This document shows positions 1 to 64,000 of a stretch of DNA of 64,000 nucleotides, piece by piece. A model generated the notes under the pieces. It made no database searches. It saw nothing but the letters and a program-made list of their open reading frames with translations, and was not told the DNA's origin. The stretch is taken from the IMG/VR virus record IMGVR_UViG_3300029908_000004, positions 62,001 to 126,000 of that record; one strand, given 5' to 3'. The position numbers and the translations under genes were made by a program. How positions within the stretch are numbered: position 1 is the first letter of the stretch; every line of letters begins with the position of its first letter.

Positions 1-338
1 ACCGAAACGGAGTATTTCTACTCTTAGACACGTAGTTAAATGATAAGTTATCGTACCATTCTTTAACTCTTCTTTTGTATTCATTATTTCTTTACCACCA
101 ACACTACACTTAATGCATTACTGGATATACGTCTCCATTTAGCTTTGAGTGGGTCTGATGCCTCTTCCCATATTTCGACAGAGCAAAATCCGTTAAATGC
201 TGCTTCTGCAGCTTTTTCTATCACCGCTAGTAACATTTCTTTTGATACTTCTATCTTCAAAGAGCTTTCTTTTCGATATCTTTGTCACTTGGATAATCAT
301 CTTCTATACTTAGACTGAATTTTTTGTCTACCATAGTG

Positions 339-590
339 TCACTTCTTCTTTTTTATTAGTGGTTCCAAGACAAGTCTGACTATTTTTATCCACAGATCTC
401 TGTTGTATGGTGAACACTCTTGCCAATCGTGTTCAGAAAGACCAGTATGGCCCATATACGCTCTACGAGCAGCTTCTTCTATAAAATCCTCTACATTATC
501 TACTACTAAAGATAATAAATCTTTGGCATTAACTACTTCCTTCTTAATAGGATAGTCTCGTTCTATCTCTAAACTGTTTTTATCTGCCAT
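339..590 (-). CDS. hypothetical phage protein
   Basis: 83-aa ORF in the dominant minus-strand gene run; no recognised motif. Confidence 0.55.
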   Translation of the reverse strand: MADKNSLEIERDYPIKKEVVNAKDLLSLVVDNVEDFIEEAARRAYMGHTGLSEHDWQECSPYNRDLWIKIVRLVLEPLIKKKK

Positions 591-909
591 GGATCATTAC
601 ACCTATTCTTAATCCTAAAGCTGTTACCTGTATTATTAAACAAGCAAAGAAAAGTAAAGCAGACCACCACATATCCCTTTGAATACACTTTCTCATACTT
701 ATTAGGGCAAGGACACTGAATGAACCACACCATACTATCCAAAATATGTTCATATCATTCTTTCCACCACTCAGGTTTAACCTTCGCTAAGATTAGCGCA
801 AGTGTACTTGGATACACAACAGCATGGTCTGATAGGATATCGTGGTTAAAGGTTAAATAAGCTACTTCTTTAAAGAAGATTCTTAATAATCTTAACTCTT
901 CTTCTTCTG

Positions 910-1110
910 TCATAACCCTACCTTATTGTGATATTTATTCTTATGGACATTTTCTTTCTGGTTACCTATATGATAATGCCCACAATCACAACCATAGACC
1001 AAGCACTTACAATCTGGGTCTTTCCTTAGCATCCCTCTCAGATGTGCTTTTGCTTGACCTATGGTATCGTGACAATGCTTGTGTAATTGACAACTACAGG
1101 AGGTATTCAT
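910..1110 (-). CDS. small Cys/His metal-binding phage protein
   Basis: KHCHDTIGQAKAHL...VYGCDCGHYHIG pattern (Y-x-C-x-C-x-x-Y-H) typical of small phage zinc-binding proteins; start placed at MNTSC after GAGGG. Confidence 0.55.
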   Translation of the reverse strand: MNTSCSCQLHKHCHDTIGQAKAHLRGMLRKDPDCKCLVYGCDCGHYHIGNQKENVHKNKYHNKVGL

Positions 1111-1334
1111 AAACCCTCTTGATATGATTATTTCAAAGAACTTTGTGAGGCAGGGAATTTCCAACCATGCCCACACTCAACCCACCAAGCTGGTGAAGTA
1201 AGGTATTTGTCTCCATCTTTTGATACTGAATATTTGGAGAGAATGGTTACTTCTTCTCCTATAGATGGATACTTTACCTTATCGCCCACTTTCATTGTGC
1301 GAGTATTTACTTTGTTTTTCATTGAATCTCCAAT

Positions 1335-1590
1335 CGGTAGAGCTTCCCGATTCTCCAACTCTACATGGTTTTCTGTCCTTTCGGACTGGGCCGTAACCCT
1401 CGAAGCTGAAAAACCTCGTGTTCAGGATGGAGTATCATCCTACGATTAGATTAGTGAGGTCGCATCAGAGCCCTAATCTAATCTTCACTTAGCGTCTAAT
1501 TTATTGATCGTATCTTTTCCGCCACGATTGGAGCATCTAAGGTGGAAATGTGAAAGCACATTTTATGGTTGATGAGACCAACCACCTAAG
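1335..1590 (-). ncRNA. putative structured ncRNA (hairpin cluster)
   Basis: Intergenic stretch with several stems: 1444-1454/1473-1483, GTCC-GAAA-GGAC on minus (1375-1386), 1546-1552/1557-1563, 1566-1571/1579-1584. Confidence 0.4.
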
Positions 1591-1595
1591 ACATT

Positions 1596-1826
1596 TTACT
1601 TCTTCTTCTTCTTTTCTTCCAATGCAACTTCCCTGATACGCAACTCATTGGGTTTGGTCCCAACATCAGTGATGTGGTCGCCAAGGTGCTTACGCAAGCC
1701 ACTTCCCCTGCGCTTGGAATGAACCTGACCAGACGGATCAATCTTGCCACGATATTTCTTGTGGATCCCGTCAACTTTTGCTTCGTTTCTTTCCTGCTTC
1801 GGGTTGAACAACGTCAAGTCGGACAT
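1596..1826 (-). CDS. small basic hypothetical protein
   Basis: 76-aa Lys/Arg-rich ORF with purine-rich RBS (AAGGGA). Confidence 0.55.
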   Translation of the reverse strand: MSDLTLFNPKQERNEAKVDGIHKKYRGKIDPSGQVHSKRRGSGLRKHLGDHITDVGTKPNELRIREVALEEKKKKK

Positions 1827-2031
1827 AATTTCCCTTCTGTTGTTTAAAGTTTGTTGTAAAGGTTGTTTAAGGTTGTTATTTCTTCTTGAGCTGTGTGAGG
1901 CATCCCAATAAGATCTCTTAGTTCTCTTTCTTGTTTACATATTGGACAAGGTTGCCCCATAACGTAGCCATTTATACATAGGCTACAATTGTGGTAGGAT
2001 TCGAACTCAGAGCCCATAGACACCTCGTATT

Positions 2032-2108
2032 TGGTAGCTCCTCCTAGGGTCGAACTAGGCTATGCGGCTTATGAGACCGCCACTTTACCTACCATAAGTT
2101 AAAGAGCC
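2032..2108 (-). tRNA. tRNA with CAU anticodon (Met or Ile2)
   Basis: Minus strand GGCTCTT...AGGAGCT-A-CCA acceptor, anticodon arm GCGGT-CTCATAA-GCCGC, T-arm CTAG-TTCGACC-CTAG; encoded CCA. Confidence 0.9.
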
Positions 2109-2344
2109 ACGCTTTCACTTATTTCTGCTACTGGGGTAGTCGTAATAAGTCTAATATCAGTTCCTTCTGTAAGAGGAGGCCCCAAGATTTCTACTGGTTC
2201 GCCTATCTTAACATTCGAATGTGAGGTCATAACCCCGTCAGTAGTTCGTATGTTATATTTAGTATCGCCACCTCTTATCCAAGTTCCGACCTCTTCATTT
2301 AATGTGTATTCCGCTCCAGATTCAGTCTTGAATTTGATAATCAT
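2099..2344 (-). CDS. hypothetical phage protein
   Basis: 81-aa ORF (FKTESGAEY...ITTTPV), a common small phage beta-protein pattern; AAGGA RBS. Confidence 0.6.
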   Translation of the reverse strand: MIIKFKTESGAEYTLNEEVGTWIRGGDTKYNIRTTDGVMTSHSNVKIGEPVEILGPPLTEGTDIRLITTTPVAEISESVAL

Positions 2345-2352
2345 AGTTTCCT

Positions 2353-2841
2353 TTAAGCGCGTAAACTTGCTTCCAAGAAATAGAGGAACTTTTCTAATCC
2401 TCTTACTAACCCAATATATACGTCTTGGGTTATTAGATCCCCATTCTCACTGGAGACTTTCATACCTTTCCTCATTGCATTGGAAATGTCACTGATATAA
2501 TCTGACATCTTTTCTATGTGGGTTCTACAATTGTCATCATAGATACCAGCGTAAGTAAAACCTTGACTATTGTTTGTAACCATCCAAGGTTTACCTTCTG
2601 GTACACCACCTAGAGCTGTTATTCGCTCGGCGATAGTATCGCTAGCATCTGCCATATAATCATAGATTTGATCAAATAGTAGATGTGTAGGATGAAATCC
2701 ATCCCCTTTCACATTCCAGTGTGCAAATTTTATATCCATTTGTGCCAGCATGGTATTAGCAAGATTCACGTTTAGATTGTCGACGATTACCTTGATCTTA
2801 TCTTCTGGCACGTCAATGCGCGTCGTATACAATTCACTCAT
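2353..2841 (-). CDS. dps: Dps family ferritin-like DNA protection protein
   Basis: KFAHWNVKG, HLLFD and DTIAERITALGGVP ferroxidase signature motifs; 162 aa. Confidence 0.93.
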   Translation of the reverse strand: MSELYTTRIDVPEDKIKVIVDNLNVNLANTMLAQMDIKFAHWNVKGDGFHPTHLLFDQIYDYMADASDTIAERITALGGVPEGKPWMVTNNSQGFTYAGIYDDNCRTHIEKMSDYISDISNAMRKGMKVSSENGDLITQDVYIGLVRGLEKFLYFLEASLRA

Positions 2842-2853
2842 CTTACTTTACCT

Positions 2854-3255
2854 TTATTCCTTAAGTGGATATATTTGATGTGCTTCTGTAGTTCCTTTTA
2901 TCAACATTCTTCCTAGATGCTCAGAACAACTCTCTGTAATCTTACGCCCCGTTGAATCAAGAACTTCGTATTCAGCTAACTGGTTACAAGGCAGTTGATC
3001 TGAATCAGTCCAGCGGCATAAGACCTGAGAGGAATTAGGGTAGCATCCACTTCCGTCATTCTGTTTACAGAGTAGTTCGTATAACCCTCTACAATTACGT
3101 AGTATCCCTGTATGAAAGTCTTCTCTTCCACAAGAGCTACATACTAGCTTTGTACGATAAGACGGGACAATAACCTGCTCGATTACCTGTCCTTCTGGCT
3201 CTGTTTCTTTTATCTTCTGTTCTACTTCCTGAGGAAGTACTTCTTCGTTCTCCAT
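2854..3255 (-). CDS. zinc-finger-like hypothetical protein
   Basis: CSSC, additional Cys residues and CSEH motif. Confidence 0.55.
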   Translation of the reverse strand: MENEEVLPQEVEQKIKETEPEGQVIEQVIVPSYRTKLVCSSCGREDFHTGILRNCRGLYELLCKQNDGSGCYPNSSQVLCRWTDSDQLPCNQLAEYEVLDSTGRKITESCSEHLGRMLIKGTTEAHQIYPLKE

Positions 3256-3292
3256 CTTTCTCCACATCTATTGATATTGTTGGAATGTAAAT

Positions 3293-3367
3293 TGGTCGGC
3301 TCGGCTGGTGTCGAACCAGCGACCTAACCATTATGAGCGGTTGGCTCTACCGTTGAGCTACGAGCCG
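3293..3367 (-). tRNA. tRNA with CAU anticodon (Ile2 or Met)
   Basis: Minus strand CGGCTCG-TAGCTCAACGGTAGAGC-C-AACCG-CTCATAA-TGGTT-AGGTC-GCTGG-TTCGACA-CCAGC-CGAGCCG-A-CCA; canonical cloverleaf. Confidence 0.95.
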
Positions 3368-3418
3368 TTTCCTATTTACATTATCACTTTAAATCACTAA
3401 GCTTCACGAGATCAGTAT

Positions 3419-3679
3419 TTACTTGAAATAAATAGCTCTATTTTCAGGTTGAATTTCTTCTTCTGGAATATCTAAACAATATCCTAATTCTTCTAGAGAA
3501 TTACTTATGTCCAGCAGACGCTTTTTGTTATTTCCTACTCTTCCTCCTCCTCCAATTCTTCGGAGAATACCAGCTAAAACTTCAGCTTCTGCTGATGTTA
3601 AAAAAAGAGTAACACCTACTACTCTTTTTTCATATGTAGTTACTGGAACTTGTTCAATCATTCTTTCTGCTTTTGCCAC
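3419..3679 (-). CDS. hypothetical phage protein
   Basis: 86-aa ORF with GAGGAG RBS. Confidence 0.6.
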   Translation of the reverse strand: MAKAERMIEQVPVTTYEKRVVGVTLFLTSAEAEVLAGILRRIGGGGRVGNNKKRLLDISNSLEELGYCLDIPEEEIQPENRAIYFK

Positions 3680-3691
3680 TTCTTATCTCCT

Positions 3692-4360
3692 CTAAATACC
3701 AACCATTTTCTGGACTTCTTCAGGAAGCATAGCAAGCCGCTCCTTGTTGATGGCTTCGTAGTCATACCCATCTTTGGTATCTGCCCAATGCAGAAGCCAG
3801 ATAAAAGGCTGTTCCAACCAAGGATTGAGCAAAGTTCCGTGATTCCGTAGCTCTCGGATGTGGAATCGTAATGCTTCTCGCCCATCGAAATCACCCGAGA
3901 AATTGAGCTTATCAATTGGGTAACTTGAGCACTTAAGATCACATCGAGCTTTGCTCATAGCATCCACATCTTCACAGTACAGATTGAACAACAATGTTGA
4001 GCTATTGATGCCCACGCCATAAGTGTCAAACCGAAGGAGCATGCCATCTGGGTGGTAGTACACAAAAAACTTATCACCATCGTGAATAGAGCCACACTGT
4101 TCTGTTGATGGGATAGCTAGTTCCATCACCTTCTTGAACCCCTCCTCTTCAACAATCCGCTGGTAACGGTCCAGCTTATTGGAGAAAGTAGTATCATCAA
4201 GAGCTGTGAGCTCTTTTTCTAGCAAAGTGCTCTTTTTGCAGTACAAGAGGGAACCTATTGCTCTAGCCTTCCCATCTGTCTTGTAGTCACCGCCGGTAAT
4301 CTTCTCAGCAGCGCCAAGGGCATCGAATTCAAGTAATGCCTTCAAATCTTTGTCTTCCAT
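3692..4360 (-). CDS. conserved hypothetical phage protein
   Basis: 222-aa ORF with good RBS (GAGG) and globular composition. Confidence 0.75.
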   Translation of the reverse strand: MEDKDLKALLEFDALGAAEKITGGDYKTDGKARAIGSLLYCKKSTLLEKELTALDDTTFSNKLDRYQRIVEEEGFKKVMELAIPSTEQCGSIHDGDKFFVYYHPDGMLLRFDTYGVGINSSTLLFNLYCEDVDAMSKARCDLKCSSYPIDKLNFSGDFDGREALRFHIRELRNHGTLLNPWLEQPFIWLLHWADTKDGYDYEAINKERLAMLPEEVQKMVGI

Positions 4361-5036
4361 GATAAGCCTCTTCCTCTAGCGCATAATCAGAATGATTATG
4401 ATCCAAAACATCAGAGAAATTCCTGATGCTATGATTAAACCAGCAATTGAATTGCTAATCCTTGGATAACTCATTTCAGTTTATTCCTAAACTCTTTTTC
4501 AAGCTCCAGAAGGTACGAAGCAGCATGTTCTCCAGTAAAGCCTTGATCCAGTAAGAAGTCCATAGCTGCAAGATAGCTCAACCATTCAACTCCAAACCAG
4601 TATTGAAACCCTGTAGGAGTAGACATTGCTTTGTCCATAAACAAGACCTCCTAGTACCTGATTTTGATTGTGATCACTTCCCCGGGAAGGAGCAAGCGAG
4701 CTCTGAGAGGGCAACTTCCTTCCCACACCTCAGATGGATCTGTAATAGACACTATGTCTCCACCATAGACTTTGGTGACAATATGCTTTCCACCACGGTA
4801 ATTTTCAAGTAGGATCGCATACTGCCCTACTAGGAGAGAAGATGCATAAAAGTCTTCCTTCTTTGGTGCAGGCGTGAGTGTGATTTCATGATACATGATA
4901 TCTCTCCTATGATAAGGATACTTTCTTTTCGAATGTTTGACGTATTTTCAACCGATCTTCTTCTTTCTAGTATAGTTATCCTATACTAAATAGTGATAGG
5001 AAGTAAGAAATAACTTCCCCTAGGAGAATTCAAACT

Positions 5037-5768
5037 ATGGCTATTGCCGCAAAAACTTTCGCTGGTAAGGTGAATCTGGACAGTACTGCAAGTACGCTGA
5101 ACGTCCCGTTCGTTACTGCCTCTGGTGACGCCGTTGTAGTTTACGTCGCCGTTAAATCGGCGAATGTCACAGTTCTAAGTGTTACAGATACCGCTGGAAA
5201 CGTTTACGTTAAGAAAACATCAGGAACCTCTAAAAACGCTGTTCATGATTATAATAGCAATATAGCTGGTGACACCGTTGATGACTTAGTATCTTATGAT
5301 GATGCTATAGACGCAGAAGCATGGGTAACAGTCGCTAGTGCTACAGCAGCTTCCTCGCTAACTGTAACCCTAGTAAGTGGTTCTACATGTGCTGTAGCAG
5401 TTCAGTCGTACACTGGCGCTAATGTCGCTGTCGCTACTGCTTTCCCACAAGCCGCTTTCGTTTCCTTAACAAAGGGGTCTACCCCTACAAATACTCTAAC
5501 TGGAATGACTAGTACCAGTTACCTATCTGCTTGCTACGCATCTTGTGTTGGCTTGAACCAACTAACCCCCAGAGCAGGAACACTACGTCAAGAAGTAACT
5601 GCTTCTAGTGCAGACAAGTCTATCACACTTGTTGTGGTTGATAATATAGTTACTGGTACTTCTAGTACTGTTACACTAGCTCCAGCTTCGGAAATAGATT
5701 CACCTGATGGAATTTCAGAACCAGTTCCAGAGGGAGTTGCTGTTTGCTGTGTTGAAGTTCACGTCTAA
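5037..5768 (+). CDS. beta-rich Thr/Ser/Ala/Val protein, probable virion accessory/decoration protein
   Basis: Only clear plus-strand gene in the first 49 kb; AGGAG RBS; composition typical of Ig-like or virion beta proteins; followed by terminator. Confidence 0.65.
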   Translation: MAIAAKTFAGKVNLDSTASTLNVPFVTASGDAVVVYVAVKSANVTVLSVTDTAGNVYVKKTSGTSKNAVHDYNSNIAGDTVDDLVSYDDAIDAEAWVTVASATAASSLTVTLVSGSTCAVAVQSYTGANVAVATAFPQAAFVSLTKGSTPTNTLTGMTSTSYLSACYASCVGLNQLTPRAGTLRQEVTASSADKSITLVVVDNIVTGTSSTVTLAPASEIDSPDGISEPVPEGVAVCCVEVHV

Positions 5769-5787
5769 TTTTCTTCGTAATTAAGAC

Positions 5788-5822
5788 AAAACATCCTCAG
5801 ACTTAATCTGAGGATGTTTTTT
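5788..5822. terminator. bidirectional rho-independent terminator
   Basis: AAAACATCCTCAGA-CTTAA-TCTGAGGATGTTTT perfect stem with T tracts both ways, between convergent genes. Confidence 0.88.
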
Positions 5823-6094
5823 GTGATAAAGATTATTAGAATCGTGTTGGTATACCGTTTTGTACAGTTGTACTCTCTTCATCTTCTAGCTCAATCCTTT
5901 GACCAGAGTCTAGGTTGATAATAGCTACTAGAATATTAATTTCACGATCGTCTTTACTAACTTCTCTCTCTAGGATAACTTGGACGGTATACCCCTGAGT
6001 AGTCCTATCTCTTATGGAAGTAATGTTAGTCCATCTACCGAGTACTGTATTTCCTAGACTGGTGTCTTTTAAAACAAAAGTGTTATTCATCTAT

Positions 6095-6622
6095 TTACTC
6101 TTCTCTTGGAAGTGGAGAGTAAGCAAGTTCTTGCAACTCGTTCATATCTACCGCTTCGTTCTGTTCGGCGAAGTTTCCTTCGTCTATGATTTCAATATCC
6201 CCTTGTTTATCTTTCAATGTTTTACGCATTGAAGAACTTACATCTAACCACATCTTAACATATGTTTCTTCTCTAGATATCGCTGGTGGGTTCTCTCCAG
6301 CACACCAACGAGAACAAGCTTCCATAGCTACATTACGTTGTATAGAGATGTCTAGTTCTAATCCTCTTAGTTGTTTGAATGTCTCAAAAGAAACCGTTTC
6401 TAGACCCTCTGGAATAATTTTGATGGTCCACTCTTTGGCACGTTCATCTTCTATATACTCTTTACATATATCTTCTGCTGCTTCTTGAGCGTCTTTGCTA
6501 GTGCCGAATGTTAACCTAGAATCTAAATTCTGAGTTCTACGACCATCTGGATGTGAAGCGTCTACTATGAATCTCCAACGCCTCATCTTCCTTTTTGAGG
6601 CTTTACTCTTTGGTGTTGGCAT
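6095..6622 (-). CDS. hypothetical protein
   Basis: 175-aa ORF with AGGAG RBS. Confidence 0.7.
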   Translation of the reverse strand: MPTPKSKASKRKMRRWRFIVDASHPDGRRTQNLDSRLTFGTSKDAQEAAEDICKEYIEDERAKEWTIKIIPEGLETVSFETFKQLRGLELDISIQRNVAMEACSRWCAGENPPAISREETYVKMWLDVSSSMRKTLKDKQGDIEIIDEGNFAEQNEAVDMNELQELAYSPLPREE

Positions 6623-7131
6623 ATACTCCTAAATTTGGCTGGGATTGAAGGCTCCCAGCAAGCCCTTACTATTAGAATTAACTAGGATCAAATAGGTAAT
6701 TGGCCTAATAGTAATAACTACACACATATTCCACGCTCTTGTTGGCGGCCCCGGAAATCTGGACGATGTTCCCTACAGCGTTGCGGTCCCCAAACCGCTG
6801 CCAAATCCCGGTGAAACCAGTGTGTAGCAAAAGGTTAATTAACATCTACCGCTGTTTCTCCTCTCCCTCGATTAGCGGTGTCATCGAGGGGCAGGTTAAT
6901 CTGAACCTTTACACGTTGGCTTACTATCAATGATAACGAGATTGGTCCCTGCAGGGTGTTCGTGCTTTTCGAGTACGTACCCTGTAGGACATTGCCACGT
7001 CCCCCAGCCATAATTGGTGTTGGGAAGAATAGCAGGCATATCATCATGATAGTTAATCCATGTAGGTTCAACTGTTTGCTTGTCAATAATTTCACCATCT
7101 TCCATGCGGCGATTCCGCATACTGAAGACTA

Positions 7132-7788
7132 TTACATATTCTTCAGCAAATCTTCTGCGGCTGCCGTTGTCTCAGGATCTTCAGATGTAGTGACAGCTCC
7201 CATGGCACGGTTCAACTTCTCTGTGGCTATATCATTCTGTGCTCGCATGCGCCCTTCAACATCATCGACAGAGATATCTGCCCCACTGCCTACTAATCTA
7301 CCCGCGTGCTCAAGAGCAGTTGCTGCATGAGTTTGAGCCTTCGAGGACTGATTTAGTGCCTCAAGTTCACGAACTTTGCTCAACATCTCTGCATGCTTAC
7401 TGGTAATATTGGCGACTGAAATGTCCATCTTGTTCGATGTTTCCGTCTCTGAAATCAACAAAGCCTGCTTGTTGGTTACTTCATTCTGTAACCGAACAAT
7501 TTCCTTTGCTTTTTCCAAAGCCTGATCAGGATGCCCGTTGTTTTTCAGCTTCGTTGCTGTAATTCTGGAGGTCTCGATTTTTGCATTGAGATCGTCGATC
7601 TCACGCTTTGTCGTGTGAACTGTAGCTGCTGCTACCGCTGCTTCTCCACGTAGCTGGTCAAGAGCCTCTTCCAGATCCCTTACATACTGCCGAAGAGCAG
7701 ATGGACTGTTAAGATCGATCACTTTGTCAAGTAGATCATGGGTCTCACCAAGTCCAATCGTTCTGAGCTTGCTAAAAATTCCTGTCAT
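7132..7788 (-). CDS. PspA/IM30 family protein
   Basis: MTGIFSKL amphipathic N-terminus, LLDKVID..P..LRQYVRDLEE motif, long coiled coil; about 218 aa from the ATG at 7788. Confidence 0.82.
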   Translation of the reverse strand: MTGIFSKLRTIGLGETHDLLDKVIDLNSPSALRQYVRDLEEALDQLRGEAAVAAATVHTTKREIDDLNAKIETSRITATKLKNNGHPDQALEKAKEIVRLQNEVTNKQALLISETETSNKMDISVANITSKHAEMLSKVRELEALNQSSKAQTHAATALEHAGRLVGSGADISVDDVEGRMRAQNDIATEKLNRAMGAVTTSEDPETTAAAEDLLKNM

Positions 7789-7804
7789 TGCCTTTCCCTT
7801 CTTC

Positions 7805-9145
7805 TTAGAAATCGCTACTACCACCGCCGCCGCTGTCGGAACTGCTGCTACTGTCAAAGCTGCTACTCCCGCCGCTGTCAAAGCTAGAACTGGAATCAGA
7901 ACTACCCCAACTGGATGAGCCACCAGACTCGCTTTCACGATCTGGTTCTGGATCTGGAGCTCTGTACGTTGATTCTTCTCGTCTTGGTTCTTCGCGACGA
8001 ATCTCTTCCACACGTGGTCGATTGTTTATAGATTCGCCGATGAGAACACCAGTCAATAAATCATTGTTGGGAGTTGATGTCGGTGTTGGTTCATAAGTCG
8101 GTCTTTGTTCTATGTTATGGTGCTGGTGATGATGCCTAACTTGGTTGTATCCAGTGGTATCATTTACATCGGCAGTGTCAATGGGGGGTCCTTGTTCAGC
8201 CGGCTGTTCCGTTGCCATTGGGCTCTGTACATATTTGTGTGCTGAACGTAGAGACTCGAACTTATCGATGAGGATTCGATATTCTTTGGTAATGGCTTGA
8301 TAACCATCTTCTGTCATACTTTGTTTGGGGTCCATCGAGTCTGAGTTCTCCATATTGGAAAACTCTTCCATATACGTATCAAACATATCTTGAATGGATT
8401 TCTCTGGTGGATCACTCTGGAACGCTGATTTGAGGGTAAGAACTAGCGCAATACATTGATTCTTTGTAACTTGAGCTAACCTCTTCGCTTTTGCTTTGGC
8501 ATCTCTTATTTCTGCCCAACGGGTGCAAGCGATATACCCTGCGGCAATAATGAAGATTAAGAACCCCAATCCAAGACACCATAGTAGTACAGTCCATAAA
8601 CCTTTATAGTCCGTTGCTTGGACATTGGTTGTGTTCTGGACTGGGTGTAGAGCTTCATCTTTGGAAGCCGCTAATCGAAGTGAGAATTGTTCGATACCAG
8701 TAGACATGCCAAGTGCATAGTTACCGTCTTTGAATCTTGGGATCATATAGGACGTCATGATCCGGTTCCAATTTCCGTCTAGTGCGGAATGCCAAGCGGA
8801 ACCATACATTATTCCTACTTTATGATTCCCGGCTAACATAAAAACAATGAGTGTACTTTTACGTCCACCGCTGCCACTTTCCCAAGAGGCACATTGGTTC
8901 TCCATCTGTTTTTCTGTGATATCGAGGTTGGTGCTATACCCGACTGTCCTTATTCGGACATCAGCGCCTTGTTGAACCAACCTGTTCGCAGCGGTTTCTA
9001 CTGTTGTAATACCTTTTCCAAACAGATTTGCTTGGTCAATGACAATGTTGTCACACAATAGAGATTGAGCCATGACCCAACCTGACGTTGAAAACACCAT
9101 CATCATAACCAACAACGTATACATTGTCAGCTTTGAACTTTTCAT
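7805..9145 (-). CDS. TPM-domain (DUF477-like) membrane protein with Gly/Ser-rich tail
   Basis: Signal peptide, IDQANLF and MIPRFKDGNYALGM TPM motifs, one TM helix, C-terminal SGGGGSSDF. Confidence 0.82.
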   Translation of the reverse strand: MKSSKLTMYTLLVMMMVFSTSGWVMAQSLLCDNIVIDQANLFGKGITTVETAANRLVQQGADVRIRTVGYSTNLDITEKQMENQCASWESGSGGRKSTLIVFMLAGNHKVGIMYGSAWHSALDGNWNRIMTSYMIPRFKDGNYALGMSTGIEQFSLRLAASKDEALHPVQNTTNVQATDYKGLWTVLLWCLGLGFLIFIIAAGYIACTRWAEIRDAKAKAKRLAQVTKNQCIALVLTLKSAFQSDPPEKSIQDMFDTYMEEFSNMENSDSMDPKQSMTEDGYQAITKEYRILIDKFESLRSAHKYVQSPMATEQPAEQGPPIDTADVNDTTGYNQVRHHHQHHNIEQRPTYEPTPTSTPNNDLLTGVLIGESINNRPRVEEIRREEPRREESTYRAPDPEPDRESESGGSSSWGSSDSSSSFDSGGSSSFDSSSSSDSGGGGSSDF

Positions 9146-9197
9146 ACACTCCACCTCCAAGTGGATCGGGAGGGTTGTTACACCCTCCCTTTACTAG

Positions 9198-9497
9198 TTA
9201 GTAGTCGTTGATTACGTCGTCGCCATCAAAGTTACCGATATCGGTGTCGTCGGGTTCGTTGACAGGGGTCTTCTCAGGGATCCCAACTGGTTCCGATGGA
9301 GGAGTAGCAATTGGAGGCTTAACCTCTGGGGCTACTGGCGCTCCTTTCACTTTCTTCTTCTCTAGCTTCTTGACGCTCGGTTCTTTCACATCCGGTTTAA
9401 CGGTCTCGACAACTTTCTTCGTTGTCTTCGGGACATCCTTCTTTACGACTTTCTTGGATGCCTTCTTCTTGGTGACTACTGCTTTCTTTTTGGGCAT
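9198..9497 (-). CDS. Lys-rich histone-H1-like small protein
   Basis: MPKKKAVVTKKKASKK N-terminus, Pro-rich middle, acidic tail. Confidence 0.55.
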   Translation of the reverse strand: MPKKKAVVTKKKASKKVVKKDVPKTTKKVVETVKPDVKEPSVKKLEKKKVKGAPVAPEVKPPIATPPSEPVGIPEKTPVNEPDDTDIGNFDGDDVINDY

Positions 9498-9563
9498 TGC
9501 TTTCTCCGAAAGGACAAGATAAATTCCCTGTCTCTTTTTCAGCGCTTACAACTGAACTTAATA

Positions 9564-9824
9564 TTAGTTTTTTCTTTTATCTTTTGTTAATCTTCTAAAG
9601 TGTTGTGAAATAGTGGTTACAACTTCATCGATCACCACTATAACTAACACGATTAAGGCGAAGGGTATCGTTATAACCCAACTTATATAGAAAGGGAGGA
9701 GTACTAACCACCAAGACCATGTAATTATATGACATAGTTTGAGTACAACAAAAACTATGCCTAATACCCCAAATATTGGGTTTAGATTTACATGAACGGT
9801 TGAAACTCTCGATGCGTTAGGCAT
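9564..9824 (-). CDS. small membrane protein
   Basis: LGIVFVVLKLCHIITWSWWLVLLP, a common phage TM motif. Confidence 0.7.
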   Translation of the reverse strand: MPNASRVSTVHVNLNPIFGVLGIVFVVLKLCHIITWSWWLVLLPFYISWVITIPFALIVLVIVVIDEVVTTISQHFRRLTKDKRKN

Positions 9825-10108
9825 TTCCTCCCCTTATACTACTTAGCTTTAGCAGGGTTCTGTTTAGTAGCGCACCTATTGCTAAGTCCAAGTATTGGAA
9901 CATAGTTAACGACTTGCTAAAGACTGTTCTCGTCTAATTTTCGCCCAAGCAACATATGCCGCCACGGCTTGTGTAGAAATACTAAATGCCTTACCAATAT
10001 TTGTACAAGTATACCCCTTCTTGTGCAAATCTACCATCGTCTTCTTGTCTGTATTACTGATGGTCACTTTCTTGGTAGGCTTTTTGTTACCTAACTTCTT
10101 TGTGCTCA

Positions 10109-10753
10109 TTATTTCCTCGTTACGCACCATCCAAATGTATGCATGGTGTAAATACCACTCTTGTAAGAGAAGTTTATATCTTCTCCGAGATTGGTTAGTT
10201 CATAGCCACCGCATATGGCTAATCCTTTTACAACTAGATTTATCTCATCTCGCGAGAATTTCGGGTTGTAATACCTATCGGAACCCATTGATGCCATAGT
10301 GCGGTCGGCAACTGTCATAAACAGCAGGGCTTCGTCAGATAATCTACGTCTATTAAATAGTAGTGTTAAATCCTCTACTATTTTCATACAAAAGTGACAG
10401 CAAAAGTCTAGATTAGCACCGTTAAACACTGTATCTGTTGTACGTATAAATTCGTTAAAACTTATCGGCTTGTCTGGTAGAACAGCGGAAAGATGATGAA
10501 TATTTCTCTTCTTTTCCTCTAATCCACTCGATCTATTCTCGACGATGTGGACTCGTCCAAACAAGAGGGCGACTTCGTCATAGTCGGACATGTCGTCTGC
10601 TGCGAACCAGATATATTCACCTCTAGCAGACGATCGAAGAGCGGAGATATATCTAAGCCATCCAATTCTCGAACGCCTTTTTCCGTCAGTATCGAGCTGC
10701 TCTCGTTGAGAACGCGTGCGCCGAAGACTACGTTCTCGAATATCGAGATCCAT
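10109..10753 (-). CDS. hypothetical protein, possible SAM-dependent methyltransferase-like fold
   Basis: Alternating beta/alpha pattern with ANLDFC motif; overlaps the upstream ORF. Confidence 0.4.
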   Translation of the reverse strand: MDLDIRERSLRRTRSQREQLDTDGKRRSRIGWLRYISALRSSARGEYIWFAADDMSDYDEVALLFGRVHIVENRSSGLEEKKRNIHHLSAVLPDKPISFNEFIRTTDTVFNGANLDFCCHFCMKIVEDLTLLFNRRRLSDEALLFMTVADRTMASMGSDRYYNPKFSRDEINLVVKGLAICGGYELTNLGEDINFSYKSGIYTMHTFGWCVTRK

Positions 10754-11298
10754 ATCGCTCTTGCCTCCATTAACTTTGGTTTAAGTTCTTTATGTAAAGA
10801 CAAGAGTTTGTCTATTGAAACGTTCAGTTCTTTATCACCCTCTGGATGCTTCACCTTCTCGTTGTATTGATGAACGTTAAGACCTAACAATGAGATTTCC
10901 TCACATAACTGATTATGTATGACATATCTCTTTTCTTTCTTGTCTTTGTTTGTTGTAAGTTTCTTACTCCCCGGGGTAACCAAGCGGAATTTCTTTCCCC
11001 GCTTCTCAATCTTGAACCCAGTTGGTATAGTTGGAATGAACCCTTCGTCAATACATATTCTCACGGCAGAGCGAATGGCACTAACACAAGCTTTGATAGT
11101 AGCCGCGCTCAAATGATTTGGGTCCCCAGTTCCTACTCTACAAGTGTTTGTGAATAAATCACAAGCCTTATCGAGCTCTGCTACGGAGAAATCAAAGCAC
11201 TCTTTAGCATGGTTTTTAACCATATCAAGTTGAGCTTTGCTTTTTGGTTTCTTCCCAACTATATATTTATACACATCAGCTAGTGTCTGCTCAGCCAT
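10519..11298 (-). CDS. hypothetical protein
   Basis: 259-aa ORF with AAGGAAGG RBS. Confidence 0.65.
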   Translation of the reverse strand: MAEQTLADVYKYIVGKKPKSKAQLDMVKNHAKECFDFSVAELDKACDLFTNTCRVGTGDPNHLSAATIKACVSAIRSAVRICIDEGFIPTIPTGFKIEKRGKKFRLVTPGSKKLTTNKDKKEKRYVIHNQLCEEISLLGLNVHQYNEKVKHPEGDKELNVSIDKLLSLHKELKPKLMEARAIWISIFENVVFGARVLNESSSILTEKGVRELDGLDISPLFDRLLEVNISGSQQTTCPTMTKSPSCLDESTSSRIDRVD

Positions 11299-11309
11299 AT
11301 GGACCTTCC

Positions 11310-12836
11310 TTACACGTCTTTTAGGACGGTGAATGAATCCTTTCGTTTCCTTCTATGACAATTTGTACACATTATGAACTCTTTTGTATCATTTTTACAA
11401 TTGTATTCTTCCCTGATAGTGGTTTTTACCATTCCATGAGGATAATTTATCTCATTACTGTTTTTATCCTTCATCCTAACCCCAGTAGTGAACATCATAG
11501 TTCCTTTACATTTGGGGCACTTTGCTGCTATACGGATAACCTTGGATTGGTCGGAGAAGAATCCAGTTTTCAGAAGTCTATTGACATGTTTATACCAAAC
11601 TTCACAGATTGCTTTCTTAATTGAATCTTTACCATAACTAGGGTTCTCTAGTTGATAGTCAAAAGCACGCTCCAACATTCTTTTATATTCATTACTGGGG
11701 GTGAATCCCCACTCGGTGAGATCGTCGCCAGTAACCAATGGTTTGGGGAATCCAAGAGTCTTAGCAGCAGTTATATACCCTATGGTATTCTCCATATTTA
11801 TAGAGATGATCTTAGCATTAACTAGAATCCATAGTAATTCTATAGCTCTGTTTATATTTGGCTTGTTGGCAAGCTTCCTTCTTTCACATAGTGAAGTAAG
11901 CCTATTAGACCTAAGATCAATTACTATTTGCACCATCTCTGAGATTGTATTTCTGTCTTCGTTAGAGAATTTGAGATATTTTAATACATCCCCAATATTC
12001 CAATATATACCAGTTGTATACAAAAGACAACACCATGCTAAGATTGGATCTTTAACTTGTCCAATCTTGTCGAAATTGACAGTTTGATCTACTATATTAA
12101 AAAGGGAATTTGGTTGTTGCTCATAGATTTTGGTGTATAAATTAGTTCTCTGAAGACAGAACAAAGCGTCACCGACGTGTTCCCCCGTTATGAGCTTTGT
12201 CATTTCGTCTCTAACACGTTCTCGCGAAACCCTAATCATCAAATTTGCATTATTACGAATTGCTCGTAATGTCTCAAATTCTATCTGAAACCCAAGTTGT
12301 GACACGAATCTAACAGCTCTTAACATTCGAAGAGGATCCTCTTGGAAACGAATGTTAGGGTCACCAATACAACCAATCCTTCGTATTGATATATCATATT
12401 TACCACCAACATAATCAATAACTTCCATTGACTCTGGGTTCATCAATATCCCATTCATCCTAAAATCTCTACGACCAGCGTCAATACATTCTTGATCAGT
12501 AAATATAACACTATCCGGTCTACGAAGGTCTGAATACTCAGTAGAATCACTTCTCAATGTAGCTACTTCTATGGAGTGATCTACACCATCTATATCAACA
12601 AGGACTTTTACAACTCCGAATTCTACTCCAATTGGAATATTGTGGGGAAATAGATCCATTACTTCATTGGGTTTAGCTGAAGTACATATATCAAAGTCTT
12701 TCGGTTCCTTGTTCATAAGAAGGTTTCTAACACACCTACCTACAAGGAAGACTTTGAAGTTATTTTGCTTTAACGTCTTAGCTACTTTCCTAGCAGCTTC
12801 TAAACTACTTATCTCTGGCATATATTCCTTGTTCAA
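11310..12836 (-). CDS. cca: tRNA nucleotidyltransferase (CCA-adding enzyme, class II) with C-terminal zinc ribbon
   Basis: VGRCVRN...KDFD, EVATLR, RRDF, EDPLRMLRAVRF, VSRERVRDEM motifs; C-terminal CPKC...CTNC. Confidence 0.9.
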   Translation of the reverse strand: MNKEYMPEISSLEAARKVAKTLKQNNFKVFLVGRCVRNLLMNKEPKDFDICTSAKPNEVMDLFPHNIPIGVEFGVVKVLVDIDGVDHSIEVATLRSDSTEYSDLRRPDSVIFTDQECIDAGRRDFRMNGILMNPESMEVIDYVGGKYDISIRRIGCIGDPNIRFQEDPLRMLRAVRFVSQLGFQIEFETLRAIRNNANLMIRVSRERVRDEMTKLITGEHVGDALFCLQRTNLYTKIYEQQPNSLFNIVDQTVNFDKIGQVKDPILAWCCLLYTTGIYWNIGDVLKYLKFSNEDRNTISEMVQIVIDLRSNRLTSLCERRKLANKPNINRAIELLWILVNAKIISINMENTIGYITAAKTLGFPKPLVTGDDLTEWGFTPSNEYKRMLERAFDYQLENPSYGKDSIKKAICEVWYKHVNRLLKTGFFSDQSKVIRIAAKCPKCKGTMMFTTGVRMKDKNSNEINYPHGMVKTTIREEYNCKNDTKEFIMCTNCHRRKRKDSFTVLKDV

Positions 12837-12946
12837 TCTTATCCCAAGTACTCAGGACTAAAAGGGGGTAGTGTAAGTTATAAAGTAGTAAAGTACACTA
12901 CCCTTCGTATTTGTCTACTTCTGACCACCAAACCATCATGGCTTGT

Positions 12947-13864
12947 CTACTTGTTTGGAATTCCAATCAGAAAGTTTCCACCCTTGTCACCACCGGATAG
13001 ATACTCTGGCATACGACCATCCCAACGCCAAATAGCAGCATTCTGGTTATCCAGTGCTCTCATATTTAAGATGTTTGGTGTGATTGAAGCGTTCCTGATT
13101 CTATTGGCTTCCGCTTCACCAGTAGCCTTGGTAATCTGTGCCTTAGCTTCACCCTCAGACTGAGCAACTAGTTTAGCTGCATCAGCTTGCACCTGAATAA
13201 GCTCAATCTGCTTCTTCTGTGCAACTTGATTTGCCTGTGCCTTATTGTTGATAGCATCGATTACTGATTGAGGTGGCCTTGGTGCTCCGATGAACCCGAA
13301 CTGAGTAAGCTCAGCTCCATACTCTAATACTTGGCTTTGAACGCATTTCTTGGTTTCTTCAATGAAAACTGCGTTATCACCCATAACTTGTTCGATGCCA
13401 TACTTGCCGGCATGTTCATTGAAGCAGTCTCTTGCTATGTTTCTAAGGAACCCGTGAGTGAATTTCGTATCAATTTCTTTTTCGTCGTGTGCCAAGAACT
13501 TTACATAGAAGTATGGAACTTTCTCTGCATGTAGGAAATAACTCAATGAGATATCAGCACCAATTACCATTGAATCTTTGTTGGTAAAGGTGATACTCTC
13601 GTCGATTGGCTTGCCCTCGTTGGGGCTTGCAGTCCATTTCGCTGTCTGCATGGAGGTTGGGTATTCATACACACTCTCGGTAATTGGGTTATAAAACACC
13701 CAGCCAGTACGAACAGGGGTATCCGTTACCCCTTTGCTTGAACCTGCCATGTTTACAACAATTCCGACATGTCCCGGTCCAACTGACGTCCAGCCACAAC
13801 CGGTTAGGAGACAAGCGGATAAGATAGTAACAATCAAGCTAAGATTCGCTGTGTTTAGTTTCAT
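12947..13864 (-). CDS. SPFH/Band 7 (prohibitin-like) lipoprotein
   Basis: Lipobox LLTGC, VGPGHVGIVVN, AEA-type coiled repeats, RWDGRMP terminus. Confidence 0.88.
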   Translation of the reverse strand: MKLNTANLSLIVTILSACLLTGCGWTSVGPGHVGIVVNMAGSSKGVTDTPVRTGWVFYNPITESVYEYPTSMQTAKWTASPNEGKPIDESITFTNKDSMVIGADISLSYFLHAEKVPYFYVKFLAHDEKEIDTKFTHGFLRNIARDCFNEHAGKYGIEQVMGDNAVFIEETKKCVQSQVLEYGAELTQFGFIGAPRPPQSVIDAINNKAQANQVAQKKQIELIQVQADAAKLVAQSEGEAKAQITKATGEAEANRIRNASITPNILNMRALDNQNAAIWRWDGRMPEYLSGGDKGGNFLIGIPNK

Positions 13865-14114
13865 TTTCGTTCTCCTTGTGATACTGAAGTTGTAGGTAAT
13901 GATATGTTTCTCCAAACAATTTATAACTCCAAGAACTTGCGTACTTCCAACTGATGAACAAACTAATCAATACAACAAACAGCCCAAAGAAAGCCAATAG
14001 AGTACTGGGAGCGGATAAGGCAACAAACCCCCAATTCATGACATATAACCCAGCGCATGTTACAACTACAATCTTGAGAGATTGTATAAGGAAGTGCCAC
14101 CAGAATCTATTCAT
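13839..14114 (-). CDS. small membrane protein
   Basis: Two TM helices; directly upstream of the SPFH gene. Confidence 0.55.
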   Translation of the reverse strand: MNRFWWHFLIQSLKIVVVTCAGLYVMNWGFVALSAPSTLLAFFGLFVVLISLFISWKYASSWSYKLFGETYHYLQLQYHKENENETKHSES

Positions 14115-14198
14115 ACAATAATCTCCTTAGTTTCATCTAGCATCCCATTCGCTACAATGAATAGGTATTACTTTTATCTTATTTTCCCCGCCACGCTA

Positions 14199-14726
14199 TT
14201 AAAAGTCTTCGTCAACACAACGCACGGGAATGACTCTTACTCCTTCTCTTCTCCACATATCAACAACCCGTTTACGATCCTCAATGGCGAACAGAATTTG
14301 ATCTTTTCCTCTTGGTAATGAGTTAACTAACTCATTCAGAATTTCCTTTTTTACTACGTCGCCTGGTCTCTTATCCCCTTCCCAACAGAAGAATATCCAA
14401 GAGAAAGGAATGTCATATTTTCTTAACCACTCTACGGACAGATCCCCTGTTGTGAAAGAAGGGCGGCCAGATATGATGACGATACTACAATCTTGAGAGA
14501 TTGTCCGTACCCAAGAAGCTATAATGTCCACTGGAAGGTCATTACACGCTTCTATGTGAAATTGTTTGAAGTTTTTAGGATGAGATTTAACGTAGTGTAG
14601 TCTATGACTACAGTCTGACAGTGTTCCGTCTAGATCAACAATCACTACTGGTTTTTCTCCCCATTCTATCTTGTTCTCCAGTAATAACACTCTGGACTTT
14701 TCAACACTGTTACGACATGGTTTCAT
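14199..14726 (-). CDS. HAD-family phosphatase (PNKP 3'-phosphatase-like)
   Basis: VDLDGTL, ISGR, DKRPGDVVK and IEDRKRVVDMWR motifs as in the T4 PseT C-terminal domain. Confidence 0.88.
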   Translation of the reverse strand: MKPCRNSVEKSRVLLLENKIEWGEKPVVIVDLDGTLSDCSHRLHYVKSHPKNFKQFHIEACNDLPVDIIASWVRTISQDCSIVIISGRPSFTTGDLSVEWLRKYDIPFSWIFFCWEGDKRPGDVVKKEILNELVNSLPRGKDQILFAIEDRKRVVDMWRREGVRVIPVRCVDEDF

Positions 14727-15583
14727 CCTTGCTTACAGCTTCCTCTTCATTCTTTCTGAACCAAGGTTATCAGGTTATTTGGTGACATCCTCAAACTCTT
14801 GACTCCCTACTCAAATGCCAGTTATTATAACCTGGCACAAAAGAATTACGCCAATGACAATACATGCCCATTTGACAATCTTTAGGACTCTTCTCATCTC
14901 TCCCTGCTTGGTTTACTAGCTACCGTACGGTCTTAGATCTGTTTTGGGAGGTATTGGTGGCGTTAACTTTCTGCTCCAACTTATTTCGTCTTCTGCGTAG
15001 TTGATCAAATATGCCAGTCCAAACAAGGAAGCTACTAAAGCTAGCTTGTTTAGTTTGAGGATTAACAGCACGATAGCAATTGGAAAGAATCCCCATTGCA
15101 GGGTATAACCCATCCAATTCTTCCGTCTTGGCATGCGAATCTCCTTACCTTCCATTACAATCCCAACCCGTGGGGATATGTGTGGGCGAATTGTTACTAC
15201 AACAGCCTTTGTTTTAACTACTGCCATACCATTTACTCTTTCTGTGTTCGTACGACATTAACAGTGTTAACGTTTAGGGATTGTTGTCATTTAGGGTTGT
15301 TGTTTAGGTCATACCCCGGAGTACTTATCTTTCCAAGGCTTGTAGATTTGATACCAAAGTCTTAGGCCACCGTATCCAAGAGGCAATAGAACTGCTCCAG
15401 TGGCTACGACAGCACTTGTTGATGCTACGAACCCAGCCATTTCTTTCTTCTCAGCAAATGTCATGGGTTCCCTGTGTTCAGGTTCTGGTATTGGTTTTCC
15501 CTTTGTTCTGAGAACTATTACAATACCAGAACCAAGAACAACTAAAAAGAGGATGTACATCAAAATGGATACATCTCCCATGG

Positions 15584-16240
15584 TTATTCCTCGGGTACCC
15601 CTTTTCCAACTTCTGATTCTTTTGGCTCTTCTGCCGTAACTTCTGCTACGTCCCCCTCTTTGGGCACCGGCCCGTCGCAACCTCCTGCCTCCCACGCCCC
15701 TCCAGCGGTCGCGCTGGGAGCGCCCGCAGCGTGCTCTTCCATGGTGGCGTTCAGCTCATCAGCGAAATCAATTGACTTCTGAAGTCTGATGAACAAGCGG
15801 AACAATGGATAAGACAGTTCGTTCTGGTGTTTGTCCAACCAACCTTCCAGAACTGCCCTGTTTATATCAACTTTGCTTTCCGCTTCTTCGAGGGTTGCAG
15901 GTTTTACCATGTCTTCAACTATCTTTTCCTTGAAGTCTTGACTTCTTTCGATGAGCTCTCCTAGCTCCGTTTCAGAGGGGTCTACCCCAAATAACTCGAT
16001 CGAAAGAACCTTAACCAAATGTTCTGCCTCTTCTGGTTCAAGAGCAACCTGCAAAACCATTGGTTCAGTGTACCCAGTGCTGTGATTTGGGACGAGACGC
16101 CAAGCTCTTAGGCAATAACCAATCGTCCCAAGCATCCTCTGGCTGAACTCGATCAGATCAATCTTATGGGTAGGCGTATCGAGTATACCTGCTAACTTCG
16201 TCTCGATCTCTTGTGTTGCACGGCTTCCACCTAAGCTCAC
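15584..16240 (-). CDS. hypothetical protein
   Basis: 218-aa acidic ORF with AAGGAGG RBS. Confidence 0.65.
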   Translation of the reverse strand: MSLGGSRATQEIETKLAGILDTPTHKIDLIEFSQRMLGTIGYCLRAWRLVPNHSTGYTEPMVLQVALEPEEAEHLVKVLSIELFGVDPSETELGELIERSQDFKEKIVEDMVKPATLEEAESKVDINRAVLEGWLDKHQNELSYPLFRLFIRLQKSIDFADELNATMEEHAAGAPSATAGGAWEAGGCDGPVPKEGDVAEVTAEEPKESEVGKGVPEE

Positions 16241-16407
16241 TTGTTCCTCCTTGATTTCCGGTTAAGTTAACTCTGAGAACTTCTCTCTCGATTGTGAGAG
16301 GGGTAGTCCGTTTCTCACATCGTTTACAGCGTCGGCACATTTCATACTAGCTGCAATAACGATTACTATCCAGAAAAATAAGCGGAGGACATTCAACAAT
16401 ACGCTCA

Positions 16408-16839
16408 TTATTCCTCCTGTTCTTCCTCTTCTACTTCGATTGCGTTGGCTACAGCAACGGTTGTTGGTCCAACGTTGTTTTTGGCTATTGTTTCAGTCCG
16501 ATGTACCGTTGCACTATACCCGGACTGACCTTCATAGACGTTCACGTATACCGTTTTTCTAACCCGTTTTGGTGCCATATACAACAATCCTGAGGTGCCA
16601 GAACTAATCCCATCCAAAGAGGAAGTTATTATTTTCCTTGATGCAGAGTGTAATTCCAACATAACTGGTCTAACAGATAACAATACCCGAGTTAAGACAT
16701 ATACTGTAGTTCTGTCTTTCTCTAGGCAGACCGCATCAAGGCTTAGCACTCTCTTCAAATCAAACGGTTTCAGTGGCTTCTTCTCTCGTTCTTCCGCTGG
16801 CTTCTCGTCACCATTCTCCCCATTTGGGGTATCTGACAT
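16408..16839 (-). CDS. hypothetical protein (paralog A)
   Basis: KPLKPFDL...LYMAPKRVRKTVYVNVY...acidic tail; homologous to the adjacent ORF. Confidence 0.75.
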   Translation of the reverse strand: MSDTPNGENGDEKPAEEREKKPLKPFDLKRVLSLDAVCLEKDRTTVYVLTRVLLSVRPVMLELHSASRKIITSSLDGISSGTSGLLYMAPKRVRKTVYVNVYEGQSGYSATVHRTETIAKNNVGPTTVAVANAIEVEEEEQEE

Positions 16840-16845
16840 GGTTCT

Positions 16846-17346
16846 TTACTCCTCTTCTTCTATTTCAATCTCCTGTGCTACTGCTACAGCAAGTTCCCCA
16901 GCGGTGTCGCTGGCCCTATTTGCTGTTAAATGAGAAACGAGCTTGTACCCGTTGTACCCAAAGGGATCTGGATAGACATTCACATAAATCTTCTTCTTGA
17001 TCTTCTTTTGAGCCATGCACAGGGAACCTTCACGCGTCATTCCTTTTGCATCTGAAGCTATGTGTGCACCACCCAAACGTGAGTGGTACTCCAAAACACA
17101 TGAACAACTTCCAAGCAAGATACGAGTGAGGATAAATTCCACTCCTGTACATGGTAGAACCACTGAGTTACCGTTTACCACGTCTTCCAGACTAAACTGT
17201 TTCAGAGGTTTCTGTTCTGGCCGTGGAAACCGACTCCAATCAGCCGGGTGCAACGGGTTTGGCGTAGGCGTCGGTGGTGATTTCTCGAATGTCTTGTTTG
17301 GGGCGTCTGCCACGTCTTTCTCATCCTTTCCAAGGACAAACTCCAT
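16846..17346 (-). CDS. hypothetical protein (paralog B)
   Basis: KPLKQFSL...LCMAQKKIKKKIYVNVY...acidic tail; start at MEFVLG after AGGAG. Confidence 0.72.
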   Translation of the reverse strand: MEFVLGKDEKDVADAPNKTFEKSPPTPTPNPLHPADWSRFPRPEQKPLKQFSLEDVVNGNSVVLPCTGVEFILTRILLGSCSCVLEYHSRLGGAHIASDAKGMTREGSLCMAQKKIKKKIYVNVYPDPFGYNGYKLVSHLTANRASDTAGELAVAVAQEIEIEEEE

Positions 17347-17593
17347 GCTTCTTCTCTCCTGTGCTTCATGTTCCATAGTTTTACATCCGTCCCGGATAGT
17401 TACGTTTACTAGGAAGCTTGTGCAGAGGGGTTTACACGACGGACATAGATAGATATTCGTGTCTGGGTTGTGTAAATGAAGCATAGCACGGTCGAGCTTA
17501 CCTAAGCTCCATTCTTTCCTCTTAGTACTTGCTACGCTTCGGAGGCAACCTGAGCATTTTGATACTTTTCTAGGCATTGCCCTCACTTTCAGA

Positions 17594-17980
17594 TTAGCCT
17601 TTGAATGTTCCCCAAATCTTCTTATCTTGTGGAAGGTACAGTTCCCACTTCTCATCGAAGTAACAATTACTTGGTGCGTTCTCGAACATCTTTGCCATGT
17701 CTTGGTCACGTAGTCTTGCTCGTCCACAACCTATACGAGTTACTTGGAACTCTCTCTTTTGCTGGTTAATAGCAAAAGATATGAAGTTCTCTACGTAGAC
17801 ATTTATCTCTTTGAGTGTCAATGTCCTTAGGGACCCATCCTTCGTGGGAATAGCATAACTATTCCCGTGGAAACCCATATGACCTTCCACTCCTAATATT
17901 GCTCCATATTCTCTTAGCGCTGTTAACGCCGCGCCGGCTCCGTGGCGACCCCCGAGGTTAGAACCGAAGACAAATATCAC
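17594..17980 (-). CDS. A1S_2505-family (macrodomain-like) phage protein
   Basis: IFVFGSNLGGRHGAGAA, SYAIPTKD, FQVTRIGCG signatures. Confidence 0.85.
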   Translation of the reverse strand: MIFVFGSNLGGRHGAGAALTALREYGAILGVEGHMGFHGNSYAIPTKDGSLRTLTLKEINVYVENFISFAINQQKREFQVTRIGCGRARLRDQDMAKMFENAPSNCYFDEKWELYLPQDKKIWGTFKG

Positions 17981-17995
17981 TTTTGTTACTCTCTT

Positions 17996-19237
17996 TCATT
18001 TTAAGATACCTTTGAAGGACTCAACTGACATTCTGTCCTCGAACCTTGGTCCAAACGAGATTGTGTTGATAGTCGGTTCCAACAAATTCTTTAGAACAGA
18101 CAAGTAAGTGCTTAGACTCGGGGGTTGTATAAACAAACCCTTCTCTGAGTCGATTATCTTCAGATAGTCTGTCCACCTGTCCAAATGGGACAAAGCTATT
18201 TCATCTACGCCTTTACAAATCTTAATGGACTTATTGACAAGCCCAATGTCCAAGTGTCCCACCCGAAACTCCCCTTGATACTCGCCTTTCTGGTTATGAT
18301 TTTCTGGCAGTAAACCAGTTAATCTCATATCCTCGGTTGGGAATGGACCCACTCCGTGACGAGTGGCGTAGGTTCTTATACAGCCAATTCTGACTCTGTT
18401 ACCAATGAACCCAGAAATGTTGAGCAAATCATCAGCATTCCTGAAAGTTGTGTTGGTCCATGAGTTATACGGATAGGTCCCATACCACTCATCTAACATT
18501 ACTCCTTGTGCCCCCTCGAACACAGATGCAGTGGATTTTGATAGCAAATCAGAAAGGAACTCTTGTGGCTTTACCTGAGCGTTCCATTTGCTATATATCC
18601 GACTGTGCCATTCAGACCAGTCTTCATTACTATCTACTATGATGTCGTAGTCCTTTTTCCACTGGTCCACTGGTATCTTTTCCAATGTCGGAAGCAGCTC
18701 TTTCAGCTTGGCGAGGTACACCTTGTGAAGGAAGCTCAATTTGCTACGTGTTACCTCTTCTGATTCTATGTCTTTAGCAAATAGGACGTTGTTCCCATAT
18801 TCAATGGAATCACTACGAGTTTGTCCTATTCCTTGTCCACAGCTACCGTGTCTGTTCTTCCCTCTGGCAATTTCTCTCAACCTTCCAAAAGCTATTTGGA
18901 AGGGAGTGACTACCAAGCAATCCCCATCAACAAATGTTCTGTCCCATATATCAGTTATCCCAAGGGACATTAGATGAGCTGCTTCTCTCATCATGTAGAA
19001 TGGATTGACCAATGTAAACTTGGACAAGTAAGTCTTCACATTGGGTTGTAGCATCCCACTACCAAACTGTTGGAAGGTATGGCTTCTCGATAATTCAACA
19101 ACGTTATGTGCAGCTTGTGGCCCACCGTTGTATCGAACTATCAAATCAGCTTTGTGAGTACGGGTTAGATACTCTACGTGGGCTCCTTTTGCGCAATCGC
19201 CCCATAGCATCCCAGCAACGAGATATGCTATACCCAT
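17996..19237 (-). CDS. adenylosuccinate synthetase-like protein (divergent PurA family)
   Basis: WGDCAKG, VRYNGGPQAAHNV, HGSCGQGIG, FEGAQGVMLD, RTYATRHGVGPFPTE, FRVGHLD. Confidence 0.88.
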   Translation of the reverse strand: MGIAYLVAGMLWGDCAKGAHVEYLTRTHKADLIVRYNGGPQAAHNVVELSRSHTFQQFGSGMLQPNVKTYLSKFTLVNPFYMMREAAHLMSLGITDIWDRTFVDGDCLVVTPFQIAFGRLREIARGKNRHGSCGQGIGQTRSDSIEYGNNVLFAKDIESEEVTRSKLSFLHKVYLAKLKELLPTLEKIPVDQWKKDYDIIVDSNEDWSEWHSRIYSKWNAQVKPQEFLSDLLSKSTASVFEGAQGVMLDEWYGTYPYNSWTNTTFRNADDLLNISGFIGNRVRIGCIRTYATRHGVGPFPTEDMRLTGLLPENHNQKGEYQGEFRVGHLDIGLVNKSIKICKGVDEIALSHLDRWTDYLKIIDSEKGLFIQPPSLSTYLSVLKNLLEPTINTISFGPRFEDRMSVESFKGILK

Positions 19238-19555
19238 TAGTACCTCCATCTCTATTTGAGTTTGTGCTGTAATACTTACATGGATGAAGCATTCCTGATT
19301 ACTTAGTTAAGCACAAGAAGTTGACGTTTCACCTCTCGATTTTCTTATCTAACCATTCAGTGAACACCATGAAACTATCTCTTGGTGTTAACATTGACAC
19401 TACAAGGGTGATAGGGCCTAACAGAACAAATATGACCAAACCGACTACGAATAACAAAGTTCGGTTCCTACGATCACACTGTTCTGTATAGGCCCATATC
19501 CAAGGTAGTGCCATAACAAGACCGAACGCTACCCAGATTTCCACCAAATGCATGG

Positions 19556-20479
19556 TTAAGACTCTTCTCTGAAGAACTCTCCACCACTTGCAGTTGCTGT
19601 GGAGGCTTTCTCCTTGTCTGTCGCTTCAGCTTTCTCCATCTCTGAGGCAACGACTTCGATTAGATGCTTTGGACTCTGAACGGTGATAACGTTGTTATCA
19701 CCAACCAGTTTTACATACTGCTCTCTGGCCTCTGTCTGTCCACTGGTAGGCCAAAGGAACATTAGATGATACTTTGCTTGAACTTCTTTGACGATCTCCT
19801 CAATGGGGATGTCAGCTTGGATGTGATCGTCGAAAACATATTCCACATGTTTCGCGCTCACTTTACTGAACACTGGCTCGTCGGCATAGAGGAACATGTA
19901 CCCTTTCTTTCCTCTCTTATCCAGTGAGTCAAGCTTCGTCTTGCGAGCGGCGCAGTACAACAGTAGATCGTAAGACTCTCCCGGGTTAGAGCCGCCCCGT
20001 CCAATTAACCAAGTTGCACATATCGAGTCGTCGATACGATTGTCTGATTCAAAATCGGACACCTGAATACAGGATGGACCTGAAGTCAGGTAATCATCGT
20101 TTGACCAGACAGCAACTTGTGGATTGGGTATCACTTTCAGCAGTCGTGCCATCAGAGTTGGCAGCTCCTTTTGTGCGATGACAGCGTTGCTGTAGTTTGA
20201 TCCAGTTACATCAAACGTGAGAATGACAGGCAAAGATTCAGGGTGTTCTGTACTGTCACAACTCTCCAGAACCCCCATTGCTTTCTTGTTGATCCGAAGA
20301 GGATCAAGCATCTGATTAACCTTTTGTGTCTTTTCTGCCTCCTCGGTGTAAGCGAAATCCTTTACCCCTGATTTGGAACGTAATGCTCTTGCCGTTCCAT
20401 AACTCGCTTCTGAAAATGTTCCTCCTCCGATATAGCTAACCCATCCCTTTCCTAAGATTGAGTTTGGCAAATTCTCCAA
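19556..20479 (-). CDS. von Willebrand factor A domain protein
   Basis: ILTFDVTGSN MIDAS-like motif, GRGGSNPGESY, KKGYMFLYADE. Confidence 0.82.
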   Translation of the reverse strand: MENLPNSILGKGWVSYIGGGTFSEASYGTARALRSKSGVKDFAYTEEAEKTQKVNQMLDPLRINKKAMGVLESCDSTEHPESLPVILTFDVTGSNYSNAVIAQKELPTLMARLLKVIPNPQVAVWSNDDYLTSGPSCIQVSDFESDNRIDDSICATWLIGRGGSNPGESYDLLLYCAARKTKLDSLDKRGKKGYMFLYADEPVFSKVSAKHVEYVFDDHIQADIPIEEIVKEVQAKYHLMFLWPTSGQTEAREQYVKLVGDNNVITVQSPKHLIEVVASEMEKAEATDKEKASTATASGGEFFREES

Positions 20480-20520
20480 ACTCGGCTAAGGCAGCCTTGG
20501 CTGCTCCAATTTGTTACTTG

Positions 20521-20910
20521 TTAAACTTCGTTCCAAACTTTTCCATACCCTCGCTCCCAGTATGGTTCTAGAGACTTCCCAGTGATTTCGTCTTCTAGCA
20601 TAGACATTTGCTGTCGGTGCTGGTCTCTGGACTGTTCTAACCGGAAATGGAATGAACTACCCTCCCGAAGCGTTATCAGAGGGACATAATCAATGTTCCC
20701 AATCTTCCTGAGCTTTAGCTTACAGGCTACATATTCATGTAGATGATATGTATACTGTCTCTCTAGATCGGTAACAGGACTAGCTTGTCTTCGCCTTATG
20801 CGACGTAGCCTGCTTGCTATGACAAGAGCCTGAGCTTTGGACAACACTTCCATTGTGAAGAGCCCAGCTTCCTCGTGAGCGCTTGCTCGAAGCTCTTCCA
20901 AGATGCTCAT
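20521..20910 (-). CDS. hypothetical protein
   Basis: 129-aa ORF in a tightly packed minus-strand run. Confidence 0.6.
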   Translation of the reverse strand: MSILEELRASAHEEAGLFTMEVLSKAQALVIASRLRRIRRRQASPVTDLERQYTYHLHEYVACKLKLRKIGNIDYVPLITLREGSSFHFRLEQSRDQHRQQMSMLEDEITGKSLEPYWERGYGKVWNEV

Positions 20911-20912
20911 AC

Positions 20913-21467
20913 CTATTCCTTCTTCCGCCCCTCGTTCCCCTTGTTACTGTTGGAGACGATCTCACTGATCTGCGTAAAGTCATTCTCCTCCAACCCACGC
21001 TGCAACGCCTTCTGGAGTTTCGTGTGTTCTTTGAGCAGATTCTCCATTAGCGCTGCTTGCTCGGGATCGAACACAGGTTGACCGACTACTTTCTTGTTTC
21101 CATTCTCATCGAACGAGAAACCTGCTGGTTTCGGTTTGATACGCTTCCGCTCATGCTCGTTCTTCTCGATGAGTTCAAGAATGAGAGCAGTGGCATGAAC
21201 GTTCTTCTCGACTTCCTTCGCTGCCAAACCGTCAATGACAGCTTTCCTGACTACATCGCCGGTAGCTATCTTCTTGACTTCTTGGCGAACCGAAATAGAC
21301 GGAAGAACTGATTTGACAGCTTCGGTAATTCTAATGTCAGCCTTGTACGCCTTAACTTCAGACTGAGGTTCAGAAGAGGTAACTTCGTTACCAAGGGTCT
21401 CTGGGACTGGTTCATTCTGAGTCCCTTCTACTTCGGGAGATGGCTGATCCTTATCCTCTCGTCCCAT
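20913..21467 (-). CDS. hypothetical coiled-coil protein
   Basis: 184-aa ORF, translationally coupled (TAATG) to the upstream gene. Confidence 0.7.
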   Translation of the reverse strand: MGREDKDQPSPEVEGTQNEPVPETLGNEVTSSEPQSEVKAYKADIRITEAVKSVLPSISVRQEVKKIATGDVVRKAVIDGLAAKEVEKNVHATALILELIEKNEHERKRIKPKPAGFSFDENGNKKVVGQPVFDPEQAALMENLLKEHTKLQKALQRGLEENDFTQISEIVSNSNKGNEGRKKE

Positions 21468-21909
21468 TAAATTGTTCCTTTCGTGGGTAAAGGTTTAATC
21501 TTCCTTTGTTTGGACTTCTTCCTTTTCGTAGGCTTCCTGACGCACTGCTTGATACTTGCTTTGTCAGTCCCTTTCTCTTTGACTGGCTGTTCTTCAACAC
21601 AAGGCTTCTTACCACGTTGCTTCTCACGATAGAACGCAATAGCTGCCTCCACTACATCAATCTTTGAGTCCCAGTATTGTGCAGCAACTGGTTCATAAGC
21701 TTCTCTCCACAATAAGTACTTCGGTGTAACAAATTCTGGTACTGATGGTCTTTCTATGTGTAACTTTTCGATTTTCCTTAGTAGGTTTATATGATTCCCA
21801 ACTACCTCCAAGAATGACTCTTCAGCCTTATTAGATACTTCTATTTGGCTGTCTTTTCCGCTCTTCATCTACTCTAACCTTCTTTTCTATTACTACCACT
21901 TTGCACCTT

Positions 21910-22443
21910 CTAGAAGATGCTACTACGATTCCAAGTAGTGTTTGGCACATCAAAACGATGCAAAATATCTAGTTCCTCACTGTAACAATTACATATGCGA
22001 ACGAACTTGTCCAAGGCCGTGTTGAACTCCCTCAAAGCTTTGTCACACCGCTTCGAGGGCAGAGTCCATATATCTTTCTCTTGATCTTGGCACGTCTTAC
22101 AGTGATCTCTGTTAGCTTCAATCACTTCTAGATTAGCATCACTGAAAGACTTACCCTTTTCAATCACTTCTACGGGTAAAGCAGAGAAAACTGGACGAAA
22201 GTTATTTATCCTTACCACTATCTCCACTTTGGGTTTGTTAGCAAGGATATACTGAATCCGTTCTTCAGGAGGAGCAGTTAGTGGTTCACACGGGATAGTA
22301 TGGTGAACGTTCCATCCCCAAGTTTCCCCAACTTTCCATTCTACTGTGCTCCATGCCTTTTGCCATTCTTCAATTGCTTCTTTTATCCTTTTTTCCCGTT
22401 CTGCCAGATAAAAGTTGTTTGCTAGACCCACACGCAGATTCAT
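21910..22443 (-). CDS. hypothetical protein
   Basis: 177-aa ORF with GGAGG RBS. Confidence 0.7.
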   Translation of the reverse strand: MNLRVGLANNFYLAEREKRIKEAIEEWQKAWSTVEWKVGETWGWNVHHTIPCEPLTAPPEERIQYILANKPKVEIVVRINNFRPVFSALPVEVIEKGKSFSDANLEVIEANRDHCKTCQDQEKDIWTLPSKRCDKALREFNTALDKFVRICNCYSEELDILHRFDVPNTTWNRSSIF

Positions 22444-22488
22444 ACAAGTCCTCCGGGTTCAATCTCTTTTCTGTATCTCCTTATCCAA

Positions 22489-24111
22489 TTAGCTCGCCCT
22501 GTGCCACCCCTTGGCAGATTTCAGGGCAAAAAGAATGTTCTTAGCTTCTGCTGAGTCTCCTCCAGCCAAACTTTCAGTGTACATTAACATTGCAGCTTCA
22601 GTGTTTCCCTTGTCTGGGTGAAAATCAAGGAATACACCAGCCCTTGGGACTTGTCTATCAGTTAGATTCTGGGCTTTTATCTTTGCCACCGCTCCAATTA
22701 GTTGGTCTCTGTGGTCCCAGATCCACTGTCTCTTCTCATCAGTAATACTGAAGCTACCAATTTCTCCCCTAGCCCCGTTAGCAGGGTTCTCAACAACCAT
22801 CCTGCCAACGGAACCTGAGTACTTACCTGATCCTTCAAGGATCTCCACAACAGGTAGATCAAAAGGATCCGTGTTCTTTACTTTGAACCAATTACCCTCG
22901 CCGACTTTACTATCAACAGACTTGGCGACAATTCCTTCACCATATGGCATTGGTTGAGCAATAACCATATCGTAGAACTCTTCTGGTGACTGGTATCGCC
23001 CTTTCTCAGCACTCACGTACCAGTGCTTGTTGAAAATCCTAACTTCGGCAATGGTATCCTTAAGTAGCGCACGCCGCTCTCCGTATGGCAACTTTGATAC
23101 GTCCCTACCACGGTACTTGAGAATATCCCAAGCAACAAAGGTGGCCTCACCACGGAGCGCCTGAATTTGGCGAGCCTTTTCCGGATAAGCATTTAGGATC
23201 CCTCCTATTCTCCCAGGGCCATCGGGATGGACTAATTCACCTCTTACAAGGGATCCACGTAAATTTGGACCTCTGAACAACTTTCTGGAAGACCACAAAT
23301 TTGATGTGTTACTTATATGCTCCAACTGTGGAAGCCTGTCGTAATATGTCTCCCCTTCTTCTCTATGGCTTCTAAAGGTAGCATAGTTGTCCATGATGAG
23401 TACGTTAGAAAGTGAACCATCATACTTCTGTTCAAATACGTACTCATCTGGGTTGACGGTTTTTAGCCAGTTTCTCAGCTTCGTTCTGTAAGCTGGTTTT
23501 GGTATTACCATGCCTTCGTCTTTCATCGGGACTATAAGCTTTCCCTTCGGAGTGGTCACAAAGGCATAGCGCCCCTTGAATTCGCCAGATGGTATGTTAA
23601 GTTCCCACTGCTCTGTTCCAGGAGGTACCCCCTCAACGACAAGGTCGTAATGCAAGCCAGCTCTGATTGCATTATGAGAGTGGTAATTAATTTTGGCGGG
23701 AAAGGTCCTTTCACCAATCTTAACAATACCGACCTTAGAAAGAAGCAGTGTTTTAATTCCTTTACCGTAACCTTCCTCGATTTCCCCAGAGAAGTCTGTG
23801 ATAAAGTGCGGATCATTCTCGATCGCAAGCGCACGCTTGCCACTGATCGGTAAACCCTTCGGAATCGCGTACTTGGCAAACGCCGGATTAGGCGTGAATT
23901 CATTAAGGGTAGCTCCATCTACTGACCTCGTAGGATACCATCTAGAAGTGTACAATCTAGAACGGGGATACTTAGGTAACAACATAGCATGAAGATTGTT
24001 TTGAACTCTTGGCTGTATAACAGAACCAAAAGTATCAAGTCCGATGTCTAATCCAGTCCTGAGTAGGGCTTTCGATATCGTTTTTACCCATCTCCAAACT
24101 TTGCTTTTCAT
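22489..24111 (-). CDS. ATP-dependent DNA ligase with N-terminal LigD phosphoesterase-like region
   Basis: Motif I EQKYDG, RGELV, AWDIL, EGIVAK, WFKVK and an OB-fold; N-terminal HNAIRAGLHYDL resembles the LigD PE motif. Confidence 0.82.
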   Translation of the reverse strand: MKSKVWRWVKTISKALLRTGLDIGLDTFGSVIQPRVQNNLHAMLLPKYPRSRLYTSRWYPTRSVDGATLNEFTPNPAFAKYAIPKGLPISGKRALAIENDPHFITDFSGEIEEGYGKGIKTLLLSKVGIVKIGERTFPAKINYHSHNAIRAGLHYDLVVEGVPPGTEQWELNIPSGEFKGRYAFVTTPKGKLIVPMKDEGMVIPKPAYRTKLRNWLKTVNPDEYVFEQKYDGSLSNVLIMDNYATFRSHREEGETYYDRLPQLEHISNTSNLWSSRKLFRGPNLRGSLVRGELVHPDGPGRIGGILNAYPEKARQIQALRGEATFVAWDILKYRGRDVSKLPYGERRALLKDTIAEVRIFNKHWYVSAEKGRYQSPEEFYDMVIAQPMPYGEGIVAKSVDSKVGEGNWFKVKNTDPFDLPVVEILEGSGKYSGSVGRMVVENPANGARGEIGSFSITDEKRQWIWDHRDQLIGAVAKIKAQNLTDRQVPRAGVFLDFHPDKGNTEAAMLMYTESLAGGDSAEAKNILFALKSAKGWHRAS

Positions 24112-24329
24112 GTTGTCACTCCCGGTATTTTCCACAAATCTAGGTTACATTTATACTCCGGGTAGCGCTTCATCAGAAGAAGAATACTTGGTAATATAAT
24201 TGCGTAGTTCTCTTTATCTGTACTAATTATAGCTTGAGCCATAGCTGTTAAGAAGTCTTCAGCGTTATAGGGCTCAGCGTAAAGGATACCGTAGGCCCAT
24301 ATCAAAACGTTTCGGTCCTTCTCAGGCAT

Positions 24330-25031
24330 TTACTTACCTCTTTCCATACGCCAAAATTCCTGTGGTAAGTCTTCTTCATTGACTCGGACAAATTGCTTAT
24401 CACGATTTACATACTTTACAATAGGGCAAACACTATCAATGTGAGCTCTTACTACACACAATTGTTCAGCGTCACAAGAGTCTAACTGTCCAACTTCGCT
24501 GGCTTCTTTCATAAATGGTTGATCTTCTATACCCGTGGAGACGAATGGGTGTTCTTTCCACCAAGACTTCAGATACATTTGACTTGTTCCACAAGCATAA
24601 AACTCGCTTGGTGGATGGACAAATAGATCATGGTAGAACTTAAAGCATTCCTCGTTATCTGTGTCAAAGAACAGGATGTTATGCCAACCTGTTACAGCTT
24701 TGCCTGTCTGAGCCAGTCTATCAACTTGAGCCTGAATACGATTGTCTGCGAACCAATCATCACAGTCCCAAGTAACACAGATTTCACCGGTTGCATGTAG
24801 CGTTCCTAAGTTGCGTAAGGCCCCCACAGGCCGCTTTTCACATTGTATATAAACAATCCTTGGGTCATTGATAGGAAGAAGATGTTGAATCTTCTTATCG
24901 TTAGGGTTGTTATCGACTACAATGAGTTCTCGGTTCTCATAGGTCTGGTTTAGGAAACATTGAATTGCTATTTTTGCAATGTCCCCATAGTAAGCAGGCA
25001 TTACACAAGAAACTTTTAACATGATTGACAT
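24330..25031 (-). CDS. glycosyltransferase family 2
   Basis: VSCVMPAY, NQTYENRELIVVDN, GALRNLG, WDCDD, IEDQ motifs. Confidence 0.9.
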   Translation of the reverse strand: MSIMLKVSCVMPAYYGDIAKIAIQCFLNQTYENRELIVVDNNPNDKKIQHLLPINDPRIVYIQCEKRPVGALRNLGTLHATGEICVTWDCDDWFADNRIQAQVDRLAQTGKAVTGWHNILFFDTDNEECFKFYHDLFVHPPSEFYACGTSQMYLKSWWKEHPFVSTGIEDQPFMKEASEVGQLDSCDAEQLCVVRAHIDSVCPIVKYVNRDKQFVRVNEEDLPQEFWRMERGK

Positions 25032-25052
25032 TTATCCTTTGACACTACAAAA

Positions 25053-25649
25053 TCAATAAGTAAAGAGCGTTATCAAGGTAATGATAGCTATTAAAGCTAT
25101 TGCTACCCCGTGGTACTCCCTTGGGCTAATATAGTAGTTACTACCAACGTACTCAGCGATTTTATAGTCCCTTATCTTTTTACCTTTGTCGTTGTAGTGC
25201 TCACCAATAACTACGGACCTAGTCATACACGTTTTCTTATATGACCATAGCCAAATTGATAGGGAAACAACCATGAACAGTAATCCCATTGATATATGTA
25301 CCAATATACCAATAAGACTATCGCCTATCAACTTCCATACTACTACAATAGCAGTTAATTTGCCAACTGGTGTCTGGGCAAAGTTGTTGGCTTGAATGTT
25401 AATAGCAGACATAGAATCATTGATTGCTACCCCAACTTCTTTTCCTACCCCCACCCAACTGTGAACTTCCGTCTTCACATCCGTCTTCTGGACTTGCTGT
25501 AGTTGATATTCTGTCAACAGACTTTTTGGGACTACTACGTGGTCTGTATCCTGACCTTGGCTCATCGTAGGTGTCAGTAGTAGCATTGATACGAACACCA
25601 AGGTTATCATTAGCCTTAGGCTCAATAACCTCTTCCTTAACTGGTTCAT
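25053..25649 (-). CDS. membrane protein
   Basis: Signal/TM segments; GKEVGVA...FAQTPVGKLT pattern common in phage membrane proteins. Confidence 0.7.
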   Translation of the reverse strand: MNQLRKRLLSLRLMITLVFVSMLLLTPTMSQGQDTDHVVVPKSLLTEYQLQQVQKTDVKTEVHSWVGVGKEVGVAINDSMSAINIQANNFAQTPVGKLTAIVVVWKLIGDSLIGILVHISMGLLFMVVSLSIWLWSYKKTCMTRSVVIGEHYNDKGKKIRDYKIAEYVGSNYYISPREYHGVAIALIAIITLITLFTY

Positions 25650-26004
25650 TTTCTCCCCTTATTCTCCACAACTCAGTCGCTTGACAAACATGGCCAAGCT
25701 GGCCAAATATATCACTTAGACCTGAAGCTTGTTTCAACACTAACAAAAGCTCAGGGTTCTCAGCGATGTACTCATCCCATAACTGTGAGTACAATTTGGT
25801 AACAGCTTCCATGTTTACTGCTTGTCTTCCTTTTGCTTGTCTCCAAGACAACCCAGTTGTCCCATCCTCGAAGATCTTGGCTGCTTGGTAAATTTCTTCA
25901 ATGGGCTTGTTACCACGACTTCGGATTCTAGCCCAGAACGCACTGAGCCTTTTGAAACCACGAGTTGAGCATTCTATAAATGGTGGATTACCATGTTTTA
26001 CCAA
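25417..26004 (-). CDS. hypothetical protein, possibly NADAR-like
   Basis: ECSTRG..RLSAFWA, IEEIYQAAK, LSDIFG, CQA..L; C-terminal part overlaps the next gene. Confidence 0.5.
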   Translation of the reverse strand: MVKHGNPPFIECSTRGFKRLSAFWARIRSRGNKPIEEIYQAAKIFEDGTTGLSWRQAKGRQAVNMEAVTKLYSQLWDEYIAENPELLLVLKQASGLSDIFGQLGHVCQATELWRIRGENEPVKEEVIEPKANDNLGVRINATTDTYDEPRSGYRPRSSPKKSVDRISTTASPEDGCEDGSSQLGGGRKRSWGSNQ

Positions 26005-26583
26005 CTCTCTTCCTCCTCAAAGATTCTTGTAAGCACGACGGAGTATAAACCAACCCTCTTCGTCTGAGACACCATCCAGCTCGTCTCCAAGCAACTCCAT
26101 TGAAGCAACTACTTTCTCGTGAGCTTCCTGATAAGTTTCTGAATCTTCTGCATGGAAGTTTTTGGCAAATCTACGGAAGGCAGAGACATCTCTGAGATCT
26201 GCGTCTGGTCTGCTCTTTTTTATTTCACGCAGTAGTTCAGCATCTGACATGTTACTAATCATCTTGACTTTCTCCATTCGGGAGCTTCAACCTTTAGCTA
26301 AAAATGTCCGCCAAAGGTTTCCTCTGTTCCTTGAACCAACTCATGTCTTTTCACACAGCCACCAGTACCAAACCTACATATACCACTAGAGTGACCATAT
26401 ACAACACACTCATCACCCGGTTTTCTTGGCATTGATTTCTTTATGAAGGAGAGTTCAGTCATAAGTGCGTTACACCTGTACTTATGGTCTTCGAGGATCA
26501 CGAAGCTACATACACACATCAAAATGATTAGTGTAATGAAGCCAATAAAGATAAGATTCATTGTAAGTCTCCTTGATCTAAGA

Positions 26584-26719
26584 TGTGCCTAGCAAGTATC
26601 GAACCTTGCATCCCCCCATTAAAAATGGCAAGGACTAATAGACAATGCATATCTATTAGCCGGTATCTTCCCTGTTAGTAAGTATGTCTAGAAAGGCTTA
26701 CTAATTAGACGATAGGCAC
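26584..26719 (-). ncRNA. tRNA-Lys(UUU)-like RNA with two inserted hairpins
   Basis: Acceptor GTGCCTA/TAGGCAC, D-like TCGTCTAATTAGTAAG, anticodon loop CCA-TTTTTAA-TGG, T-like GCAAG-GTTCGATA-CTTGC; about 136 nt; no encoded CCA. Confidence 0.6.
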
Positions 26720-26782
26720 ATCACGCCCAAATAAGTTAAGTAAAAGGTACTCTTACTTAACCATAGTGATTGTAACGATTTC

Positions 26783-27040
26783 CCATTGGAAATCCTCCTT
26801 GGCCAACCAGCGCGCATCGTGCGCAAACAAGATTTACAACCTTGCCAAGTTCGGAGGGTGGGATTAGCCTGAACGCTACCCTCTGTACGTTCCCAGCCCA
26901 TGTTCTATATGTCCGCTGAAGTCCAGAGCATGGTCAACTTCAACGTTAGCCACCGTCCCACGAACTGTCTTGTTCTAAAGGCTTCGTGACCGTGGCTTGC
27001 GGGTTGCTGGCTAGGCTAAGGGCACCTGAGTACAATGGAA
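26783..27040. ncRNA. putative structured ncRNA of about 260 nt
   Basis: GC-rich intergenic region with long-range closing stems and at least four internal hairpins. Confidence 0.55.
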
Positions 27041-27085
27041 CAGGCTTACTGTGGTAGCCACCACGCCCCTTCTCCGCAATCTCTT

Positions 27086-27541
27086 TTATCTTGGTTCCAA
27101 TCCTCTCTCTTTTAGGAGGACTCTCCAGCGAATTGATTCAATTGGATCAACGTAGGTAACGTTACACTCGCTACAAACACCTACTTTGGCGTTTTTCACA
27201 GTGAACAATACCCCGTTCTTAGCTGTTATCTCATATTCAGGAAGCACTCTTTCTATTATGTTTCCTCTGAAACATTCTAGGCAGAAGCCACCCCAAATAT
27301 GTATCTGTGGTTGGTTCGATTCGTTGGTTGGTGTTCCTTCCACTGCTGATGTACATACCTTCAGATCGTCTTCATCGAAGACGTACTCCGAGATAGCATA
27401 GGGAGGGCCATTGTACCAGCTTGGGTTATCACTCCTATCCAGTGGAATACCAATTATTACTCTTGTCCCGATGTCTGTGCATCTGAATGGGTTGTTATCA
27501 CAGTAGAATGTTTCACCAATCTTGAAGTCAGAGAGTATCAA
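27086..27541 (-). CDS. hypothetical protein with C-terminal YgiT/MqsA-type zinc finger
   Basis: CLEC...VKNAKVGVCSEC spacing matches the YgiT-type finger. Confidence 0.6.
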   Translation of the reverse strand: MILSDFKIGETFYCDNNPFRCTDIGTRVIIGIPLDRSDNPSWYNGPPYAISEYVFDEDDLKVCTSAVEGTPTNESNQPQIHIWGGFCLECFRGNIIERVLPEYEITAKNGVLFTVKNAKVGVCSECNVTYVDPIESIRWRVLLKERGLEPR

Positions 27542-27553
27542 TATTACCTCCTG

Positions 27554-28042
27554 CTAATCTTCTCGGGAGGTGAATAGGCTATCAAGCCCATCACCATAGA
27601 TCATCTTTGCTTCTATCTGTTGTAGCTCAGCAGGAGTGAATTTGACGAAGGATTCAGTCTCCACTTTCTTGTCTTGAACCGCTTTGCTATACAAAACAGA
27701 TTTAAGCTTCGTCTTTCCACCTGCTACAGCTTTACCATCTACCATGAAAACATAGGAGTCGGCGCTGTAGTCAGATGTTGGTGAATGAACAATCAGTTTA
27801 ATCTTTCCTGACTTGCCACCGGTTATACTATCGGAGTGGTACTCACGATTGTAACCGTTTGCACATTTCTTTCTGTTATCCCTTTTCCAATCTTCACTAC
27901 GTTTCATCCGTAGTTTCAGATCTCCCTTGAGGACCTTTCCTCCAGTTTTCTGATACTCTGGGTAAATCAAATCCATTAAGCCGTCGTCTACCCACGTTGA
28001 TACATGGTTCCTTACTGATTCACTGATTCCTTTTCCACTCAA
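27554..28042 (-). CDS. hypothetical protein
   Basis: 162-aa ORF with AGGAGAAGG RBS. Confidence 0.65.
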   Translation of the reverse strand: MSGKGISESVRNHVSTWVDDGLMDLIYPEYQKTGGKVLKGDLKLRMKRSEDWKRDNRKKCANGYNREYHSDSITGGKSGKIKLIVHSPTSDYSADSYVFMVDGKAVAGGKTKLKSVLYSKAVQDKKVETESFVKFTPAELQQIEAKMIYGDGLDSLFTSRED

Positions 28043-28772
28043 ATCCTTCTCCTAGTTCTGATTACTTTCATCTGCTGCTTCTGATATCGTTCTCATCATT
28101 GTTGCACCTTCAAACGAAGTTATGAACTCTATGCTTTTCTTCATAACTTCCCAGTAACCAAGGTCAGGGTGAACAGAAGCAACGGACAAGGAAAGGTAAA
28201 AGAATAAGTTGTTGTAAGCTTCACTACCAATCGTTAGCTCTACAACAGATTCGAATAGTGATAACTTCTCACCGCTCAAGTATTCCCTTGCTTTCGCAAT
28301 AACCTGTTCCTTGGCACCCTCGTTATTTTTATCCATTGTTCTCCTCTTCCTTGTTCTCCTTATCTGCGCTCCTGCTCAATAAGACAATGGCGAACCTAAC
28401 ACATTCCCAAAAAGATGTGTTTGGTTCAGTAATCCCAATTGCAAACATAGATAGCAGAAGCTGTCGAGAGATTATAGCAGAAGGAAACGCGTGTTTCCTA
28501 CATATTGCTAACATTTCCAACTGGTCGGTAGACAGAGCTTCAAGGATAAAACCTTCTACCCTTGCTTCTGCTAACTCCTTTTTGACAGTTTCGTCAGCTT
28601 TCTCCACTTTATCTCCTATTACCAAGGAAGGTTGTCAGTTACATCGATCTCAGGTGTTGGTACAACAACTTGGACTTCCTTCTGAATGATCTGTCCATTG
28701 ATAACACTTTCCACTATAACCGTGGAGAGTGTGTCAACATTGACATCATCAGAATTATCAAGTGGTTGGTTT

Positions 28773-29168
28773 TCAGATGATTGGGCCATCGACTGTGGAT
28801 AGTATCTGTTTGTACCACACATTGTCCTTACTCCTCTCTGCCAATTCTATTAACACATCTCCATGGCAACTCAAAGGAAAGCACCAGCATCCAAGAGTCT
28901 TATCTTGTAATTGGGTTAGTTGAGAAAGTATATTTTTCCTCATTACTTCCCAACTATTCTGCCAAAGGGCCGGGAAACGATTGTATACCCAGTCTTCCTT
29001 TAACAACCAAGCTCTGTAACAGTCCACAGACTCTTGTCTACTATCCACTTGGAAAGTAGCAAAAGTCTTGTTAACGTCTAGATGAGTGAACGGATTACCA
29101 AGCTCGGTTGTTCTATCTATCCGAATATCAAATTTACCCCTCTTCAGATGGACAACTCTCCCTGGCAT
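28773..29168 (-). CDS. DUF4326-family protein
   Basis: VVH...DIRIDR...LGNPF and LGCWCFPLSCHGDVL signatures. Confidence 0.88.
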   Translation of the reverse strand: MPGRVVHLKRGKFDIRIDRTTELGNPFTHLDVNKTFATFQVDSRQESVDCYRAWLLKEDWVYNRFPALWQNSWEVMRKNILSQLTQLQDKTLGCWCFPLSCHGDVLIELAERSKDNVWYKQILSTVDGPII

Positions 29169-29345
29169 CTTTTCTCCCTTCATTACGCCGTGCTCTGAAC
29201 ATCATTGACGATATGAATGTATATACTTTTACAAGTATATACTCAACCGTGTTTGCTAGCCAAATTATCGATGCAATTATAAAGACTACAACCAAACCGT
29301 CTAGGTTTACACTTGATGGATGAAACATCTAACCTTTCTCCGAGG

Positions 29346-29879
29346 TTACGAACTAACCGGTTTTTCTATTAACTCTCTTAGACAAGTTACAAGAAATTTG
29401 TCCACAGTCAAAGTTGTACTTGGTAACACAGTTACCACTTTTATACCTAAACCAGTGGCAATCCGAATGCCTTGTCTTGTCCCACCGTTGCCATCTTCTT
29501 GTGGAAATGCACACACAAGACAAGATCCTTCGATAATACCGAAGTTACGAGCATGAAGCTTAAACGCTCCCTGTGTTAGAAAACTTGGATTCGGATGGTA
29601 TTGTATAACTGAATCTCTCCAATCCAGATGAACCAACTCATCATACACAATCTTGTGTGTACAGTCTCTCGGTATAATCCCCGAGTTGTATGAGTACCAA
29701 GGCAAATACACTCGTAGATTCTTGGGTGTAGCGTTTAGCATGGCTGCGTGATCAATTCCCATTGCTGCTCCAGTAGCGATTACATAGTCGAGGAAGGAGA
29801 ATTTTCTCGCTGCAGCTGCAGCTAATACAAGTTGTCGTTGACTGGGGTTACGAGTGCCAATAATGGCAATCTTGCTCAT
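29346..29879 (-). CDS. SLOG-superfamily (DprA/Smf-like) nucleotide-binding protein
   Basis: IAIIGTR, TGAAMGID, VYLPW, HARN, GGT motifs. Confidence 0.82.
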   Translation of the reverse strand: MSKIAIIGTRNPSQRQLVLAAAAARKFSFLDYVIATGAAMGIDHAAMLNATPKNLRVYLPWYSYNSGIIPRDCTHKIVYDELVHLDWRDSVIQYHPNPSFLTQGAFKLHARNFGIIEGSCLVCAFPQEDGNGGTRQGIRIATGLGIKVVTVLPSTTLTVDKFLVTCLRELIEKPVSS

Positions 29880-29896
29880 TACTTATCTCCAATGTA

Positions 29897-30205
29897 TCAC
29901 TTCTTCGGTGTCAAAGTTCCGAGAGAACGTGTGTAGCAGAGAACTTTACCGTCTACTGCTACACCAACATAGTTTCCATTCTCTCGGAACTGGACGACCT
30001 CATGTCCTTCTCTAGCTAACTTCCCCCAGAGGCTTGGCTTGTTTGGATTTTGTTCAATTGCAAGGACAGGTTTTCCACCGGTGTCCCTGAAAAACGCGGT
30101 ACGAAGACCACTAATTGATGTCCTCTTGATAGTTAGTGACTTACCACTCTTCGTTATCCCCGTGAACAATGCTCTTGCTATTGCTTTGAACAGAGTTCCA
30201 TTCAT
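29897..30205 (-). CDS. hypothetical protein
   Basis: IEQNPNKPSLWGKLAREGHEVVQF motif; GGAGG RBS. Confidence 0.65.
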   Translation of the reverse strand: MNGTLFKAIARALFTGITKSGKSLTIKRTSISGLRTAFFRDTGGKPVLAIEQNPNKPSLWGKLAREGHEVVQFRENGNYVGVAVDGKVLCYTRSLGTLTPKK

Positions 30206-30734
30206 ATTCCCTCCGTTGGCTTTGTTCTCTCAACCGTTCGATACACAGAGCCATTAGCTCACCTTTGCTAATAGCAGACTCTGGTTCGATAGGGATCACA
30301 GGAATGTCGTAGTAGGTTGCCATCTTTATTGCTATGGCAGTGGCACCATTCCCACCGGACTGTGGGAATGCAACTAACAGCTCACTACCTACGACGGCAC
30401 CGTAGGTACAAGCATGGATTGCAATTGCCCCTTTACTTAACACTGACGGGTTAGGGTGGAAAGCGAACACAGCATCTCTCCATGCTGGGTCCCTAAACTC
30501 ATCGTACAAATAAATGTTTGCATGAGATGGGAGCATATCTTGGGCATAGCTCAACCATGGAATTACAACATTTAACTTTGGTTCCTTGCAGTTCATCATT
30601 ACTGATTGATCAACGCCTCTAGAGCCTCCAGTGAATATATCAAAACCCTTTCCCGAGAATTCTTTTGCTACAACCGCAGCTAGATACAACTGGGTTGTTA
30701 CTGGCCTACGGGTTCCCAGTACTGCTATCTTCAT
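30141..30734 (-). CDS. SLOG-superfamily protein (paralog of 29346-29879)
   Basis: IAVLGTR, TGGSRGVD, VIPW, HPNP, GAT motifs. Confidence 0.8.
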   Translation of the reverse strand: MKIAVLGTRRPVTTQLYLAAVVAKEFSGKGFDIFTGGSRGVDQSVMMNCKEPKLNVVIPWLSYAQDMLPSHANIYLYDEFRDPAWRDAVFAFHPNPSVLSKGAIAIHACTYGAVVGSELLVAFPQSGGNGATAIAIKMATYYDIPVIPIEPESAISKGELMALCIERLREQSQRREYEWNSVQSNSKSIVHGDNEEW

Positions 30735-31441
30735 ACGTCTTCTCCTTTACATCTCAAGGGGACTATTCGTTCTTCGTTCATTATATTTCTCCTCAGTCCA
30801 CTGCTGTCTGATATACCCGAGAAATCCACAATTCCCTGTGATTATGTCGACACTGAACACACTCACAAGGGCAAGAACTTCCAAAGCACTTATACTTATG
30901 GAATTAAACAGCATACCAACGAAGACAGCCACCGTGATCTTCATGTTGTGTGATGTTATTGGTCTAACCACGAGGTTAACTGCCCATGCTACGAGTAAAA
31001 CAGGAAGTTTCCAAGACAAAAAACTAATGATAGACCAGTCACAGATGCTCTTAAAGAGCTTAAACTTCAGTGATTTACGTCGATAGGCTAGGCAATTTTT
31101 ACAGAGCACCGCTGCAAATAGAGCAGTTAACAACAGAGCAATGTAACGATGGAATGCTTTCACCATAGGTCACTTCCCTATTGGACTGTTTCTGACAGCC
31201 TCGATGAAGGGATTTGTATCGGTTGGGTATAGCATACCGGTATCTTCATGTCTTACTACCCAACCTTTTTCCATTGCTTGGGCTCCGTTTTCATACCCAC
31301 GGGTGAAACAAACGTTACCAACAACAGTTAACAAGCAGAATCCAACCCATGATGCCAAACCTGTCATATTACGTTTGGCGAGTTGAACCATGGTGTAGAT
31401 ACCAACCAACCCTGCACAAGCTACCAGCCAAAACTTCATGA

Positions 31442-31738
31442 CTACCCCCGTGTTGCAGATGGTAAAGTTGTTTCCTTCCGTCCTGCTCCACCAGTTTTAG
31501 ATTCCTTTGCCAAGACAGGAACGTTAACAACTGGTTCAATCGGTGCGTGTATAGCAGACTTCACAGACACTAAGTCCTGTACATCAAAGGACTCAGTTGC
31601 TATCGGTCTACCATCCTTGTCCAATTTCTCAGGGGTAACCTGAACACGTACACAACCATTCAGGTATACTGTCACTGCTGTGACAATACCAGTGAAACCG
31701 GTTACTCGATCCTTAGCTCGGTCGCCCAGCTTAACCAT
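31442..31738 (-). CDS. conserved small phage protein (SH3-like)
   Basis: LGDRAKDRVTGFTGIVTA...YLNGC pattern common in phages. Confidence 0.75.
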   Translation of the reverse strand: MVKLGDRAKDRVTGFTGIVTAVTVYLNGCVRVQVTPEKLDKDGRPIATESFDVQDLVSVKSAIHAPIEPVVNVPVLAKESKTGGAGRKETTLPSATRG

Positions 31739-32231
31739 TTTCTATCTCCTTTTCCTCGGCTGATTGCCTTGTCTTGATGTAGTTATATCTTATCTGAACT
31801 TTTAAAGCATTGGTCTGCAACAGCAGGATCTCTTTCGTATCAGCAGGATAGAACATATCCAGTATAGCCTTTGGTGCTTTCCAATGAATTTCAAGCATCT
31901 CAACAAGGCTACCAGAAGAATCCTTAACCTTTACTTTGTCCATACTGGTACGTTCCCAACCGGAGCTCCTTAGGAACTCTAACCTTTCGTATGGTTTACC
32001 CTTCATACGATTACGGTACTCGTTTGTTACCCAAGCTTCCTGTAGGTCGAGTTCCTGCCTTACCTTGAGAGCTTTATCTACAGCTTCTTTCCTTGCTGCT
32101 TCTAAAACTCTATCATATTCTTGTTGTTGGATACAGCGAGGACAATAATGTCCATCAAAGCCGCACTCACGAACGTTCAGACGCCCGTTTATTGATAACA
32201 CCACTTTGTGGAAAAATTGACAAGGCATCAT
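31731..32231 (-). CDS. hypothetical protein
   Basis: 166-aa ORF with Cys cluster and AGGAG RBS. Confidence 0.65.
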   Translation of the reverse strand: MMPCQFFHKVVLSINGRLNVRECGFDGHYCPRCIQQQEYDRVLEAARKEAVDKALKVRQELDLQEAWVTNEYRNRMKGKPYERLEFLRSSGWERTSMDKVKVKDSSGSLVEMLEIHWKAPKAILDMFYPADTKEILLLQTNALKVQIRYNYIKTRQSAEEKEIENG

Positions 32232-32941
32232 ATCTCCTGTGAAACAAGATCAGGTTTCATCAGGTGCCCATGAGGTACCTTATGTCCTGTACAAATTCAA
32301 TCTTCTACTGAGTTTCTTCTTGGCCATTTAACTCTGTCCAGAAGTACTAGACTTTCGTGAATGGATTGGTACGGTACCATACCTAGGTTTATCGTTAATA
32401 TCATAACGAATGTCGGAAGCTTCCAATAAGGAGTCACACATTAAACATAAAATTGTGTGACCATCTTCTTGCAACCCCCCAAAACTCAGAGATCCAGGGC
32501 AACTCTCTTTCACAGCTTCCATGTGGTTAACCTCCAGAGTTAATACGCTTTGCCCATCTGAACCTTTGGTTCGTCGCGTCGTGGAAAGATTCCTTTATAT
32601 TGTAATACAAATACGCAAGAAAGAAAGTCCCCATTGGAGTTACTCCAATGGCGAAGAACGCCCACATAAACATTCCGAAGTTGCTACATCTGTTCCGTCT
32701 GACATACCAGAGTAGCAGTATCAACATAAGAGATGGGTAAATGTAGTCTATGAAGAACAACCAATTAGGATTGGGCATTATCCACCGTTACTTCTTTGTA
32801 CAGCAGAGCAAGTCTTACTATAACCCGTTCAGTTTCATTCAGTTTATAGTAAGCCTGCTTTAAACCTTTGAGCAGTGTCGCGGCTTCTTCACGCGAACAA
32901 ATGGGATCAGTTGCATTCATTCTATTTTCCTTTTACTGTAC

Positions 32942-32977
32942 AAAAAGGCCCTCTTGATAAACAACTATCAAGAGGGC
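32942..32977 (-). terminator. rho-independent terminator
   Basis: GCCCTCTTGATA/TATCAAGAGGGC 12-bp stem followed by a T tract on minus. Confidence 0.85.
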
Positions 32978-33008
32978 GAATTATCAGGTTAACAGGATAA
33001 TGCATGAG

Positions 33009-33788
33009 CTACGGTTTGTCCGCGTGCGCCCAGACAATCTCTTCGTATTTCTTCTCGTCCCAGACTTCGACGTAGTAAGACTCTGAACCATTGATCACTA
33101 CGAGGAACGGGTCCGGTTCAATAACCTCTAGAGCCTTTTGCCCTTTTGTCTCTACCAAAGCTTCTACGAGCAATTGTGCTGTAGGACAAGCACGACTTAT
33201 CTCCAAGGCTTTTTCCAAGACAAATGGTTCTATGTCCTTGTCAAACGTACTCAGGGTGAACAACTTCCAATGCCGTTCAACTCTTTCACCTCTTCCCCAT
33301 TGAGAGCTATCGCTAGGGATCAGCCAGGTCACAGCAGTTAACAACGCTATTGCGTTCAACGCGGTCAAGACGACCGTTAACACTAATCCACTCTCAGAGA
33401 TTAGTGCAGGCTGAAGAAACTCTTGATATTTCGGTGGTAGCCTGACTACCCAATCGAAACCATCGTACCAATTGATGATGTTCAAAACTAATGGGAAAAT
33501 CAGTACCACTGCTATCGCCAAGTACTTCAACTTTTCTTTTGTTCCTGACCACATTCCAATGTACTCTTGACTTTTCTTGTAAGCTTTGACATCCTCGATA
33601 TCAAAAGGAGTGATATCGATTCCTTTCAAAGCTTTAAGAAGCGGTTTTGCTGGTGGGGTCCTCACAGCAACCAAAAGTCTGGAGTAGCCAAGCTCGTCTT
33701 GAACTTTCTTGGCAAACTCCACACTGGAAGTATCAGCCTCTTGAACAGCTGGTATCTCCATGCTCATTCTTCTCAGGACGTTTCCCAT
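33009..33788 (-). CDS. membrane-associated hypothetical protein
   Basis: 259 aa with two TM helices inside a soluble domain ending DPFLVV...YVEVWDE. Confidence 0.75.
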   Translation of the reverse strand: MGNVLRRMSMEIPAVQEADTSSVEFAKKVQDELGYSRLLVAVRTPPAKPLLKALKGIDITPFDIEDVKAYKKSQEYIGMWSGTKEKLKYLAIAVVLIFPLVLNIINWYDGFDWVVRLPPKYQEFLQPALISESGLVLTVVLTALNAIALLTAVTWLIPSDSSQWGRGERVERHWKLFTLSTFDKDIEPFVLEKALEISRACPTAQLLVEALVETKGQKALEVIEPDPFLVVINGSESYYVEVWDEKKYEEIVWAHADKP

Positions 33789-35804
33789 CTCATCCTTCTC
33801 CTTGTGACAATACTACGTAGTTTCAGGGTGCCGTTCCCATCCAAGAGAACGGCACCAAGAAGTTACTGGATTGGGGTTGTTGGCGTCTGTTCTGTGTGGA
33901 ACAACTTACTCGCATAACCCTTGGTGGCGTCAATGCCGTTCATCAATCCATCAGAAACGGATTGATAATCTGCCAGCCGTTGTTCCCTTGAACGCAGGCT
34001 GAAGTAAGCACCGGTGCCAATGGCACCTATGCTAAGTATTCCGAGGAACCATCTCAACATGATCTCAACTCCTTATTGGCCAAAGCCGGAGGGTTTTGTT
34101 CGTAGTGTTTTTCAACGTCTTAGTGCCTTCTTCAAGGTTTCCCAACAGATGACAATCAAAACGAGAGAACACAGGAATACAGCCACCAAAAAAACTAGAT
34201 GGCATATAGTACCCAAAGTGACAATTAACACAGCGAGCATGTTTTTCATGCCACATCCTTTAGCTGAATGGACTTTCCACGCAGTTTGTTCAATGGCCAT
34301 ATAACACAGAAGATAACGATTGCATTCACAATCGTAGCTCCTCCTGCGAACGTAACTGCGTTAGGATTGTCGATACCGGTATGCCCATAGTTCAGACACT
34401 CGGTAGTCAAAAGGGTGAGCACTTTGTGATTGGCAACCCAGTTGAAAAACTTCCCTTGGTTGACCCAACGACTTAGTTTAAATACTTCGGCTATTGCATC
34501 CAAATGGGATAGCATCAGCCAAGATAGAGCAGACAACCCCATGCCTGCTATGAAACTGGATCTAGCAGTGGGAGTTAACGAACTTATTCCTGCCATACTC
34601 TCTCCTACGTTTCTAAGCTAACGTCACTGTCCAATTCTTCGTCTGCTCGGAACTTGGAGTTGTGGTTCACTACGTTGGCTACCCCTAACTCGAACAGCCT
34701 TGTATTCACCACTGTTCTAGTTAGCTTTACAATCTGTTTAGTAGCAATCTCTTCAACCTTGTTTGGTTCACCAGCTTGTCCAGCTAGCAAACTATCCAGA
34801 ATTGGTATACTGATGGGATCTTGATCAGTCCCATCAAGCAAACGTTTCCTCTTGCGATAGGAAACAAATACCCAGACACCACCAACTTCAGCTAGCTTCA
34901 TTCCGACAGCTGCCAACAGAAGGTTCAGCATGACGCCTCACTTTCTGGCTTCTACAAAGTTTTCTACAAAGTTAGCGTTGCCACTGGAAGGTGAACTGGA
35001 GGACACTGATTGCTTGGTGACTTTCTCACCAAGAGCAAGTGCCATGGAACTTTCCTTCTGTACGCAGGTAGCCCCGCATATAGGACGAGACCCAGAGATG
35101 TGTAGGATAGCCGGATCCCAACTGGATAGTAGGATCCCTTCCTTCGTTGGAACGGATACTAACCAAGTGTTAGTTTCACCCTTGGTGGTGCCACAGACGG
35201 CACACTTATACCCAATGTAAACGTATGGATTCGAAGCGTGGAATTCCATTACCACCCCCAATGTCCGGAAACGATCAAATGATTCAGTCTTACTAATAGC
35301 CCTGAATACATTGACCAGAAGATGGTTATAACGAAGAACGCTGGTACCACAACAAACGCTACGTGTTTGGTGTTCTCCGTATAACGCTCTATCTTCTTGG
35401 CTTCCGGTTCCGGTTCCTTCGAGAGTTTAAGCAGTCCCTGTAAACCGGGGACTTGCATATAAACCTTGTCCTGTTCGCATTCGTAAGTTGCGCAGAACTC
35501 ACAGATTGCAGATTCGCAGTCTAACCAAAGTCTCTGGAAGATAACATCTCCCTGTTTGAGACCTGCTGCTTTGTGCTTCTTCGCTAGCTCAATGTTTCTG
35601 GCTAGCCTTTTGGACAGAGAATGTAAAGCTGTCTTGCGAACGACAGTAAGTTTCTTATCATCGTACCAGCTCCCCATTCTTTCCAGAATATCCAGCATGA
35701 GCCAGCTCCTTTCCTATACTAATGATGAAGACAAATTGTTGGTACGCTAAGTACCAACAATTTAATCTCCATCCGTATTGGATGGTCTAACAGACAACAA
35801 AACA

Positions 35805-35830
35805 TCCCCGTAGGATTGCTCCTACGGGGA
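35805..35830 (-). terminator. rho-independent terminator
   Basis: TCCCCGTAGGA/TCCTACGGGGA stem right after the 35836 stop, followed by TGTTTTG on minus. Confidence 0.75.
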
Positions 35831-35835
35831 GTCTA

Positions 35836-36534
35836 CTACTTGATGCGGGTCGCGTTCGGGATGGTGGAAACGATCTCGGACGTACCGTCCTTGTACTTGA
35901 CTTCCAACATCTCAACGCGGAGGCTGTGCTGCCCTTCCAACTGCTGTTGAACAGCGGCATTGCCTACACGTAGTGCTGCAGCGCGTGCCGCCCTGCTGTA
36001 CATCGGCTGACCGATAACGTTCAGACTCAGAACCTCCTCGTTGTCGGCGATCGATCTGAGCACATCTTCGTCCGGACCGAATCCGTTCAGACGAATCGTT
36101 TCGCCCTTACGGAATCGACCGATCAAAGAGATGTAAGGCTCACCGGTTTCCGTGTAGCCTTTCTCCGTGCGACCGCGATAACGCTGGATACGCCCGCCAA
36201 CGTTCACTTCCTGAGCTGCCCGTGGAGCAGCGGTAACGTCGCGAACGATCTGAATGCCGGTGCAAACATCCAAACGGATCTGCCGTTGGAAAGTCCCGCC
36301 CAATGCTGACTCCGAGATATTGAAGACAGCCTGACCGGGGTAGTACTCACCGGACACTTCGAGGTCAATTGGCCGAGCCGACCTTGCAGGACTCGGTGCG
36401 CCCACTGGGGCCGTACGACTGGAATGAGCAGCTGGTACTGCCGGCGCTGCCGTTGTTGGCTGGTTCTGATTGGCTTGTTCCATTGTATTATTCTCCGCGA
36501 CTGAGTCGCTAAGTTCATCGATCTCTTTTCCCAT
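35836..36534 (-). CDS. hypothetical protein, possibly OB-fold ssDNA-binding
   Basis: AAGGAGG RBS, own terminator, GC-richer codons; disordered N-terminus followed by a beta-rich domain. Confidence 0.6.
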   Translation of the reverse strand: MGKEIDELSDSVAENNTMEQANQNQPTTAAPAVPAAHSSRTAPVGAPSPARSARPIDLEVSGEYYPGQAVFNISESALGGTFQRQIRLDVCTGIQIVRDVTAAPRAAQEVNVGGRIQRYRGRTEKGYTETGEPYISLIGRFRKGETIRLNGFGPDEDVLRSIADNEEVLSLNVIGQPMYSRAARAAALRVGNAAVQQQLEGQHSLRVEMLEVKYKDGTSEIVSTIPNATRIK

Positions 36535-37205
36535 GAACCTCCTTACATAATGGGTGTATACCCATTTACACCTGCTTTAGCAGGGAATGAAGGGGTGATA
36601 GAACCAGTAACTTATACAGTCACCCTAGTCAATCCTACCCACTATTGTGGGCCCCGGAGACTACAGATTCTACCACCACCACTTGTTTAAGCTGTTTGTC
36701 CCGAGCTGCTAAATAGCGCTCACGTAAGGTCAAACTACGCTTGATCTCTTGTTCTGGATCTCTTGTTCTGGTCCAAGCCACACATCTATAACAGTATGGA
36801 TGGAATGGTTCAGGGCTCTCACCACTTTCACAGTACACACATCCCTGTTGACAACTACATGGTGAGTATTCAGAGCACAGCTCTTTCATACGTTCCTTGG
36901 TTTGGTCAGTGTGAATCTCCCATCCGGGCGATTTACTCTCTACCTTATCAACAGACTTGTCAAACCTGTATAGCAAAGTAGTATCTTTGCTAAAACGGTT
37001 TAACTTCCAGCTTAACCTCTCCTTCTCCTCCATCATTGCTCCTTGTAACAAGAACCGGTGCCGTTTCCATGGGACCATATATTCTGGAATAGTAGCCCCT
37101 GCGTATGCCACCCCTTAGAAACGGTAGTGGCCTTAGTACCGTGTCGCCGTCTAGACGTTGACACGGTTCCGGCTTAGGCTGTGCCCGATAACGGCCAAAC
37201 TTGTG

Positions 37206-38345
37206 TCAACCAACGTTGTTGGTTGGTTGTTGTGTCTCCTCTGTTGAGGAGTTTGATGGGAGAATCCTCCCATATACTCCTTTGTCGATGGCCTTGATGT
37301 AACCTCTGTCCTTTAACGATTGGACAGTGGCATATATCGGTTGCTTTCTTGTACCGATGTCCATGCCACGACTGGCGAGTAGTTTGATGAGAGCCAGAAC
37401 ATCGAATGTTTTCTCTGGTTCTTTCTCCCATTCCTCCATAATCGTCCTTACCATATCCGTTGGCTTGTAAGGACTCAGTATGCGGGAATGTGTTTGTTTC
37501 TTTGGCTCGGTAGCCTTCGCTAAAGCTTGTTTCTGGAAGACAGACAAGAATGGTTCTACCTTCTTGCTCTCTTCCATGGCTAGGTCATACCAGTTTAACA
37601 ACTCGTTGACCATTGACATTTGTTGGACTGCCTCAGCCTTAACAGCTTCGGCAGTATCGATTATTCGCCGGGCTTCCGCGAACTGCTCCTCACAGCGAAT
37701 AATCCGCCGCTCTAAATCCTGCTTGAGTTCGCGAGCGCCGGCTATTCTTAAATCCAGAATACTCGGCATCTCTTCACTCCCCTTCGTTGGTTTAACAGTA
37801 TTCACTTCACCCAACTCACGTTGTTCTGCCAAGTAGGCGTTCATTGCTGGCATCCCGTTTTCGTTACGAATGCGGGCTGCTTCAGCAAGAACTTCTTGTT
37901 TATAAGTGAACACTTGACCTTTGGGTTTACTCTCCCGAACCTTCCGTATTGGATGATACACCAATACTTCTGGTTCCGTCTCCACCTTGGGTTTTGGCAC
38001 AAGCTTGGCCAACTCCTCAAGATTACGTAGAGCTTGCTCTTCCACAGCAGACTTGCTAACAACTAGCAACTGCTTGTGTACAGATTTCTTCGCCTTCTTC
38101 TTTACCACTTTGGCGACCAAGGTTACTGCCTTGTAAGGTTTCGCCTTTGGCTTGATGCCAAGCATCCCCTTTAACTCAGCCAAGTGGTTAGCGTATGACC
38201 TATACGCTGAAGGCGTCTTTGACAAAACGAATGTTTCGCCGTTGGATAGCGTGTATACATAGTGCTTCTTCTGCCTTACGCAGGTAGCACCATCCCGCTT
38301 TAAGATAGCTTCGATTTGGTCCTTAGGCGGCTTAACTGTTGACAT
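37206..38345 (-). CDS. multi-domain protein: HicA-like N-terminus, coiled coil, C-terminal winged helix
   Basis: LKRDGATCVRQKKHYVYTLSNG..FVLSKTPS HicA-like pattern; IYATVQSLKDRGYIKAIDKGVY wHTH-like. Confidence 0.6.
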   Translation of the reverse strand: MSTVKPPKDQIEAILKRDGATCVRQKKHYVYTLSNGETFVLSKTPSAYRSYANHLAELKGMLGIKPKAKPYKAVTLVAKVVKKKAKKSVHKQLLVVSKSAVEEQALRNLEELAKLVPKPKVETEPEVLVYHPIRKVRESKPKGQVFTYKQEVLAEAARIRNENGMPAMNAYLAEQRELGEVNTVKPTKGSEEMPSILDLRIAGARELKQDLERRIIRCEEQFAEARRIIDTAEAVKAEAVQQMSMVNELLNWYDLAMEESKKVEPFLSVFQKQALAKATEPKKQTHSRILSPYKPTDMVRTIMEEWEKEPEKTFDVLALIKLLASRGMDIGTRKQPIYATVQSLKDRGYIKAIDKGVYGRILPSNSSTEETQQPTNNVG

Positions 38346-38351
38346 ACCACC

Positions 38352-38654
38352 TCACAGTTGACAGATTGTTTTGTTCTTGTAGCCCGGATCTCTGAGATAA
38401 CTTACGATCCGGCGTAGCAAGCCCTTCCAAACGATGTTCGCAGTTGGGCTGCATGTATCACAGCATCTACGTAGAACATCCCAGTGTCTGTAACAAACGA
38501 GCCGATCACAATGTTCACAAACGTATTCCATGGGTAATTTACAATCACCCATCTTTTGCACTGGCGTAACCAGTCGGAATTCCATTCCTTTTGGCACGTT
38601 ACCAGTGTAAAAACCTGTTGTCTTCCCATCCGTTCCAACTAACAATTGAGCCAT
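38352..38654 (-). CDS. zinc-finger hypothetical protein
   Basis: CEHC, CYRH, CDTC motifs; GAGGTG RBS. Confidence 0.65.
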   Translation of the reverse strand: MAQLLVGTDGKTTGFYTGNVPKGMEFRLVTPVQKMGDCKLPMEYVCEHCDRLVCYRHWDVLRRCCDTCSPTANIVWKGLLRRIVSYLRDPGYKNKTICQL

Positions 38655-38695
38655 TGCTCACCTCCAGCTTTGTCCCTTCCAAATGAAATAGGAGG

Positions 38696-38741
38696 GCTAA
38701 GACAGTATGTACATGGTATAGTTTGGTAGGCTGTCTTAGCC
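38696..38741 (-). terminator. stem-loop downstream of the Cas7-like gene (possible terminator or processing hairpin)
   Basis: GGCTAAGACAG...CTGTCTTAGCC 11-bp inverted repeat about 40 nt after the stop. Confidence 0.5.
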
Positions 38742-38783
38742 AGTTTATGAAGGAGGAGCCCTACCACCAAAATCGCGTGTTTG

Positions 38784-39575
38784 CTAAGCTTTCAGGTTGA
38801 GCACCTCTGCTTGGTCCACTCGGAACTTGCCACATTCGAGGCTTCGTACGCTGCCGAGTCCACAGTTGCTACTCATGGCGAGAATACTGAGGATGTCATC
38901 CTCATTGACCTTGCCCGGAACGAATCGGTACACGAAGTGAATGCGACTTCCTTCTGGAGCCACTTCACTGTCATGGACGATTGATGCCGCGCCTTTGGGT
39001 GTTTGAACACGACCCATGAACGTCTCGAAGTGCGTTTTCACTGGTTCGCCGGCTGGCGTTACCATGTAGACATGGTTCGGATGGTCGCTGTCGATCAACG
39101 ATTGACCGACTGCTCTGACACGCCCACCTTCGGAGAAGTTACCCTTGGTGCCGATTTTGCCCTTGAATAAGCCTGTTCTGCTGGCTGCCTGCTTGAGCAT
39201 GGCCTTCATCATCCAGTCACCAAGCCAGACGCCCTTGTCGCTGTGCCGTAACACGTTGACGCCGTAAGATTCCACTTCGACAATCTCTGGCGCTGCCGCC
39301 GTTACCGAAGCTTCACTGCTTGGGTCAACCTGAATGGTTGGTTTCTTCTCACCAACCTCTTGTTTGAGTATACGCCTAACGGCCTCCTCGAACAAGATTT
39401 TCTGTTCTTCCGTTTCCTGCGGTAGCTTCATCTGAAAGGCGACGAATGCTCGTACACCTTCTTCACCGCCGGGTTGTCCACCGACAACCTTCGTTAAGAA
39501 TGTTGCGTGAATTTCCAATGATGCAGTGAGGCCTATAAAGCGTCCCTCCACATCGTCCGATGTAAATGTAGCCAT
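38784..39575 (-). CDS. stand-alone Cas7/RAMP-like RNA-binding protein (putative effector of the adjacent array)
   Basis: N-terminal strand TFLTKVVGG; VWLGDWMMKAMLKQAA (cf. RAMP IPGSSLKGALR); SEVAPEGSRIHF (cf. E.VP.G..F); C-terminal Gly-rich loop GLGSVRSLECGKF (cf. GLG..RS.GYG.F); no other cas gene in the window. Confidence 0.85.
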   Translation of the reverse strand: MATFTSDDVEGRFIGLTASLEIHATFLTKVVGGQPGGEEGVRAFVAFQMKLPQETEEQKILFEEAVRRILKQEVGEKKPTIQVDPSSEASVTAAAPEIVEVESYGVNVLRHSDKGVWLGDWMMKAMLKQAASRTGLFKGKIGTKGNFSEGGRVRAVGQSLIDSDHPNHVYMVTPAGEPVKTHFETFMGRVQTPKGAASIVHDSEVAPEGSRIHFVYRFVPGKVNEDDILSILAMSSNCGLGSVRSLECGKFRVDQAEVLNLKA

Positions 39576-39592
39576 ATAGGCCCCCTTGATTG

Positions 39593-40008
39593 TAAAACTG
39601 TTGAGATGGAAGCGGTGTCACGATGTTTTGCCGCCTCGAAGTATCAGATCACGAGTCGTCAAGTTTTGCTGCTCAGTTCAGTCTTGTAGCGTCTCATCTT
39701 ACCTTGCCACCACGTCTCGTTGAGCCTTGTCTCAACTTGTCACTATGTGGAATTTTGTAATGTCGAGCTGCAATGTTACATGTAATGGAATGTAACCTTG
39801 CCGCCGCGTCCCATACCGCTTTGCATCGGCAGATGTTATCTTGCCGCCAAGTTATACTCTGTGATGTCTAGCCGCTAAGTTAGAACTTAACTCGACATGT
39901 TCTGCCGCTTCGATATATGACATCTTGGATTGCCACTACATACGGAAGAATCACATAACGGACTGCCGCTGTGTATTGACATGATGTATACAGCTTCGGT
40001 TTGCCTCT
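39593..40008 (-). repeat. non-CRISPR guide-like array: 12 x 8-nt RGYGGCAR repeats with 5n-nt pentamer-phased spacers
   Basis: Repeats start (plus coordinates) at 39628, 39666, 39704, 39737, 39765, 39798, 39841, 39869, 39902, 39930, 39963, 40001; spacers are 30,30,25,20,25,35,20,25,20,25,30 nt; all 57 spacer pentamers are NNYNN on the minus strand. Confidence 0.9.
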
Positions 40009-40093
40009 TAGTTCTGGGGGCACCTAGCCCCTGTACTACGGTAGTACTAACCAACTTTGTGATGATCAAACGAATCTCTGCTTATCCCTCCTC

Positions 40094-40417
40094 CTAAACC
40101 GTGTTTTTAATACGGTCTTCGTCGTCCATGATTTCACACTTGCTACACCTTGCTTGGGAAGCAGTGTAAATACCACAGAATTCACAGGTGAACTCGATAT
40201 CACCAGGGTGATCGTGGGTAAAGCCACATACACAAGGGAACCCGAATTCTGGATTACCACAAGCACAAGGCATTGTCTCCCTTTCTGGGTTCCATGATAA
40301 CTCGACCGCCTCCTTACAAATGGGGCAGCACTCGTGTGTTACCCAATGAACTGGTCCATCTACTTCTTTAACGAATCGTTTGCACCAGCCACATAGAACA
40401 AGCACAAAGATCTCCAA
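40094..40417 (-). CDS. Cys-rich zinc-finger protein
   Basis: Multiple CxxC motifs (CGWC, CPIC, CEFC, CSKC). Confidence 0.55.
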   Translation of the reverse strand: MEIFVLVLCGWCKRFVKEVDGPVHWVTHECCPICKEAVELSWNPERETMPCACGNPEFGFPCVCGFTHDHPGDIEFTCEFCGIYTASQARCSKCEIMDDEDRIKNTV

Positions 40418-41631
40418 AGACTAAATCTTATTCCATTTGGAACCAGTCCAAACGTAAGAACTGTCACTTCCCTGCTTCCAGAAGTCAAGTGCTTTCAAAG
40501 CACCATGACCATAGCCCGCTTGATTCAGGGCATCGTTAACACTCTTACCAATGAGCATCTCACGGGTTCCGTCCAGCCAATAGAAAGTAAACAGTTCCAT
40601 TACTCACCTTCCTTTTGCTTTGTAGCTGTTACCATGTCAATCCACGGCTGCAACCGGGGGCCGGACGCTTTGGCCACTCTCTTAGCAGACAGACGTAGAC
40701 AATATGTTTGTCCAAGCAGAAACCATACAGGGTTGTGAACCATTTAACTTTGAAAACTGACCAATGGTCGCCAGAGAGATTCTTGACAATTTCTAACTTT
40801 GGTACAATCATACCTTATTCCTTTGGCCAGAAGATCTTTATTTCACTGGGCATAAACCATACACCCAGATCTTCGGGGCCGGCAGGATAAAGACCATAAA
40901 CTTCAACAGCATGCTGGTTAGTTGTAGCAGATTGGACATGCTCCAGCTTAGCAAACCCAAACCGATCTTTGAATTGAGATTTTGCTGTGACAATCACAAC
41001 AACTTCACCCGGTTTAATTGATCTTGGCATTATCCCACCTCCTCTACCAGTACTTGATTACAAAGTTGTCACCCTCTTTGAGGGCTTCATCTCGTAGTAA
41101 CTGTCTTGCTAGTTCGTTGGCAGGAATTGTTGACCAATGCTCAGGTAGCTCATCACCAACCGTAAGTCCCATACCTTCTGGAGGGGCCTCAACAAAGTAG
41201 CACTTACCATTTATTTCTCTAACTAGTCCCCCACCCTGAGTACCAAATACTGGAAACTTGTATTCTTCTGGGTTCATGAACCTTCTCCTTTGGGCACATT
41301 CGATTGGGAGCTATACATAAGCGCGCTCAACCAGAATCGTGAGACTAAGATATATCGATAGATCTGTTACAACCGAATTGGAGAGCCATCTTGTTCGATG
41401 ACATATTCCTCATCAGGTAGGTGATCCTGTTCACAATGTTGCACCGTGCAAACAGTCCCACTAGTAAGACTGAGATTCTTTACAAGCTGTTGAATAGTTA
41501 GGAAGTTGCGGTTGTAAACATACGTCTTCCCCTCCACTTTCAGCAAGGTCATTGTCTTTCTCCTTATTGAAACATTAAACAGTCGCTTGGAAGCAGCCAG
41601 ACCGGCGCTCAACCAAGAGCTACTAGTTATA

Positions 41632-41775
41632 TCCTGTTAATACCAATAGATAATACCAATAACACTAGGATAGAGATAACCCTGTTAATCCTGATAACAC
41701 TTTAACAGTGTAACACTTTAACAGTAACAGTGTAACCCTGTTAATACTTAACTCTGATAACCCTGTTAATACTAG
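41632..41775. repeat. AT-rich cluster of short direct repeats (candidate replication origin)
   Basis: CCTGTTAAT x4, TAACACTTTAACAG x2, TAATACCAATA x2 in a non-coding gap. Confidence 0.6.
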
Positions 41776-42226
41776 GTCTCTCCATCCTAATACACCGATA
41801 TCATCTCGTGTGTAAAGACTTTAAGGTTTGTGGTGGTATATTCACACCACTAATCCCAGCTACTCACAGCTGTAAGCTGTTGTAATTGTTGATGTTGCTT
41901 CACAAGTACACTGGTCTTGGGCCCGTAGCATGTACCGGAAGATAGGCCCTCACGGGACGCTACCGACTCTCATCGGGGTGAGCGAGACTCACCTACTATA
42001 CAAGCTTGGACACTTGTATAGTTTCGAATTATCATCTATTCACTAGATATTGGACAATCTAGCTACTGTTTATCCTATACTATATAATAGTAAGGGGACA
42101 AAAGAATCGCCCCTACAGGTAGACAGCAAGGAAGCATCCCTACTGAACACCGACTACGCCTAACAGACGGCTCATACTATTATGGTAGTACCTATGGATC
42201 GGTACAATATGACCTCTTTGTCTCTT

Positions 42227-45200
42227 TTATCCCACCTCATCAGGATTAGGTTCTTCGAATGCCTCATAATTCTTCTGAGGCAACAAAGACTCGTGTGATT
42301 CTCTCAGAATCACCATTCCATCTTCCATTGTGAAGCCACCGAACTCTATCCCCTCGTCCTCTAGCCTTACAGGGATAGTTCCAATAGCTTCCATAGTGCT
42401 TAACCGATACACAATACCAGCCTCCTTGATCACAACATCAACCTTAGCTTCGCCAAGGTCATAAGCAAACTCCTCGTCCAAATCCACTGGTACTACAAGC
42501 CCAGTTATTGGACGCAGCTTACGAGTCTTGATATCCATATACTTGATATCCCGACTCGCCTGAATAATCGCATTACCCATGCGCTTAGTCCACAACATAC
42601 CATCTGGGAAGCTCTTTCGCTTCCCCATCTCCTCTCCCTCAACAACATACTGAGCATCTGCGTAGATGGTGTGATACAGATAGCAGAGCAGCTCTACAGC
42701 CATCTGCTTAACAGTGTCATCATCAAACTGTGCCAGATACTCAGCACAATCATTCTCTACCTTCTTATACGCTTCGTTAAGACCCTCTCTGGTCATTGGA
42801 TTACCAGCGCCAAGGATAGCTTTCCAGCCACCTCTCCACACCTGTATATAACCAGGCGCATCTTCACGCTTCCGACCGGGATTGGAACCGAGATAGACAG
42901 CGATGTCCGGGCTATGCCCACCCATCTCAAACACAAATGCTTCATCGGCAGGAGCTACTGATATCCACTCACGCAGCTTCAGACGATCTATCAACACATC
43001 ACGTTTATGTGTTAAGTCTTTCAGACTCTTACACATAAGCGAGTCATAAATGTGATAATCAGCCTTAGCTACCTTAGTGGTGGGGATTCTAAGGGTATCC
43101 TTCCCACTAATACGCTTACCCATAGTAGCAATATATGGATAGATCAGAGTCCCTTCCAATCCAATGTTCTCAACAGGTTCTCTACCTTCCTGTAAGCCAC
43201 TATGGAACTGACGTACAGCATCGCTAACGTTACCAAGTTGAACCAAGATGTTTGCATCCAGAACAACGCCATCAATGACATGTTCCAGATTAGTTTCAAA
43301 CTTCCTCATCTGATAAAGAGGTCTCATCACAAACCACTCACGGGTTGCTTCGAGGTCAGCAATCTTAGCAAGGTTACCAAACCTCTTAGCTTCAGCGATT
43401 TCAGCATCGAGCTGTTCAAACATATATGCCCGATCCGCTGCATTGGACAACCTATTGTCAATCATATTTGCATTAACAACAGGTCCAATTCCAGCACCGC
43501 TCCTCTGCTTCCTATCAATCTGATAAGCAAAGTGCCGATTGTTATACCATTCCTTCACGCCGCGACCGGGGATTTTATAACCTTCAGCTTCTGCTTCTTC
43601 ATCAAACTGACGACGAAGCACAGCTCCTGACTTCTTGATCTTAGCAGTTTCTGGATACGGGTTATCGTTCAATTCCTTGAACTTGTTAACCCAGAATTCA
43701 TCAAATACTACGATGAAGCGATCATCCAGATCACCACCACCTAATCTGGCTAACACTTTGTTACAGCCAGCGCCGAGAATGATAATACCTTTCCCAGCGA
43801 ACCTAGCATAACGCTGATGGTGGATATTCTTGAGAATCACGAATGCATTCTGATTCTCATTTGGTTGTCTATAACAGGCAACCAAAATACCAGCAGGGAT
43901 GTCCATCATACAGCACTCATCTTTACCAATGAGCTCATCCTCAATTGGTAACAGATTCCCTTCCGTATCATGCATATACGGGTCATGGATACAATATCCA
44001 CTAACAGCTACCTTATCCAATGGGATACGTCCACGCTCCATTTGCATGACACGATACATCATGAAGTTGTTAACCCTACGACCCAATCCCGGGTACTTAA
44101 GAGCAGACCATCCATTGATGACCGCTTCTCTCAGCACCCAAGCATCCCAATCAATCATTGAGATCCCATCATTGTAGTAATGCTCATCATCACGTACACT
44201 GTTGATATACTTAACCAACAGCTTCGTGATTTCCTTGTTATCCATCGTCTTGTTCCAATAATCCAGACGGAACAGCTGAGCTTGATAATCAATCATGCCC
44301 GGACGCTCAAAGCGGAAGTTATCCCAGCTTTGCATATCACTGAACGGCATGATCTTCTTCAGCTTACCAAAACAGCCGAAGTAGAACCGCTCATTCTTAA
44401 TCATAGTCTTGGACCCATACACTACGAAGTCATACTCCAAATCCTCCTTATAGACGAAGTTACCCTTCGGCATACCTACATACCTCTCACCAATAGTGCA
44501 CTGCCATGCATCTCCAATACGTGGATGCTTGCTAAGTCCAACAGACTTTGCACCATGTTCTCCTACCAAGCCGCCACCATCCAACCGAGCAGCGTCATCA
44601 TCTGTCAGTCCATCGATGCTATTAAACTTCACGGTAATGATGGCACCGTTATCCAAACGATACACACCAATACCAGCGACAACATCGAACTTAACCGGTT
44701 TACCTAACGCATGCACCCAAGTTGGTGCCATCTCACGGTTTAAATACTTACCCGCTTTCAGGCATTTCTCCAAATCATTGAGCTCAATCCAGATCCCAAC
44801 ACTTCTCAAATCCACTAAATTTGTCATGGCATCAGGAACGAGATAAGCAGTAGCCCTGTCATCTCTCTGATAACCAAACAAACACTTATAGTGGATTCCC
44901 TCGTATTGATACCCACTGTTCATAACTCGCTCTGCTACCGCAGAGTCATCAGTTACAAACTCTATGTAGGTACAGTCTAATGCGTCTTCCAACAGCCATG
45001 GAACTTCCGCATACGGCCCATAAGCTCTGAAGAACTTAGGATCATCGTCAAGTTTTGACCCAAACTTAACTTTATTACGACGATGAGCCTCTGTATACGG
45101 AGTCCGAGTAACAAGCTTCTTGTTACTCTTCATCCATTCAACAACAGCGATCTTCTTTACTCCTCCATCATCCATCTTTACTACCTCCTTTACAACATCC

Positions 45201-46000
45201 TTCTTAACCGGTTCAGTAGGAACCGGAGGATTCAATTTAGTCCAGAGCTGCTCAGGGCTAATACGCACCATAGGTGCATTAACCCGAAGGCAATAACGCC
45301 ATCTGTTGTTAACAGACTCATACATCACACACCAACCACTCGTTAGATACCAAACAGTATCTAACGCATTAGGTTGGAGTGCTCCCTTAACCTTCTCATT
45401 CAAGAAGGCAAATAGTCTCTCCTTAACAGGTACCTCAATAACCGGTACCTTCTCAACAACAGGTTCAATCCGAGGCTCACCAAGCTTGGTAAATGCCTCA
45501 TCCACCACGGTATCAGAGACATATTGGTCGCCAAGCAGTTTCTTTACAATCACATCCTGAGATACCTCGTTCAATTGCTTATCAGCAATAGAACGCATAC
45601 CCCAGCGATTCGCATCAATGTTATGAGCGACAAACGTTGTGCCAATGTCCCAACTCTGGAACCCCGGCATAGACAAAGAAGGCTTACCCACTTCCTTATT
45701 TAGGTAATCCAACAAATTGATTACCTTAGGAGTTTCAGCCTTCTTCTCCACAACTGGCTCAGCCGGCTGAGATACAGGTACCTTCACCAACGCCTTCTCA
45801 GCTTCCAATAGAAGTGTTACCTTAGTCACATTGGACCGGATCCACTTCTTAGCCTCCTCATTCCTAACCGCCCAGATATCGGTATTTTCATAGAACATCA
45901 CCGACAAACCACCGATGACAAACAAAGTCTTGTTACCATCCTGTTTGTCCGCAGAAGCACCCATAGCAGCAAACAACGCAACCAACGTATTAGAATCCAT
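42227..46000 (-). CDS. single-subunit two-barrel RNA polymerase-like protein (YonO / cellular RdRP-like family)
   Basis: Motifs in the family order: RLDGGGLV, AWQCTIG..GMPKG, YRQP, LGGGDLDD, IGPVVN, HVIDG; about 1257 aa; start at MDSN after GGAG. Confidence 0.75.
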   Translation of the reverse strand: MDSNTLVALFAAMGASADKQDGNKTLFVIGGLSVMFYENTDIWAVRNEEAKKWIRSNVTKVTLLLEAEKALVKVPVSQPAEPVVEKKAETPKVINLLDYLNKEVGKPSLSMPGFQSWDIGTTFVAHNIDANRWGMRSIADKQLNEVSQDVIVKKLLGDQYVSDTVVDEAFTKLGEPRIEPVVEKVPVIEVPVKERLFAFLNEKVKGALQPNALDTVWYLTSGWCVMYESVNNRWRYCLRVNAPMVRISPEQLWTKLNPPVPTEPVKKDVVKEVVKMDDGGVKKIAVVEWMKSNKKLVTRTPYTEAHRRNKVKFGSKLDDDPKFFRAYGPYAEVPWLLEDALDCTYIEFVTDDSAVAERVMNSGYQYEGIHYKCLFGYQRDDRATAYLVPDAMTNLVDLRSVGIWIELNDLEKCLKAGKYLNREMAPTWVHALGKPVKFDVVAGIGVYRLDNGAIITVKFNSIDGLTDDDAARLDGGGLVGEHGAKSVGLSKHPRIGDAWQCTIGERYVGMPKGNFVYKEDLEYDFVVYGSKTMIKNERFYFGCFGKLKKIMPFSDMQSWDNFRFERPGMIDYQAQLFRLDYWNKTMDNKEITKLLVKYINSVRDDEHYYNDGISMIDWDAWVLREAVINGWSALKYPGLGRRVNNFMMYRVMQMERGRIPLDKVAVSGYCIHDPYMHDTEGNLLPIEDELIGKDECCMMDIPAGILVACYRQPNENQNAFVILKNIHHQRYARFAGKGIIILGAGCNKVLARLGGGDLDDRFIVVFDEFWVNKFKELNDNPYPETAKIKKSGAVLRRQFDEEAEAEGYKIPGRGVKEWYNNRHFAYQIDRKQRSGAGIGPVVNANMIDNRLSNAADRAYMFEQLDAEIAEAKRFGNLAKIADLEATREWFVMRPLYQMRKFETNLEHVIDGVVLDANILVQLGNVSDAVRQFHSGLQEGREPVENIGLEGTLIYPYIATMGKRISGKDTLRIPTTKVAKADYHIYDSLMCKSLKDLTHKRDVLIDRLKLREWISVAPADEAFVFEMGGHSPDIAVYLGSNPGRKREDAPGYIQVWRGGWKAILGAGNPMTREGLNEAYKKVENDCAEYLAQFDDDTVKQMAVELLCYLYHTIYADAQYVVEGEEMGKRKSFPDGMLWTKRMGNAIIQASRDIKYMDIKTRKLRPITGLVVPVDLDEEFAYDLGEAKVDVVIKEAGIVYRLSTMEAIGTIPVRLEDEGIEFGGFTMEDGMVILRESHESLLPQKNYEAFEEPNPDEVG

Positions 46001-46387
46001 AACACACTCCATGCCCAGAAGGGCATCTCCGTTAGTGGTATGCTTTTCACATCCACGTTTAAGCGTATCTCGTATAACAATACGAGACAGATGTTTCTAG
46101 AGGTTGTTCATCCAATAACCAATAGCAGTTAATACTTCTTCCTTAGTGCCAACGCATACATTCAAAGGCACCGCTATCTTGCTTCCGCCCTCTTCAATAA
46201 ATAGGGCACGGTATTCACCACTCTGTTTATCACGAGCAATGGTGACACGTTGGGAGAAGAACACCCTTCGTACATCAATATCAGACAACGACATTCTATT
46301 CCTCCTTGTTACAGAGCTACCTCTTATAGCAGGTATGCTCAAAGAGTAATACTAGGGACATAACCTAGTATTAAACTCTCAGCATAT

Positions 46388-46765
46388 CTAGTTCATGTAT
46401 TTAGAAGCTTCAGATACGGAGTTTTCATCCATATCCACACCGCCCCTCAAGTTAAGCATAGAGGATAAATCCACTACTTGGATATCCCCTTGTGGTACGT
46501 TGTACATCTGCTTAAGAGCATACAAAGTGCTCCTAAGTACATGCGCCACTGTCCATTCCCTTCTGGGCAAACGACCCAGATAACGGGCAAGTATCCAAGG
46601 ATACTTGAACTTACCTCCCCAAAAGCCCATCTCACGACGAGCTTTCTTGGTAAGTTCGTTATACTGCAGAGTCGTACCCTCCCCAGAAGAGAGGGTATAC
46701 TCCAAGAAACGACCCAATGCCTGAGCACAAGGCTTAGGGAACGCTGTGTATATCAATATAGGCAT
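46388..46765 (-). CDS. hypothetical protein
   Basis: ORF with GGAGG RBS before MPILIY. Confidence 0.55.
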   Translation of the reverse strand: MPILIYTAFPKPCAQALGRFLEYTLSSGEGTTLQYNELTKKARREMGFWGGKFKYPWILARYLGRLPRREWTVAHVLRSTLYALKQMYNVPQGDIQVVDLSSMLNLRGGVDMDENSVSEASKYMN

Positions 46766-47431
46766 ACTTCCTCCAATAGAACATATCTTCAATAGCAGAT
46801 ATGCCCAAAGGACTAGGTATACTGTCACTATACCTAGAACTCTCGACATAACTACATCTTGATCTTGGACAGCTCCTTTACTGCCCTATACATCCAGTAA
46901 GTCTCTAAAACAAGTGCTCCAACAACCAAAGCAGTCTTAAGACTCTTCGGTCTCACAGGTGCGAGTACTCCAAACATCACCCACTCCCCAAAGCTGCACT
47001 TCTTCTGTTCTTTCATGACTATATTTCCTCCGAGATATGGATGGTATACGTCGTCCATCCAATTGTTAACACAACAACAAACTCGCACATCACAGTTGCA
47101 TACGCACCATAACGTGGGAGCTCAACAGCGGCGAGCATATAATAATACACACTCGCCGCCAAAATGGTTACCACCACACCAAAGAGCGAATGGATAAACC
47201 TATTCATTGGCTACCTTAATTAATTCCAATATCGTCTCCAAAGCCTTGTCTTCCAACCCCTTGAGACGGGCATCTTCCGCCTTGAGGCGGGCTTCATCTA
47301 CCAAATTGTCGATTATCATCTCCAAAGACATATACTTCCTCCTAGAACATCCCCTAAAGCAGTTATGTTCTATCCCAGATACGGAGGGACTAACCCCGTA
47401 TCAAGGGAGAATATAACTACTGTTGAACATA

Positions 47432-47734
47432 TTACCTAACTACAGACGTATCAATAGTCTTGGTATACCCCCTCACAGCAGCAGCCAATGCCTGCTTCTT
47501 GGTCATAATACGTGTGTTACCCATATACGTATTGAAGTAATGACGCACAGTCTGTTCTGGTATGGTACCGAACGACACTGACATCAACTCCGCCTGAAGC
47601 TCTGCAAACAACTGTTTGCGACCTTCTTCCCTAAGTGCCAACACAATGCTCAGAGTAGATGGAACAACCACCTGCTTCTGCTTATTGATGTTAATGGTAC
47701 GAGCGGTGGCGAGCTTAGACCCAAATACGGTCAT
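47432..47734 (-). CDS. hypothetical early protein
   Basis: Start at the ATG after the duplicated CTCACAAGGAGATGTAT RBS element. Confidence 0.6.
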   Translation of the reverse strand: MTVFGSKLATARTININKQKQVVVPSTLSIVLALREEGRKQLFAELQAELMSVSFGTIPEQTVRHYFNTYMGNTRIMTKKQALAAAVRGYTKTIDTSVVR

Positions 47735-47786
47735 ATACATCTCCTTGTGAGCTATACAAGCTCCTTTGATAACAGACATTACATAG

Positions 47787-47857
47787 CCTGCATCCTTCCA
47801 TACACATAATACTTAGGTGTACAGAAGGATACAGGCCCTCCCTAAGGAGGACCTATA
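47787..47857 (-). promoter_or_regulatory. repeated structured leader element (copy 1)
   Basis: Shares ACAGGCCCTCCC..AAGG(G)AGGACCTATA and a covarying long stem with 48132-48208. Confidence 0.6.
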
Positions 47858-47864
47858 TACATAA

Positions 47865-48080
47865 CTACACATGCTGACAATGTCCACCATGTAAACCCTT
47901 TGCAGGATATTCACATGGTGAATACGCCTCTATCCCCTCATTAATACATTTAGGACAGCGATTGTCTGTATAGAGCGCCTTTGGGTAATAGCAATCACAA
48001 GTTACGCATTCATACATGTTTTCACAGCGATTAAGCTCTACCAATGCGTCCCAAACAACAGCTTTATCAAGCTTAGCCAT
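47865..48080 (-). CDS. Cys-rich hypothetical early protein
   Basis: CVTC, CPKC; start after the duplicated AAGGAG element. Confidence 0.6.
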   Translation of the reverse strand: MAKLDKAVVWDALVELNRCENMYECVTCDCYYPKALYTDNRCPKCINEGIEAYSPCEYPAKGLHGGHCQHV

Positions 48081-48131
48081 ATACATCTCCTTGTGAGTCA
48101 TACAGACTCCTTAGTGCAAGGTATTACCTAA

Positions 48132-48208
48132 CCTGCACTCTTAAACGTATGTGTTACACAGGTATACGCTTAAGAGCACAGGCCCTCCCACTTAAGGGAG
48201 GACCTATA
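48132..48208 (-). promoter_or_regulatory. repeated structured leader element (copy 2)
   Basis: Homologous to 47787-47857 with compensatory stem changes. Confidence 0.6.
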
Positions 48209-48928
48209 TCCTATTTCATGTTGTTCGGATCCAGCATACGTTCCTGAGCGAAATCGCAAAACTCCCTGTATTCAATACAGGTAATCTCACCATCTCTCTC
48301 ACCAAGAAGATGTTCAATAGCGTGTTGTAAGAACACATATACACCCGGAGCTAGCACTTGGGTGTATACTATTTCAGCTAATAACTTCGTAGCGGGAATA
48401 GCTGCAATGGCATCCTGTCTAGCTTGCCATACGGCAAGCTCCTTCTTCCAGTGATTGTGAGACATACTGCCTCCTTGTAGCAACCGAAAGCTACACATTA
48501 CGTGGGACCCATCTTGTAAATGGGTCTTGTCGGTTAACTATGTGGTTATCCCACATAGCTACTCCCGATTAATACCGAACTATAACCACGTCACTGGGTT
48601 TTCAGCAAAGACGTGTCTCACGTCTTTACCTTTTAACCAACACGCGTGGTCCAGCTCCGCCGCCTCGTTGGGTGACCTCAACCGAGTACAGAGAATTACT
48701 GGGGTTCCGCTGGAAAGGTCTACTACATTGTATAAATAAGACCGTTCCGACAGATTGGCGAAGAACGACGAGTTATTCATTTACTTCCTCCTTCTAGAAT
48801 AAGGCTCTAGATAACCAACCTCACTACTAATAGAGTCCTCTTAGAAAGGACTCTTGTGGGTTATCACGAGACTATCCTCGTGATCTTCCCCTGTTAAAGG
48901 GGAGTAGTTTCCTACTCCCCCATGTTTA

Positions 48929-49216
48929 CTACCTTGGCGGCAGGACGATCCCCTGTCCTGACTTCTCCGCCAACCTCGCTGCCAAGTTGTCATCCCATTC
49001 CTGGGATGTGGCGACAAGCTTGTTAAGTGTCGCGTCAACGGCGTCCTTCGCCCTTGATGTAAAGGGATCGATAATGATCCCTGCCACGAGCACACTTACA
49101 AGGACGTGACCTGCTCCGTTCTCGATCGATTGCTCGATCGCTTTCGCCCCGTTGTGAAGGGACTTCAGCATTCTGTACTTTGCAACGGCAGCTGCTGCTC
49201 TTTCTCCGTGAGTCAT
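48929..49216 (-). CDS. hypothetical protein (first gene of the leftward unit)
   Basis: AGGAGG RBS before MTHGER. Confidence 0.65.
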   Translation of the reverse strand: MTHGERAAAAVAKYRMLKSLHNGAKAIEQSIENGAGHVLVSVLVAGIIIDPFTSRAKDAVDATLNKLVATSQEWDDNLAARLAEKSGQGIVLPPR

Positions 49217-49294
49217 TGTAATTCCTCCTGGTGATTTATTTAATGAAGGGGTGGGCTCGAATGTATCTGTCGAATCCTTCTCCTTCATAATCAC

Positions 49295-49411
49295 CTATAC
49301 TATCAATCCATTACACTTTCTGGGTGGCTATAAGACTTTATCCAGTACGTCTATACTAAATATATTTATAGATCCTTTGGATATTTCTAGTTCTGATGGT
49401 ATAATAAAGAC
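49295..49411. promoter_or_regulatory. divergent promoter region at the strand switch
   Basis: AT-rich gap between minus and plus gene blocks; TGGTATAAT extended -10 just before 49412; TATACTAAAT at 49352. Confidence 0.55.
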
Positions 49412-49774
49412 ATGAGAACTTCATCAATATCTATGAACGGGGTCCCCGCGATGATGTATAAAGACATCCCCTATATAAACCAGAAGAATTGGTCCTCGTA
49501 TGTAGACTTTAAAAGGATCGGTCGCATGCAGATTTGGTCTGCTCCTTTACCTATACCAGAGTCTATTTCTCCTATAGTTATAGTTTCTCCAGGAGAATTA
49601 TATGATCATGAAGCTAAAAAACTTATCCGGTCTGGGAAGTTATTAGCTCAGGCCCATGCTGCTTATCTTCTCCGATATTGGGGGCTAACCATACATAATT
49701 CTTTAACTACTGCGTTAATAAATTGTGTTTATGAAGAGACTAGAAAGGGTTTCGAAGATGATCAAATTTTCTAG
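49412..49774 (+). CDS. hypothetical protein
   Basis: First ORF of the plus-strand block. Confidence 0.55.
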   Translation: MRTSSISMNGVPAMMYKDIPYINQKNWSSYVDFKRIGRMQIWSAPLPIPESISPIVIVSPGELYDHEAKKLIRSGKLLAQAHAAYLLRYWGLTIHNSLTTALINCVYEETRKGFEDDQIF

Positions 49775-50288
49775 GGTTACAGTGATAGAAGTATTACCAC
49801 ACCACTGTTGGCACGAAGAAGCTGGAAATATTAAATGCTGTTATTGCGGGCTACTAGATACATTCCTCCCCAGCGAGGCTGCTGGAGGACATGGCCGATA
49901 TGCTATAAAGAATTCAATTAGAATTTATGAAAAGACGTTGTGTTCCGCCAGAATGACGGAAGAACAGAAGAAGCAACAACTCTTTGAGGATTGCTTAGTA
50001 CAGTCTATTAACCCACAGCTTATAACTAATCCATTTATTAGTTATACTCAACCTTATCAACAATTTATTTATAGTTCACCACAAGTTACTACTACTGAGG
50101 GTTTACTAACTTATGTACCTTACCTAACCGGCCAAGTGGAGTCTACTTTTACTGGAAACACAGAGAGTTTAGTACAGTACTTTTATACTTCTGGACTAGG
50201 AAACTCAATGTCTGGTGGGACAGCCTCATCAAACTTAGCATATAATCCAATCTATAATTTGGAAGCTAACGTTATAGACAATAAGTAA
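49758..50288 (+). CDS. hypothetical protein
   Basis: Cys/His N-terminus and Thr/Ser/Tyr-rich C-terminus. Confidence 0.55.
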   Translation: MIKFSRVTVIEVLPHHCWHEEAGNIKCCYCGLLDTFLPSEAAGGHGRYAIKNSIRIYEKTLCSARMTEEQKKQQLFEDCLVQSINPQLITNPFISYTQPYQQFIYSSPQVTTTEGLLTYVPYLTGQVESTFTGNTESLVQYFYTSGLGNSMSGGTASSNLAYNPIYNLEANVIDNK

Positions 50289-50337
50289 TAAACGAATAGA
50301 GCACGGAGAATAGATGTTTATCCTAAGTGGAGATAAT

Positions 50338-50667
50338 ATGACTATCAAGTATAGCAGGCGCGGCATATACAATCGGTTATACGGCTATCATTGTCCTATC
50401 TGTAGCGGTACCGGTAAGAAATTGGAATATGCACCGGATGAAGCATTAAATAATAATGGGGACACCTTTACTACTTATATTATGAAGCCATGCCCTTGTT
50501 ACGCTTGTGAGGGAACTGGAACTATAAGAAGTCAGACCCCTCCGAAGTTAACTCTGGAATCACCGAAGTTAACTCCTGAGGACACTCCATTTATAACAGG
50601 GATGCGTGCGCTTCGGATGGTTCGCGCCCAGCATGCCGCTGCTCTTGCCAGCCAGGTGCCTGAATAG
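50338..50667 (+). CDS. DnaJ-type zinc-finger protein
   Basis: CPICSGTGK and CYACEGTG (CxxCxGxG) repeats. Confidence 0.7.
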   Translation: MTIKYSRRGIYNRLYGYHCPICSGTGKKLEYAPDEALNNNGDTFTTYIMKPCPCYACEGTGTIRSQTPPKLTLESPKLTPEDTPFITGMRALRMVRAQHAAALASQVPE

Positions 50668-50953
50668 AATTGCGTAAGAATAGAACAAACATATTTAATA
50701 CTATTCCCTCTAATGTTAAAAGATGGACATATAGGTATGAGAAGAATGGCTATAATCTTGAACGACATTCAGATACTCTTATAGATTTAGTAACTATAGC
50801 TGTGGACGATTTGGAACAGAATAGAGCCATTCCTTTATCTATTCGGGCGGACTCAGTAGAGATAATGAATACACAGGACATAGCACTTGCTTGGTCAGAT
50901 AAATACTTAGAGGGAAGAAAACTCTCCTATTAACGTATACTAATAAGGTTTGT

Positions 50954-51691
50954 ATGGATAACGATTCAAAAACATCAGATAAAATAATCACTACTGATAC
51001 TAAAGCTCTAACTAGTTCAGCTTTTGATCTTCTTCCTATTAAACATATATCGCTTACATTAGAAGAAACAGATCGTGTTCAGAAACTACAAACAGCCTTA
51101 TTAGTATTAGGTCCAGCTGGAGGAAGTTGCCTTGTATGCCCCGGAAACCAGATAAACACACCACAAGATGAAAGATGCCCTTATTATTCTAAGTGTGAAT
51201 TATTAAAGATGAGAAAGGCTCCTCAAGGTGAGCTCTGCCCAATAGAAGCTAATTATATAGCCACTCGTTTTACTGATTGGGCAAAAGAACTTAATAGGAC
51301 TGTCGATCAACTAACAGAAACAGAAAGATGCTTTGTATCTGATCTAACTTGGATAGATACCCAAGCATTACGTTGTAACTCCATTGTGTCTGAAGCTGAA
51401 GCATCTAGATTAACACAATTAGACCCGAAGGAAACCCACCCAGAAACCGGTGAGATATTATCGTGGCAAAGAGTAGTACACGCTAATATGGCAAGATTAG
51501 ATATGTTAGTAACACAAAGAAGGATGCTTCTAAAAGATTGGATGTTGACCCCAGAACAGAAAGCAAAGCAAGCTAAATGGGAAGGGCGTACCGTAGGAAA
51601 TGATATTAGCAAGAAACAATCAGCCACTGCCGATAAGTTACGAGACTTAGGTATGACGATTGTTAATCAAGAAGAAAAAGAAGAAGAATAA
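50954..51691 (+). CDS. Cys-containing helical protein (candidate small terminase or late protein)
   Basis: CLVC..CPYYSKC..CPIE followed by a helical region; lies upstream in the packaging module; function inferred from position only. Confidence 0.45.
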   Translation: MDNDSKTSDKIITTDTKALTSSAFDLLPIKHISLTLEETDRVQKLQTALLVLGPAGGSCLVCPGNQINTPQDERCPYYSKCELLKMRKAPQGELCPIEANYIATRFTDWAKELNRTVDQLTETERCFVSDLTWIDTQALRCNSIVSEAEASRLTQLDPKETHPETGEILSWQRVVHANMARLDMLVTQRRMLLKDWMLTPEQKAKQAKWEGRTVGNDISKKQSATADKLRDLGMTIVNQEEKEEE

Positions 51692-51721
51692 GTTCCCCAC
51701 TAGGTCAGGGTATCCTGACCG

Positions 51722-52960
51722 ATGTACCCAGCCCAGGGTCAAAGCATCGATCCTGGGAATAATTTAAATAATATCATTAGAGGTGATATGGAACGTCAAA
51801 GCATCGAAATGAATATGAATGCTATGTTAGAGGATTCTAAGACTCTAGAAATCTCTGAGCTAGCTACAAAGTATGGTGTTTCTATACCTACAATGTACGC
51901 TTTCCTACAAGAATCTAAACCAGAAGTATTTAATTCTCACGTAATACAAGAGGCATCCCAAGTAATTAACACACCAAATATAACAGCTCCAGTACAATCT
52001 ACTGGGGTATACAAGTTTGGTACACCAGCGGGAACAAGAGGGGATAACCTCAAGAAAAAGAAGCCAATTAACTTATATACAGATAGTGACTTTGACGTTT
52101 ATTATAAACAGTATCGTGACTGGTTAGGTTGGTTCAAAGAACCCTCTCCAAAGGTGGTTCATCCAGTATCAAGTAACCAGTCGGAGTTAACAATTATAAT
52201 TGGTGACTTACACGTTCCATATCATCACGAAGAAGCATTAAAGTGGGCTATCAGTCGTACTAGCAAGAGAGCTAATAGACTTATCATAGGCGGGGATCTA
52301 GCAGATATGTTCTGGTGCTCTAAGTATATGAAGTTCGATCAGCATTTTACTCCAGTAGAAGAAATGAAGAGAGTTCAGGCTGTGCTAGTAGCGTTAAGTG
52401 AAGCTTACGAAGAGGTCATTCTAATGCGGGGCAACCATGATGATAGATTTATTAAATATTTACTAAGACAGGGTATTAAGCCAGAGGCTATGGAAGTATT
52501 CAAATACATCTATGGTGCACACGCTATGCATCCTATTTATGTATTAGCGCACGGCTTACCTAATGTAAAAGTAATTGAACCATTAAATAAAGACTACGCA
52601 GAGTTTAGTTATTTGTACCAGCATGGCGATTGTGTTGTAAGTCACGCTGAGAAGTTTTCACAGCAACCTAACAAAGTGGCAGAAGACATGATTAAGACAT
52701 TAATGAGCTATCATGTTCCTGCTGGTATTATCAAACCATTTAACGTAGTAGTTCAATGTCATACACACATGGCAGGAAAGACTTGGGGAGACTTTGGTAA
52801 GATTGGTATCGAGAACGGTTGTATGGCAATGATACCAGATTACTCAGGTAACGCCAAATTACTTCCTCGCCGTCCACCAGTATTAGGCTATACAGAATTA
52901 TGGCAATACGCCGGCATCTCGGATTTAGAGAGAACCAACTTTGTACCATATCAAAGATAG
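51722..52960 (+). CDS. calcineurin-like metallophosphoesterase with N-terminal HTH
   Basis: GDLH, GGDLAD, GNHDDR, SH and HTH motifs; ISELATKYGVSIPTMY HTH. Confidence 0.88.
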   Translation: MYPAQGQSIDPGNNLNNIIRGDMERQSIEMNMNAMLEDSKTLEISELATKYGVSIPTMYAFLQESKPEVFNSHVIQEASQVINTPNITAPVQSTGVYKFGTPAGTRGDNLKKKKPINLYTDSDFDVYYKQYRDWLGWFKEPSPKVVHPVSSNQSELTIIIGDLHVPYHHEEALKWAISRTSKRANRLIIGGDLADMFWCSKYMKFDQHFTPVEEMKRVQAVLVALSEAYEEVILMRGNHDDRFIKYLLRQGIKPEAMEVFKYIYGAHAMHPIYVLAHGLPNVKVIEPLNKDYAEFSYLYQHGDCVVSHAEKFSQQPNKVAEDMIKTLMSYHVPAGIIKPFNVVVQCHTHMAGKTWGDFGKIGIENGCMAMIPDYSGNAKLLPRRPPVLGYTELWQYAGISDLERTNFVPYQR

Positions 52961-52970
52961 AGGAGAATAA

Positions 52971-53246
52971 GTGTCATCAAATCCAAATTTATCACTTCAG
53001 ACTTTATTGCTAGAACAAATGGCGGCAAAGAATATCTCGTCAGATTCAGCACAAGGTAAAGCTTACCTATCTCAATTAGGTTTACTACAAACACCGTCAG
53101 GTGGTGGTGTACCTATTAACCCAGATGATGGGGAAACTACGATTAGTAGCACCGTTGTTAAGATGACGAGTCTACCAGTAGAAGATCCAAAAGTAGTCGG
53201 ACAATTGTGGAATAACTCAGGTGTCTTAACCGTATCAGCCGGCTAA
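52971..53246 (+). CDS. small virion-associated protein
   Basis: C-terminal LPVEDPKVVGQLWNNSGVLTVSAG motif seen in phage fibre/structural proteins. Confidence 0.55.
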   Translation: MSSNPNLSLQTLLLEQMAAKNISSDSAQGKAYLSQLGLLQTPSGGGVPINPDDGETTISSTVVKMTSLPVEDPKVVGQLWNNSGVLTVSAG

Positions 53247-53260
53247 ATAGGAGGTGGATT

Positions 53261-53620
53261 ATGATAGATCCACCAGTAACAAGATGTAAAGTCTCTAAGA
53301 TACCAAAAGAAATTAAAGTAGGGGCTCACGTATATAAAATTCGCTTAGTAGCAGGGTTAGAAGAAGAAGGGGTCAAAGCTAACGGTATGTTAGATTCTGA
53401 CGCCTGTGAAATTCTGCTACTAAGAAGCCTTACTCATACAAAGATGCAAGAGATACTTTTACACGAAACTCTGCATGCTATATTCTACGCCATTCCAAAC
53501 AAATCAAACATACTTGAAGAAGAGGAGTTTGTCACCCACGCATCTCCTCATCTATTACAGGTATTACAAGAAAATCCTAAGCTAGTAGAATACCTTTCTA
53601 CTAAATCATCCTTTCTATAA
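53261..53620 (+). CDS. HExxH zinc metallopeptidase-like protein
   Basis: ILLHETLHAI plus downstream EEEFV. Confidence 0.8.
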   Translation: MIDPPVTRCKVSKIPKEIKVGAHVYKIRLVAGLEEEGVKANGMLDSDACEILLLRSLTHTKMQEILLHETLHAIFYAIPNKSNILEEEEFVTHASPHLLQVLQENPKLVEYLSTKSSFL

Positions 53621-53629
53621 GGGACTACT

Positions 53630-54562
53630 TTGTTCAAATCAGAAAATAAGCAGCAGTCTACACAGACTAGGTCTCAATACTTCTGGGGTAAGTTTGAAGT
53701 ATTTGAACCTTTTACTGCCGTGGCTGAATTGGCTCACGACTTCTTCTCGCATTTACATGGTGAAGAAAGCACCTTAGGAGGAATGCTTAAAAGTCAAGCT
53801 ATTGCAGCTGGGGTAACTCTTGGTGCGGCTGCTCTTACAACTGCTGTCTTTTATAATAAGGACAAAGTAGTAAACAGCCATAAACAGAAGAATATAGCAA
53901 GAGCTGCTGCTGCAGGTATAGTTGTTGCTGGTGGGGCTGCTACCTATTACTATTTAACACATAAAAAAGATAAATCATCTTCATCTTCGTCTCGTCCATT
54001 TTCTTCTAATAACGGCGTTGTAATACCCCCTCCACCAAAACCATCAGCACCTAGTAGTCCTAATACAACACAAACAATACAAGGTGAATGGAAAGAAGCT
54101 CCATTTGAAAAACCACCTATAAGGTTACTAGAACCTCCAAAACCTACTATAGTAAGCCCTACTATAGGAGGAGGAACTATAGCAGCAGCTCAAGAAGATA
54201 CTAACTTCTTCGGGCAGGCTCAAGCAGAATTCAAAGAAACATATTCTTCTAGAGTAGCTAAGAGGGCACAAGAATTAAAAGAATTACATACACTTCGAAA
54301 ATCAAGAGTATTACATAAGCCTTCAGTATTCACTTCTATTGACGAAGCAGGTTTAATGACTGCTAAGTCTATTGCTAGGGAGGCCCATCTAGCTCCGGGC
54401 CGTGGGCGCACCAAAACTGATATTATTGCTGCATTCAAACAAGCCAAAGATTCAGCAGTTGTTAAAGCTTCAATGAAGAACGGTGAGACTGCTTCAAGAG
54501 TAGGAACGGGTATAAGGAATTTAATAACTAAAGGCTCTCGCGTATTAAAAGGTCTGTTATAA
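53630..54562 (+). CDS. membrane-anchored hypothetical protein
   Basis: Two Ala/Gly TM segments and a Pro/Ser linker. Confidence 0.6.
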   Translation: MFKSENKQQSTQTRSQYFWGKFEVFEPFTAVAELAHDFFSHLHGEESTLGGMLKSQAIAAGVTLGAAALTTAVFYNKDKVVNSHKQKNIARAAAAGIVVAGGAATYYYLTHKKDKSSSSSSRPFSSNNGVVIPPPPKPSAPSSPNTTQTIQGEWKEAPFEKPPIRLLEPPKPTIVSPTIGGGTIAAAQEDTNFFGQAQAEFKETYSSRVAKRAQELKELHTLRKSRVLHKPSVFTSIDEAGLMTAKSIAREAHLAPGRGRTKTDIIAAFKQAKDSAVVKASMKNGETASRVGTGIRNLITKGSRVLKGLL

Positions 54563-54591
54563 CTGTATACTAAACAGAACAAAGGAACATA

Positions 54592-55428
54592 ATGGCAAAT
54601 TGGTTTACAGCACTTCCTGAATTAGTGAAACCTCTGAAAAACCCATATATGTGGGGCGCTTTGGCCGGTACAACGGCTGGGGTATTTATGGGTGCGAGTA
54701 AAACAGATGAAGACGGTAAGCCATTAGGTCTAGTTGGAAAAGCAGCAAATGCAACAGTCACTGGGCTTGCTATGGGTGCTGTAGCAACCGCTGGTGTATT
54801 TGCTTTTAAGCATCGTCCGACATTTGAAGGACAAAGCTCAGCAGCTGTAGCTATGAACCGTCCGTTTCCTATGGTAGATGTTAAAATGCCTAATATGGAG
54901 GGGAAAACCTTCGAAGAATCTATTGATGCGATAAATGGGGCAGCGAAAAGGGCACGAACCGTTGCTAATCGTATGGCATCTAATAGTAAAGTAGGTATTA
55001 CTTATAATCAAGCTTTAAAAGAAGCTACTAGTCCAATAGCATCTAGGTTAGGTAGGTCTTCTTCTATGTTTGCTATGGCAGGAATTGGAGCTGGAATTGG
55101 TGCTTTAGTTGATAAGAAAGATAGAGGTAGAGGGGCGGCAATTGGGGCTGTAGCGGGTGCTGGCTTATCTTTAGCAGCTAGAGGAGCAGCGAATATGAAA
55201 GTTATGCCACGAATCCAAAAGACTGTAGTGAAAGGTGGTTTGCTTGCAACAGCTTTATTATTGGGGGCAGGGGCTATACTTTCACGTTCGATGAGTAATA
55301 GGGCTCCTGTATCACAAGAAGCATCACAAGAGGAATCAGAGGAATACAACTATTCCAGAAGATTACAAACTATAAACGCCACTGGCAGTATAGTAATGGG
55401 TTTACACGGAGGTAGACATGGCAGCTAG
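54592..55428 (+). CDS. glycine-zipper membrane protein (possible internal virion/ejection protein)
   Basis: GxxxG repeats (AGIGAGIGAL, GAAIGAVAGAG). Confidence 0.65.
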   Translation: MANWFTALPELVKPLKNPYMWGALAGTTAGVFMGASKTDEDGKPLGLVGKAANATVTGLAMGAVATAGVFAFKHRPTFEGQSSAAVAMNRPFPMVDVKMPNMEGKTFEESIDAINGAAKRARTVANRMASNSKVGITYNQALKEATSPIASRLGRSSSMFAMAGIGAGIGALVDKKDRGRGAAIGAVAGAGLSLAARGAANMKVMPRIQKTVVKGGLLATALLLGAGAILSRSMSNRAPVSQEASQEESEEYNYSRRLQTINATGSIVMGLHGGRHGS

Positions 55429-56023
55429 TCCTTTTCCAAAACCACCAATTAGACCAGATAGCGCAGCAGAGCGCGAAGCATTAAATATCCCGTATAGTTC
55501 AGCAGAGTTAGAAACACTCAATGTTTGGAAGTACGACCCACGAATAGGTATGAGTGGATTCGGCAAGCTGAAGTATGGTGCAAAGAGGGGTTGGCGTATG
55601 GGAGCTATGGGCGGTGGTTTAATGAACACTGCGATGATTGGCTTACAAATGGCGACTGCTCAGAGGGGAGAGGTTATCCCAACTCTTACTACAGGTGTAG
55701 TAGGTATTGTTACATATGGTGTCATATCTTCAATGATAACTGCTGGATTAATGTTGATCCCCGGGATTAATGTAGGTGTAGCTACTTACTTAGCATTAGG
55801 TTTAGCTATCCCTCCAGAAATGAAGCTAGAAGCTAAGATGATGAATGGTATGAAATTTCTTAGTGGAGCGGGTCAACAGATAAGAGCTTTACACATGGGT
55901 GGTGGGTACAATGACACCGATAACGCAATCGGACGTCGTAGAGAAGCTATTATGGAAATGAGCGGAGCGTCAATGCCCTACAGACGTTATTTAGGACAAG
56001 AAGCTAAATTTCTACACAGATAA
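55418..56023 (+). CDS. membrane protein
   Basis: Hydrophobic Gly-rich segments; overlaps the previous stop. Confidence 0.65.
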   Translation: MAASPFPKPPIRPDSAAEREALNIPYSSAELETLNVWKYDPRIGMSGFGKLKYGAKRGWRMGAMGGGLMNTAMIGLQMATAQRGEVIPTLTTGVVGIVTYGVISSMITAGLMLIPGINVGVATYLALGLAIPPEMKLEAKMMNGMKFLSGAGQQIRALHMGGGYNDTDNAIGRRREAIMEMSGASMPYRRYLGQEAKFLHR

Positions 56024-56038
56024 AACAAAAGGAGCAAC

Positions 56039-56521
56039 ATGCCAAGCAATAGTAATTCAATTAATCCAAAAACTCTTACACACTCCCCGAGTCCGATATA
56101 TGGTATTCCTTATGGATTCAATATATCTGACCTACCTAGTGTTGGTTTGGCTCAACCTATACCAACTCTAGCTGCTGTTAGCACAGCTACAGTATCTGCT
56201 GAATTAAATATACAAGCAAGATCTATTGAAATAGATGTAGCATTTAGTGCACCATTAGCTACCTGTCAGATTGATGTATATTCTGCTGCTGATGGTTATA
56301 CACAATCCCTATTTACTGCGACGGCTTCACAAGTAGAGAAACCAGCTACAGGAACAAATTTGGACCCATTACCCCCAGATAACACAGATAACTTATTGCC
56401 TTCAACTACTATATTTGTAGGCAACTTCGAAAATATAAATCTTAATGGGGCGCCTGTTAAGATAAAGGTATCTAATGTTTCAGCTGGAACAGTAACTGTA
56501 GCCTATCGTCTAACGAGTTAA
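56039..56521 (+). CDS. putative structural protein
   Basis: Beta-rich 160-aa ORF with AAGGAG RBS. Confidence 0.6.
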   Translation: MPSNSNSINPKTLTHSPSPIYGIPYGFNISDLPSVGLAQPIPTLAAVSTATVSAELNIQARSIEIDVAFSAPLATCQIDVYSAADGYTQSLFTATASQVEKPATGTNLDPLPPDNTDNLLPSTTIFVGNFENINLNGAPVKIKVSNVSAGTVTVAYRLTS

Positions 56522-56523
56522 TT

Positions 56524-58551
56524 ATGAGTGAGAAAGTAGATATAACTTTAGATAGTTTCTTATCTGAGGTTAATAAAAGAAATACAAACAAGGATGGAAG
56601 CGAGAGAGACCCTAGATTGCTCGAACGCTTCCAGAACCCTATATGTCAGGATTGTCACGCCCGATATAAAGAGAAGTACCCGGGTATTCCGTTCAAGATT
56701 AAGTGTAATGGTGTTTATGATGATCCCGATTATGTAATTATAAGGGAGAAGTGGAAAGAAACTTATCCAGATGAGGAACCACCAGATTTAGAGACTATTA
56801 AAGAAATTACTGATCCGTCTTACTGGGCGAGAAAACATATCTATAGAAAAGATCATAGAGGTGACTTGGTTCCTTTCGTTCCTCGTTGGTATCAGGAATG
56901 GATTCTTCGTTGTACAGCAATGCAGAAAGTTGATAGATGTGGTAGGGGCACCGGGAAAACTACTGTAGGTGTAATTGAAGAATTACATAAAGCTATCACT
57001 AGAAAGAATTATGATATCCTTGTTGTAAGCCCTGCTGATTCACAGTCAGAAAAATGGTTCACTGAGATTCTAGTGCAAGTAGAAAACTCTCCATCATTGA
57101 GAGAAGCTCTAGCCCAGAAGAAGCAACAGCCTTATAAAATATTTAGATTTAATAATGGGTCTACTATCTCCATCTTCACTGCGGGTTCCGCTTCAGGTCG
57201 TGGTGCTGATTCTATTCGTTCTCAATCGCCTAGACGTGTTCGTTGCGAGGAGCAGGACTATCTAGCAGAAAAAGATTGGGGAGCGATAGAACCTCTTCTA
57301 AATAGATATTCAGATTCTGAGTTCCATGGAGCTTCAACCCCTACTGGTTCACGTAATAAGTTCTGGAACATGTGTACCAAATATCCTAGATATAAAGAAT
57401 TCTATTTCCCAGTTACTGTTCTTCCAGACTGGAGTCCAGAGAAAGAAGAACAGTGTATTTTAGAAGCTAAAACCATGGATAGATATCGCCATGAATATTT
57501 AGCTGAATTTGGTGACCCCACACAAGGTGTATTCAAAGGCATCTTCGTAGATAGAGCAAAAGGGGTATATGAAGACCCACAACATCCACACACTAAAGGA
57601 TATGATACTTGTCAGTATGACCCAAACCTAAGGTACTTTATGGGCGTGGATTGGAATGGTGAAGGTACTGGTACCCGTATACGTGTATTGTCTTATGACA
57701 CAATTAGTAGAATAAGACGTTGTGTAACAGCACATACTGTAGATGAAGCTACTTGGACAGTTAATAAGTCTATTGATGCTATTCAGATATTAAATAAGAA
57801 GTGGCATTGTGAAAAGGTATTTATAGACAGGGGTTATGGTCAGGCACAAGACGAAATGATTCGTATGCGAGGAGTAACAGCTCCCCCAACTGATGCAGAT
57901 ACCCGTAGACTTCGAGATATAATAGCCATAGACTTCGGTGCTAAATTAATAACTAATAAACTTGTTCCATTAAGAGATCCTAACTCTAAGTACTTACCCG
58001 AAGACAAGAATGAACTAGAACGCCCAACTAAGCCGTTTATGGTTGAAGGCGCTGTAATGGCTATAGAAACAGGTCTTGTTACATTCTGGCAAGGGGACTC
58101 TTTATTGGATGAACAATTAAGAGCTTACAGAGTAAAGAACTGGTCAGCACACGGGTATCCGTCTTCTTATGAAGTAGAAGGAGACTGTGGAGACCACGAT
58201 TTAGACGCGTTCATGCTGGCACTCCTAGCAATTGAAATGACGTATGGTATGTTCAAGACTCCAGAAGAATTAAAAAAGTGGACTCAAATTGTATATGTTG
58301 GAAACTTCGGAGCTAATATGGGATTCGGTAAGTCCTCTTCTGATCCAATGAATAAGAAGAGAGAAGACGCAGGCATCCCTAACAGAACACAACCAACAAC
58401 TACTTCTCCGAAAGATGAATATAGATTAATGTATCTAATGAAGAGTGGGTCTTTAATTGCCCCCGCTAGAAGTAGTTCTGGTAGAATGCAAACAGGATCG
58501 AGAACAAGCATATTTAGAAAATCCCCAGGTAATAAAGATAGGAATTATTAA
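56524..58551 (+). CDS. terL: terminase large subunit
   Basis: PRWYQ Q-motif, Walker A GRGTGKT, Walker B-like RVRCEEQD, motif III ASTP, nuclease MGVDWN, FIDRGYG, DHDLDA. Confidence 0.92.
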   Translation: MSEKVDITLDSFLSEVNKRNTNKDGSERDPRLLERFQNPICQDCHARYKEKYPGIPFKIKCNGVYDDPDYVIIREKWKETYPDEEPPDLETIKEITDPSYWARKHIYRKDHRGDLVPFVPRWYQEWILRCTAMQKVDRCGRGTGKTTVGVIEELHKAITRKNYDILVVSPADSQSEKWFTEILVQVENSPSLREALAQKKQQPYKIFRFNNGSTISIFTAGSASGRGADSIRSQSPRRVRCEEQDYLAEKDWGAIEPLLNRYSDSEFHGASTPTGSRNKFWNMCTKYPRYKEFYFPVTVLPDWSPEKEEQCILEAKTMDRYRHEYLAEFGDPTQGVFKGIFVDRAKGVYEDPQHPHTKGYDTCQYDPNLRYFMGVDWNGEGTGTRIRVLSYDTISRIRRCVTAHTVDEATWTVNKSIDAIQILNKKWHCEKVFIDRGYGQAQDEMIRMRGVTAPPTDADTRRLRDIIAIDFGAKLITNKLVPLRDPNSKYLPEDKNELERPTKPFMVEGAVMAIETGLVTFWQGDSLLDEQLRAYRVKNWSAHGYPSSYEVEGDCGDHDLDAFMLALLAIEMTYGMFKTPEELKKWTQIVYVGNFGANMGFGKSSSDPMNKKREDAGIPNRTQPTTTSPKDEYRLMYLMKSGSLIAPARSSSGRMQTGSRTSIFRKSPGNKDRNY

Positions 58552-59381
58552 TGGCAATTAACATTCCAGGTCTTACTGATATTAATGGTATATCTATACC
58601 TATTGTTTCCAAAGCCTCTCAATGGAGAGGTCAACAACAATTACAGTATGCCTCTATAATAAATTATATCAAGAATGATTTCCATGGGTTAAGCGACTTC
58701 CAAACGGAGATGACTATATATTCATCTACGCATCCAATACTCGCTAAAGCGTGGAGTACCATATCTAGTATGGTTCCTGTTAATGCTCAAGTATCTTTAC
58801 AAATGTACTATGATATACTGATGGGACCAGTTGGTAACGCCTTCTTGAATATGATTGGATTTGGGACGGTGTTTGCGGCTTCACCGTTAACACAAATCAC
58901 TAATGAAGCAACTAATACAGTGTCTAGTGTAGTAAGTAGCGCGGCTAGTACAGCTTCTAGTAGTGGTTCAACTGGATCAACACTTGGAGTAGTAGCTAGC
59001 ACAGCAGCTCAATTAGCACCTGCTGCTTCTATTATTGGATCGGCACCTTCTGCGATCAACGCACCAGTTCCAGTAGCAGGTATAACCTCACCAACTGATA
59101 CTGGTACAGGTATGGGCGGAACAACTTCTACCACTTCTCCAATAAATGCTAATCAAGTAGCTGGTGTACCTATCAGTGGGGTACCAACTACAGCTGGGCA
59201 ATATCTAGGTTATACCGGACAACAGCTTTCTTGGACTAATCCGATAACAATATTACCAATAACTACTGGTGCCCCAACAACTCCCGCTCCACAGGTAGGC
59301 AGTATGATGTTAGATACCTCTGGAAATTACATTTGGGTATATGCCAATAGTGCTTGGAAAAAAGTGGAGCTGACTTCTTAG
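58551..59381 (+). CDS. putative virion structural protein
   Basis: Ser/Thr/Ala/Gly-rich; C-terminal DTSGNYIWVYANSAWKKV fibre-like motif. Confidence 0.65.
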   Translation: MAINIPGLTDINGISIPIVSKASQWRGQQQLQYASIINYIKNDFHGLSDFQTEMTIYSSTHPILAKAWSTISSMVPVNAQVSLQMYYDILMGPVGNAFLNMIGFGTVFAASPLTQITNEATNTVSSVVSSAASTASSSGSTGSTLGVVASTAAQLAPAASIIGSAPSAINAPVPVAGITSPTDTGTGMGGTTSTTSPINANQVAGVPISGVPTTAGQYLGYTGQQLSWTNPITILPITTGAPTTPAPQVGSMMLDTSGNYIWVYANSAWKKVELTS

Positions 59382-59388
59382 AGAATCT

Positions 59389-60957
59389 ATGTCATTCGAA
59401 CCAATTAAGTTTATATATAACCCGCCTAGGACTATTGAAGCCCCTTTACCTGAGGCATCGTCTTATGTTCCTAATACGACGACGAATAACCCGAATGTTT
59501 ATCCAGTAAGCACTGCTACTAATGCTGCTACTAGCTTTGCTGTGTCTTTGATATCTAGGTATAATGGACTAGCTGCAACTTCTAGTTATCTACAGCAAGT
59601 TATATTACAGCAGACACAAGATACACCTATAACTATAGATTTTGATGTGGATCCTGATGCTTCTAGAGCTATGATAGGGTTGTTTGGTACCCCAAATCCT
59701 TCGAACACAGTAACGGTAAAAACATATTCACAGATGTTAGATTCACAATTGGGTGCCACAATGGCAGATATGCAATTGGGCAGTAATAGCCCTTTCGTGA
59801 CTAGTCCATATCAGAACGCTAATATACTGACGCTAACTCAGTCTATAGAACAGAATCTACAGAGTCAAGGCACGTATTCTTCTATATTACCAACGATGCT
59901 ACGTAATCTTAAGGGTGACCAAGTTATATTCCAAAGCATAGCACAAACATTACAGAGTTATCCTGTAGTACAATACGATCAATATCAAGCTTCCCAATTG
60001 GCGAATCCAAGTACTAACACCTCTATTATACCTGCATCGAGTTTAGATGTGTCGCCCCCTCTTAATTCATATTTAAATGATTATGCTGATAGATACTCCA
60101 CAGCTTACGCTGGGACATATCAACTTGTATCTGGCATAAATGCTGTAGAGGGCGATATAAACAATGTATTGTCACAGTATTTTAATACTGCCATTTCTGA
60201 ATTAAATATGATAACATCTTTATTAAGTGCTGCTCAAACACTGACGAGTTTGACTAGATTACAGGATATGGCTGATGATTTATTAGGGTTTGCTTTCGTA
60301 AGATTACAATGCGAAGCTTTTACATTTATGAGTTTATTTAATAGACTTATGAATATAACTGTTATTCCATTTCAACAAGCTAATGGCATTCTTCATAAAT
60401 TATCTTCTGCAATATCAGGCATCGCTTCAAAGTTAGGCACACAAACAGTAGGTGGATTAAAGGGGATGATTCAAGGGAGTAGCTGTTCCACCAGATCTAA
60501 TTCTTCTGTTTACGCGCAAGTAAGGGGCTTACAAATCCCGGGGCTACATAACGTCACAGCTGGGTTAGCATCCTTAGGTTCACATTTAGCTTGGGCTGAA
60601 TCAGAGGTAATGAAGGGCGAAGAAGAACTTATGAAACAGTTCCGTAGGTTATGTGAACGTAGAATAAATGCTTCTGGTGATATGTTAGAGCTAATGTGTT
60701 CACTTAAATCTATACAAACATTAGTATCCTTTGGTAAGGCTATCGCCTCTCAACCACAAAGTTTAGCGCCAACCCAACAAACACAACCTAGCACAATAAC
60801 TAATATACTATCTAATATTAGTGTAGGTACCGGAACTACATATAGTGTTAGTAATGGGTCAGTTATAGCTTCTCCACCAAACGTGCCCCCAATACCACCA
60901 ACTGTCGCTTCTGTGTTCGCAACCGGTGGATTAAAACAGCTAAATCTGTCTAGTTAG
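59389..60957 (+). CDS. putative virion structural protein
   Basis: 522-aa ORF between terminase and portal. Confidence 0.65.
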   Translation: MSFEPIKFIYNPPRTIEAPLPEASSYVPNTTTNNPNVYPVSTATNAATSFAVSLISRYNGLAATSSYLQQVILQQTQDTPITIDFDVDPDASRAMIGLFGTPNPSNTVTVKTYSQMLDSQLGATMADMQLGSNSPFVTSPYQNANILTLTQSIEQNLQSQGTYSSILPTMLRNLKGDQVIFQSIAQTLQSYPVVQYDQYQASQLANPSTNTSIIPASSLDVSPPLNSYLNDYADRYSTAYAGTYQLVSGINAVEGDINNVLSQYFNTAISELNMITSLLSAAQTLTSLTRLQDMADDLLGFAFVRLQCEAFTFMSLFNRLMNITVIPFQQANGILHKLSSAISGIASKLGTQTVGGLKGMIQGSSCSTRSNSSVYAQVRGLQIPGLHNVTAGLASLGSHLAWAESEVMKGEEELMKQFRRLCERRINASGDMLELMCSLKSIQTLVSFGKAIASQPQSLAPTQQTQPSTITNILSNISVGTGTTYSVSNGSVIASPPNVPPIPPTVASVFATGGLKQLNLSS

Positions 60958-60964
60958 GAAATCA

Positions 60965-63265
60965 ATGAGTAATAGTAAAACAGCAAATACATTAGATATT
61001 GAAAAAATAGGACGTCAACAGCGTTTAGAAAATTGGTTAGAAAGAGACCAATCTAAATCTATTTCGTCCTTCAAACGCCGTATAAACGGAAAGACATTAG
61101 AGCCCTTTGTGGAAGGTTTAGGAGATAGGTCCAAGATGAAGATGCCTCTTCCTTGGAGACCTATGTCTACCCGTTCTGTAGAAGATGAAAAAGCAGCAGA
61201 TGGTGGAAGGGCTATTGACCCTTCATCAGCTTCTATTAAGCTAGCCAAGGCTAGTGATTATATGGGTACTTATCATGGCCACAATGGAATCTTACGTCCA
61301 GAATATGACATGTTAGAACCATTCGTTATTGCTGATACCGAGGTATACGTCAAGCAAGCAATCGTTCGTAGACAAGCTTTAATGTTCCGGAATGGGTTTG
61401 AATTAGTTAGTGACTTTGACAAGGATACACAACAAGGACAAAAGAATGTAGATTATATACAGGCTCGTTTTGATGTAATGGAGTATGTGACAAATAGGGC
61501 CACAGAGATCTTTCTAAAAGACATTTTGTATAATCTTGAATTATGTTCTAATTGTTTTCTGCGGAAGATTCGTGATGAGAAAGCATCGCCCGGTGTAAAG
61601 CAAGATAATAATAATAAAAGAATTCCTGTTGCTGGGTATCAAATCATTCCAGCACATCAAATAATGCCTTATCTAAAGAGTGGTGTTATTATTAAGTGGC
61701 GCAGATACTTCGATACCGGTATGCCATTCGAAGACATCCCTCTTGAAGATATTATACATTTGAAGTGGGATGTTAAGCCAAGTCACATCTTTGGCACTCC
61801 ACGTACAATTGGGGTTAGAGATGATATATTTGCGCTTCGCCGGTTGGAAGAGAACATAGAGCTCTTATTTATAAACCATCTATTTCCTTTATTCCATGTA
61901 AAAGTTGGTAATGAAAAAGCTCCGTGTACTTATACTTCAGACGGTAACTCAGAAATAGATCTAATCCGATATCAGATCGAAGCCATGCCAAAAGAGGGTA
62001 TCTTCGTTACTGATGAAAGAGTTGAGATAGAAGCCGTTGGTGCTAGCGGGGAATCTCTTGATACTAAGGACATCATTACCCATTTAAAGGGAAGGGTGTT
62101 TACAGGTCTAGGGGTATCCCCTTTAGACATGGGCGAAGGGGACTCGGCTAATAGAGCTACCGCTGATAATATCTCCCAGAATCTGAAAGATGCTATAAAA
62201 GCGGATCAGGAAACATTTGCCCATTTAATTCGTATCTGGATATTTAAAGAGTGGTTTCTAGAAGCTCCTTATTCATTGTCTGTTCAAAGAGCTGTGGCAT
62301 CTACTCATCTAGCGTTCCATGAGATAGATTTGGATAACCTGATTAAAGAACAGAATCATATTATCCAGCTATACACCAACCATCTTATTACCGAAACAGA
62401 AGCTCGTAAGAAGATACATAAGAAGCCTATGGATAACTCCATGCGTAAAGAAACCCATTACAAGCAGCACATCGTTGACTTGGTATGGGAAGAAGCTGAA
62501 GCTAAAGCTGATGCCCAGATTAAGATTACCGAAGCTCAAACTGAACAACAGAAGGCTTTACTTACCCATCAGACTAAAGAAACAGAAAAGGGTGCTTCAA
62601 CTCAAATGTCTCTATTAAAGGCCGAAGCCGAAGCAGAAGGAAAGAAAGCACAGGCCCAAGTAATAAAGGCGGAAGCTCAGCACAAAGTCTTGAAAGCTAA
62701 GACTGCCCATGCTATAGCTACTGGTGGTGGGAAGGCTGTGAAGAAAGCCACACCATCAGCTAAGACAACTAAGAATAAGAATATGCCTACTAACCAACAT
62801 GGTACTAACCCCGGACCAACGAAGGCTAAAAGCTCTCTGGAATTCATGAAACTCCTAAAAGATAGGCTAACAGAGCTTCGATCTAACGTAATTAACCTTG
62901 AACAATGGTCAGTAGTATCAGCAAAAGTGATAGATGATTTAAATTTGGAATTTGAGGACTCCCAAACCATTGATGACACAGAGAATTCCTATACTAATCA
63001 GATACGAACGGGATTAGATAGACTAAAGAATATAGTTGGACTAACCCACGACCCAGAAATCTTAAGTATCTTGTTAGACAGCTGGCTTGAATCAGAGGAA
63101 TTAGAAGATGTCGAACACACAGCGGTGGAATCAGTTACCGGAAGGCTGGAGGACAGTGAAGCACCCAACAACGAGAGTGCCATTGGACCAAGCAATTCAG
63201 AACCCAGCGATAATCCCACGAGAGGGAAGACCAACAACGAAGACTCCCTTACCACAGTCGAATAG
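60965..63265 (+). CDS. portal protein
   Basis: EDIIHLKW...IFGTP, GLGVSPLDMGEGDSANRATA, HLITETEARKKI portal-type motifs; position after terL. Confidence 0.85.
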   Translation: MSNSKTANTLDIEKIGRQQRLENWLERDQSKSISSFKRRINGKTLEPFVEGLGDRSKMKMPLPWRPMSTRSVEDEKAADGGRAIDPSSASIKLAKASDYMGTYHGHNGILRPEYDMLEPFVIADTEVYVKQAIVRRQALMFRNGFELVSDFDKDTQQGQKNVDYIQARFDVMEYVTNRATEIFLKDILYNLELCSNCFLRKIRDEKASPGVKQDNNNKRIPVAGYQIIPAHQIMPYLKSGVIIKWRRYFDTGMPFEDIPLEDIIHLKWDVKPSHIFGTPRTIGVRDDIFALRRLEENIELLFINHLFPLFHVKVGNEKAPCTYTSDGNSEIDLIRYQIEAMPKEGIFVTDERVEIEAVGASGESLDTKDIITHLKGRVFTGLGVSPLDMGEGDSANRATADNISQNLKDAIKADQETFAHLIRIWIFKEWFLEAPYSLSVQRAVASTHLAFHEIDLDNLIKEQNHIIQLYTNHLITETEARKKIHKKPMDNSMRKETHYKQHIVDLVWEEAEAKADAQIKITEAQTEQQKALLTHQTKETEKGASTQMSLLKAEAEAEGKKAQAQVIKAEAQHKVLKAKTAHAIATGGGKAVKKATPSAKTTKNKNMPTNQHGTNPGPTKAKSSLEFMKLLKDRLTELRSNVINLEQWSVVSAKVIDDLNLEFEDSQTIDDTENSYTNQIRTGLDRLKNIVGLTHDPEILSILLDSWLESEELEDVEHTAVESVTGRLEDSEAPNNESAIGPSNSEPSDNPTRGKTNNEDSLTTVE

Positions 63266-63292
63266 AATAGTTAACCCATTTAAGGAAAAGTA

Positions 63293-64000
63293 ATGTCTTG
63301 GATCCGTATGAGGGACTTTGTTAGTGGTCCCACAAAGAAGATAATTAGAGTTGATAACCATAAAGTAATGGATTCAGAGAGTAAATCAGAATCATTACTT
63401 ATCTATGTAGCAGCTACACATGCTGGCATAGTTAATGGTAACTCTCGCTTTTATCGTCCCGACAGGATGCAGGAAAGCACAACATCTTGGTTGCCTAAGA
63501 ATAGATTTCCAAAGCCAGTACTAATAGGACATAACGAAGACGGTCAGGTTCTCGGACGTGTAATGTCAGCAAGATATGTCGACGAAAGTCATAAATATGT
63601 TGTTGATTTTCCTACCGTTCGAGATTCTGTATTTTATAAATCAGCAGCAGATAAAAGAGTTGGTTTATACGAGTCTATAGATTGGATAGTTGATAACCTA
63701 CAAGAGCAGGATGAATACGCAGGCTTAGGTTATATAGAATTAGGATCAAAGATTACTAATCCAGAGGGTATTCAAAGAGTTCTTCGTGATGAGTACCTTA
63801 CAGTCTCAGTAGGTTTCAAAACAGATTCTGCTATTTGTAGCATTTGTCACACTGATTGGGCGCAAGAAGATAAATGCGAACACAAAATGGGCGAATTATA
63901 CGATAAGAAGAAAATGTTTATTATCAGCGGTAGATTTGAATACGACGAGCTATCGTTTGTGAATTTCCCTGCTGATCCATTTGCTGGCGTAGTCTCTAAG
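63293..64000 (+). CDS. prohead (maturation) protease, truncated by the window end
   Basis: Manual translation: ATHAG..NGN.RFY, KPVLIGHN, LGRV, YLTVSVG, CSIC..CEH insert, ELSFVNFPADPFA; directly after the portal. Confidence 0.85.
   Translation, partial: MSWIRMRDFVSGPTKKIIRVDNHKVMDSESKSESLLIYVAATHAGIVNGNSRFYRPDRMQESTTSWLPKNRFPKPVLIGHNEDGQVLGRVMSARYVDESHKYVVDFPTVRDSVFYKSAADKRVGLYESIDWIVDNLQEQDEYAGLGYIELGSKITNPEGIQRVLRDEYLTVSVGFKTDSAICSICHTDWAQEDKCEHKMGELYDKKKMFIISGRFEYDELSFVNFPADPFAGVVSK

What the first reader, a model, noticed from the sequence alone, without database searches (positions are those of the whole stretch)
26584..26719. tRNA-Lys(UUU)-like RNA expanded by two extra arms
Seen on minus: acceptor stem GTGCCTA/TAGGCAC (extendable to 10 bp); D-arm-like start TCGTCTAATTAGTAAG with a hairpin (TTAGTAAG...CTTACTAA) grown out of the D loop; a second inserted hairpin (GGCTAATAGA...TCTATTAGTC) before the anticodon arm; loop TT-TTT-AA; and a GTTCGAT T-loop. 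About 136 nt, no encoded CCA, although the phage carries a CCA enzyme. Established: tRNA-Lys(UUU) is the target of the PrrC anticodon nuclease. Inference: a tRNA mimic or decoy, a non-canonically spliced tRNA, or a decaying tRNA.
Basis: partly seen in the sequence, partly recalled or inferred. Interest (0 to 1): 0.62.

Follow-up and report, generated by a model that had tools for sequence, protein, structure and literature searches.

The report
Hairpin-expanded tRNA-shaped phage RNA
A 215-kb peat phage carries a tRNA-derived RNA with an extra hairpin in its D-loop; related phages conserve it and it is abundant in environmental RNA, but it is probably not a working lysine tRNA.

Summary
Window 26584-26719 (minus strand) folds into a cloverleaf with two inserted hairpins (MFE z = -4.66). 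ARAGORN and Rfam do not call it. A covariance model built from it found homologues in three related phage lineages. Across the four sequences, 100% of 114 pair cells are standard pairs and 20 of 29 pairs show compensatory changes. The D-loop hairpin (H1) is conserved in all four. The second hairpin (H2) occurs only in this phage. The 'anticodon' is not conserved: UUU, UAU, CAG, UCU. All four copies lack CCA and have a non-canonical T-loop and an acceptor helix of at least 8 bp. The phage's 30 ordinary tRNAs all encode CCA and include a normal tRNA-Lys(UUU). In three low-coverage metatranscriptomes, only 26584/5 to about 27314 is covered within the 2.4 kb laid. Three contigs end at acceptor position 72/73, unspliced and without CCA. 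It is therefore neither decaying nor visibly spliced. The specific tRNA-Lys/PrrC decoy idea has no comparative support. My best reading, at low-moderate confidence, is a non-decoding tRNA-shaped module. Its 3' end would be cut like that of a CCA-less tRNA precursor, leaving a stable cap on the upstream transcript. A trans-acting mimic or a non-canonical decoding tRNA remain open. It is a new variant of tRNA-like RNA.

The parts
26584..26719 (-). The whole tRNA-shaped element, 136 nt, from G1 (26719) to A73 (26584)
   Evidence: Fold z = -4.66. CM R1/R2 self-hit and homologues. Covariation.
26713..26722 (-). 5' strand of the acceptor helix (GUGCCUA, 26719-26713) plus leader GAU (26722-26720), which pairs with the trailer
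   Evidence: The pair between position -1 and position 73 is Watson-Crick in all 4 members (UA, CG, CG, GC, columns 4/148).
26582..26591 (-). 3' strand of the acceptor helix (UAGGCAC, 26591-26585), A73 (26584) and trailer UC; no CCA
   Evidence: RNA contigs of three runs end at 26584 or 26585.
26665..26710 (-). D-arm: stem GUCU (26710-26707) / AGAU (26668-26665); loop with A14 A15, hairpin H1, then GGG-A
   Evidence: D-stem columns 14-17/62-65 are paired in 4 of 4 members. R2 aligns ordinary tRNAs here with H1 deleted.
26675..26704 (-). H1: 8-bp hairpin with a 14-nt loop, inserted in the D-loop; the family-defining expansion
   Evidence: All 8 pairs change on both sides among the 4 members (helix 3). 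No other copy in the genome.
26633..26661 (-). H2: 12-bp hairpin with a 5-nt loop, inserted between position 26 and the anticodon stem; specific to this phage
   Evidence: Absent from L024, L026 and L183 (29-nt gap in alignments A5/A7). No other copy in the genome.
26612..26632 (-). Anticodon-like arm: stem with one G.G mismatch, 7-nt loop UUUUUAA (26625-26619), 'anticodon' UUU (26623-26621)
   Evidence: The loop is 7 nt with AA at positions 37-38 in 4 of 4 members. The triplet varies: UUU/UAU/CAG/UCU.
26592..26609 (-). T-arm: 5-bp stem GCAAG/CUUGC with the 8-nt loop GUUCGAUA
   Evidence: T-loops are 8, 8, 8 and 6 nt in the four members and never the canonical 7. The closing G-C pair is invariant.
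26720..27085 (-). ORF-poor leader between the 151-aa ORF (27086-27541) and the element; transcribed with the element and only weakly structured
   Evidence: No gene was called here by the source annotation. RNA contigs are 26585-26875, 26852-27021, 27011-27314, 26912-27298 and 26919-27241. Fold z = -1.7 and -1.0.
11310..12836 (-). CCA-adding-type nucleotidyltransferase gene; possible partner, link not shown
   Evidence: PF01743 95 bits. NF009814 241.8 bits, PF12627, PF13735.

Best explanation
The element is a tRNA gene derivative that keeps the tRNA core but carries a conserved hairpin grown out of the D-loop. This phage alone has a second hairpin at the D/anticodon junction.

It is transcribed on the minus strand as part of a longer RNA. 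I infer that it is cut at its 3' end like a CCA-less tRNA precursor, by a host RNase Z-type activity just after position 73, and that it stays without CCA.

My best reading of its role is that it does not decode. It would act in cis as a tRNA-shaped 3'-end-forming and stabilising module between cistrons. The compact tRNA fold caps the upstream RNA against 3' exonucleases and separates it from the downstream message.

Four family features are those expected to divert it from RNase P, aminoacylation and the ribosome: no CCA, a base-paired -1:73 position with leader/trailer pairing, a hairpin at the elbow, and an abnormal T-loop.

Shown: the tRNA-derived fold, its conservation, its presence in RNA libraries, and the position where RNA contigs end.

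Inferred: the enzyme, the absence of charging, and the cis-stabiliser role.

Confidence that this is a conserved, expressed, tRNA-derived structured RNA is about 0.9. The figure below is for the cis processing/stability mechanism.
For: Fold and homology
- The fold has z = -4.66.
- A CM built from the element finds L024:14332-14443 (29.9 bits), L026:18348-18461 (20.5 bits) and L183:3464-3567 (34.5 bits with R2).
- On the four-member alignment, 100% of 114 cells are paired and 20 of 29 pairs are compensatory. No shuffle of 500 reaches this, and slid controls give 37-50%.
- The family model also hits ordinary tRNAs at 25-35 bits, so the family is tRNA-derived.

Expression and 3' end
- In RNA runs X19, X20 and X21, only 26584/5 to about 27314 of the 2.4 kb laid is covered.
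- Their 3'-most contigs are 26585-26875, 26585-26869 and 26584-26869. They end at acceptor position 72/73 with no extra letters at that end.
- Each of these contigs is the deepest piece in its run.
- Run X7 has one contig across 26126-27857, so read-through RNA exists and the end is not a terminator.
- No terminator-like site is found there.

Features against decoding
- None of the 4 members encodes CCA, whereas all 30 ARAGORN tRNAs of this phage end in CCA.
- The -1:73 pair is Watson-Crick in 4 of 4 members.
- The loop triplet varies, and a canonical tRNA-Lys(UUU) already exists at G000:C1:28660-28735.
- T-loops are 8, 8, 8 and 6 nt.
- With the hairpins deleted in silico, ARAGORN at default threshold calls only one of the four.

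Position
- In L024, L026 and L183 the element starts 3-7 nt after the stop codon of a conserved gene (phrog_2971). It lies just upstream of the next gene in the adenylosuccinate synthetase region.
Against: - The RNA evidence is from assembled contigs, which cannot show true ends, strand or local depth. A graph branch, for example read-through versus tailed molecules, could also end contigs at 72/73.
- Contigs crossing the 5' boundary show only that some molecules keep the leader. A 136-nt processed species could still dominate.
- A pure processing signal needs neither a 7-nt anticodon-like loop with A37-A38, kept in 4 of 4 members, nor U34/U36 in 3 of 4, nor the H1 hairpin.
- There are only four members, and the alignment was fitted by the model.
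- RNase Z is not encoded by the phage and the host is unknown.
Confidence: 0.35

Rival explanations
1. Trans-acting tRNA mimic or decoy. The processed, CCA-less, blunt-ended tRNA-shaped RNA accumulates and occupies a tRNA-binding factor. That factor could be a host tRNA-targeting defence nuclease, a modification enzyme, or a phage RNA-repair protein. H1 would serve as a handle or as a block to entering translation.
For: - It is abundant and stable in three metatranscriptomes.
- The whole L-shape geometry is kept, including a 7-nt loop of pattern Y-Y-U-N-U-A-A in 3 of 4 members.
- There is no CCA, and the acceptor helix is at least 8 bp, leaving no single-stranded 3' end.
- The phage carries an RNA-repair-type toolkit: Ro60 and a CCA-adding-type enzyme. 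This fits a conflict over tRNAs, as reviewed in PMC7824862.
- UUU duplicates the phage's real tRNA-Lys(UUU).
Against: - The loop triplet differs among orthologues (UUU/UAU/CAG/UCU), so there is no common target anticodon.
- No nuclease or partner is identified, and neighbouring genes are uninformative.
- No mature 5' end is shown.
- The distribution is patchy even among close relatives.
Confidence: 0.25
2. A working but non-canonical decoding tRNA. After RNase P/Z processing and CCA addition by the phage or host enzyme, it is charged according to its anticodon (Lys here) and decodes. The extra arm(s) project from the elbow and hinge without blocking function, and might make it resistant to host tRNA-targeting defences.
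For: - The tertiary-core nucleotides are kept: U8, A14, A15-U48, G18G19 in 3 of 4 members, and G53-C61.
- The loop is 7 nt with pyrimidines at 32-33 and A37.
- Three of the four triplets (UUU, UAU, UCU) read A-rich codons of the kind phages often supply.
- With the hairpins removed, each member is 65-77 nt. ARAGORN then calls Arg(tct) at default threshold, and Ile(tat) and Lys(ttt) at 90% threshold.
- A73 with UUU fits LysRS identity rules (general knowledge).
- The phage has a CCA-adding-type enzyme although its 30 tRNAs encode CCA.
- Engineered hairpin-tagged tRNAs can be translationally active (abstract of PMC7590224).
Against: - No CCA is seen on the RNA contigs.
- All four T-loops are non-canonical.
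- T-stem length varies (5 or 6 bp), and the acceptor helix is at least 8 bp.
- The anticodon stem has a G.G mismatch here, a C.A mismatch in L026, and only 3-4 bp in L183.
- Discriminators fit the anticodon only in this phage.
- It is redundant with the canonical tRNA-Lys(UUU).
- A positional orthologue that changes amino-acid identity three times would be costly for a decoder.
Confidence: 0.17
3. A Y-RNA-type partner of the phage Ro60 (TROVE) protein, with the long terminal helix as the Ro-binding stem and the tRNA-like part as the effector module.
For: - The phage encodes a Ro60 orthologue at G000:C1:57659-58603 (132 bits).
- Bacterial and phage Y RNAs contain tRNA-like domains (PMC4201824).
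- D. radiodurans Yrn1 is described there as having its T and D arms oriented differently from YrlA.
Against: - The element is about 30 kb from the Ro60 gene.
- Rfam YrlA does not match it, even at E <= 10.
- It has the normal, not the permuted, tRNA topology.
- The GNCGAA(N)G motif is absent from the 5' strand.
- A better YrlA-like candidate, with the permuted T-arm, closed acceptor and D-arm order, lies about 5 kb from Ro60 at C1:52280-52399 (26.6 bits).
Confidence: 0.05
4. A dead tRNA gene (pseudo-tRNA) that picked up insertions and has no function.
For: - It is not called by ARAGORN or Rfam.
- There is a mismatch in the anticodon stem, an abnormal T-loop and no CCA.
- The distribution among relatives is patchy.
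Against: - 20 of 29 pairs are maintained by compensatory changes across four lineages, including all 8 pairs of the inserted hairpin.
- The same unusual features recur in all members.
- It lies in the only stretch of the 2.4 kb laid that three RNA runs cover.
Confidence: 0.04

Closest known systems
Canonical phage/bacterial tRNA (Rfam RF00005)
   Same: - Cloverleaf with a 7-bp acceptor, a 4-bp D-stem, a 7-nt anticodon-type loop, a 4-nt variable loop and a T-arm with UCGA.
- U8, A14, A15-U48, G18G19 and G53-C61 are present.
- It is embedded between ORFs in an operon, like the phage's other tRNAs.
- The family CM cross-hits real tRNAs at 25-35 bits.
- The D-arm sequence resembles that of Glu/Gln-type tRNAs (partly my own reading).
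   Different: - A 30-nt hairpin sits inside the D-loop, and here a further 29-nt hairpin follows position 26.
- The T-loop is 8 nt.
- There is no CCA, whereas all 30 tRNAs of the phage encode it.
- Position -1 pairs with position 73.
- The anticodon is not conserved among orthologues.
- It is below threshold for Rfam and ARAGORN.
tRNA-like 3'-end modules such as MALAT1 mascRNA / MEN-beta, and plant-virus 3' tRNA-like structures (from general knowledge)
   Same: A tRNA-shaped fold sits at the 3' end of a longer transcript. tRNA end-processing enzymes act on it, and it determines the stability of that transcript.
   Different: - Those are eukaryotic or RNA-virus systems.
- In MALAT1, RNase P cuts 5' of the tRNA-like part to make the lncRNA end. 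[quoted passage not shown]
- Viral tRNA-like structures are aminoacylated and end in CCA.
YrlA / bacterial Y RNAs (Rfam RF02553; PMC4201824)
   Same: A non-decoding RNA with a tRNA-like domain, occurring in phages that carry Ro60. This phage has Ro60.
   Different: YrlA is circularly permuted (T-arm, closed acceptor hairpin, D-arm), carries a Ro-binding stem and lies next to rsr. The element has normal tRNA order, no RF02553 match and lies 30 kb from Ro60. A separate YrlA-like candidate sits near Ro60.
tmRNA tRNA-like domain
   Same: An acceptor stem plus T-arm enclosing extra structure. ARAGORN labels the element 'tmRNA', but only at a 70% threshold at which it also reports obvious junk.
   Different: There is no G3.U70, no CCA, no long P2 helix or pseudoknots and no credible tag frame. 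It is not called at the default threshold.
Archaeal tRNAs with introns at non-canonical positions; engineered aptamer-tagged tRNAs (PMC7590224) and tRNA scaffolds
   Same: Extra helical RNA is inserted into loops of a tRNA body. The engineered versions show that a tRNA fold tolerates added hairpins.
   Different: Archaeal inserts are removed at bulge-helix-bulge motifs by a splicing endonuclease that bacteria lack, and no spliced form is seen here. The engineered cases are artificial. A 2020 review of natural non-canonical tRNAs lists no D-loop hairpin insertion (PMC7609411).

Membership tests
tRNA (RF00005 / ARAGORN) | Cloverleaf: acceptor, D, anticodon and T helices supported by covariation | tested here: met
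   Four-member alignment A7: 100% of cells paired, 20 of 29 pairs compensatory. Three-member A5: 98.9%.
tRNA (RF00005 / ARAGORN) | Conserved core nucleotides (U8, A14, R15-Y48, G18G19, G53-C61) | tested here: met
   All present in the window copy. G18G19 is present in 3 of 4 members; the others in 4 of 4 (alignments).
tRNA (RF00005 / ARAGORN) | Reaches the family's detection threshold (Rfam 29 bits; ARAGORN default) | tested here: not met
   No RF00005 hit even at E <= 10. Not called by ARAGORN. With the hairpins deleted, ARAGORN calls it only at a 90% threshold.
tRNA (RF00005 / ARAGORN) | 7-nt T-loop and a D-loop without a helix; length about 70-95 nt | tested here: not met
   8-nt T-loop, 30-nt hairpin in the D-loop, 136 nt in total.
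tRNA (RF00005 / ARAGORN) | 3' CCA (encoded or added) and aminoacylation | tested here: inconclusive
   CCA is not encoded and is not on the RNA contig ends. Contigs cannot exclude a tailed minority, and charging is not testable here.
YrlA / Y RNA | Match to RF02553; permuted order T-arm, closed acceptor hairpin, D-arm; Ro-binding stem motif | tested here: not met
   No RF02553 hit on the element. It has normal tRNA order. The GNCGAA(N)G motif of PMC4201824 is absent from the 5' strand.
YrlA / Y RNA | Encoded next to the Ro60 (rsr) gene | tested here: not met
   Ro60 is at C1:57659-58603 and the element at C1:88584-88719, about 30 kb apart.
YrlA / Y RNA | Bound by Ro60 | not testable with these tools
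   Needs an immunoprecipitation.
tmRNA | Detected by ARAGORN at default threshold; G3.U70; CCA; pseudoknots and tag reading frame | tested here: not met
   Called only at -ps70, among junk calls. The acceptor has G3-C70, and there is no CCA.
Intron-containing tRNA (group I or bulge-helix-bulge) | A spliced form exists; intron matches a known class | tested here: not met
   No joints in 4 RNA runs, and contigs run through H1 and H2. No intron family in Rfam matches. Rare spliced forms cannot be excluded from contigs.
tRNA-like 3'-end processing/stability module | tRNA-shaped fold at the 3' end of a longer, stable transcript, with the end at the discriminator | tested here: inconclusive
   Three RNA runs have contigs that begin 150-290 nt or more upstream and end at 26584/26585, which is position 73/72. 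This is consistent with the feature, but contigs do not prove ends.
tRNA-like 3'-end processing/stability module | Cleavage by RNase Z/P; stabilisation of the upstream RNA | not testable with these tools
   Needs in vitro cleavage and decay assays.

The most novel reading that the evidence does not exclude
A natural family of 'expanded' tRNAs. The tRNA body carries an additional helical arm on the D-loop and is either still charged and used in translation, or acts in trans as a tRNA-shaped decoy against tRNA-targeting host defences. On the decoding version, CCA would be supplied by the phage's own CCA-adding enzyme and identity would be set by a freely changing anticodon. Either would be a tRNA architecture not recorded in the surveys of non-canonical tRNAs that I could read.
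Probability: 0.2. Interest if true: 0.85.

Novelty: new variant of a known kind. Interest (0 to 1): 0.6.

Why it matters
tRNA architecture is among the most constrained in biology. The natural exceptions I found recorded are reductions (mitochondria), altered helix lengths (tRNA-Sec, allo-tRNAs) or long variable arms. I found no record of a helix growing out of the D-loop.

Here such a form is kept by selection in several large phages and is abundant in environmental RNA. Standard tRNA finders and Rfam miss it, so similar elements may be overlooked elsewhere.

Depending on which reading is right, it gives one of three things:
- a bacterial-virus counterpart of tRNA-like 3'-end modules;
- a new kind of tRNA mimic in the phage-host conflict over tRNAs;
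- a natural precedent for hairpin-tagged functional tRNAs.

Each reading can be tested with simple RNA biochemistry.

Tried and rejected
Searches that found no relatives
- blastn and megablast against INPHARED phages found no match.
- The exact T-arm/acceptor pattern in viral contigs gave 0 hits.
- The single ligase protein in viral contigs found no relatives.
- nhmmer and blastn of the element and the intergenic region against 10 ligase-anchored loci found nothing.
- Handles for JGI metagenome loci are not held.

Searches for more family members
- A degenerate family pattern in viral contigs gave 5 chance matches, none confirmed by the CM.
- The same pattern in metagenome contigs gave 67 stretches. 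The only CM-positive ones were ordinary tandem tRNAs, and the collection does not contain the samples that hold L024 and L026.
- 80 purA-anchored viral loci yielded only ordinary tRNAs.
- The whole related genomes G001-G004 yielded only ordinary tRNAs.
- L023, L101, L102, L189-L195 have no member.

Ideas tested and dropped
- H1/H2 as copies of a repeated mobile hairpin: there are no other copies in the genome.
- The upstream intergenic region as part of a large known ncRNA (group I/II intron, GOLLD/ROOL, RNase P, tmRNA): no Rfam hit at E <= 10, and weak fold z-scores.
- Homology between that region and the 312-nt gap of L189/L192: only a 10-nt match.
- Neighbouring proteins as functional clues: no informative Pfam or PHROG hits.
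- Phage-encoded RNase Z or RtcB: absent.
- Other expanded tRNA-like elements in this genome: a heuristic scan found only the element and one non-tRNA hairpin region.

Handling notes
- No alternative genetic code was used.

Full report
**Where the element sits.** The window is bases 62001-126000 of a 215,291-bp virus record from peat and permafrost metagenomes. Genes around the finding are on the minus strand. The element (window 26584-26719, minus) lies at the 3' end of a gap of about 520 nt in which the source annotation calls no gene. The gap is bounded by a 151-aa ORF (27086-27541) and an 87-aa ORF (26298-26561). The 151-aa ORF looks like a real protein. Its N-terminal half is a widespread small domain, and its C-terminal half has two CxxC pairs.

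**Checking the observation.**
- a 7-bp acceptor GUGCCUA/UAGGCAC, extendable to 10 bp by leader GAU and trailer AUC;
- U8-C9 and a 4-bp D-stem GUCU/AGAU;
- a D-loop that starts AA, then holds an 8-bp hairpin (H1, 26704-26675), then GGG-A;
- a 12-bp hairpin (H2, 26661-26633) between position 26 and the anticodon stem;
- an anticodon-type arm with the 7-nt loop UUUUUAA;
- a 4-nt variable loop;
- a T-arm GCAAG-GUUCGAUA-CUUGC, whose loop is 8 nt rather than 7;
- A73 with no CCA after it.

RNAfold gives the same multiloop with z = -4.66, and 0 of 200 shuffles fold as well. ARAGORN and Rfam do not report it, even at E <= 10.

The phage has 30 ARAGORN tRNAs between 24 and 65 kb. All of them have an encoded CCA, and they include a normal tRNA-Lys(UUU) and a tRNA-Lys(CUU). 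It also has a CCA-adding-type nucleotidyltransferase at window 11310-12836.

**Relatives.** Known phages have nothing similar at the DNA level. The neighbouring DNA ligase has only distant matches to large Escherichia, Vibrio and Salmonella phages (about 26% identity). It has many metagenomic relatives at 45-57% identity.

A covariance model built from the single sequence (R1) found homologues in two of the nearer relatives: L024:14332-14443 (29.9 bits, identical in L025) and L026:18348-18461 (20.5 bits). A family model (R2) then found a fourth lineage, L183:3464-3567, identical in five more contigs (34.5 bits).

No further members turned up in any of the following:
- four complete related phage genomes;
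- pattern scans of the viral and metagenome collections;
- 80 purA-anchored viral loci;
- other ligase- or phrog_2971-anchored loci.

The family is therefore real but patchy. R2 hits ordinary tRNAs at 25-35 bits with the H1 segment deleted. That is a reciprocal sign that the family derives from tRNA.

**What is conserved.** On the four-member alignment (A7), 100% of 114 pair cells are standard pairs and 20 of 29 pairs change on both sides. No shuffle of 500 reaches this, and sliding the partners gives 37-50% paired. The three-member result is 98.9%. The alignment was fitted by the model and holds only four sequences, so these figures are supportive, not final.

Shared by all four members:
- U8-C9 and the D-stem GUYU/AGRY;
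- A14 A15 followed by a hairpin of unrelated sequence (all 8 modelled pairs covary);
- a 7-nt loop ending in AA;
- a variable loop ending in AU;
- an invariant G-C pair closing the T-loop;
- a non-canonical T-loop (8, 8, 8 and 6 nt);
- no CCA;
- a Watson-Crick pair between position -1 and position 73 (UA, CG, CG, GC), which makes an acceptor helix of at least 8 bp.

Not shared:
- H2 occurs only in this phage.
- The loop triplet varies: UUU here, UAU, CAG and UCU in the others.
- G18G19 is a single G in L183.
- The anticodon stem has a G.G mismatch here, a C.A mismatch in L026, and only 3-4 bp in L183.

With the hairpins removed in silico the members are 65-77 nt. ARAGORN then calls one of them at its default threshold and two more at 90%. 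H1 and H2 have no other copies in the genome, so they are not a repeated mobile hairpin.

**Position in the genome.** In L024, L026 and L183 the element starts 3-7 nt after the stop codon of a conserved gene of unknown function (phrog_2971; more than 1000 homologues). It lies just upstream of the next gene in the adenylosuccinate synthetase region. In this phage that junction holds a 74-aa ORF instead, and the element sits about 2.4 kb upstream of the ligase.

**Expression.** I laid Logan contigs of four metatranscriptomic runs on window 25600-28000. In the three runs with little phage signal, only 26584/5 to about 27314 is covered and the flanking ORFs have no coverage. DNA carry-over would not give that pattern.

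The 3'-most contigs are 26585-26875, 26585-26869 and 26584-26869. All three end at acceptor position 72/73 with no unaligned letters at that end. Each is the deepest piece in its run. They pass through H1, H2 and the 5' boundary of the element without gaps or joints.

The fourth run has one contig across 26126-27857. Read-through RNA therefore exists, and the boundary is not a terminator. No terminator-like site is predicted there.

Three caveats apply, as the tool itself states. Contigs cannot prove ends, strand or local depth. A de Bruijn branch, for example read-through versus tailed molecules, would also end contigs at that point. Rare variants are dropped.

Within those limits, the RNA is made, is selectively abundant, is not visibly spliced, shows no CCA, and has a boundary exactly where a tRNA 3' end would be. 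The upstream 360 nt is only weakly structured (z = -1.7 and -1.0) and matches no Rfam family.

**Interpretation.** Decay is excluded by the compensatory conservation and the expression. Splicing has no support.

A dedicated tRNA-Lys(UUU) decoy has no comparative support, because the triplet is not conserved. A lineage-specific decoy cannot be excluded.

A normal decoding role is unlikely, for these reasons:
- no CCA is encoded in any of the 4 members, against 30 of 30 for the phage's real tRNAs, and none is seen on the RNA contigs;
- the T-loops are abnormal and the T-stem length varies;
- the acceptor helix is at least 8 bp;
- the anticodon stems are imperfect;
- the discriminators fit the anticodon only here;
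- it is redundant with the real tRNA-Lys(UUU).

The family-specific features are the ones expected to direct a tRNA-shaped RNA to RNase Z and away from RNase P, synthetases and the ribosome. CCA is an anti-determinant for RNase Z (general knowledge). I therefore favour, at modest confidence, a non-decoding tRNA-shaped module that forms and protects the 3' end of the upstream RNA and uncouples it from the downstream cistron.

This reading does not explain why a 7-nt loop of pattern Y-Y-U-N-U-A-A and the H1 hairpin are kept. That keeps the trans-acting mimic and the 'expanded functional tRNA' readings alive.

The Ro60/Y-RNA idea was worth testing, because the phage encodes Ro60 and Y RNAs mimic tRNA (PMC4201824). 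It is weak. The element is 30 kb from the Ro60 gene, has normal topology and does not match YrlA. A separate YrlA-like candidate with the typical permuted order lies about 5 kb from Ro60.

**Comparison with known systems and novelty.** The element works like a tRNA-like structure and derives from a tRNA. It fails the operational membership tests for tRNA, YrlA and tmRNA (see Membership tests).

I found no description of a natural tRNA or tRNA mimic with a helix in the D-loop. The 2020 review of non-canonical tRNAs lists none (PMC7609411). A 2026 preprint describes three unrelated families of bacterial tRNA mimics. Engineered hairpin-tagged tRNAs exist (PMC7590224).

I rate it a new variant of a known kind, with interest 0.6. 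The structure and expression are solid, and the function is open.

Noticed in passing
G000:C1:52280-52399 (minus) = L021:2280-2399; outside the window: A YrlA-like (Y RNA) candidate about 5 kb from the phage Ro60/TROVE gene (C1:57659-58603). It matches RF02553 at 26.6 bits (gathering score 69), E 0.0019 in a local search. It has the typical order of T-arm, closed acceptor-like hairpin and D-arm, and lies in an ORF-poor stretch.
   Followed up: partly
L026:18464-18570 (+): A second tRNA-like sequence directly 3' of the L026 family member. It was annotated as part of a 71-aa ORF. It matches RF00005 at 25.4 bits (below the 29-bit threshold) and is about 107 nt. It has a canonical UUCGAAU T-loop, a D-loop of about 42 nt, a 10-bp leader/trailer-extended acceptor and no CCA. 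The cloverleaf-constrained fold is -37.3 kcal/mol against an MFE of -41.4. It may be a more divergent tandem copy.
   Followed up: partly
L008:17005-17135 and L010:17220-17350 (+): Related phages carry a tRNA of about 130 nt with encoded CCA, canonical D- and T-arms and a variable region of about 58 nt. ARAGORN does not call it. Expanded tRNAs may be a wider habit of this phage group.
   Followed up: partly
L189:3443-3754, L190, L191, L192:968-1280: At the position where L024, L026 and L183 carry the element, after the phrog_2971 homologue, these contigs have a 312-nt GC-rich stretch with no called gene. It has no Rfam match and no significant similarity to the window's intergenic region.
   Followed up: partly
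window 26757-26800 (minus): A mini-ORF of 9 codons (MGNRYNHYG*) sits behind a perfect AAGGAGG Shine-Dalgarno sequence in the leader upstream of the element. Its AUG lies in the loop of a small hairpin, and a 25-nt hairpin (26760-26736) overlaps its stop codon. It is not present in the homologues.
   Followed up: no
window 26869-26919 (minus): RNA contigs break here in all three low-coverage runs: 26869/26875 on one side and 26912/26919 on the other. In X20 an Illumina adapter abuts 26912. This suggests a preferred RNA end or a cleavage site about 150-190 nt upstream of the element.
   Followed up: no
window 2032-2108 and 3293-3367 (minus); G000:C1:24058-65367: The phage has 30 tRNA genes scattered among small ORFs over 41 kb, all with encoded CCA. 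ARAGORN called no tRNA-His. Two tRNA-Met(CAU) lie in the window.
   Followed up: yes
G000:C1:26145-26347 (minus); outside the window: With introns allowed, ARAGORN calls a 'tRNA-Tyr(ata)' with a 104-nt intron between two tRNA-Leu genes. It may be an artefact or another odd tRNA-like element.
   Followed up: no
window 41985-42100 (minus): An ORF-free, hairpin-rich stretch (z = -3.4) was picked up by my heuristic acceptor/T-arm scan. It does not fold as a tRNA.
   Followed up: partly
L009:4950-5180 (+): An ORF-free gap in a 215-kb relative has a 12-bp terminal helix enclosing several hairpins and a GCAAGUUCGAUCC T-loop-like motif. R1 and R2 do not match it.
   Followed up: no
L102:1242-2498 and 21336-21659: A related phage contig carries RtcB and a PolyA_pol/CCA-type enzyme near the ligase. 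G000 has Ro60 and the CCA-type enzyme but no RtcB. The RNA-repair gene sets differ among these relatives.
   Followed up: no

What the first reader, a model, noticed from the sequence alone, without database searches (positions are those of the whole stretch)
38784..40060. Phage-encoded RNA-guided system candidate: lone Cas7/RAMP-like gene plus a non-CRISPR periodic guide array
Seen: a 263-aa ORF with RAMP hallmarks (LGDWMMKAMLKQAA, SEVAPEGSRIHF, C-terminal GLGSVRSLECGKF loop). Only 17 nt upstream of its ATG, on the same strand, ends a roughly 415-nt non-coding array of twelve 8-nt repeats (sense: AGAGGCAA, AGCGGCAG, AGTGGCAA, AGCGGCAG, AGCGGCTA, GGCGGCAA, GGCGGCAA, TGCAGCTC, AGTGACAA, GGTGGCAA, AGCAGCAA, GGCGGCAA) with unique spacers. 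No cas1/2/3/5/6/8/10 or canonical CRISPR repeat is recognisable in the window. Established: Cas7 proteins polymerise along guide RNA at a fixed nucleotide step. Inference: this is a minimal two-component system in which the protein oligomerises on each array unit at one subunit per 5 nt and targets nucleic acid without a nuclease, for example to silence competing phages or host defence genes. From memory, it resembles recently reported viral VIPR-type loci (RAMP plus GGY/NN tandem RNA), but here the conserved part is NAY/NNY, so it may be a distinct variant.
Basis: partly seen in the sequence, partly recalled or inferred. Interest (0 to 1): 0.97.

Follow-up and report, generated by a model that had tools for sequence, protein, structure and literature searches.

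The report
Phage VIPR-type RNA-guide system, variant repeat
A giant phage from peat carries a small CRISPR-like (RAMP) protein next to a transcribed array of 5-base repeats; this matches the VIPR RNA-guided gene-silencing systems described in 2026, but it uses a different repeat "scaffold" and much shorter guides.

Summary
ORF 38784-39575 (-) encodes a 263-aa protein whose confident model has a Cas7/Csm3 fold. Its best AlphaFold-DB matches include all five seed proteins of the published VIPR family. Directly upstream on the same strand, 39593-40008 holds 12 abutting units of 28-43 nt, each 5n+3 long. Each unit reads GGY-NN, then (N-A-Y-N-N) x4-7, then RGY. The third base is a pyrimidine in 63 of 63 pentamers, and the last two bases are hypervariable. 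At least 21 of 33 non-redundant homologous loci carry the same kind of array beside the gene. Four peat or permafrost metatranscriptomes cover the array more deeply than its neighbours. No CRISPR repeats and no conserved accessory gene were found. Best reading: a VIPR-type system in which Vipr protomers coat a 5-nt-periodic guide RNA. It differs from the characterised type II (SUSP1): NAY replaces GGY, units have only 5-8 pentamers, and there is no 3' tail, ribozyme or vap gene. The protein clade is absent from GenBank phages. Target, processing and DNA binding are inferred, not shown. My target scans were no better than a scrambled control. Whether this equals one of the published types I-VII cannot be settled from the accessible text.

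The parts
38784..39575 (-). vipr-like gene: 263-aa RAMP (Cas7-fold) protein, P0001
   Evidence: ORF. AlphaFold model has pLDDT 90.9 and pTM 0.83. Foldseek PDB top hits are type VII Cas7 and Csm3, with VIA-align Z 12.4. AFDB cluster hits at ranks 1, 2, 3, 13 and 25 are the five Vipr seed proteins. G-loop is G239-L-G-S-V-R-S-L-E-C-G-K-F251, helix-1 is residues 120-133 and the long beta-hairpin (thumb) is 182-206. No Pfam or PDB sequence hit.
39576..39592 (-). 17-nt spacer with Shine-Dalgarno (AAGGGGG) between the array and the vipr ATG
   Evidence: Read directly from the sequence. A metatranscriptome contig from run X12 spans 39410-40059, across the junction.
39593..40008 (-). vrRNA-like array of 12 abutting units. 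Unit starts (minus strand): 40008, 39970, 39937, 39909, 39876, 39848, 39805, 39772, 39744, 39711, 39673, 39635. Each unit is RGY|GGY-NN followed by 4-7 N-A-Y-N-N pentamers. The last unit runs into the vipr 5' UTR without a closing motif.
   Evidence: Searches give the register, 63/63 Y and spacings of 5n+3. No excess RNA structure (z = -0.6). Highest metatranscriptome depth in the region. Strain SNPs at 39707 and 39740 toggle G/A at base 5 of two boundary 8-mers.
40009..40093 (-). 85-nt leader between the upstream gene's stop and the first unit. It contains the inverted repeat GTACTAC-CG-TAGTAC (about 40047-40033) and the hairpin GGGGC-TAGGT-GCCCC (40031-40017). The promoter was not identified.
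   Evidence: Sequence. The sigma-70 scan finds no promoter on this strand. Metatranscriptome contigs run through it from the upstream gene.
38655..38783 (-). 129-nt intergenic tail after the vipr stop, with an 11-bp-stem hairpin (GGCTAAGACAG...CTGTCTTAGCC, about 38696-38742). It may be a terminator and contains no periodic repeats.
   Evidence: Sequence. Metatranscriptome depth drops here in 3 of 4 runs. No array downstream.

Best explanation
This is a phage-encoded VIPR-type RNA-guided system made of two parts: a Vipr-like RAMP protein and an upstream array of vrRNA-like guides that is probably co-transcribed with it. The most likely mechanism follows.

The leader-array-vipr region is transcribed (supported at contig level). 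Vipr protomers polymerise along the RNA, one per pentamer. They sequester the conserved N-A-Y trinucleotide and expose the two hypervariable bases (inferred from SUSP1 cryo-EM and the RAMP fold). The extra three bases at each RGY|GGY boundary break the 5-nt register, so each 28-43-nt unit forms its own short filament of 5-8 protomers or is cut out there (inferred). Each filament reads double-stranded DNA of a competing phage, satellite or host gene through its NN dinucleotides and blocks transcription without cleavage (inferred by analogy; no nuclease or accessory gene is conserved beside it).

The scaffold differs from the characterised GGY code. A weak profile alignment maps the G-loop residues that read the two guanines in SUSP1 Vipr (D177, W178) onto Ser242 and Val/Ala243 here, while the arginine that holds the pyrimidine (R179) is kept as R244. 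This fits 'Y kept, GG lost'.
For: - **Fold.** Model pLDDT 90.9. Z is 12.4 to Csm3 and 11.9 to type VII Cas7. AFDB ranks 1-3, 13 and 25 are A0A1F4YLN4, A0A2D6XG06, A0A0F9A1L0, A0A661D0E2 and X1U2U4. These are exactly the five non-CRISPR RAMPs that seeded the VIPR discovery.
- **Array in the window.** 63/63 Y, spacings of 5n+3.
- **Array family-wide.** Across 345 units from 22 loci, positions 4 and 5 have entropy 1.97 and 1.99 bits. Position 2 is A 69% / G 20%, and position 3 is C 78% / T 22%. The boundary motif is A-G-C-G-G-Y-N-N.
- **Co-occurrence and co-orientation.** Seen in at least 21 of 33 non-redundant loci and in the NCBI metagenome contig L120, which has 25 units. More distant relatives have GAC/NN arrays with another punctuation motif.
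- **Expression.** Contigs from 4 metatranscriptomes cover the array at depths 17.4, 10.7, 11 and 6.3. The vipr ORF is covered at about 9, 5-8, 4 and 2, and 37994-38381 is at 0 in all four.
- **Viral context.** The source is a 215-kb IMG/VR contig encoding terminase and portal.
- **No CRISPR repeats**, **no conserved neighbouring gene** and **no ribozyme**.
- **G-loop mapping** comes from hhalign and the SUSP1 residues.
- **SUSP1 locus re-derived** for comparison.
Against:
- Contigs carry no strand information, and DNA carry-over in RNA libraries cannot be fully excluded.
- Sequence-profile similarity to experimentally characterised type II Vipr is weak: hhalign probability 15%, E 0.0017, C-terminal 59 columns only.
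- In SUSP1, GGY>GAY and GGY>AAY substitutions abolish silencing, so the scaffold here requires a different protein specificity that is only inferred.
- Units give only 10-16 specifying bases under the 2-of-5 rule, which is little for unique genomic targeting.
- IMG/VR scans under the 1-nt-skip rule were indistinguishable from a reversed-order control: 32 against 33 hits, both clustering in frame in one protein family.
- Position 1 changes as fast as positions 4 and 5 between related units, so NN shows no extra constraint.
Confidence: 0.78

Rival explanations
1. Same components, different code. Three contiguous RNA bases per pentamer (positions 4, 5 and the next position 1) pair with the target, and only R-Y is sequestered (an NNN/RY, 3-of-5 code). 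A 5-8-pentamer unit would then read a contiguous 15-24-nt target.
For: Position 1 is nearly as variable as NN: entropy 1.88 against 1.97 and 1.99 bits. It also diverges at the same rate between related units: 12/14/18 and 73/68/93 mismatches at positions 1/4/5. Short units give too little specificity under a 2-of-5 code. The SUSP1 residue that reads G1 (D177) is replaced by an invariant Ser. The published alternative repeat 'YNNNG' also frees this position.
Against: Position 1 keeps a G bias (43%), as expected for a degenerate scaffold base. Triplets N4N5N1 contain stop codons at only mildly reduced frequency: 54 against 69 expected, p = 0.015, with TGA enriched. In IMG/VR hits, the skipped base matched N1 at about the chance rate. 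There is no structural or biochemical support.
Confidence: 0.12
2. The RNP targets RNA, as the structurally closest solved proteins do (Csm3 and type VII Cas7). It would silence or sequester transcripts rather than DNA.
For: The nearest PDB folds are RNA-targeting Cas7 subunits. The SUSP1 RNP can also engage ssRNA in vitro, since an ssRNA ternary data set is listed.
Against: The closest structures overall are Vipr seeds, whose characterised members bind dsDNA. No partner nuclease (Cas10, Cas14 or a protease) lies in the locus. I did not test whether the Csm3 catalytic Asp is present.
Confidence: 0.07
3. The array is not a guide array. It could be a cis-regulatory 5' leader or decoy that titrates the RAMP protein (autoregulation), or a DNA-level element such as iterons or phased bending, and the protein would have another role.
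For: The array sits in the 5' UTR of the gene in this phage, and its last unit runs into the RBS. No target was found.
Against: In many homologous loci the array lies downstream of the gene, or on both sides, and reaches 1-1.6 kb with dozens of units. That does not fit a 5' leader. The hypervariable NN inside a fixed scaffold, the strict strand co-orientation and the array turnover between related phages are what guide arrays show. A DNA-level element would not need co-orientation with the gene.
Confidence: 0.03

Closest known systems
VIPR type II (Escherichia phage SUSP1, P. fulva prophage): Vipr + vrRNA (bioRxiv 10.64898/2026.04.26.720920, .720927, 2026.10.15.759431)
   Same: Both are phage-encoded with a single small RAMP protein bearing an RRM core, G-loop and thumb. 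Both have flanking non-coding arrays with 5-nt periodicity, in which a conserved trinucleotide ending in a pyrimidine alternates with a hypervariable NN. Neither has CRISPR repeats or cas1/cas2. The RNA is expressed.
   Different: The scaffold is N-A-Y (A 62% here, 69% family-wide) instead of GGY, and GGY occurs only once per unit. Units have 5-8 pentamers (28-43 nt) instead of 9-16 plus a roughly 40-nt pseudoknotted 3' tail. Units abut with a +3 register shift. There is no vap gene. The protein is 263 aa with a low-confidence insert at about residues 72-101, against 195 aa. G-loop is GLGS(V/A)RS against GVGDWRP. Profile similarity is only E 0.0017.
Other published VIPR types (I, III-VII), with 'related consensus' repeats (NNNGG, YNNNG, NNNNG), staggered tail-less arrays and ribozyme-interspersed arrays
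   Same: The top structural neighbours A0A1F4YLN4 and A0A2D6XG06 are seeds of that census. Abutting units without spacers resemble the 'staggered arrays' described in the fig. S18 legend. A vap-less architecture appears to exist, since six vap genes are reported for seven types.
   Different: Every alternative consensus named in the text keeps the G just 5' of the pyrimidine, whereas here it is A. No hammerhead ribozymes are present. The clade has no hit in 50,697 GenBank phage genomes and occurs in 1 of 185,579 species genomes, so the NCBI-based census may not contain it. The type logos are in figures I cannot read, so identity with a published type is neither shown nor excluded.
Class 1 CRISPR backbone subunits Cas7/Csm3 (type III-A, e.g. 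6XN3, 6IFK) and type VII Cas7 (8YHE, 9J9E)
   Same: Same fold (Z 11.5-12.4 over about 167 residues). The expected function is the same: polymerising on a guide RNA at a fixed step, with a thumb that flips out bases.
   Different: There is no CRISPR repeat-spacer array and no Cas5, Cas6, Cas10 or Cas14 partner. The step is 5 nt rather than 6 nt. Sequence identity is 9-15% and no Pfam RAMP hit is found.

Membership tests
VIPR (Vipr protein + vrRNA) | Protein with RAMP architecture: RRM core, glycine-rich loop, thumb | tested here: met
   Model pLDDT 90.9. Foldseek against PDB gives E 3e-7 to Cas7/Csm3 and Z 12.4. C-terminal GLGSVRSLECGKF loop and beta-hairpin 182-206.
VIPR (Vipr protein + vrRNA) | Closer to Vipr proteins than to CRISPR RAMPs | tested here: met
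   AFDB-cluster ranks 1, 2 and 3 (E 5.5e-11, 1.1e-10, 2.9e-6), plus ranks 13 and 25, are the five Vipr seed accessions named in the discovery paper. BFVD top hits are phage RAMPs. No phylogeny was built.
VIPR (Vipr protein + vrRNA) | Sequence homology to experimentally characterised Vipr (SUSP1, type II) | tested here: inconclusive
   hhalign of A1 against A3 gives probability 15% and E 0.0017, over the G-loop region only. The type II HMM reaches only distant superfamily members, P0174 at 8e-4 and P0170 at 1.8e-3 with Z = 1e6.
VIPR (Vipr protein + vrRNA) | Adjacent non-coding tandem pentanucleotide repeats with a conserved trinucleotide and hypervariable NN | tested here: met
   Window: 63/63 Y at position 3. 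Family: NN entropy 1.97 and 1.99 bits over 1740 pentamers. Arrays lie beside the gene in at least 21 of 33 loci.
VIPR (Vipr protein + vrRNA) | Conserved trinucleotide is GGY, or a published alternative (NNNGG, YNNNG, NNNNG) | tested here: not met
   The consensus is N-A-Y (A 69%, G 20% at the base before Y), and GGY occurs once per unit at the boundary. In SUSP1, GGY>GAY and GGY>AAY abolish function.
VIPR (Vipr protein + vrRNA) | vrRNA of 9-16 repeats followed by a conserved structured 3' tail (type II architecture) | tested here: not met
   Units have 5-8 pentamers here and 3-11 family-wide, and they abut with no tail. No excess structure, z = -0.6. No Rfam ribozyme.
VIPR (Vipr protein + vrRNA) | Accessory vap gene next to vipr (typical, not universal) | tested here: not met
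   All-against-all BLASTP of neighbouring ORFs in 33 loci finds no conserved neighbour. The flanking small Cys-rich ORFs have no Pfam hit.
VIPR (Vipr protein + vrRNA) | Viral or proviral genome; no CRISPR array or cas operon | tested here: met
   215-kb IMG/VR contig. Terminase, portal and tRNA genes present. No CRISPR-like direct repeats in 64 kb. cas genes were not exhaustively scanned.
VIPR (Vipr protein + vrRNA) | Array is expressed as small RNAs that co-purify with the protein | tested here: inconclusive
   Contigs from four metatranscriptomes cover the array at the highest local depth. Contigs give no strand, ends or processing. Co-purification is not testable, and complex prediction did not fold the job.
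VIPR (Vipr protein + vrRNA) | NN dinucleotides specify dsDNA targets with a 1-nt skip; repression of competing mobile elements | tested here: inconclusive
   IMG/VR pattern scans gave 0, 8 and 32 hits. A reversed-order control gave 33 hits with the same in-frame clustering. No natural target was established.
CRISPR-Cas class 1 effector (Cas7/Csm3) | Cas7 fold | tested here: met
CRISPR-Cas class 1 effector (Cas7/Csm3) | CRISPR repeat-spacer array and partner cas genes (Cas5, Cas6, Cas10, Cas8, Cas1-2) | tested here: not met
   No direct repeats of 20 nt or more within 120 nt anywhere in the window. Neighbours have no Pfam or PHROG Cas hits. No conserved neighbours in homologous loci.

The most novel reading that the evidence does not exclude
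This clade may define a second VIPR 'alphabet'. Its protein would read an R-Y (A-Y) dinucleotide scaffold and present three contiguous bases per pentamer, or would string several short out-of-register filaments together. In that case very short, tail-less, self-delimiting guides of 28-43 nt would recognise contiguous 15-24-nt targets. That would be a recognition code and an array-punctuation mechanism not described for VIPR, and orthogonal to GGY systems.
Probability: 0.12. Interest if true: 0.8.

Novelty: new variant of a known kind. Interest (0 to 1): 0.55.

Why it matters
VIPR was described only in 2026 and characterised in one type (GGY/NN, SUSP1 and P. fulva). This locus and its relatives number about 100 clusters at 50% identity, with about 560 in the wider superfamily. 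They show that the same protein fold works with a different RNA scaffold (A-Y instead of G-G-Y). They also use far shorter, tail-less guides punctuated by a 3-nt frame shift, and they have no accessory gene.

If confirmed, this would give:
- a natural test of how Vipr G-loop residues set scaffold specificity (D-W against S-A/V);
- a candidate orthogonal VIPR system for multiplexed programmable repression;
- evidence from peat metatranscriptomes that such systems are active in uncultured jumbo phages.

It is not a new kind of system. The kind is already published.

Tried and rejected
1. **Natural target search under the published 1-nt-skip rule.** A 22-base-specified guide from L015 gave 0 IMG/VR hits. 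A 16-base-specified guide shared by L013 and L015 gave 8 scattered hits. The window's longest unit (39848) gave 32 hits, 19 of them in frame in a small 'KNL(D/E)KGGAW' protein family. This looked like a target until a control with the same dinucleotides in reversed order gave 33 hits, 29 in frame and 18 in one family. I rejected it as evidence, because codon-like patterns plus database redundancy produce the same picture.
2. **Homologue of the 'KNLEKGGAW' protein in the window.** None was found.
3. **Position-specific constraint between related units.** Positions 1, 4 and 5 diverge equally, which gives no support for selection on NN alone.
4. **Stop-codon depletion in N4N5N1 triplets.** The effect was weak and not decisive.
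5. **Complex prediction with three protomers plus one RNA unit.** The job was not folded by the tool, so it gives no evidence either way.
6. **Direct sequence links.** There was no Pfam hit, no PDB sequence hit and no tblastn hit in GenBank phages. hhalign to type II Vipr was weak.
7. **Conserved accessory gene.** None was found.
8. **Ribozymes and Rfam families in the arrays.** None were found.
9. **Assignment to a published VIPR type.** The type logos and data tables are not in the accessible text or supplement.
10. **Considered and rejected.** A coding region does not fit, since the period is 5 rather than 3 and there is no conserved ORF. A CRISPR array does not fit, since there is no long repeat. 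A structured ncRNA does not fit (z = -0.6).
Full report
**1. What is in the sequence.**

The window is part of IMG/VR contig IMGVR_UViG_3300029908_000004, 215 kb, from a peat metagenome. It is a phage: it encodes a terminase large subunit, portal, DNA ligase, tRNA nucleotidyltransferase and two tRNA-Met genes.

Their start-to-start spacings are 38, 33, 28, 33, 28, 43, 33, 28, 33, 38 and 38 nt. Every spacing is therefore 5n+3.

When the sequence between 8-mers is cut into pentamers, the third base is C or T in 63 of 63. The second base is A in 39 of 63. Positions 1, 4 and 5 are variable.

The 8-mer itself reads R-G-Y-G-G-C-A-A. This is a truncated pentamer (RGY) followed by one canonical GGY-NN pentamer. 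A unit is therefore GGY-NN, then (N-A-Y-N-N) x4-7, then RGY.

The tract ends 17 nt before the ATG, and those 17 nt hold the ribosome-binding site. It is the only such tract in the 64 kb. Tandem-repeat and CRISPR-type repeat searches are blind to it. The RNA has no more predicted structure than shuffled sequence (z = -0.6).

**2. The protein.**

The protein has no Pfam family and no PDB sequence match. It does have 64 close homologues. A full HMM search found 559 representatives, 102 of them below 1e-30.

With that alignment, AlphaFold2 gives a confident model (pLDDT 90.9, pTM 0.83). Foldseek and VIA-align place it in the Cas7 fold: type VII Cas7 and Csm3, at E about 3e-7 and Z up to 12.4 over about 167 residues.

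Against 2.3 million AlphaFold-DB clusters, ranks 1, 2 and 3 are A0A1F4YLN4, A0A2D6XG06 and A0A0F9A1L0. A0A661D0E2 and X1U2U4 are at ranks 13 and 25. These are exactly the five stand-alone RAMPs that the VIPR discovery paper lists as its seeds. The remaining hits are CRISPR Csm3, Cmr4 and Cmr6 proteins.

**3. Related loci.**

Viral, metagenomic and genomic scans returned 40 loci, and one more came by exact look-up. In at least 21 of 33 non-redundant loci, an array of the same kind lies within 1 kb of the gene on the gene's strand. It can be upstream, downstream or on both sides, and it reaches up to 1.6 kb. Most loci without an array have very short flanks.

Over 345 units and 1740 pentamers:
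- position 4 has entropy 1.97 bits and position 5 has 1.99 bits;
- position 1 has 1.88 bits, with G at 43%;
- position 2 is A 69% and G 20%;
- position 3 is C 78% and T 22% (pyrimidine was required by the parser);
- the boundary motif is A-G-C-G-G-Y-N-N, with its last two bases as variable as NN;
- unit lengths run from 18 to 58 nt, with modes at 28, 33 and 38.

Related phages share some units and differ in others, and arrays contain internal duplicates. More distant relatives of about 200-215 aa carry GAC/NN arrays punctuated by ACCTTGYGAC instead.

No neighbouring gene is conserved across the family, and no ribozyme or other Rfam family lies in the arrays.

**4. Expression.**

Four metatranscriptomic runs from peat and permafrost hold contigs that are 99-100% identical to the locus. 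The array is covered at word depths of 17.4, 10.7, 11 and 6.3. The vipr ORF is covered at roughly half that. The 379-aa gene downstream (37994-38381) has zero depth in all four runs.

This patchiness argues for RNA rather than DNA carry-over. Contigs give no strand and no ends, so transcription is supported but processing is not shown. One contig spans the array-vipr junction (39410-40059).

The only differences among strains across 8.8 kb lie in the array. Changes at 39707 and 39740 toggle G/A at base 5 of two boundary motifs.

**5. Comparison with the known system.**

VIPR was described in three 2026 preprints. In it, a roughly 20-kDa phage RAMP (Vipr) polymerises one protomer per pentamer on vrRNAs made of 9-16 GGY/NN repeats plus a structured 3' tail. 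The NN bases read dsDNA with a 1-nt skip and silence competing satellites or prophages.

I re-derived the SUSP1 locus from KT454805.2. Vipr is L116:28477-29061(-), 195 aa, with H17 and D177-W178-R179 as in the paper. A GGTNN x11 vrRNA lies upstream.

Profile-profile comparison of the window's family with the SUSP1 family is weak: E 0.0017, probability 15%. It does align the G-loops, GLGS(V/A)RS...GKF against GVGDWRPRFGRF. Read through the cryo-EM description, the residues that recognise G1 and G2 (D177, W178) become Ser242 and Val/Ala243. The arginine that stacks on the pyrimidine (R179) is retained as R244. This matches an RNA scaffold that keeps Y but has lost GG. It is an inference from a weak alignment.

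In SUSP1, GGY>GAY and GGY>AAY abolish silencing, so this clade must have a different scaffold specificity.

**6. Membership and novelty.**

The locus meets the following defining features of VIPR:
- RAMP fold closest to Vipr seeds;
- viral and non-CRISPR context;
- a pentanucleotide array with hypervariable NN;
- expression.

It does not meet the type II specifics: GGY, 9-16 repeats, a 3' tail and a vap gene.

The paper mentions seven types with 'a related consensus' (NNNGG, YNNNG, NNNNG), tail-less 'staggered' arrays, and apparently one vap-less type. All the consensus forms it names keep the G before the pyrimidine, whereas here it is A. The type logos and tables are not in the accessible text, so I cannot exclude that this clade is one of types I-VII.

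Some evidence argues against that:
- the clade has no tblastn hit in 50,697 GenBank phage genomes;
- it occurs in 1 of 185,579 species-representative genomes;
- one of its NCBI records is a WGS metagenome assembly (GCA_044231025.1), which may have no proteins in NR, whereas the published census was PSI-BLAST against NR.

Some evidence argues for it: a type II HMM marginally reaches distant members of the superfamily, so an iterated search could get there.

I therefore file it as a new variant of a known kind, and not as a new kind.

**7. What remains open.**

Targets: scans of IMG/VR with guides written under the 1-nt-skip rule produced attractive in-frame clusters, but a reversed-order control produced the same picture. 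Nothing can be concluded about targets.

With only 5-8 NN per unit, a 2-of-5 code gives 10-16 specifying bases. Position 1 is almost as variable as NN and evolves as fast. That leaves room for a 3-of-5 reading, but the stop-triplet and skip-base tests give it no real support.

How units are separated is unknown. It could be cleavage at RGY|GGY, or simply a break in filament register.

Noticed in passing
window 17996-19249 (-), with 17594-17980 (-) and 19556-20479 (-): The 417-aa ORF matches PHROG 1211, '2-aminooxy adenylosuccinate synthetase' (PurZ-like), at E 1e-61. It is flanked by conserved phage ORFs of unknown function (phrog_2072, phrog_2971). The phage may therefore make 2-aminoadenine (Z) DNA. 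I did not distinguish PurZ from PurA and did not look for DatZ or MazZ.
   Followed up: partly
window 39707 and 39740: The only strain differences seen across 8.8 kb, and across four metatranscriptomes, are two transitions. Each toggles G/A at base 5 of a boundary 8-mer (GGTGGCAA<->GGTGACAA; AGTGACAA<->AGTGGCAA). GGY and GAY therefore seem interchangeable at unit boundaries.
   Followed up: partly
L013:35-87 and L015:391-443 (also L003:3794 against 3847; L027:1170 against 1503): One 53-nt unit is shared by two different phage contigs. It keeps 7 of 9 NN dinucleotides while 8 scaffold bases differ. Arrays also contain near-identical internal duplicates. Over all related pairs, however, positions 1, 4 and 5 diverge equally.
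   Followed up: yes
L117:1-445, L118:360-860; L050:3710-4110 (Microcystis phage Mae-JY09, PP395641.1): Distant relatives of about 200-215 aa have upstream GAC/NN arrays punctuated by ACCTTGYGAC rather than AGCGGY. The Mae-JY09 homologue (28% identical to P0194) is followed by a C-rich tract that looks 5-nt periodic (NCC/NN). That tract was not analysed statistically.
   Followed up: partly
L006 (= L034) 4001-8200, 163-kb viral contig: This vipr homologue has no adjacent periodic array. Instead it is followed by a cluster of 19 tRNA genes. I saw no vrRNA-like units between the tRNAs.
   Followed up: partly
window 40094-40417 (-) and 38352-38654 (-): The two small ORFs flanking the locus (107 and 100 aa) are cysteine-rich with CxxC pairs, resembling zinc ribbons. 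They have no Pfam hit and are not conserved next to vipr in other loci, so they are not counted as accessory genes.
   Followed up: partly
window 42227-46012 (-): A 1261-aa ORF two kilobases upstream of the locus has no Pfam or PHROG match.
   Followed up: no
window 38696-38742: A hairpin with an 11-bp stem (GGCTAAGACAG / CTGTCTTAGCC) and a loop of about 25 nt lies just after the vipr stop codon. It may be a terminator, although it lacks a T-run.
   Followed up: no
window 2032-2108, 3293-3367 (-), 11310-12836 (-): The phage carries two tRNA-Met(CAT) genes and a tRNA nucleotidyltransferase (CCA-adding enzyme-like, PHROG 2244, E 1.6e-47).
   Followed up: no
IMG/VR loci L052, L055, L058, L068, L078 and others: A widespread phage protein family of 80-95 aa and unknown function has an N-terminal KNL(D/E)KGGAW motif and no Pfam or PHROG hit. 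It surfaced only as pattern-scan hits. The control scan shows that the match to the window's guide is not evidence of targeting.
   Followed up: yes

What the first reader, a model, noticed from the sequence alone, without database searches (positions are those of the whole stretch)
39593..40008. Array spacers follow a strict 5-nt grammar (57/57 pentamers with pyrimidine at position 3), suggesting a gapped guide code
Seen: repeat-to-repeat distances are 38,38,33,28,33,43,28,33,28,33,38 nt, always 8+5n. Split into sense-strand pentamers, spacers read for example GGTAA GATGA GACGC TACAA GACTG AACTG; GACAT TACAA AATTC CACAT; GATAA CATCT GCCGA TGCAA AGCGG TATGG GACGC. Position 3 is C/T in all 57 pentamers, position 2 is A in 36/57, and positions 4-5 are free. 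The phase continues for 7 more pentamers after the last repeat. The repeat itself parses as RGY+GGC+NN, one extra triplet that resets the phase. Spacers copied from foreign DNA could not show this bias. Inference: positions 1-3 are a protein-binding scaffold and the NN dinucleotides carry specificity (one unit gives AA-AA-CT-GA-AA-GG-GG-GC), possibly matching a target with skipped bases such as codon wobble positions. Caveat: the degenerate repeat at 39765 was placed partly by register.
Basis: partly seen in the sequence, partly recalled or inferred. Interest (0 to 1): 0.9.

Follow-up and report, generated by a model that had tools for sequence, protein, structure and literature searches.

The report
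Phage VIPR guide-RNA array, non-canonical
The odd 5-base "grammar" is real and marks the guide-RNA array of a VIPR system, a recently described phage RNA-guided DNA-silencing machine related to CRISPR, here in a variant form next to its Cas7-like protein gene.

Summary
On the minus strand, 39593-40008 parses into 12 octamers (RGY-GGC-AA) and 64 pentamers, and all 64 have a pyrimidine at position 3. This is the top-scoring stretch of the window on both strands, about 10 sd above shuffles.

Homologues at 34-51% identity carry the same grammar beside the gene in 11 of 12 informative loci (N-A-Y-N-N plus an RGY|GGY or RGY|GAC phase break). Four peat and permafrost metatranscriptomes hold the array, three of them at their highest local depth.

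So this is a VIPR vrRNA array. It differs from the characterised type II system in four ways: an NAY scaffold instead of GGY, no 3' tail, short modules of 4-7 pentamers, and 3-nt phase-break punctuation. A second preprint already noted GAC/NN arrays in silico.

Natural targets were not found. My gapped searches were underpowered and stayed at chance level.

The parts
39593..40008 (-). vrRNA array: 12 phase-break octamers plus 64 N-A-Y-N-N pentamers, in modules of 4-7 pentamers (416 nt)
   Evidence: grammar and statistics; spanned by the longest contig in all four metatranscriptomes, highest local depth in three; no RNA secondary structure beyond shuffles, z -0.11.
38784..39575 (-). vipr gene: 263-aa stand-alone Cas7-like RAMP (P0001). 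G-loop G239-L-G241-S242-V243-R244...G249-K-F. Low-confidence loop at about residues 71-100 is the likely thumb.
40001..40008 (-). Octamer 1, AGAGGCAA (start of array)
39963..39970 (-). Octamer 2, AGCGGCAG
39930..39937 (-). Octamer 3, AGTGGCAA
39902..39909 (-). Octamer 4, AGCGGCAG
39869..39876 (-). Octamer 5, AGCGGCTA
39841..39848 (-). Octamer 6, GGCGGCAA
39798..39805 (-). Octamer 7, GGCGGCAA
39760..39772 (-). Degenerate phase break 8: TGC|AGC-TC at 39772 or CTC|GAC-AT at 39767. The position is ambiguous by 5 nt.
   Evidence: re-read by eye from the parse
39737..39744 (-). Octamer 9, AGTGACAA in the window; AGTGGCAA in other samples (SNP at 39740)
39704..39711 (-). Octamer 10, GGTGGCAA. Population variants: GGC>GAC (39707) and GGC>GGT (39706).
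39666..39673 (-). Octamer 11, AGCAGCAA (degenerate)
39628..39635 (-). Octamer 12, GGCGGCAA, followed by 7 in-phase pentamers down to 39593
39576..39592 (-). Short linker with a ribosome-binding site (AAGGGGG) before the vipr ATG at 39575
40016..40047 (-). Two perfect short hairpins between the upstream ORF and the array. Role unknown: terminator of the upstream gene or a 5' cap of the array. RNA contigs run through them.
38352..38654 (-). 100-aa ORF downstream of vipr, weakly zinc-ribbon-like. Candidate accessory (vap) gene, low confidence.
   Evidence: No homologue next to vipr in the other loci.
37206..38345 (-). 379-aa ORF with a weak HicA-like N-terminus; function unknown. Candidate accessory gene, low confidence.

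Best explanation
This is a VIPR (Viral Interference Programmable Repeat) locus of a roughly 215-kb peat phage.

Shown here:
- The 416-nt minus-strand tract has a strict pentamer grammar.
- The adjacent 263-aa protein has a Vipr-type RAMP fold.
- The array and the protein co-occur across relatives.
- The array is present at raised depth in RNA libraries.

Inferred mechanism:
1. The tract is transcribed as a long RNA, a vrRNA array.
2. The 263-aa protein is a minimal Cas7-like RAMP (Vipr) that polymerises on the RNA, one protomer per pentamer.
3. A pocket that sterically excludes purines holds position 3. That would explain the 64/64 pyrimidines.
4. Position 2 is preferred as A, and position 1 is not read.
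5. The two following bases (NN) are presented for pairing with double-stranded DNA. One target base is skipped per pentamer.
6. The complex would then silence genes of competing phages or mobile elements.

My own inference, not tested: a scaffold triplet that lacks its NN (RGY followed directly by GGY, or by GAC in relatives) shifts the register by 3 nt. This divides the transcript into 12 modules of 4-7 pentamers. These breaks would act as filament or processing boundaries, in place of the structured 3' tail of type II vrRNAs.
For: Grammar and its significance.

The nearest of 2.3 million AlphaFold DB clusters are A0A1F4YLN4 (1e-11), A0A2D6XG06 (5e-11) and A0A0F9A1L0. A0A661D0E2 and X1U2U4 rank 12 and 16. 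These are the five founder Vipr hits listed in the preprint's methods.

The same array-plus-gene arrangement, co-oriented, occurs in L002, L003 (1.6 kb, 48 phase breaks), L004, L006-L010, L022 and L023. L009 has a second array downstream, and L012 has its array downstream.

Spacing between anchors is 3 mod 5 in 144/189 cases, and 25/25 in L004. All nine arrays tested (the window plus L002-L004 and L006-L010) beat shuffles by 7 to 28 sd.

In near-duplicate units, positions 2 and 3 differ in 6-7% of pentamers, against 22-32% for positions 1, 4 and 5.

The structural preprint describes a Y3 pocket that excludes purines, G1 read by D177, G2 stacked on W178 and Y3 contacted by R179. hhalign places S242, A/V243 and R/K244 of this family on those three residues. 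S242 is invariant and residue 244 is basic in 44/44 sequences. That fits the loss of G1/G2 reading with Y3 kept.

The array RNA is unstructured (z -0.11), as expected for a protein-bound guide.

In four metatranscriptomes the array is spanned by the longest contig in the 5.5-kb stretch. It has the highest depth in three of them, and other parts have none.

A second preprint reports GAC/NN and CAC/NN arrays beside Vipr-like folds.
Against: - No natural target was found. Exact one-skip patterns from long units of relatives gave 0 hits.
- The window's longest unit gave 32 hits that collapse to about 10 independent families, with chance-level codon phase.
- Local scans showed no excess over shuffled guides.
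- Modules carry only 8-14 informative bases, which is short for a specific guide.
- Sequence similarity to SUSP1 Vipr is not significant (hhalign E 0.043, probability 1%), so family membership rests on fold.
- The RNA evidence comes from assembled contigs. It gives no strand and no ends, and DNA carry-over cannot be excluded.
- No conserved accessory gene was identified in the window.
Confidence: 0.85

Rival explanations
1. The array is an RNA leader, decoy or sponge rather than a set of guides. The Vipr-like protein coats its own 5' leader for autoregulation. Alternatively, the transcript titrates Vipr complexes of competing phages. In either case NN would carry no target information.
For: The array sits in the 5' untranslated region of vipr and ends 17 nt before its start codon. 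Modules are short (8-14 informative bases). No targets were found. Solo vrRNAs that redirect a VIPR system are described in 10.64898/2026.10.15.759431.
Against: NN and position 1 diverge quickly between duplicated units while A-Y is held, as expected for information-bearing or free positions. NN composition fits sense codon positions 1-2 best overall (summed log-likelihood -3084.6 against -3103.0 for the next model), but weakly. Arrays reach 1.6 kb with 48 modules, far more than autoregulation needs. L009 and L012 carry arrays downstream of the gene. In characterised VIPRs the same architecture guides DNA binding.
Confidence: 0.1
2. The tract works as DNA. It would be an iteron, origin or centromere-like array bound by the neighbouring protein, or an array of primase or Chi-like sites. 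The opposite strand reads NN-GTC-like pentamers, and the punctuation contains AGCGG.
For: In L003 and L009 the locus lies between recombination genes (YqaJ) and replication genes (HTH_36, DnaB). Short-period arrays are known from plasmid centromeres (from my own knowledge, not tested here).
Against: The protein has an RRM-based RAMP fold whose relatives bind single-stranded RNA. The grammar is strand-specific and always co-oriented with the gene. C/T equivalence at one position is the signature of the published purine-excluding RNA pocket. The array is over-represented in RNA libraries. The neighbourhood is not conserved across loci.
Confidence: 0.03
3. The periodicity is a chance or compositional artefact, or the relic of a decayed pentanucleotide microsatellite with no function.
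For: Runs of 11-20 same-class bases at period 5 occur elsewhere in the window by chance.
Against: 64/64 across 12 register shifts, each at the same motif. The score is about 10 sd above shuffles and is the top natural window. The same grammar recurs beside homologous genes at 34-51% protein identity even though the array sequences are unrelated. Neutral decay would erode position 3 as much as the other positions.
Confidence: 0.01

Closest known systems
VIPR type II systems (Escherichia phage SUSP1, Pseudomonas fulva prophage): Vipr protein plus vrRNA (bioRxiv 10.64898/2026.04.26.720920 and 10.64898/2026.04.26.720927)
   Same: Both are phage-encoded and lack cas genes and a CRISPR array. Both have a single small RAMP with a G-loop and a thumb-like loop. 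Both have tandem pentamers with a fixed triplet ending in an obligatory pyrimidine followed by a variable NN, beside the gene and on the same strand. I located the SUSP1 locus (KT454805.2, 27.5-29.3 kb, minus strand) and confirmed its GGT-NN tracts as a positive control.
   Different: - The scaffold here is N-A-Y; GGY appears only at the phase breaks.
- There is no conserved structured 3' tail or pseudoknot.
- Modules have 4-7 pentamers (up to about 14 in relatives) instead of 9-16.
- Modules are chained without gaps into one 0.4-1.6 kb tract, separated by a 3-nt register shift.
- The protein is larger (263 against 195 aa) and not detectably similar in sequence.
- The G-loop has S and A/V where SUSP1 has the G-reading D177 and W178.
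Non-canonical VIPR-like arrays (GAC/NN, CAC/NN) found by a genomic language model (bioRxiv 10.64898/2026.10.21.760802)
   Same: Period-5 arrays with a fixed triplet such as GAC or CAC, next to a protein with a Vipr-like fold. Relatives of this locus are dominated by GAC, AAC, CAC and TAC triplets, so this is very probably the same clade.
   Different: That report is purely computational. In the text available to me it does not mention the RGY|GGY phase break, the 8+5n spacing, the module structure or the G-loop substitutions. In the AT-richer window the triplet relaxes to N-A(61%)-Y, and only Y is strict.
Class 1 CRISPR backbone filaments (Cas7 family: Csm3, Cmr4, Csf2, type VII Cas7)
   Different: The step is 5 nt, not 6. 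In VIPR three guide bases are sequestered per step rather than one flipped. There is no long repeat, no spacer acquired from foreign DNA, no Cas5, Cas6, Cas1 or Cas2, and no other cas genes among the 10 neighbours scanned.
TIGR-Tas tandem interspaced guide RNA arrays
   Same: A phage-associated, non-CRISPR array of short guide units read by one protein family.
   Different: TIGR has an 18/36-nt period and a Nop-domain effector. Here the period is 5 nt and the effector is a RAMP (comparison drawn and my own knowledge; not tested further).
TRAP (trp RNA-binding attenuation protein) sites, (G/U)AG + NN
   Same: A triplet plus a 2-nt spacer gives a 5-nt periodic RNA grammar read by an oligomer. 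This was my first working analogy.
   Different: The protein fold here is a RAMP, not a TRAP beta-sandwich ring. The arrays are tens to hundreds of units long.

Membership tests
VIPR (Vipr + vrRNA) | The protein is closer to Vipr proteins than to CRISPR RAMPs | tested here: met
   The AlphaFold DB cluster search returns the five founder Vipr accessions at ranks 1, 2, 3, 12 and 16 (one search compared). At sequence level versus SUSP1 Vipr the result is inconclusive (hhalign E 0.043).
VIPR (Vipr + vrRNA) | Tandem pentamers (at least 4) with a fixed triplet alternating with variable NN, next to vipr | tested here: met
   64 pentamers in phase. Same arrangement in 11 of 12 informative homologous loci.
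VIPR (Vipr + vrRNA) | Canonical GGY triplet (or the listed variants NNNGG, YNNNG, NNNNG) | tested here: not met
   Body pentamers are N-A-Y (A 61% in the window, 74-88% in six of the eight relatives; G 6-23%). GGY occurs only as the inserted triplet at phase breaks. The pattern does match the GAC/NN and CAC/NN non-canonical class of 10.64898/2026.10.21.760802.
VIPR (Vipr + vrRNA) | Obligatory pyrimidine at triplet position 3 | tested here: met
   64/64. Over 93% of parsed pentamers in all relatives except L002 (88%).
VIPR (Vipr + vrRNA) | Conserved structured 3' tail capping each vrRNA (a type II feature) | tested here: not met
   Modules abut one another. The whole tract folds no better than shuffles (z -0.11). 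There is no Rfam match, so no hammerhead.
VIPR (Vipr + vrRNA) | The array is expressed as RNA and bound by the protein | tested here: inconclusive
   Four metatranscriptomes hold it, three at their highest local depth, in contigs of 431-698 nt. There is no strand, end or binding information. Complex prediction was not folded.
VIPR (Vipr + vrRNA) | NN pair with a DNA target with one skipped base per unit, usually the codon wobble position | tested here: inconclusive
   No significant target. One candidate: a 9-NN unit of L009 matches terL of three related phages 9/9 with the skipped base at the wobble position. That is within chance expectation. The NN composition test is weakly positive.
VIPR (Vipr + vrRNA) | Phage-encoded, minimal locus, no cas genes or CRISPR array; usually one accessory vap gene | tested here: inconclusive
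   The contig is an IMG/VR viral contig. Ten neighbours have no Pfam family, and PADLOC on seven of them gave only a HicA-like hit, no Cas. No vap could be assigned. A conserved roughly 80-aa upstream ORF occurs in 5 relatives but not in the window.
CRISPR-Cas | Direct repeats of over 20 nt alternating with spacers derived from foreign DNA; cas1/cas2 or an effector module | tested here: not met
   The 'repeats' are 8 nt. The 'spacers' obey a strict internal grammar. TRF finds no repeats. There are no cas families nearby.
Type III toxin-antitoxin (ToxIN-like) | Near-identical repeats of 34-45 nt upstream of an endoribonuclease toxin | tested here: not met
   Units differ in length and sequence. 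The protein is a RAMP with no PADLOC hit.

The most novel reading that the evidence does not exclude
This clade would be a distinct, tail-less, multi-guide VIPR architecture.

- Guide boundaries are written into the RNA as a 3-nt phase break: a scaffold triplet without its NN, immediately followed by a canonical GGY (or GAC) triplet. They are not marked by a structured tail or a ribozyme.
- Many very short guides (4-8 NN) are strung on one transcript of up to 1.6 kb.
- The change of scaffold code from GGY to N-A-Y is mirrored by G-loop substitutions (D177 to Ser, W178 to Ala/Val, Arg kept).

If true, the Vipr-RNA scaffold code is itself evolvable. The short modules would imply either cooperative multi-site targeting or a transcription-factor-like level of specificity.
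Probability: 0.4. Interest if true: 0.65.

Novelty: new member of a known kind. Interest (0 to 1): 0.55.

Why it matters
VIPR is a months-old class of RNA-guided DNA recognition, and only type II (GGY/NN plus a tail) has been characterised. This locus and its roughly 500 relatives at 50% clustering show three things:

- The same fold reads a different scaffold triplet. Only the pyrimidine is strictly kept.
- Arrays can be very long.
- Unit boundaries can be encoded as a bare register shift.

That gives testable rules for how Vipr reads its RNA, through the G-loop residues 242-244. It also bears on how guides are delimited and on how short a functional gapped guide can be. These points matter for understanding phage-phage conflict and for engineering VIPR-based tools. 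For the scan itself, it shows that a reader working from sequence alone recovered a real RNA-guide grammar.

Tried and rejected
Searches that found nothing:
- Tandem Repeats Finder: nothing.
- Rfam at E up to 1: nothing.
- blastn and tblastn against 50,697 phage records: nothing.
- Pfam, PHROGs and PADLOC on the neighbours: essentially blank.
- Profile search of PDB sequences: nothing. Only fold comparison revealed the RAMP.

Ideas considered before the fold result and dropped:
- A TRAP-like ring protein on a (triplet + NN) RNA.
- A 5-nt-per-subunit coat-protein-like filament.
- An array of T7-type primase pentamers (NNGTC on the opposite strand).
- Chi-like AGCGG sites.
- Replication iterons or a centromere.
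- A ToxI-like antitoxin array.
- Unconventional translation. There is no long ORF in the window's array. The ORF called inside the L003 array is probably spurious.

Target hunting:
- Exact one-skip patterns for two long units of relatives gave 0 hits in viral contigs and 0 hits in genome contigs.
- Three L009 units gave 4, 8 and 4 hits with no convergence.
- The window's longest unit gave 32 hits at chance level.
- Read-through of two adjacent window modules, with a 2-nt or a 1-nt gap at the break, gave 0 hits in metagenome contigs.
- Position 1 as a paired base is not supported. It matches 1 of 9 skipped bases in the terL candidate (read by eye), and its composition is not wobble-like.

Other:
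It is no evidence either way.
- The alignment was too divergent for a genome contigs protein scan.

Full report
**1. The observation**

The genes of this part of the window run on the minus strand, so I read that strand. The 490-nt gap between ORF 40094-40417 and ORF 38784-39575 contains a 416-nt tract, 40008 down to 39593. It parses without remainder into 12 octamers and 64 pentamers.

The octamers have the consensus R-G-Y-G-G-C-A-A. Nine are good and three are degenerate (TGCAGCTC, AGTGACAA, AGCAGCAA). All 64 pentamers have C or T at position 3 (C 39, T 25), and A is at position 2 in 39.

Pyrimidines make up 37% of the other four positions, so 64/64 has a chance of about 1e-28. A dynamic-programming parse that permits a +3 shift only at Y-GG-Y scores 31, against -64.8 +/- 9.6 for shuffles. 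Among all 440-nt windows of the 64-kb sequence on both strands, the array scores 42 and the next non-overlapping window scores 9.

TRF sees nothing because the units are not similar to each other. A +3 shift is needed there in either case.

**2. The neighbouring protein and its relatives**

The ORF that starts 17 nt after the last pentamer (263 aa, P0001) has no Pfam, PHROG, PADLOC or PDB-sequence match. It does have 64 homologues at 34-51% identity in metagenomes. A profile search finds 535 cluster representatives at E up to 1e-3. The ESM Atlas assigns its clusters to viruses, 97-100% where a taxon is known.

I fetched homologous loci. Eleven of the twelve with enough flank carry the same kind of tract beside the gene, on the same strand:
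- Upstream in L002, L003, L004, L006-L010, L022 and L023.
- Both upstream and downstream in L009, and downstream in L012.
- L011 has none within 5 kb.

The array sequences are unrelated between loci, but the grammar is the same. Pentamers read N-A-Y-N-N, with A at 74-88% and C at 62-91% of Y in six of the eight relatives parsed; L002 and L010 are weaker. The pentamer runs are interrupted by A/G-G-C directly followed by G-G-C. In the most distant members the following triplet is G-A-C instead.

Distances between these anchors are 3 mod 5 in 144 of 189 cases, and in 25 of 25 in L004. L003 has 48 such breaks over 1.6 kb. The punctuation is therefore best described as a scaffold triplet that lacks its NN.

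Population variants of the window's own array flip the inserted triplet. They change GGC to GAC (39707), GAC to GGC (39740) and GGC to GGT (39706).

**3. What the protein is**

AlphaFold2 with the 44-sequence alignment gives a confident model (pLDDT 89.6, pTM 0.82).

- Foldseek against the PDB returns only CRISPR RAMP subunits in the top 50, mostly Cas7-type: type VII Cas7, Csm3, Cmr4 and Csf2, with E down to 2e-6.
- Against 2.3 million AlphaFold DB clusters, the best three hits are A0A1F4YLN4, A0A2D6XG06 and A0A0F9A1L0. A0A661D0E2 and X1U2U4 rank 12 and 16.

**4. The literature**

A full-text search found bioRxiv 10.64898/2026.04.26.720920. It describes VIPR systems as follows:
- A phage-encoded minimal RAMP (Vipr) and vrRNAs made of 9-16 GGY/NN pentamers plus a 3' tail.
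- NN pairs with dsDNA and one target base per unit is skipped, usually at the codon wobble position.
- The systems are used to silence competing phages and satellites.

Its methods name the five UniProt entries above as the founder Vipr hits.

The companion structural preprint, 10.64898/2026.04.26.720927, reports one protomer per pentamer. It describes a Y3 pocket that "sterically excludes purines", with G1 read by H17/D177, G2 by R138/W178 and Y3 contacted by R179. The skipped target base sits in a thumb/bundle pocket.

A third preprint, 10.64898/2026.10.21.760802, reports 21 clusters of period-5 arrays with non-canonical triplets "e.g. GAC/NN or CAC/NN" next to Vipr-like folds. That is very probably this clade.

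As a positive control I located the SUSP1 locus (KT454805.2) and saw its GGT-NN tracts and tails.

**5. How this locus differs from the characterised type**

- The scaffold is N-A-Y. GGY occurs only as the inserted triplet.
- There is no tail. The whole tract folds no better than shuffles (z -0.11) and contains no Rfam ribozyme.
- Modules are short, 4-7 pentamers in the window. They are chained head to tail and separated only by the 3-nt phase break.
- Position 1 is as variable as NN. In 13 near-duplicate unit pairs the differences are 32%, 7%, 6%, 28% and 22% for positions 1 to 5.
- The protein is not detectably similar in sequence to SUSP1 Vipr (hhalign E 0.043). The colinear alignment does put the family's invariant G-loop on SUSP1's: S242 on D177, A/V243 on W178 and R/K244 on R179. 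The residue that contacts Y3 is kept, and the two that read the guanines are replaced. This matches the change in RNA grammar. It is an inference from a weak alignment.

**6. Expression**

The phage comes from peat metagenomes. In four peat and permafrost metatranscriptomes, the array is covered by the longest contig in the 5.5-kb stretch laid (431-698 nt). In three of the four it also has the highest depth: 11 against 2-5, 10.7 against 2-7.5 and 6.3 against 2-4. Several neighbouring stretches have no coverage.

In three runs the contig ends at 39555-39584, at the start of vipr. This fits an abundant long array transcript. Contigs carry no strand or end information, and DNA carry-over cannot be excluded.

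**7. Targets**

This is the weak point.

- Local scans of the window and the loci show no excess over shuffled guides at skip 0-2. The perfect score at skip 3 is the array matching itself, which I had not masked.
- Collection scans accept only exact patterns.
- Long units of relatives gave no hit.
- The window's longest unit (16 bases) gave 32 hits. They collapse to about ten independent families, with codon phase at chance level.
- A 9-NN unit of L009 matches 9/9 in the terminase large-subunit gene of three related phages. It lies on the antisense strand, and every skipped base is at the wobble position. Other L009 units do not converge on those phages. The chance expectation for such a hit is roughly 0.3-0.5, so it is only a candidate.
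- Read-through of two window modules, with a 1-nt or a 2-nt gap at the break, found nothing.
- NN composition fits sense codon positions 1-2 best overall, and best in the window, but the margin is small.

**8. Verdict**

The feature is real, strongly non-random, conserved across a large phage protein family, and explained as a VIPR vrRNA array with its Vipr gene.

It is a new member of a kind described in 2026, from the non-canonical NAC/NN branch that has so far been noted only computationally. I could not find the phase-break punctuation, the module structure or the G-loop correlation in the text available to me. They are worth testing.

Noticed in passing
L009:5870-6700 and L012:5760-5967: Some relatives carry a second NAY/NN array downstream of vipr on the same strand (L009) or only a downstream one (L012). 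L011 has none within 5 kb. Array position relative to the gene is therefore not fixed.
   Followed up: partly
L008:2605-2770, L008:2567/2848, L007:4794-4899: Neighbouring modules are near-duplicates that differ mainly at NN and position 1. Arrays seem to grow by module duplication followed by divergence of the variable positions.
   Followed up: partly
L002:4287-4529, L006:4262-4492, L008:2247-2510, L009:4320-4583, L010:582-902: A conserved helical ORF of roughly 80 aa with no Pfam match lies immediately upstream of the array in five relatives. It is a possible accessory (vap-like) gene. There is no homologue in the window.
   Followed up: partly
L026:6237-6262, L027:710-735, L028:4459-4484 (and L025:9680-9705): The 9-NN module of L009 (4583) matches the terminase large-subunit motif PIMILDGDK of three related phages exactly under the one-skip rule, with all skipped bases at codon wobble positions. 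It is a candidate natural target but lies within chance expectation.
   Followed up: partly
window 39706, 39707, 39740: All three population SNPs seen in the array fall in the inserted triplet of a phase break (GGC/GAC/GGT). None was seen in the 64 pentamers.
   Followed up: partly
window 42227-46012 (-): A 1261-aa ORF with no Pfam, PHROG or PADLOC match, in the stretch with the strongest GC skew of the window (-0.24 to -0.30).
   Followed up: no
window 40094-40417 (-) and 38352-38654 (-): Small cysteine-rich ORFs flank the VIPR locus on both sides. The downstream one is weakly zinc-ribbon-like. Both are of unknown function.
   Followed up: partly
window 37206-38345 (-): The N-terminal 60 residues of this 379-aa ORF weakly resemble HicA-like / Ulx-like small proteins (PADLOC 1e-4, PHROG 1e-4 to 6e-3).
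   Followed up: no
L030, L033-L037, L040, L041, L044-L046, L048, L049, L051, L054, L056, L058, L060: The 16-base pattern of the window's longest module hits a large family of small (83-131 aa) phage proteins with the motif KNL(E/D)KGGAW. I judged this coincidental: the samples are different and the number of independent hits is at chance level.
   Followed up: partly
L003:4138-4989: Gene callers placed a 283-318-aa ORF inside the GC-rich L003 array. It is probably a spurious call caused by the T-poor, stop-poor pentamer grammar.
   Followed up: no
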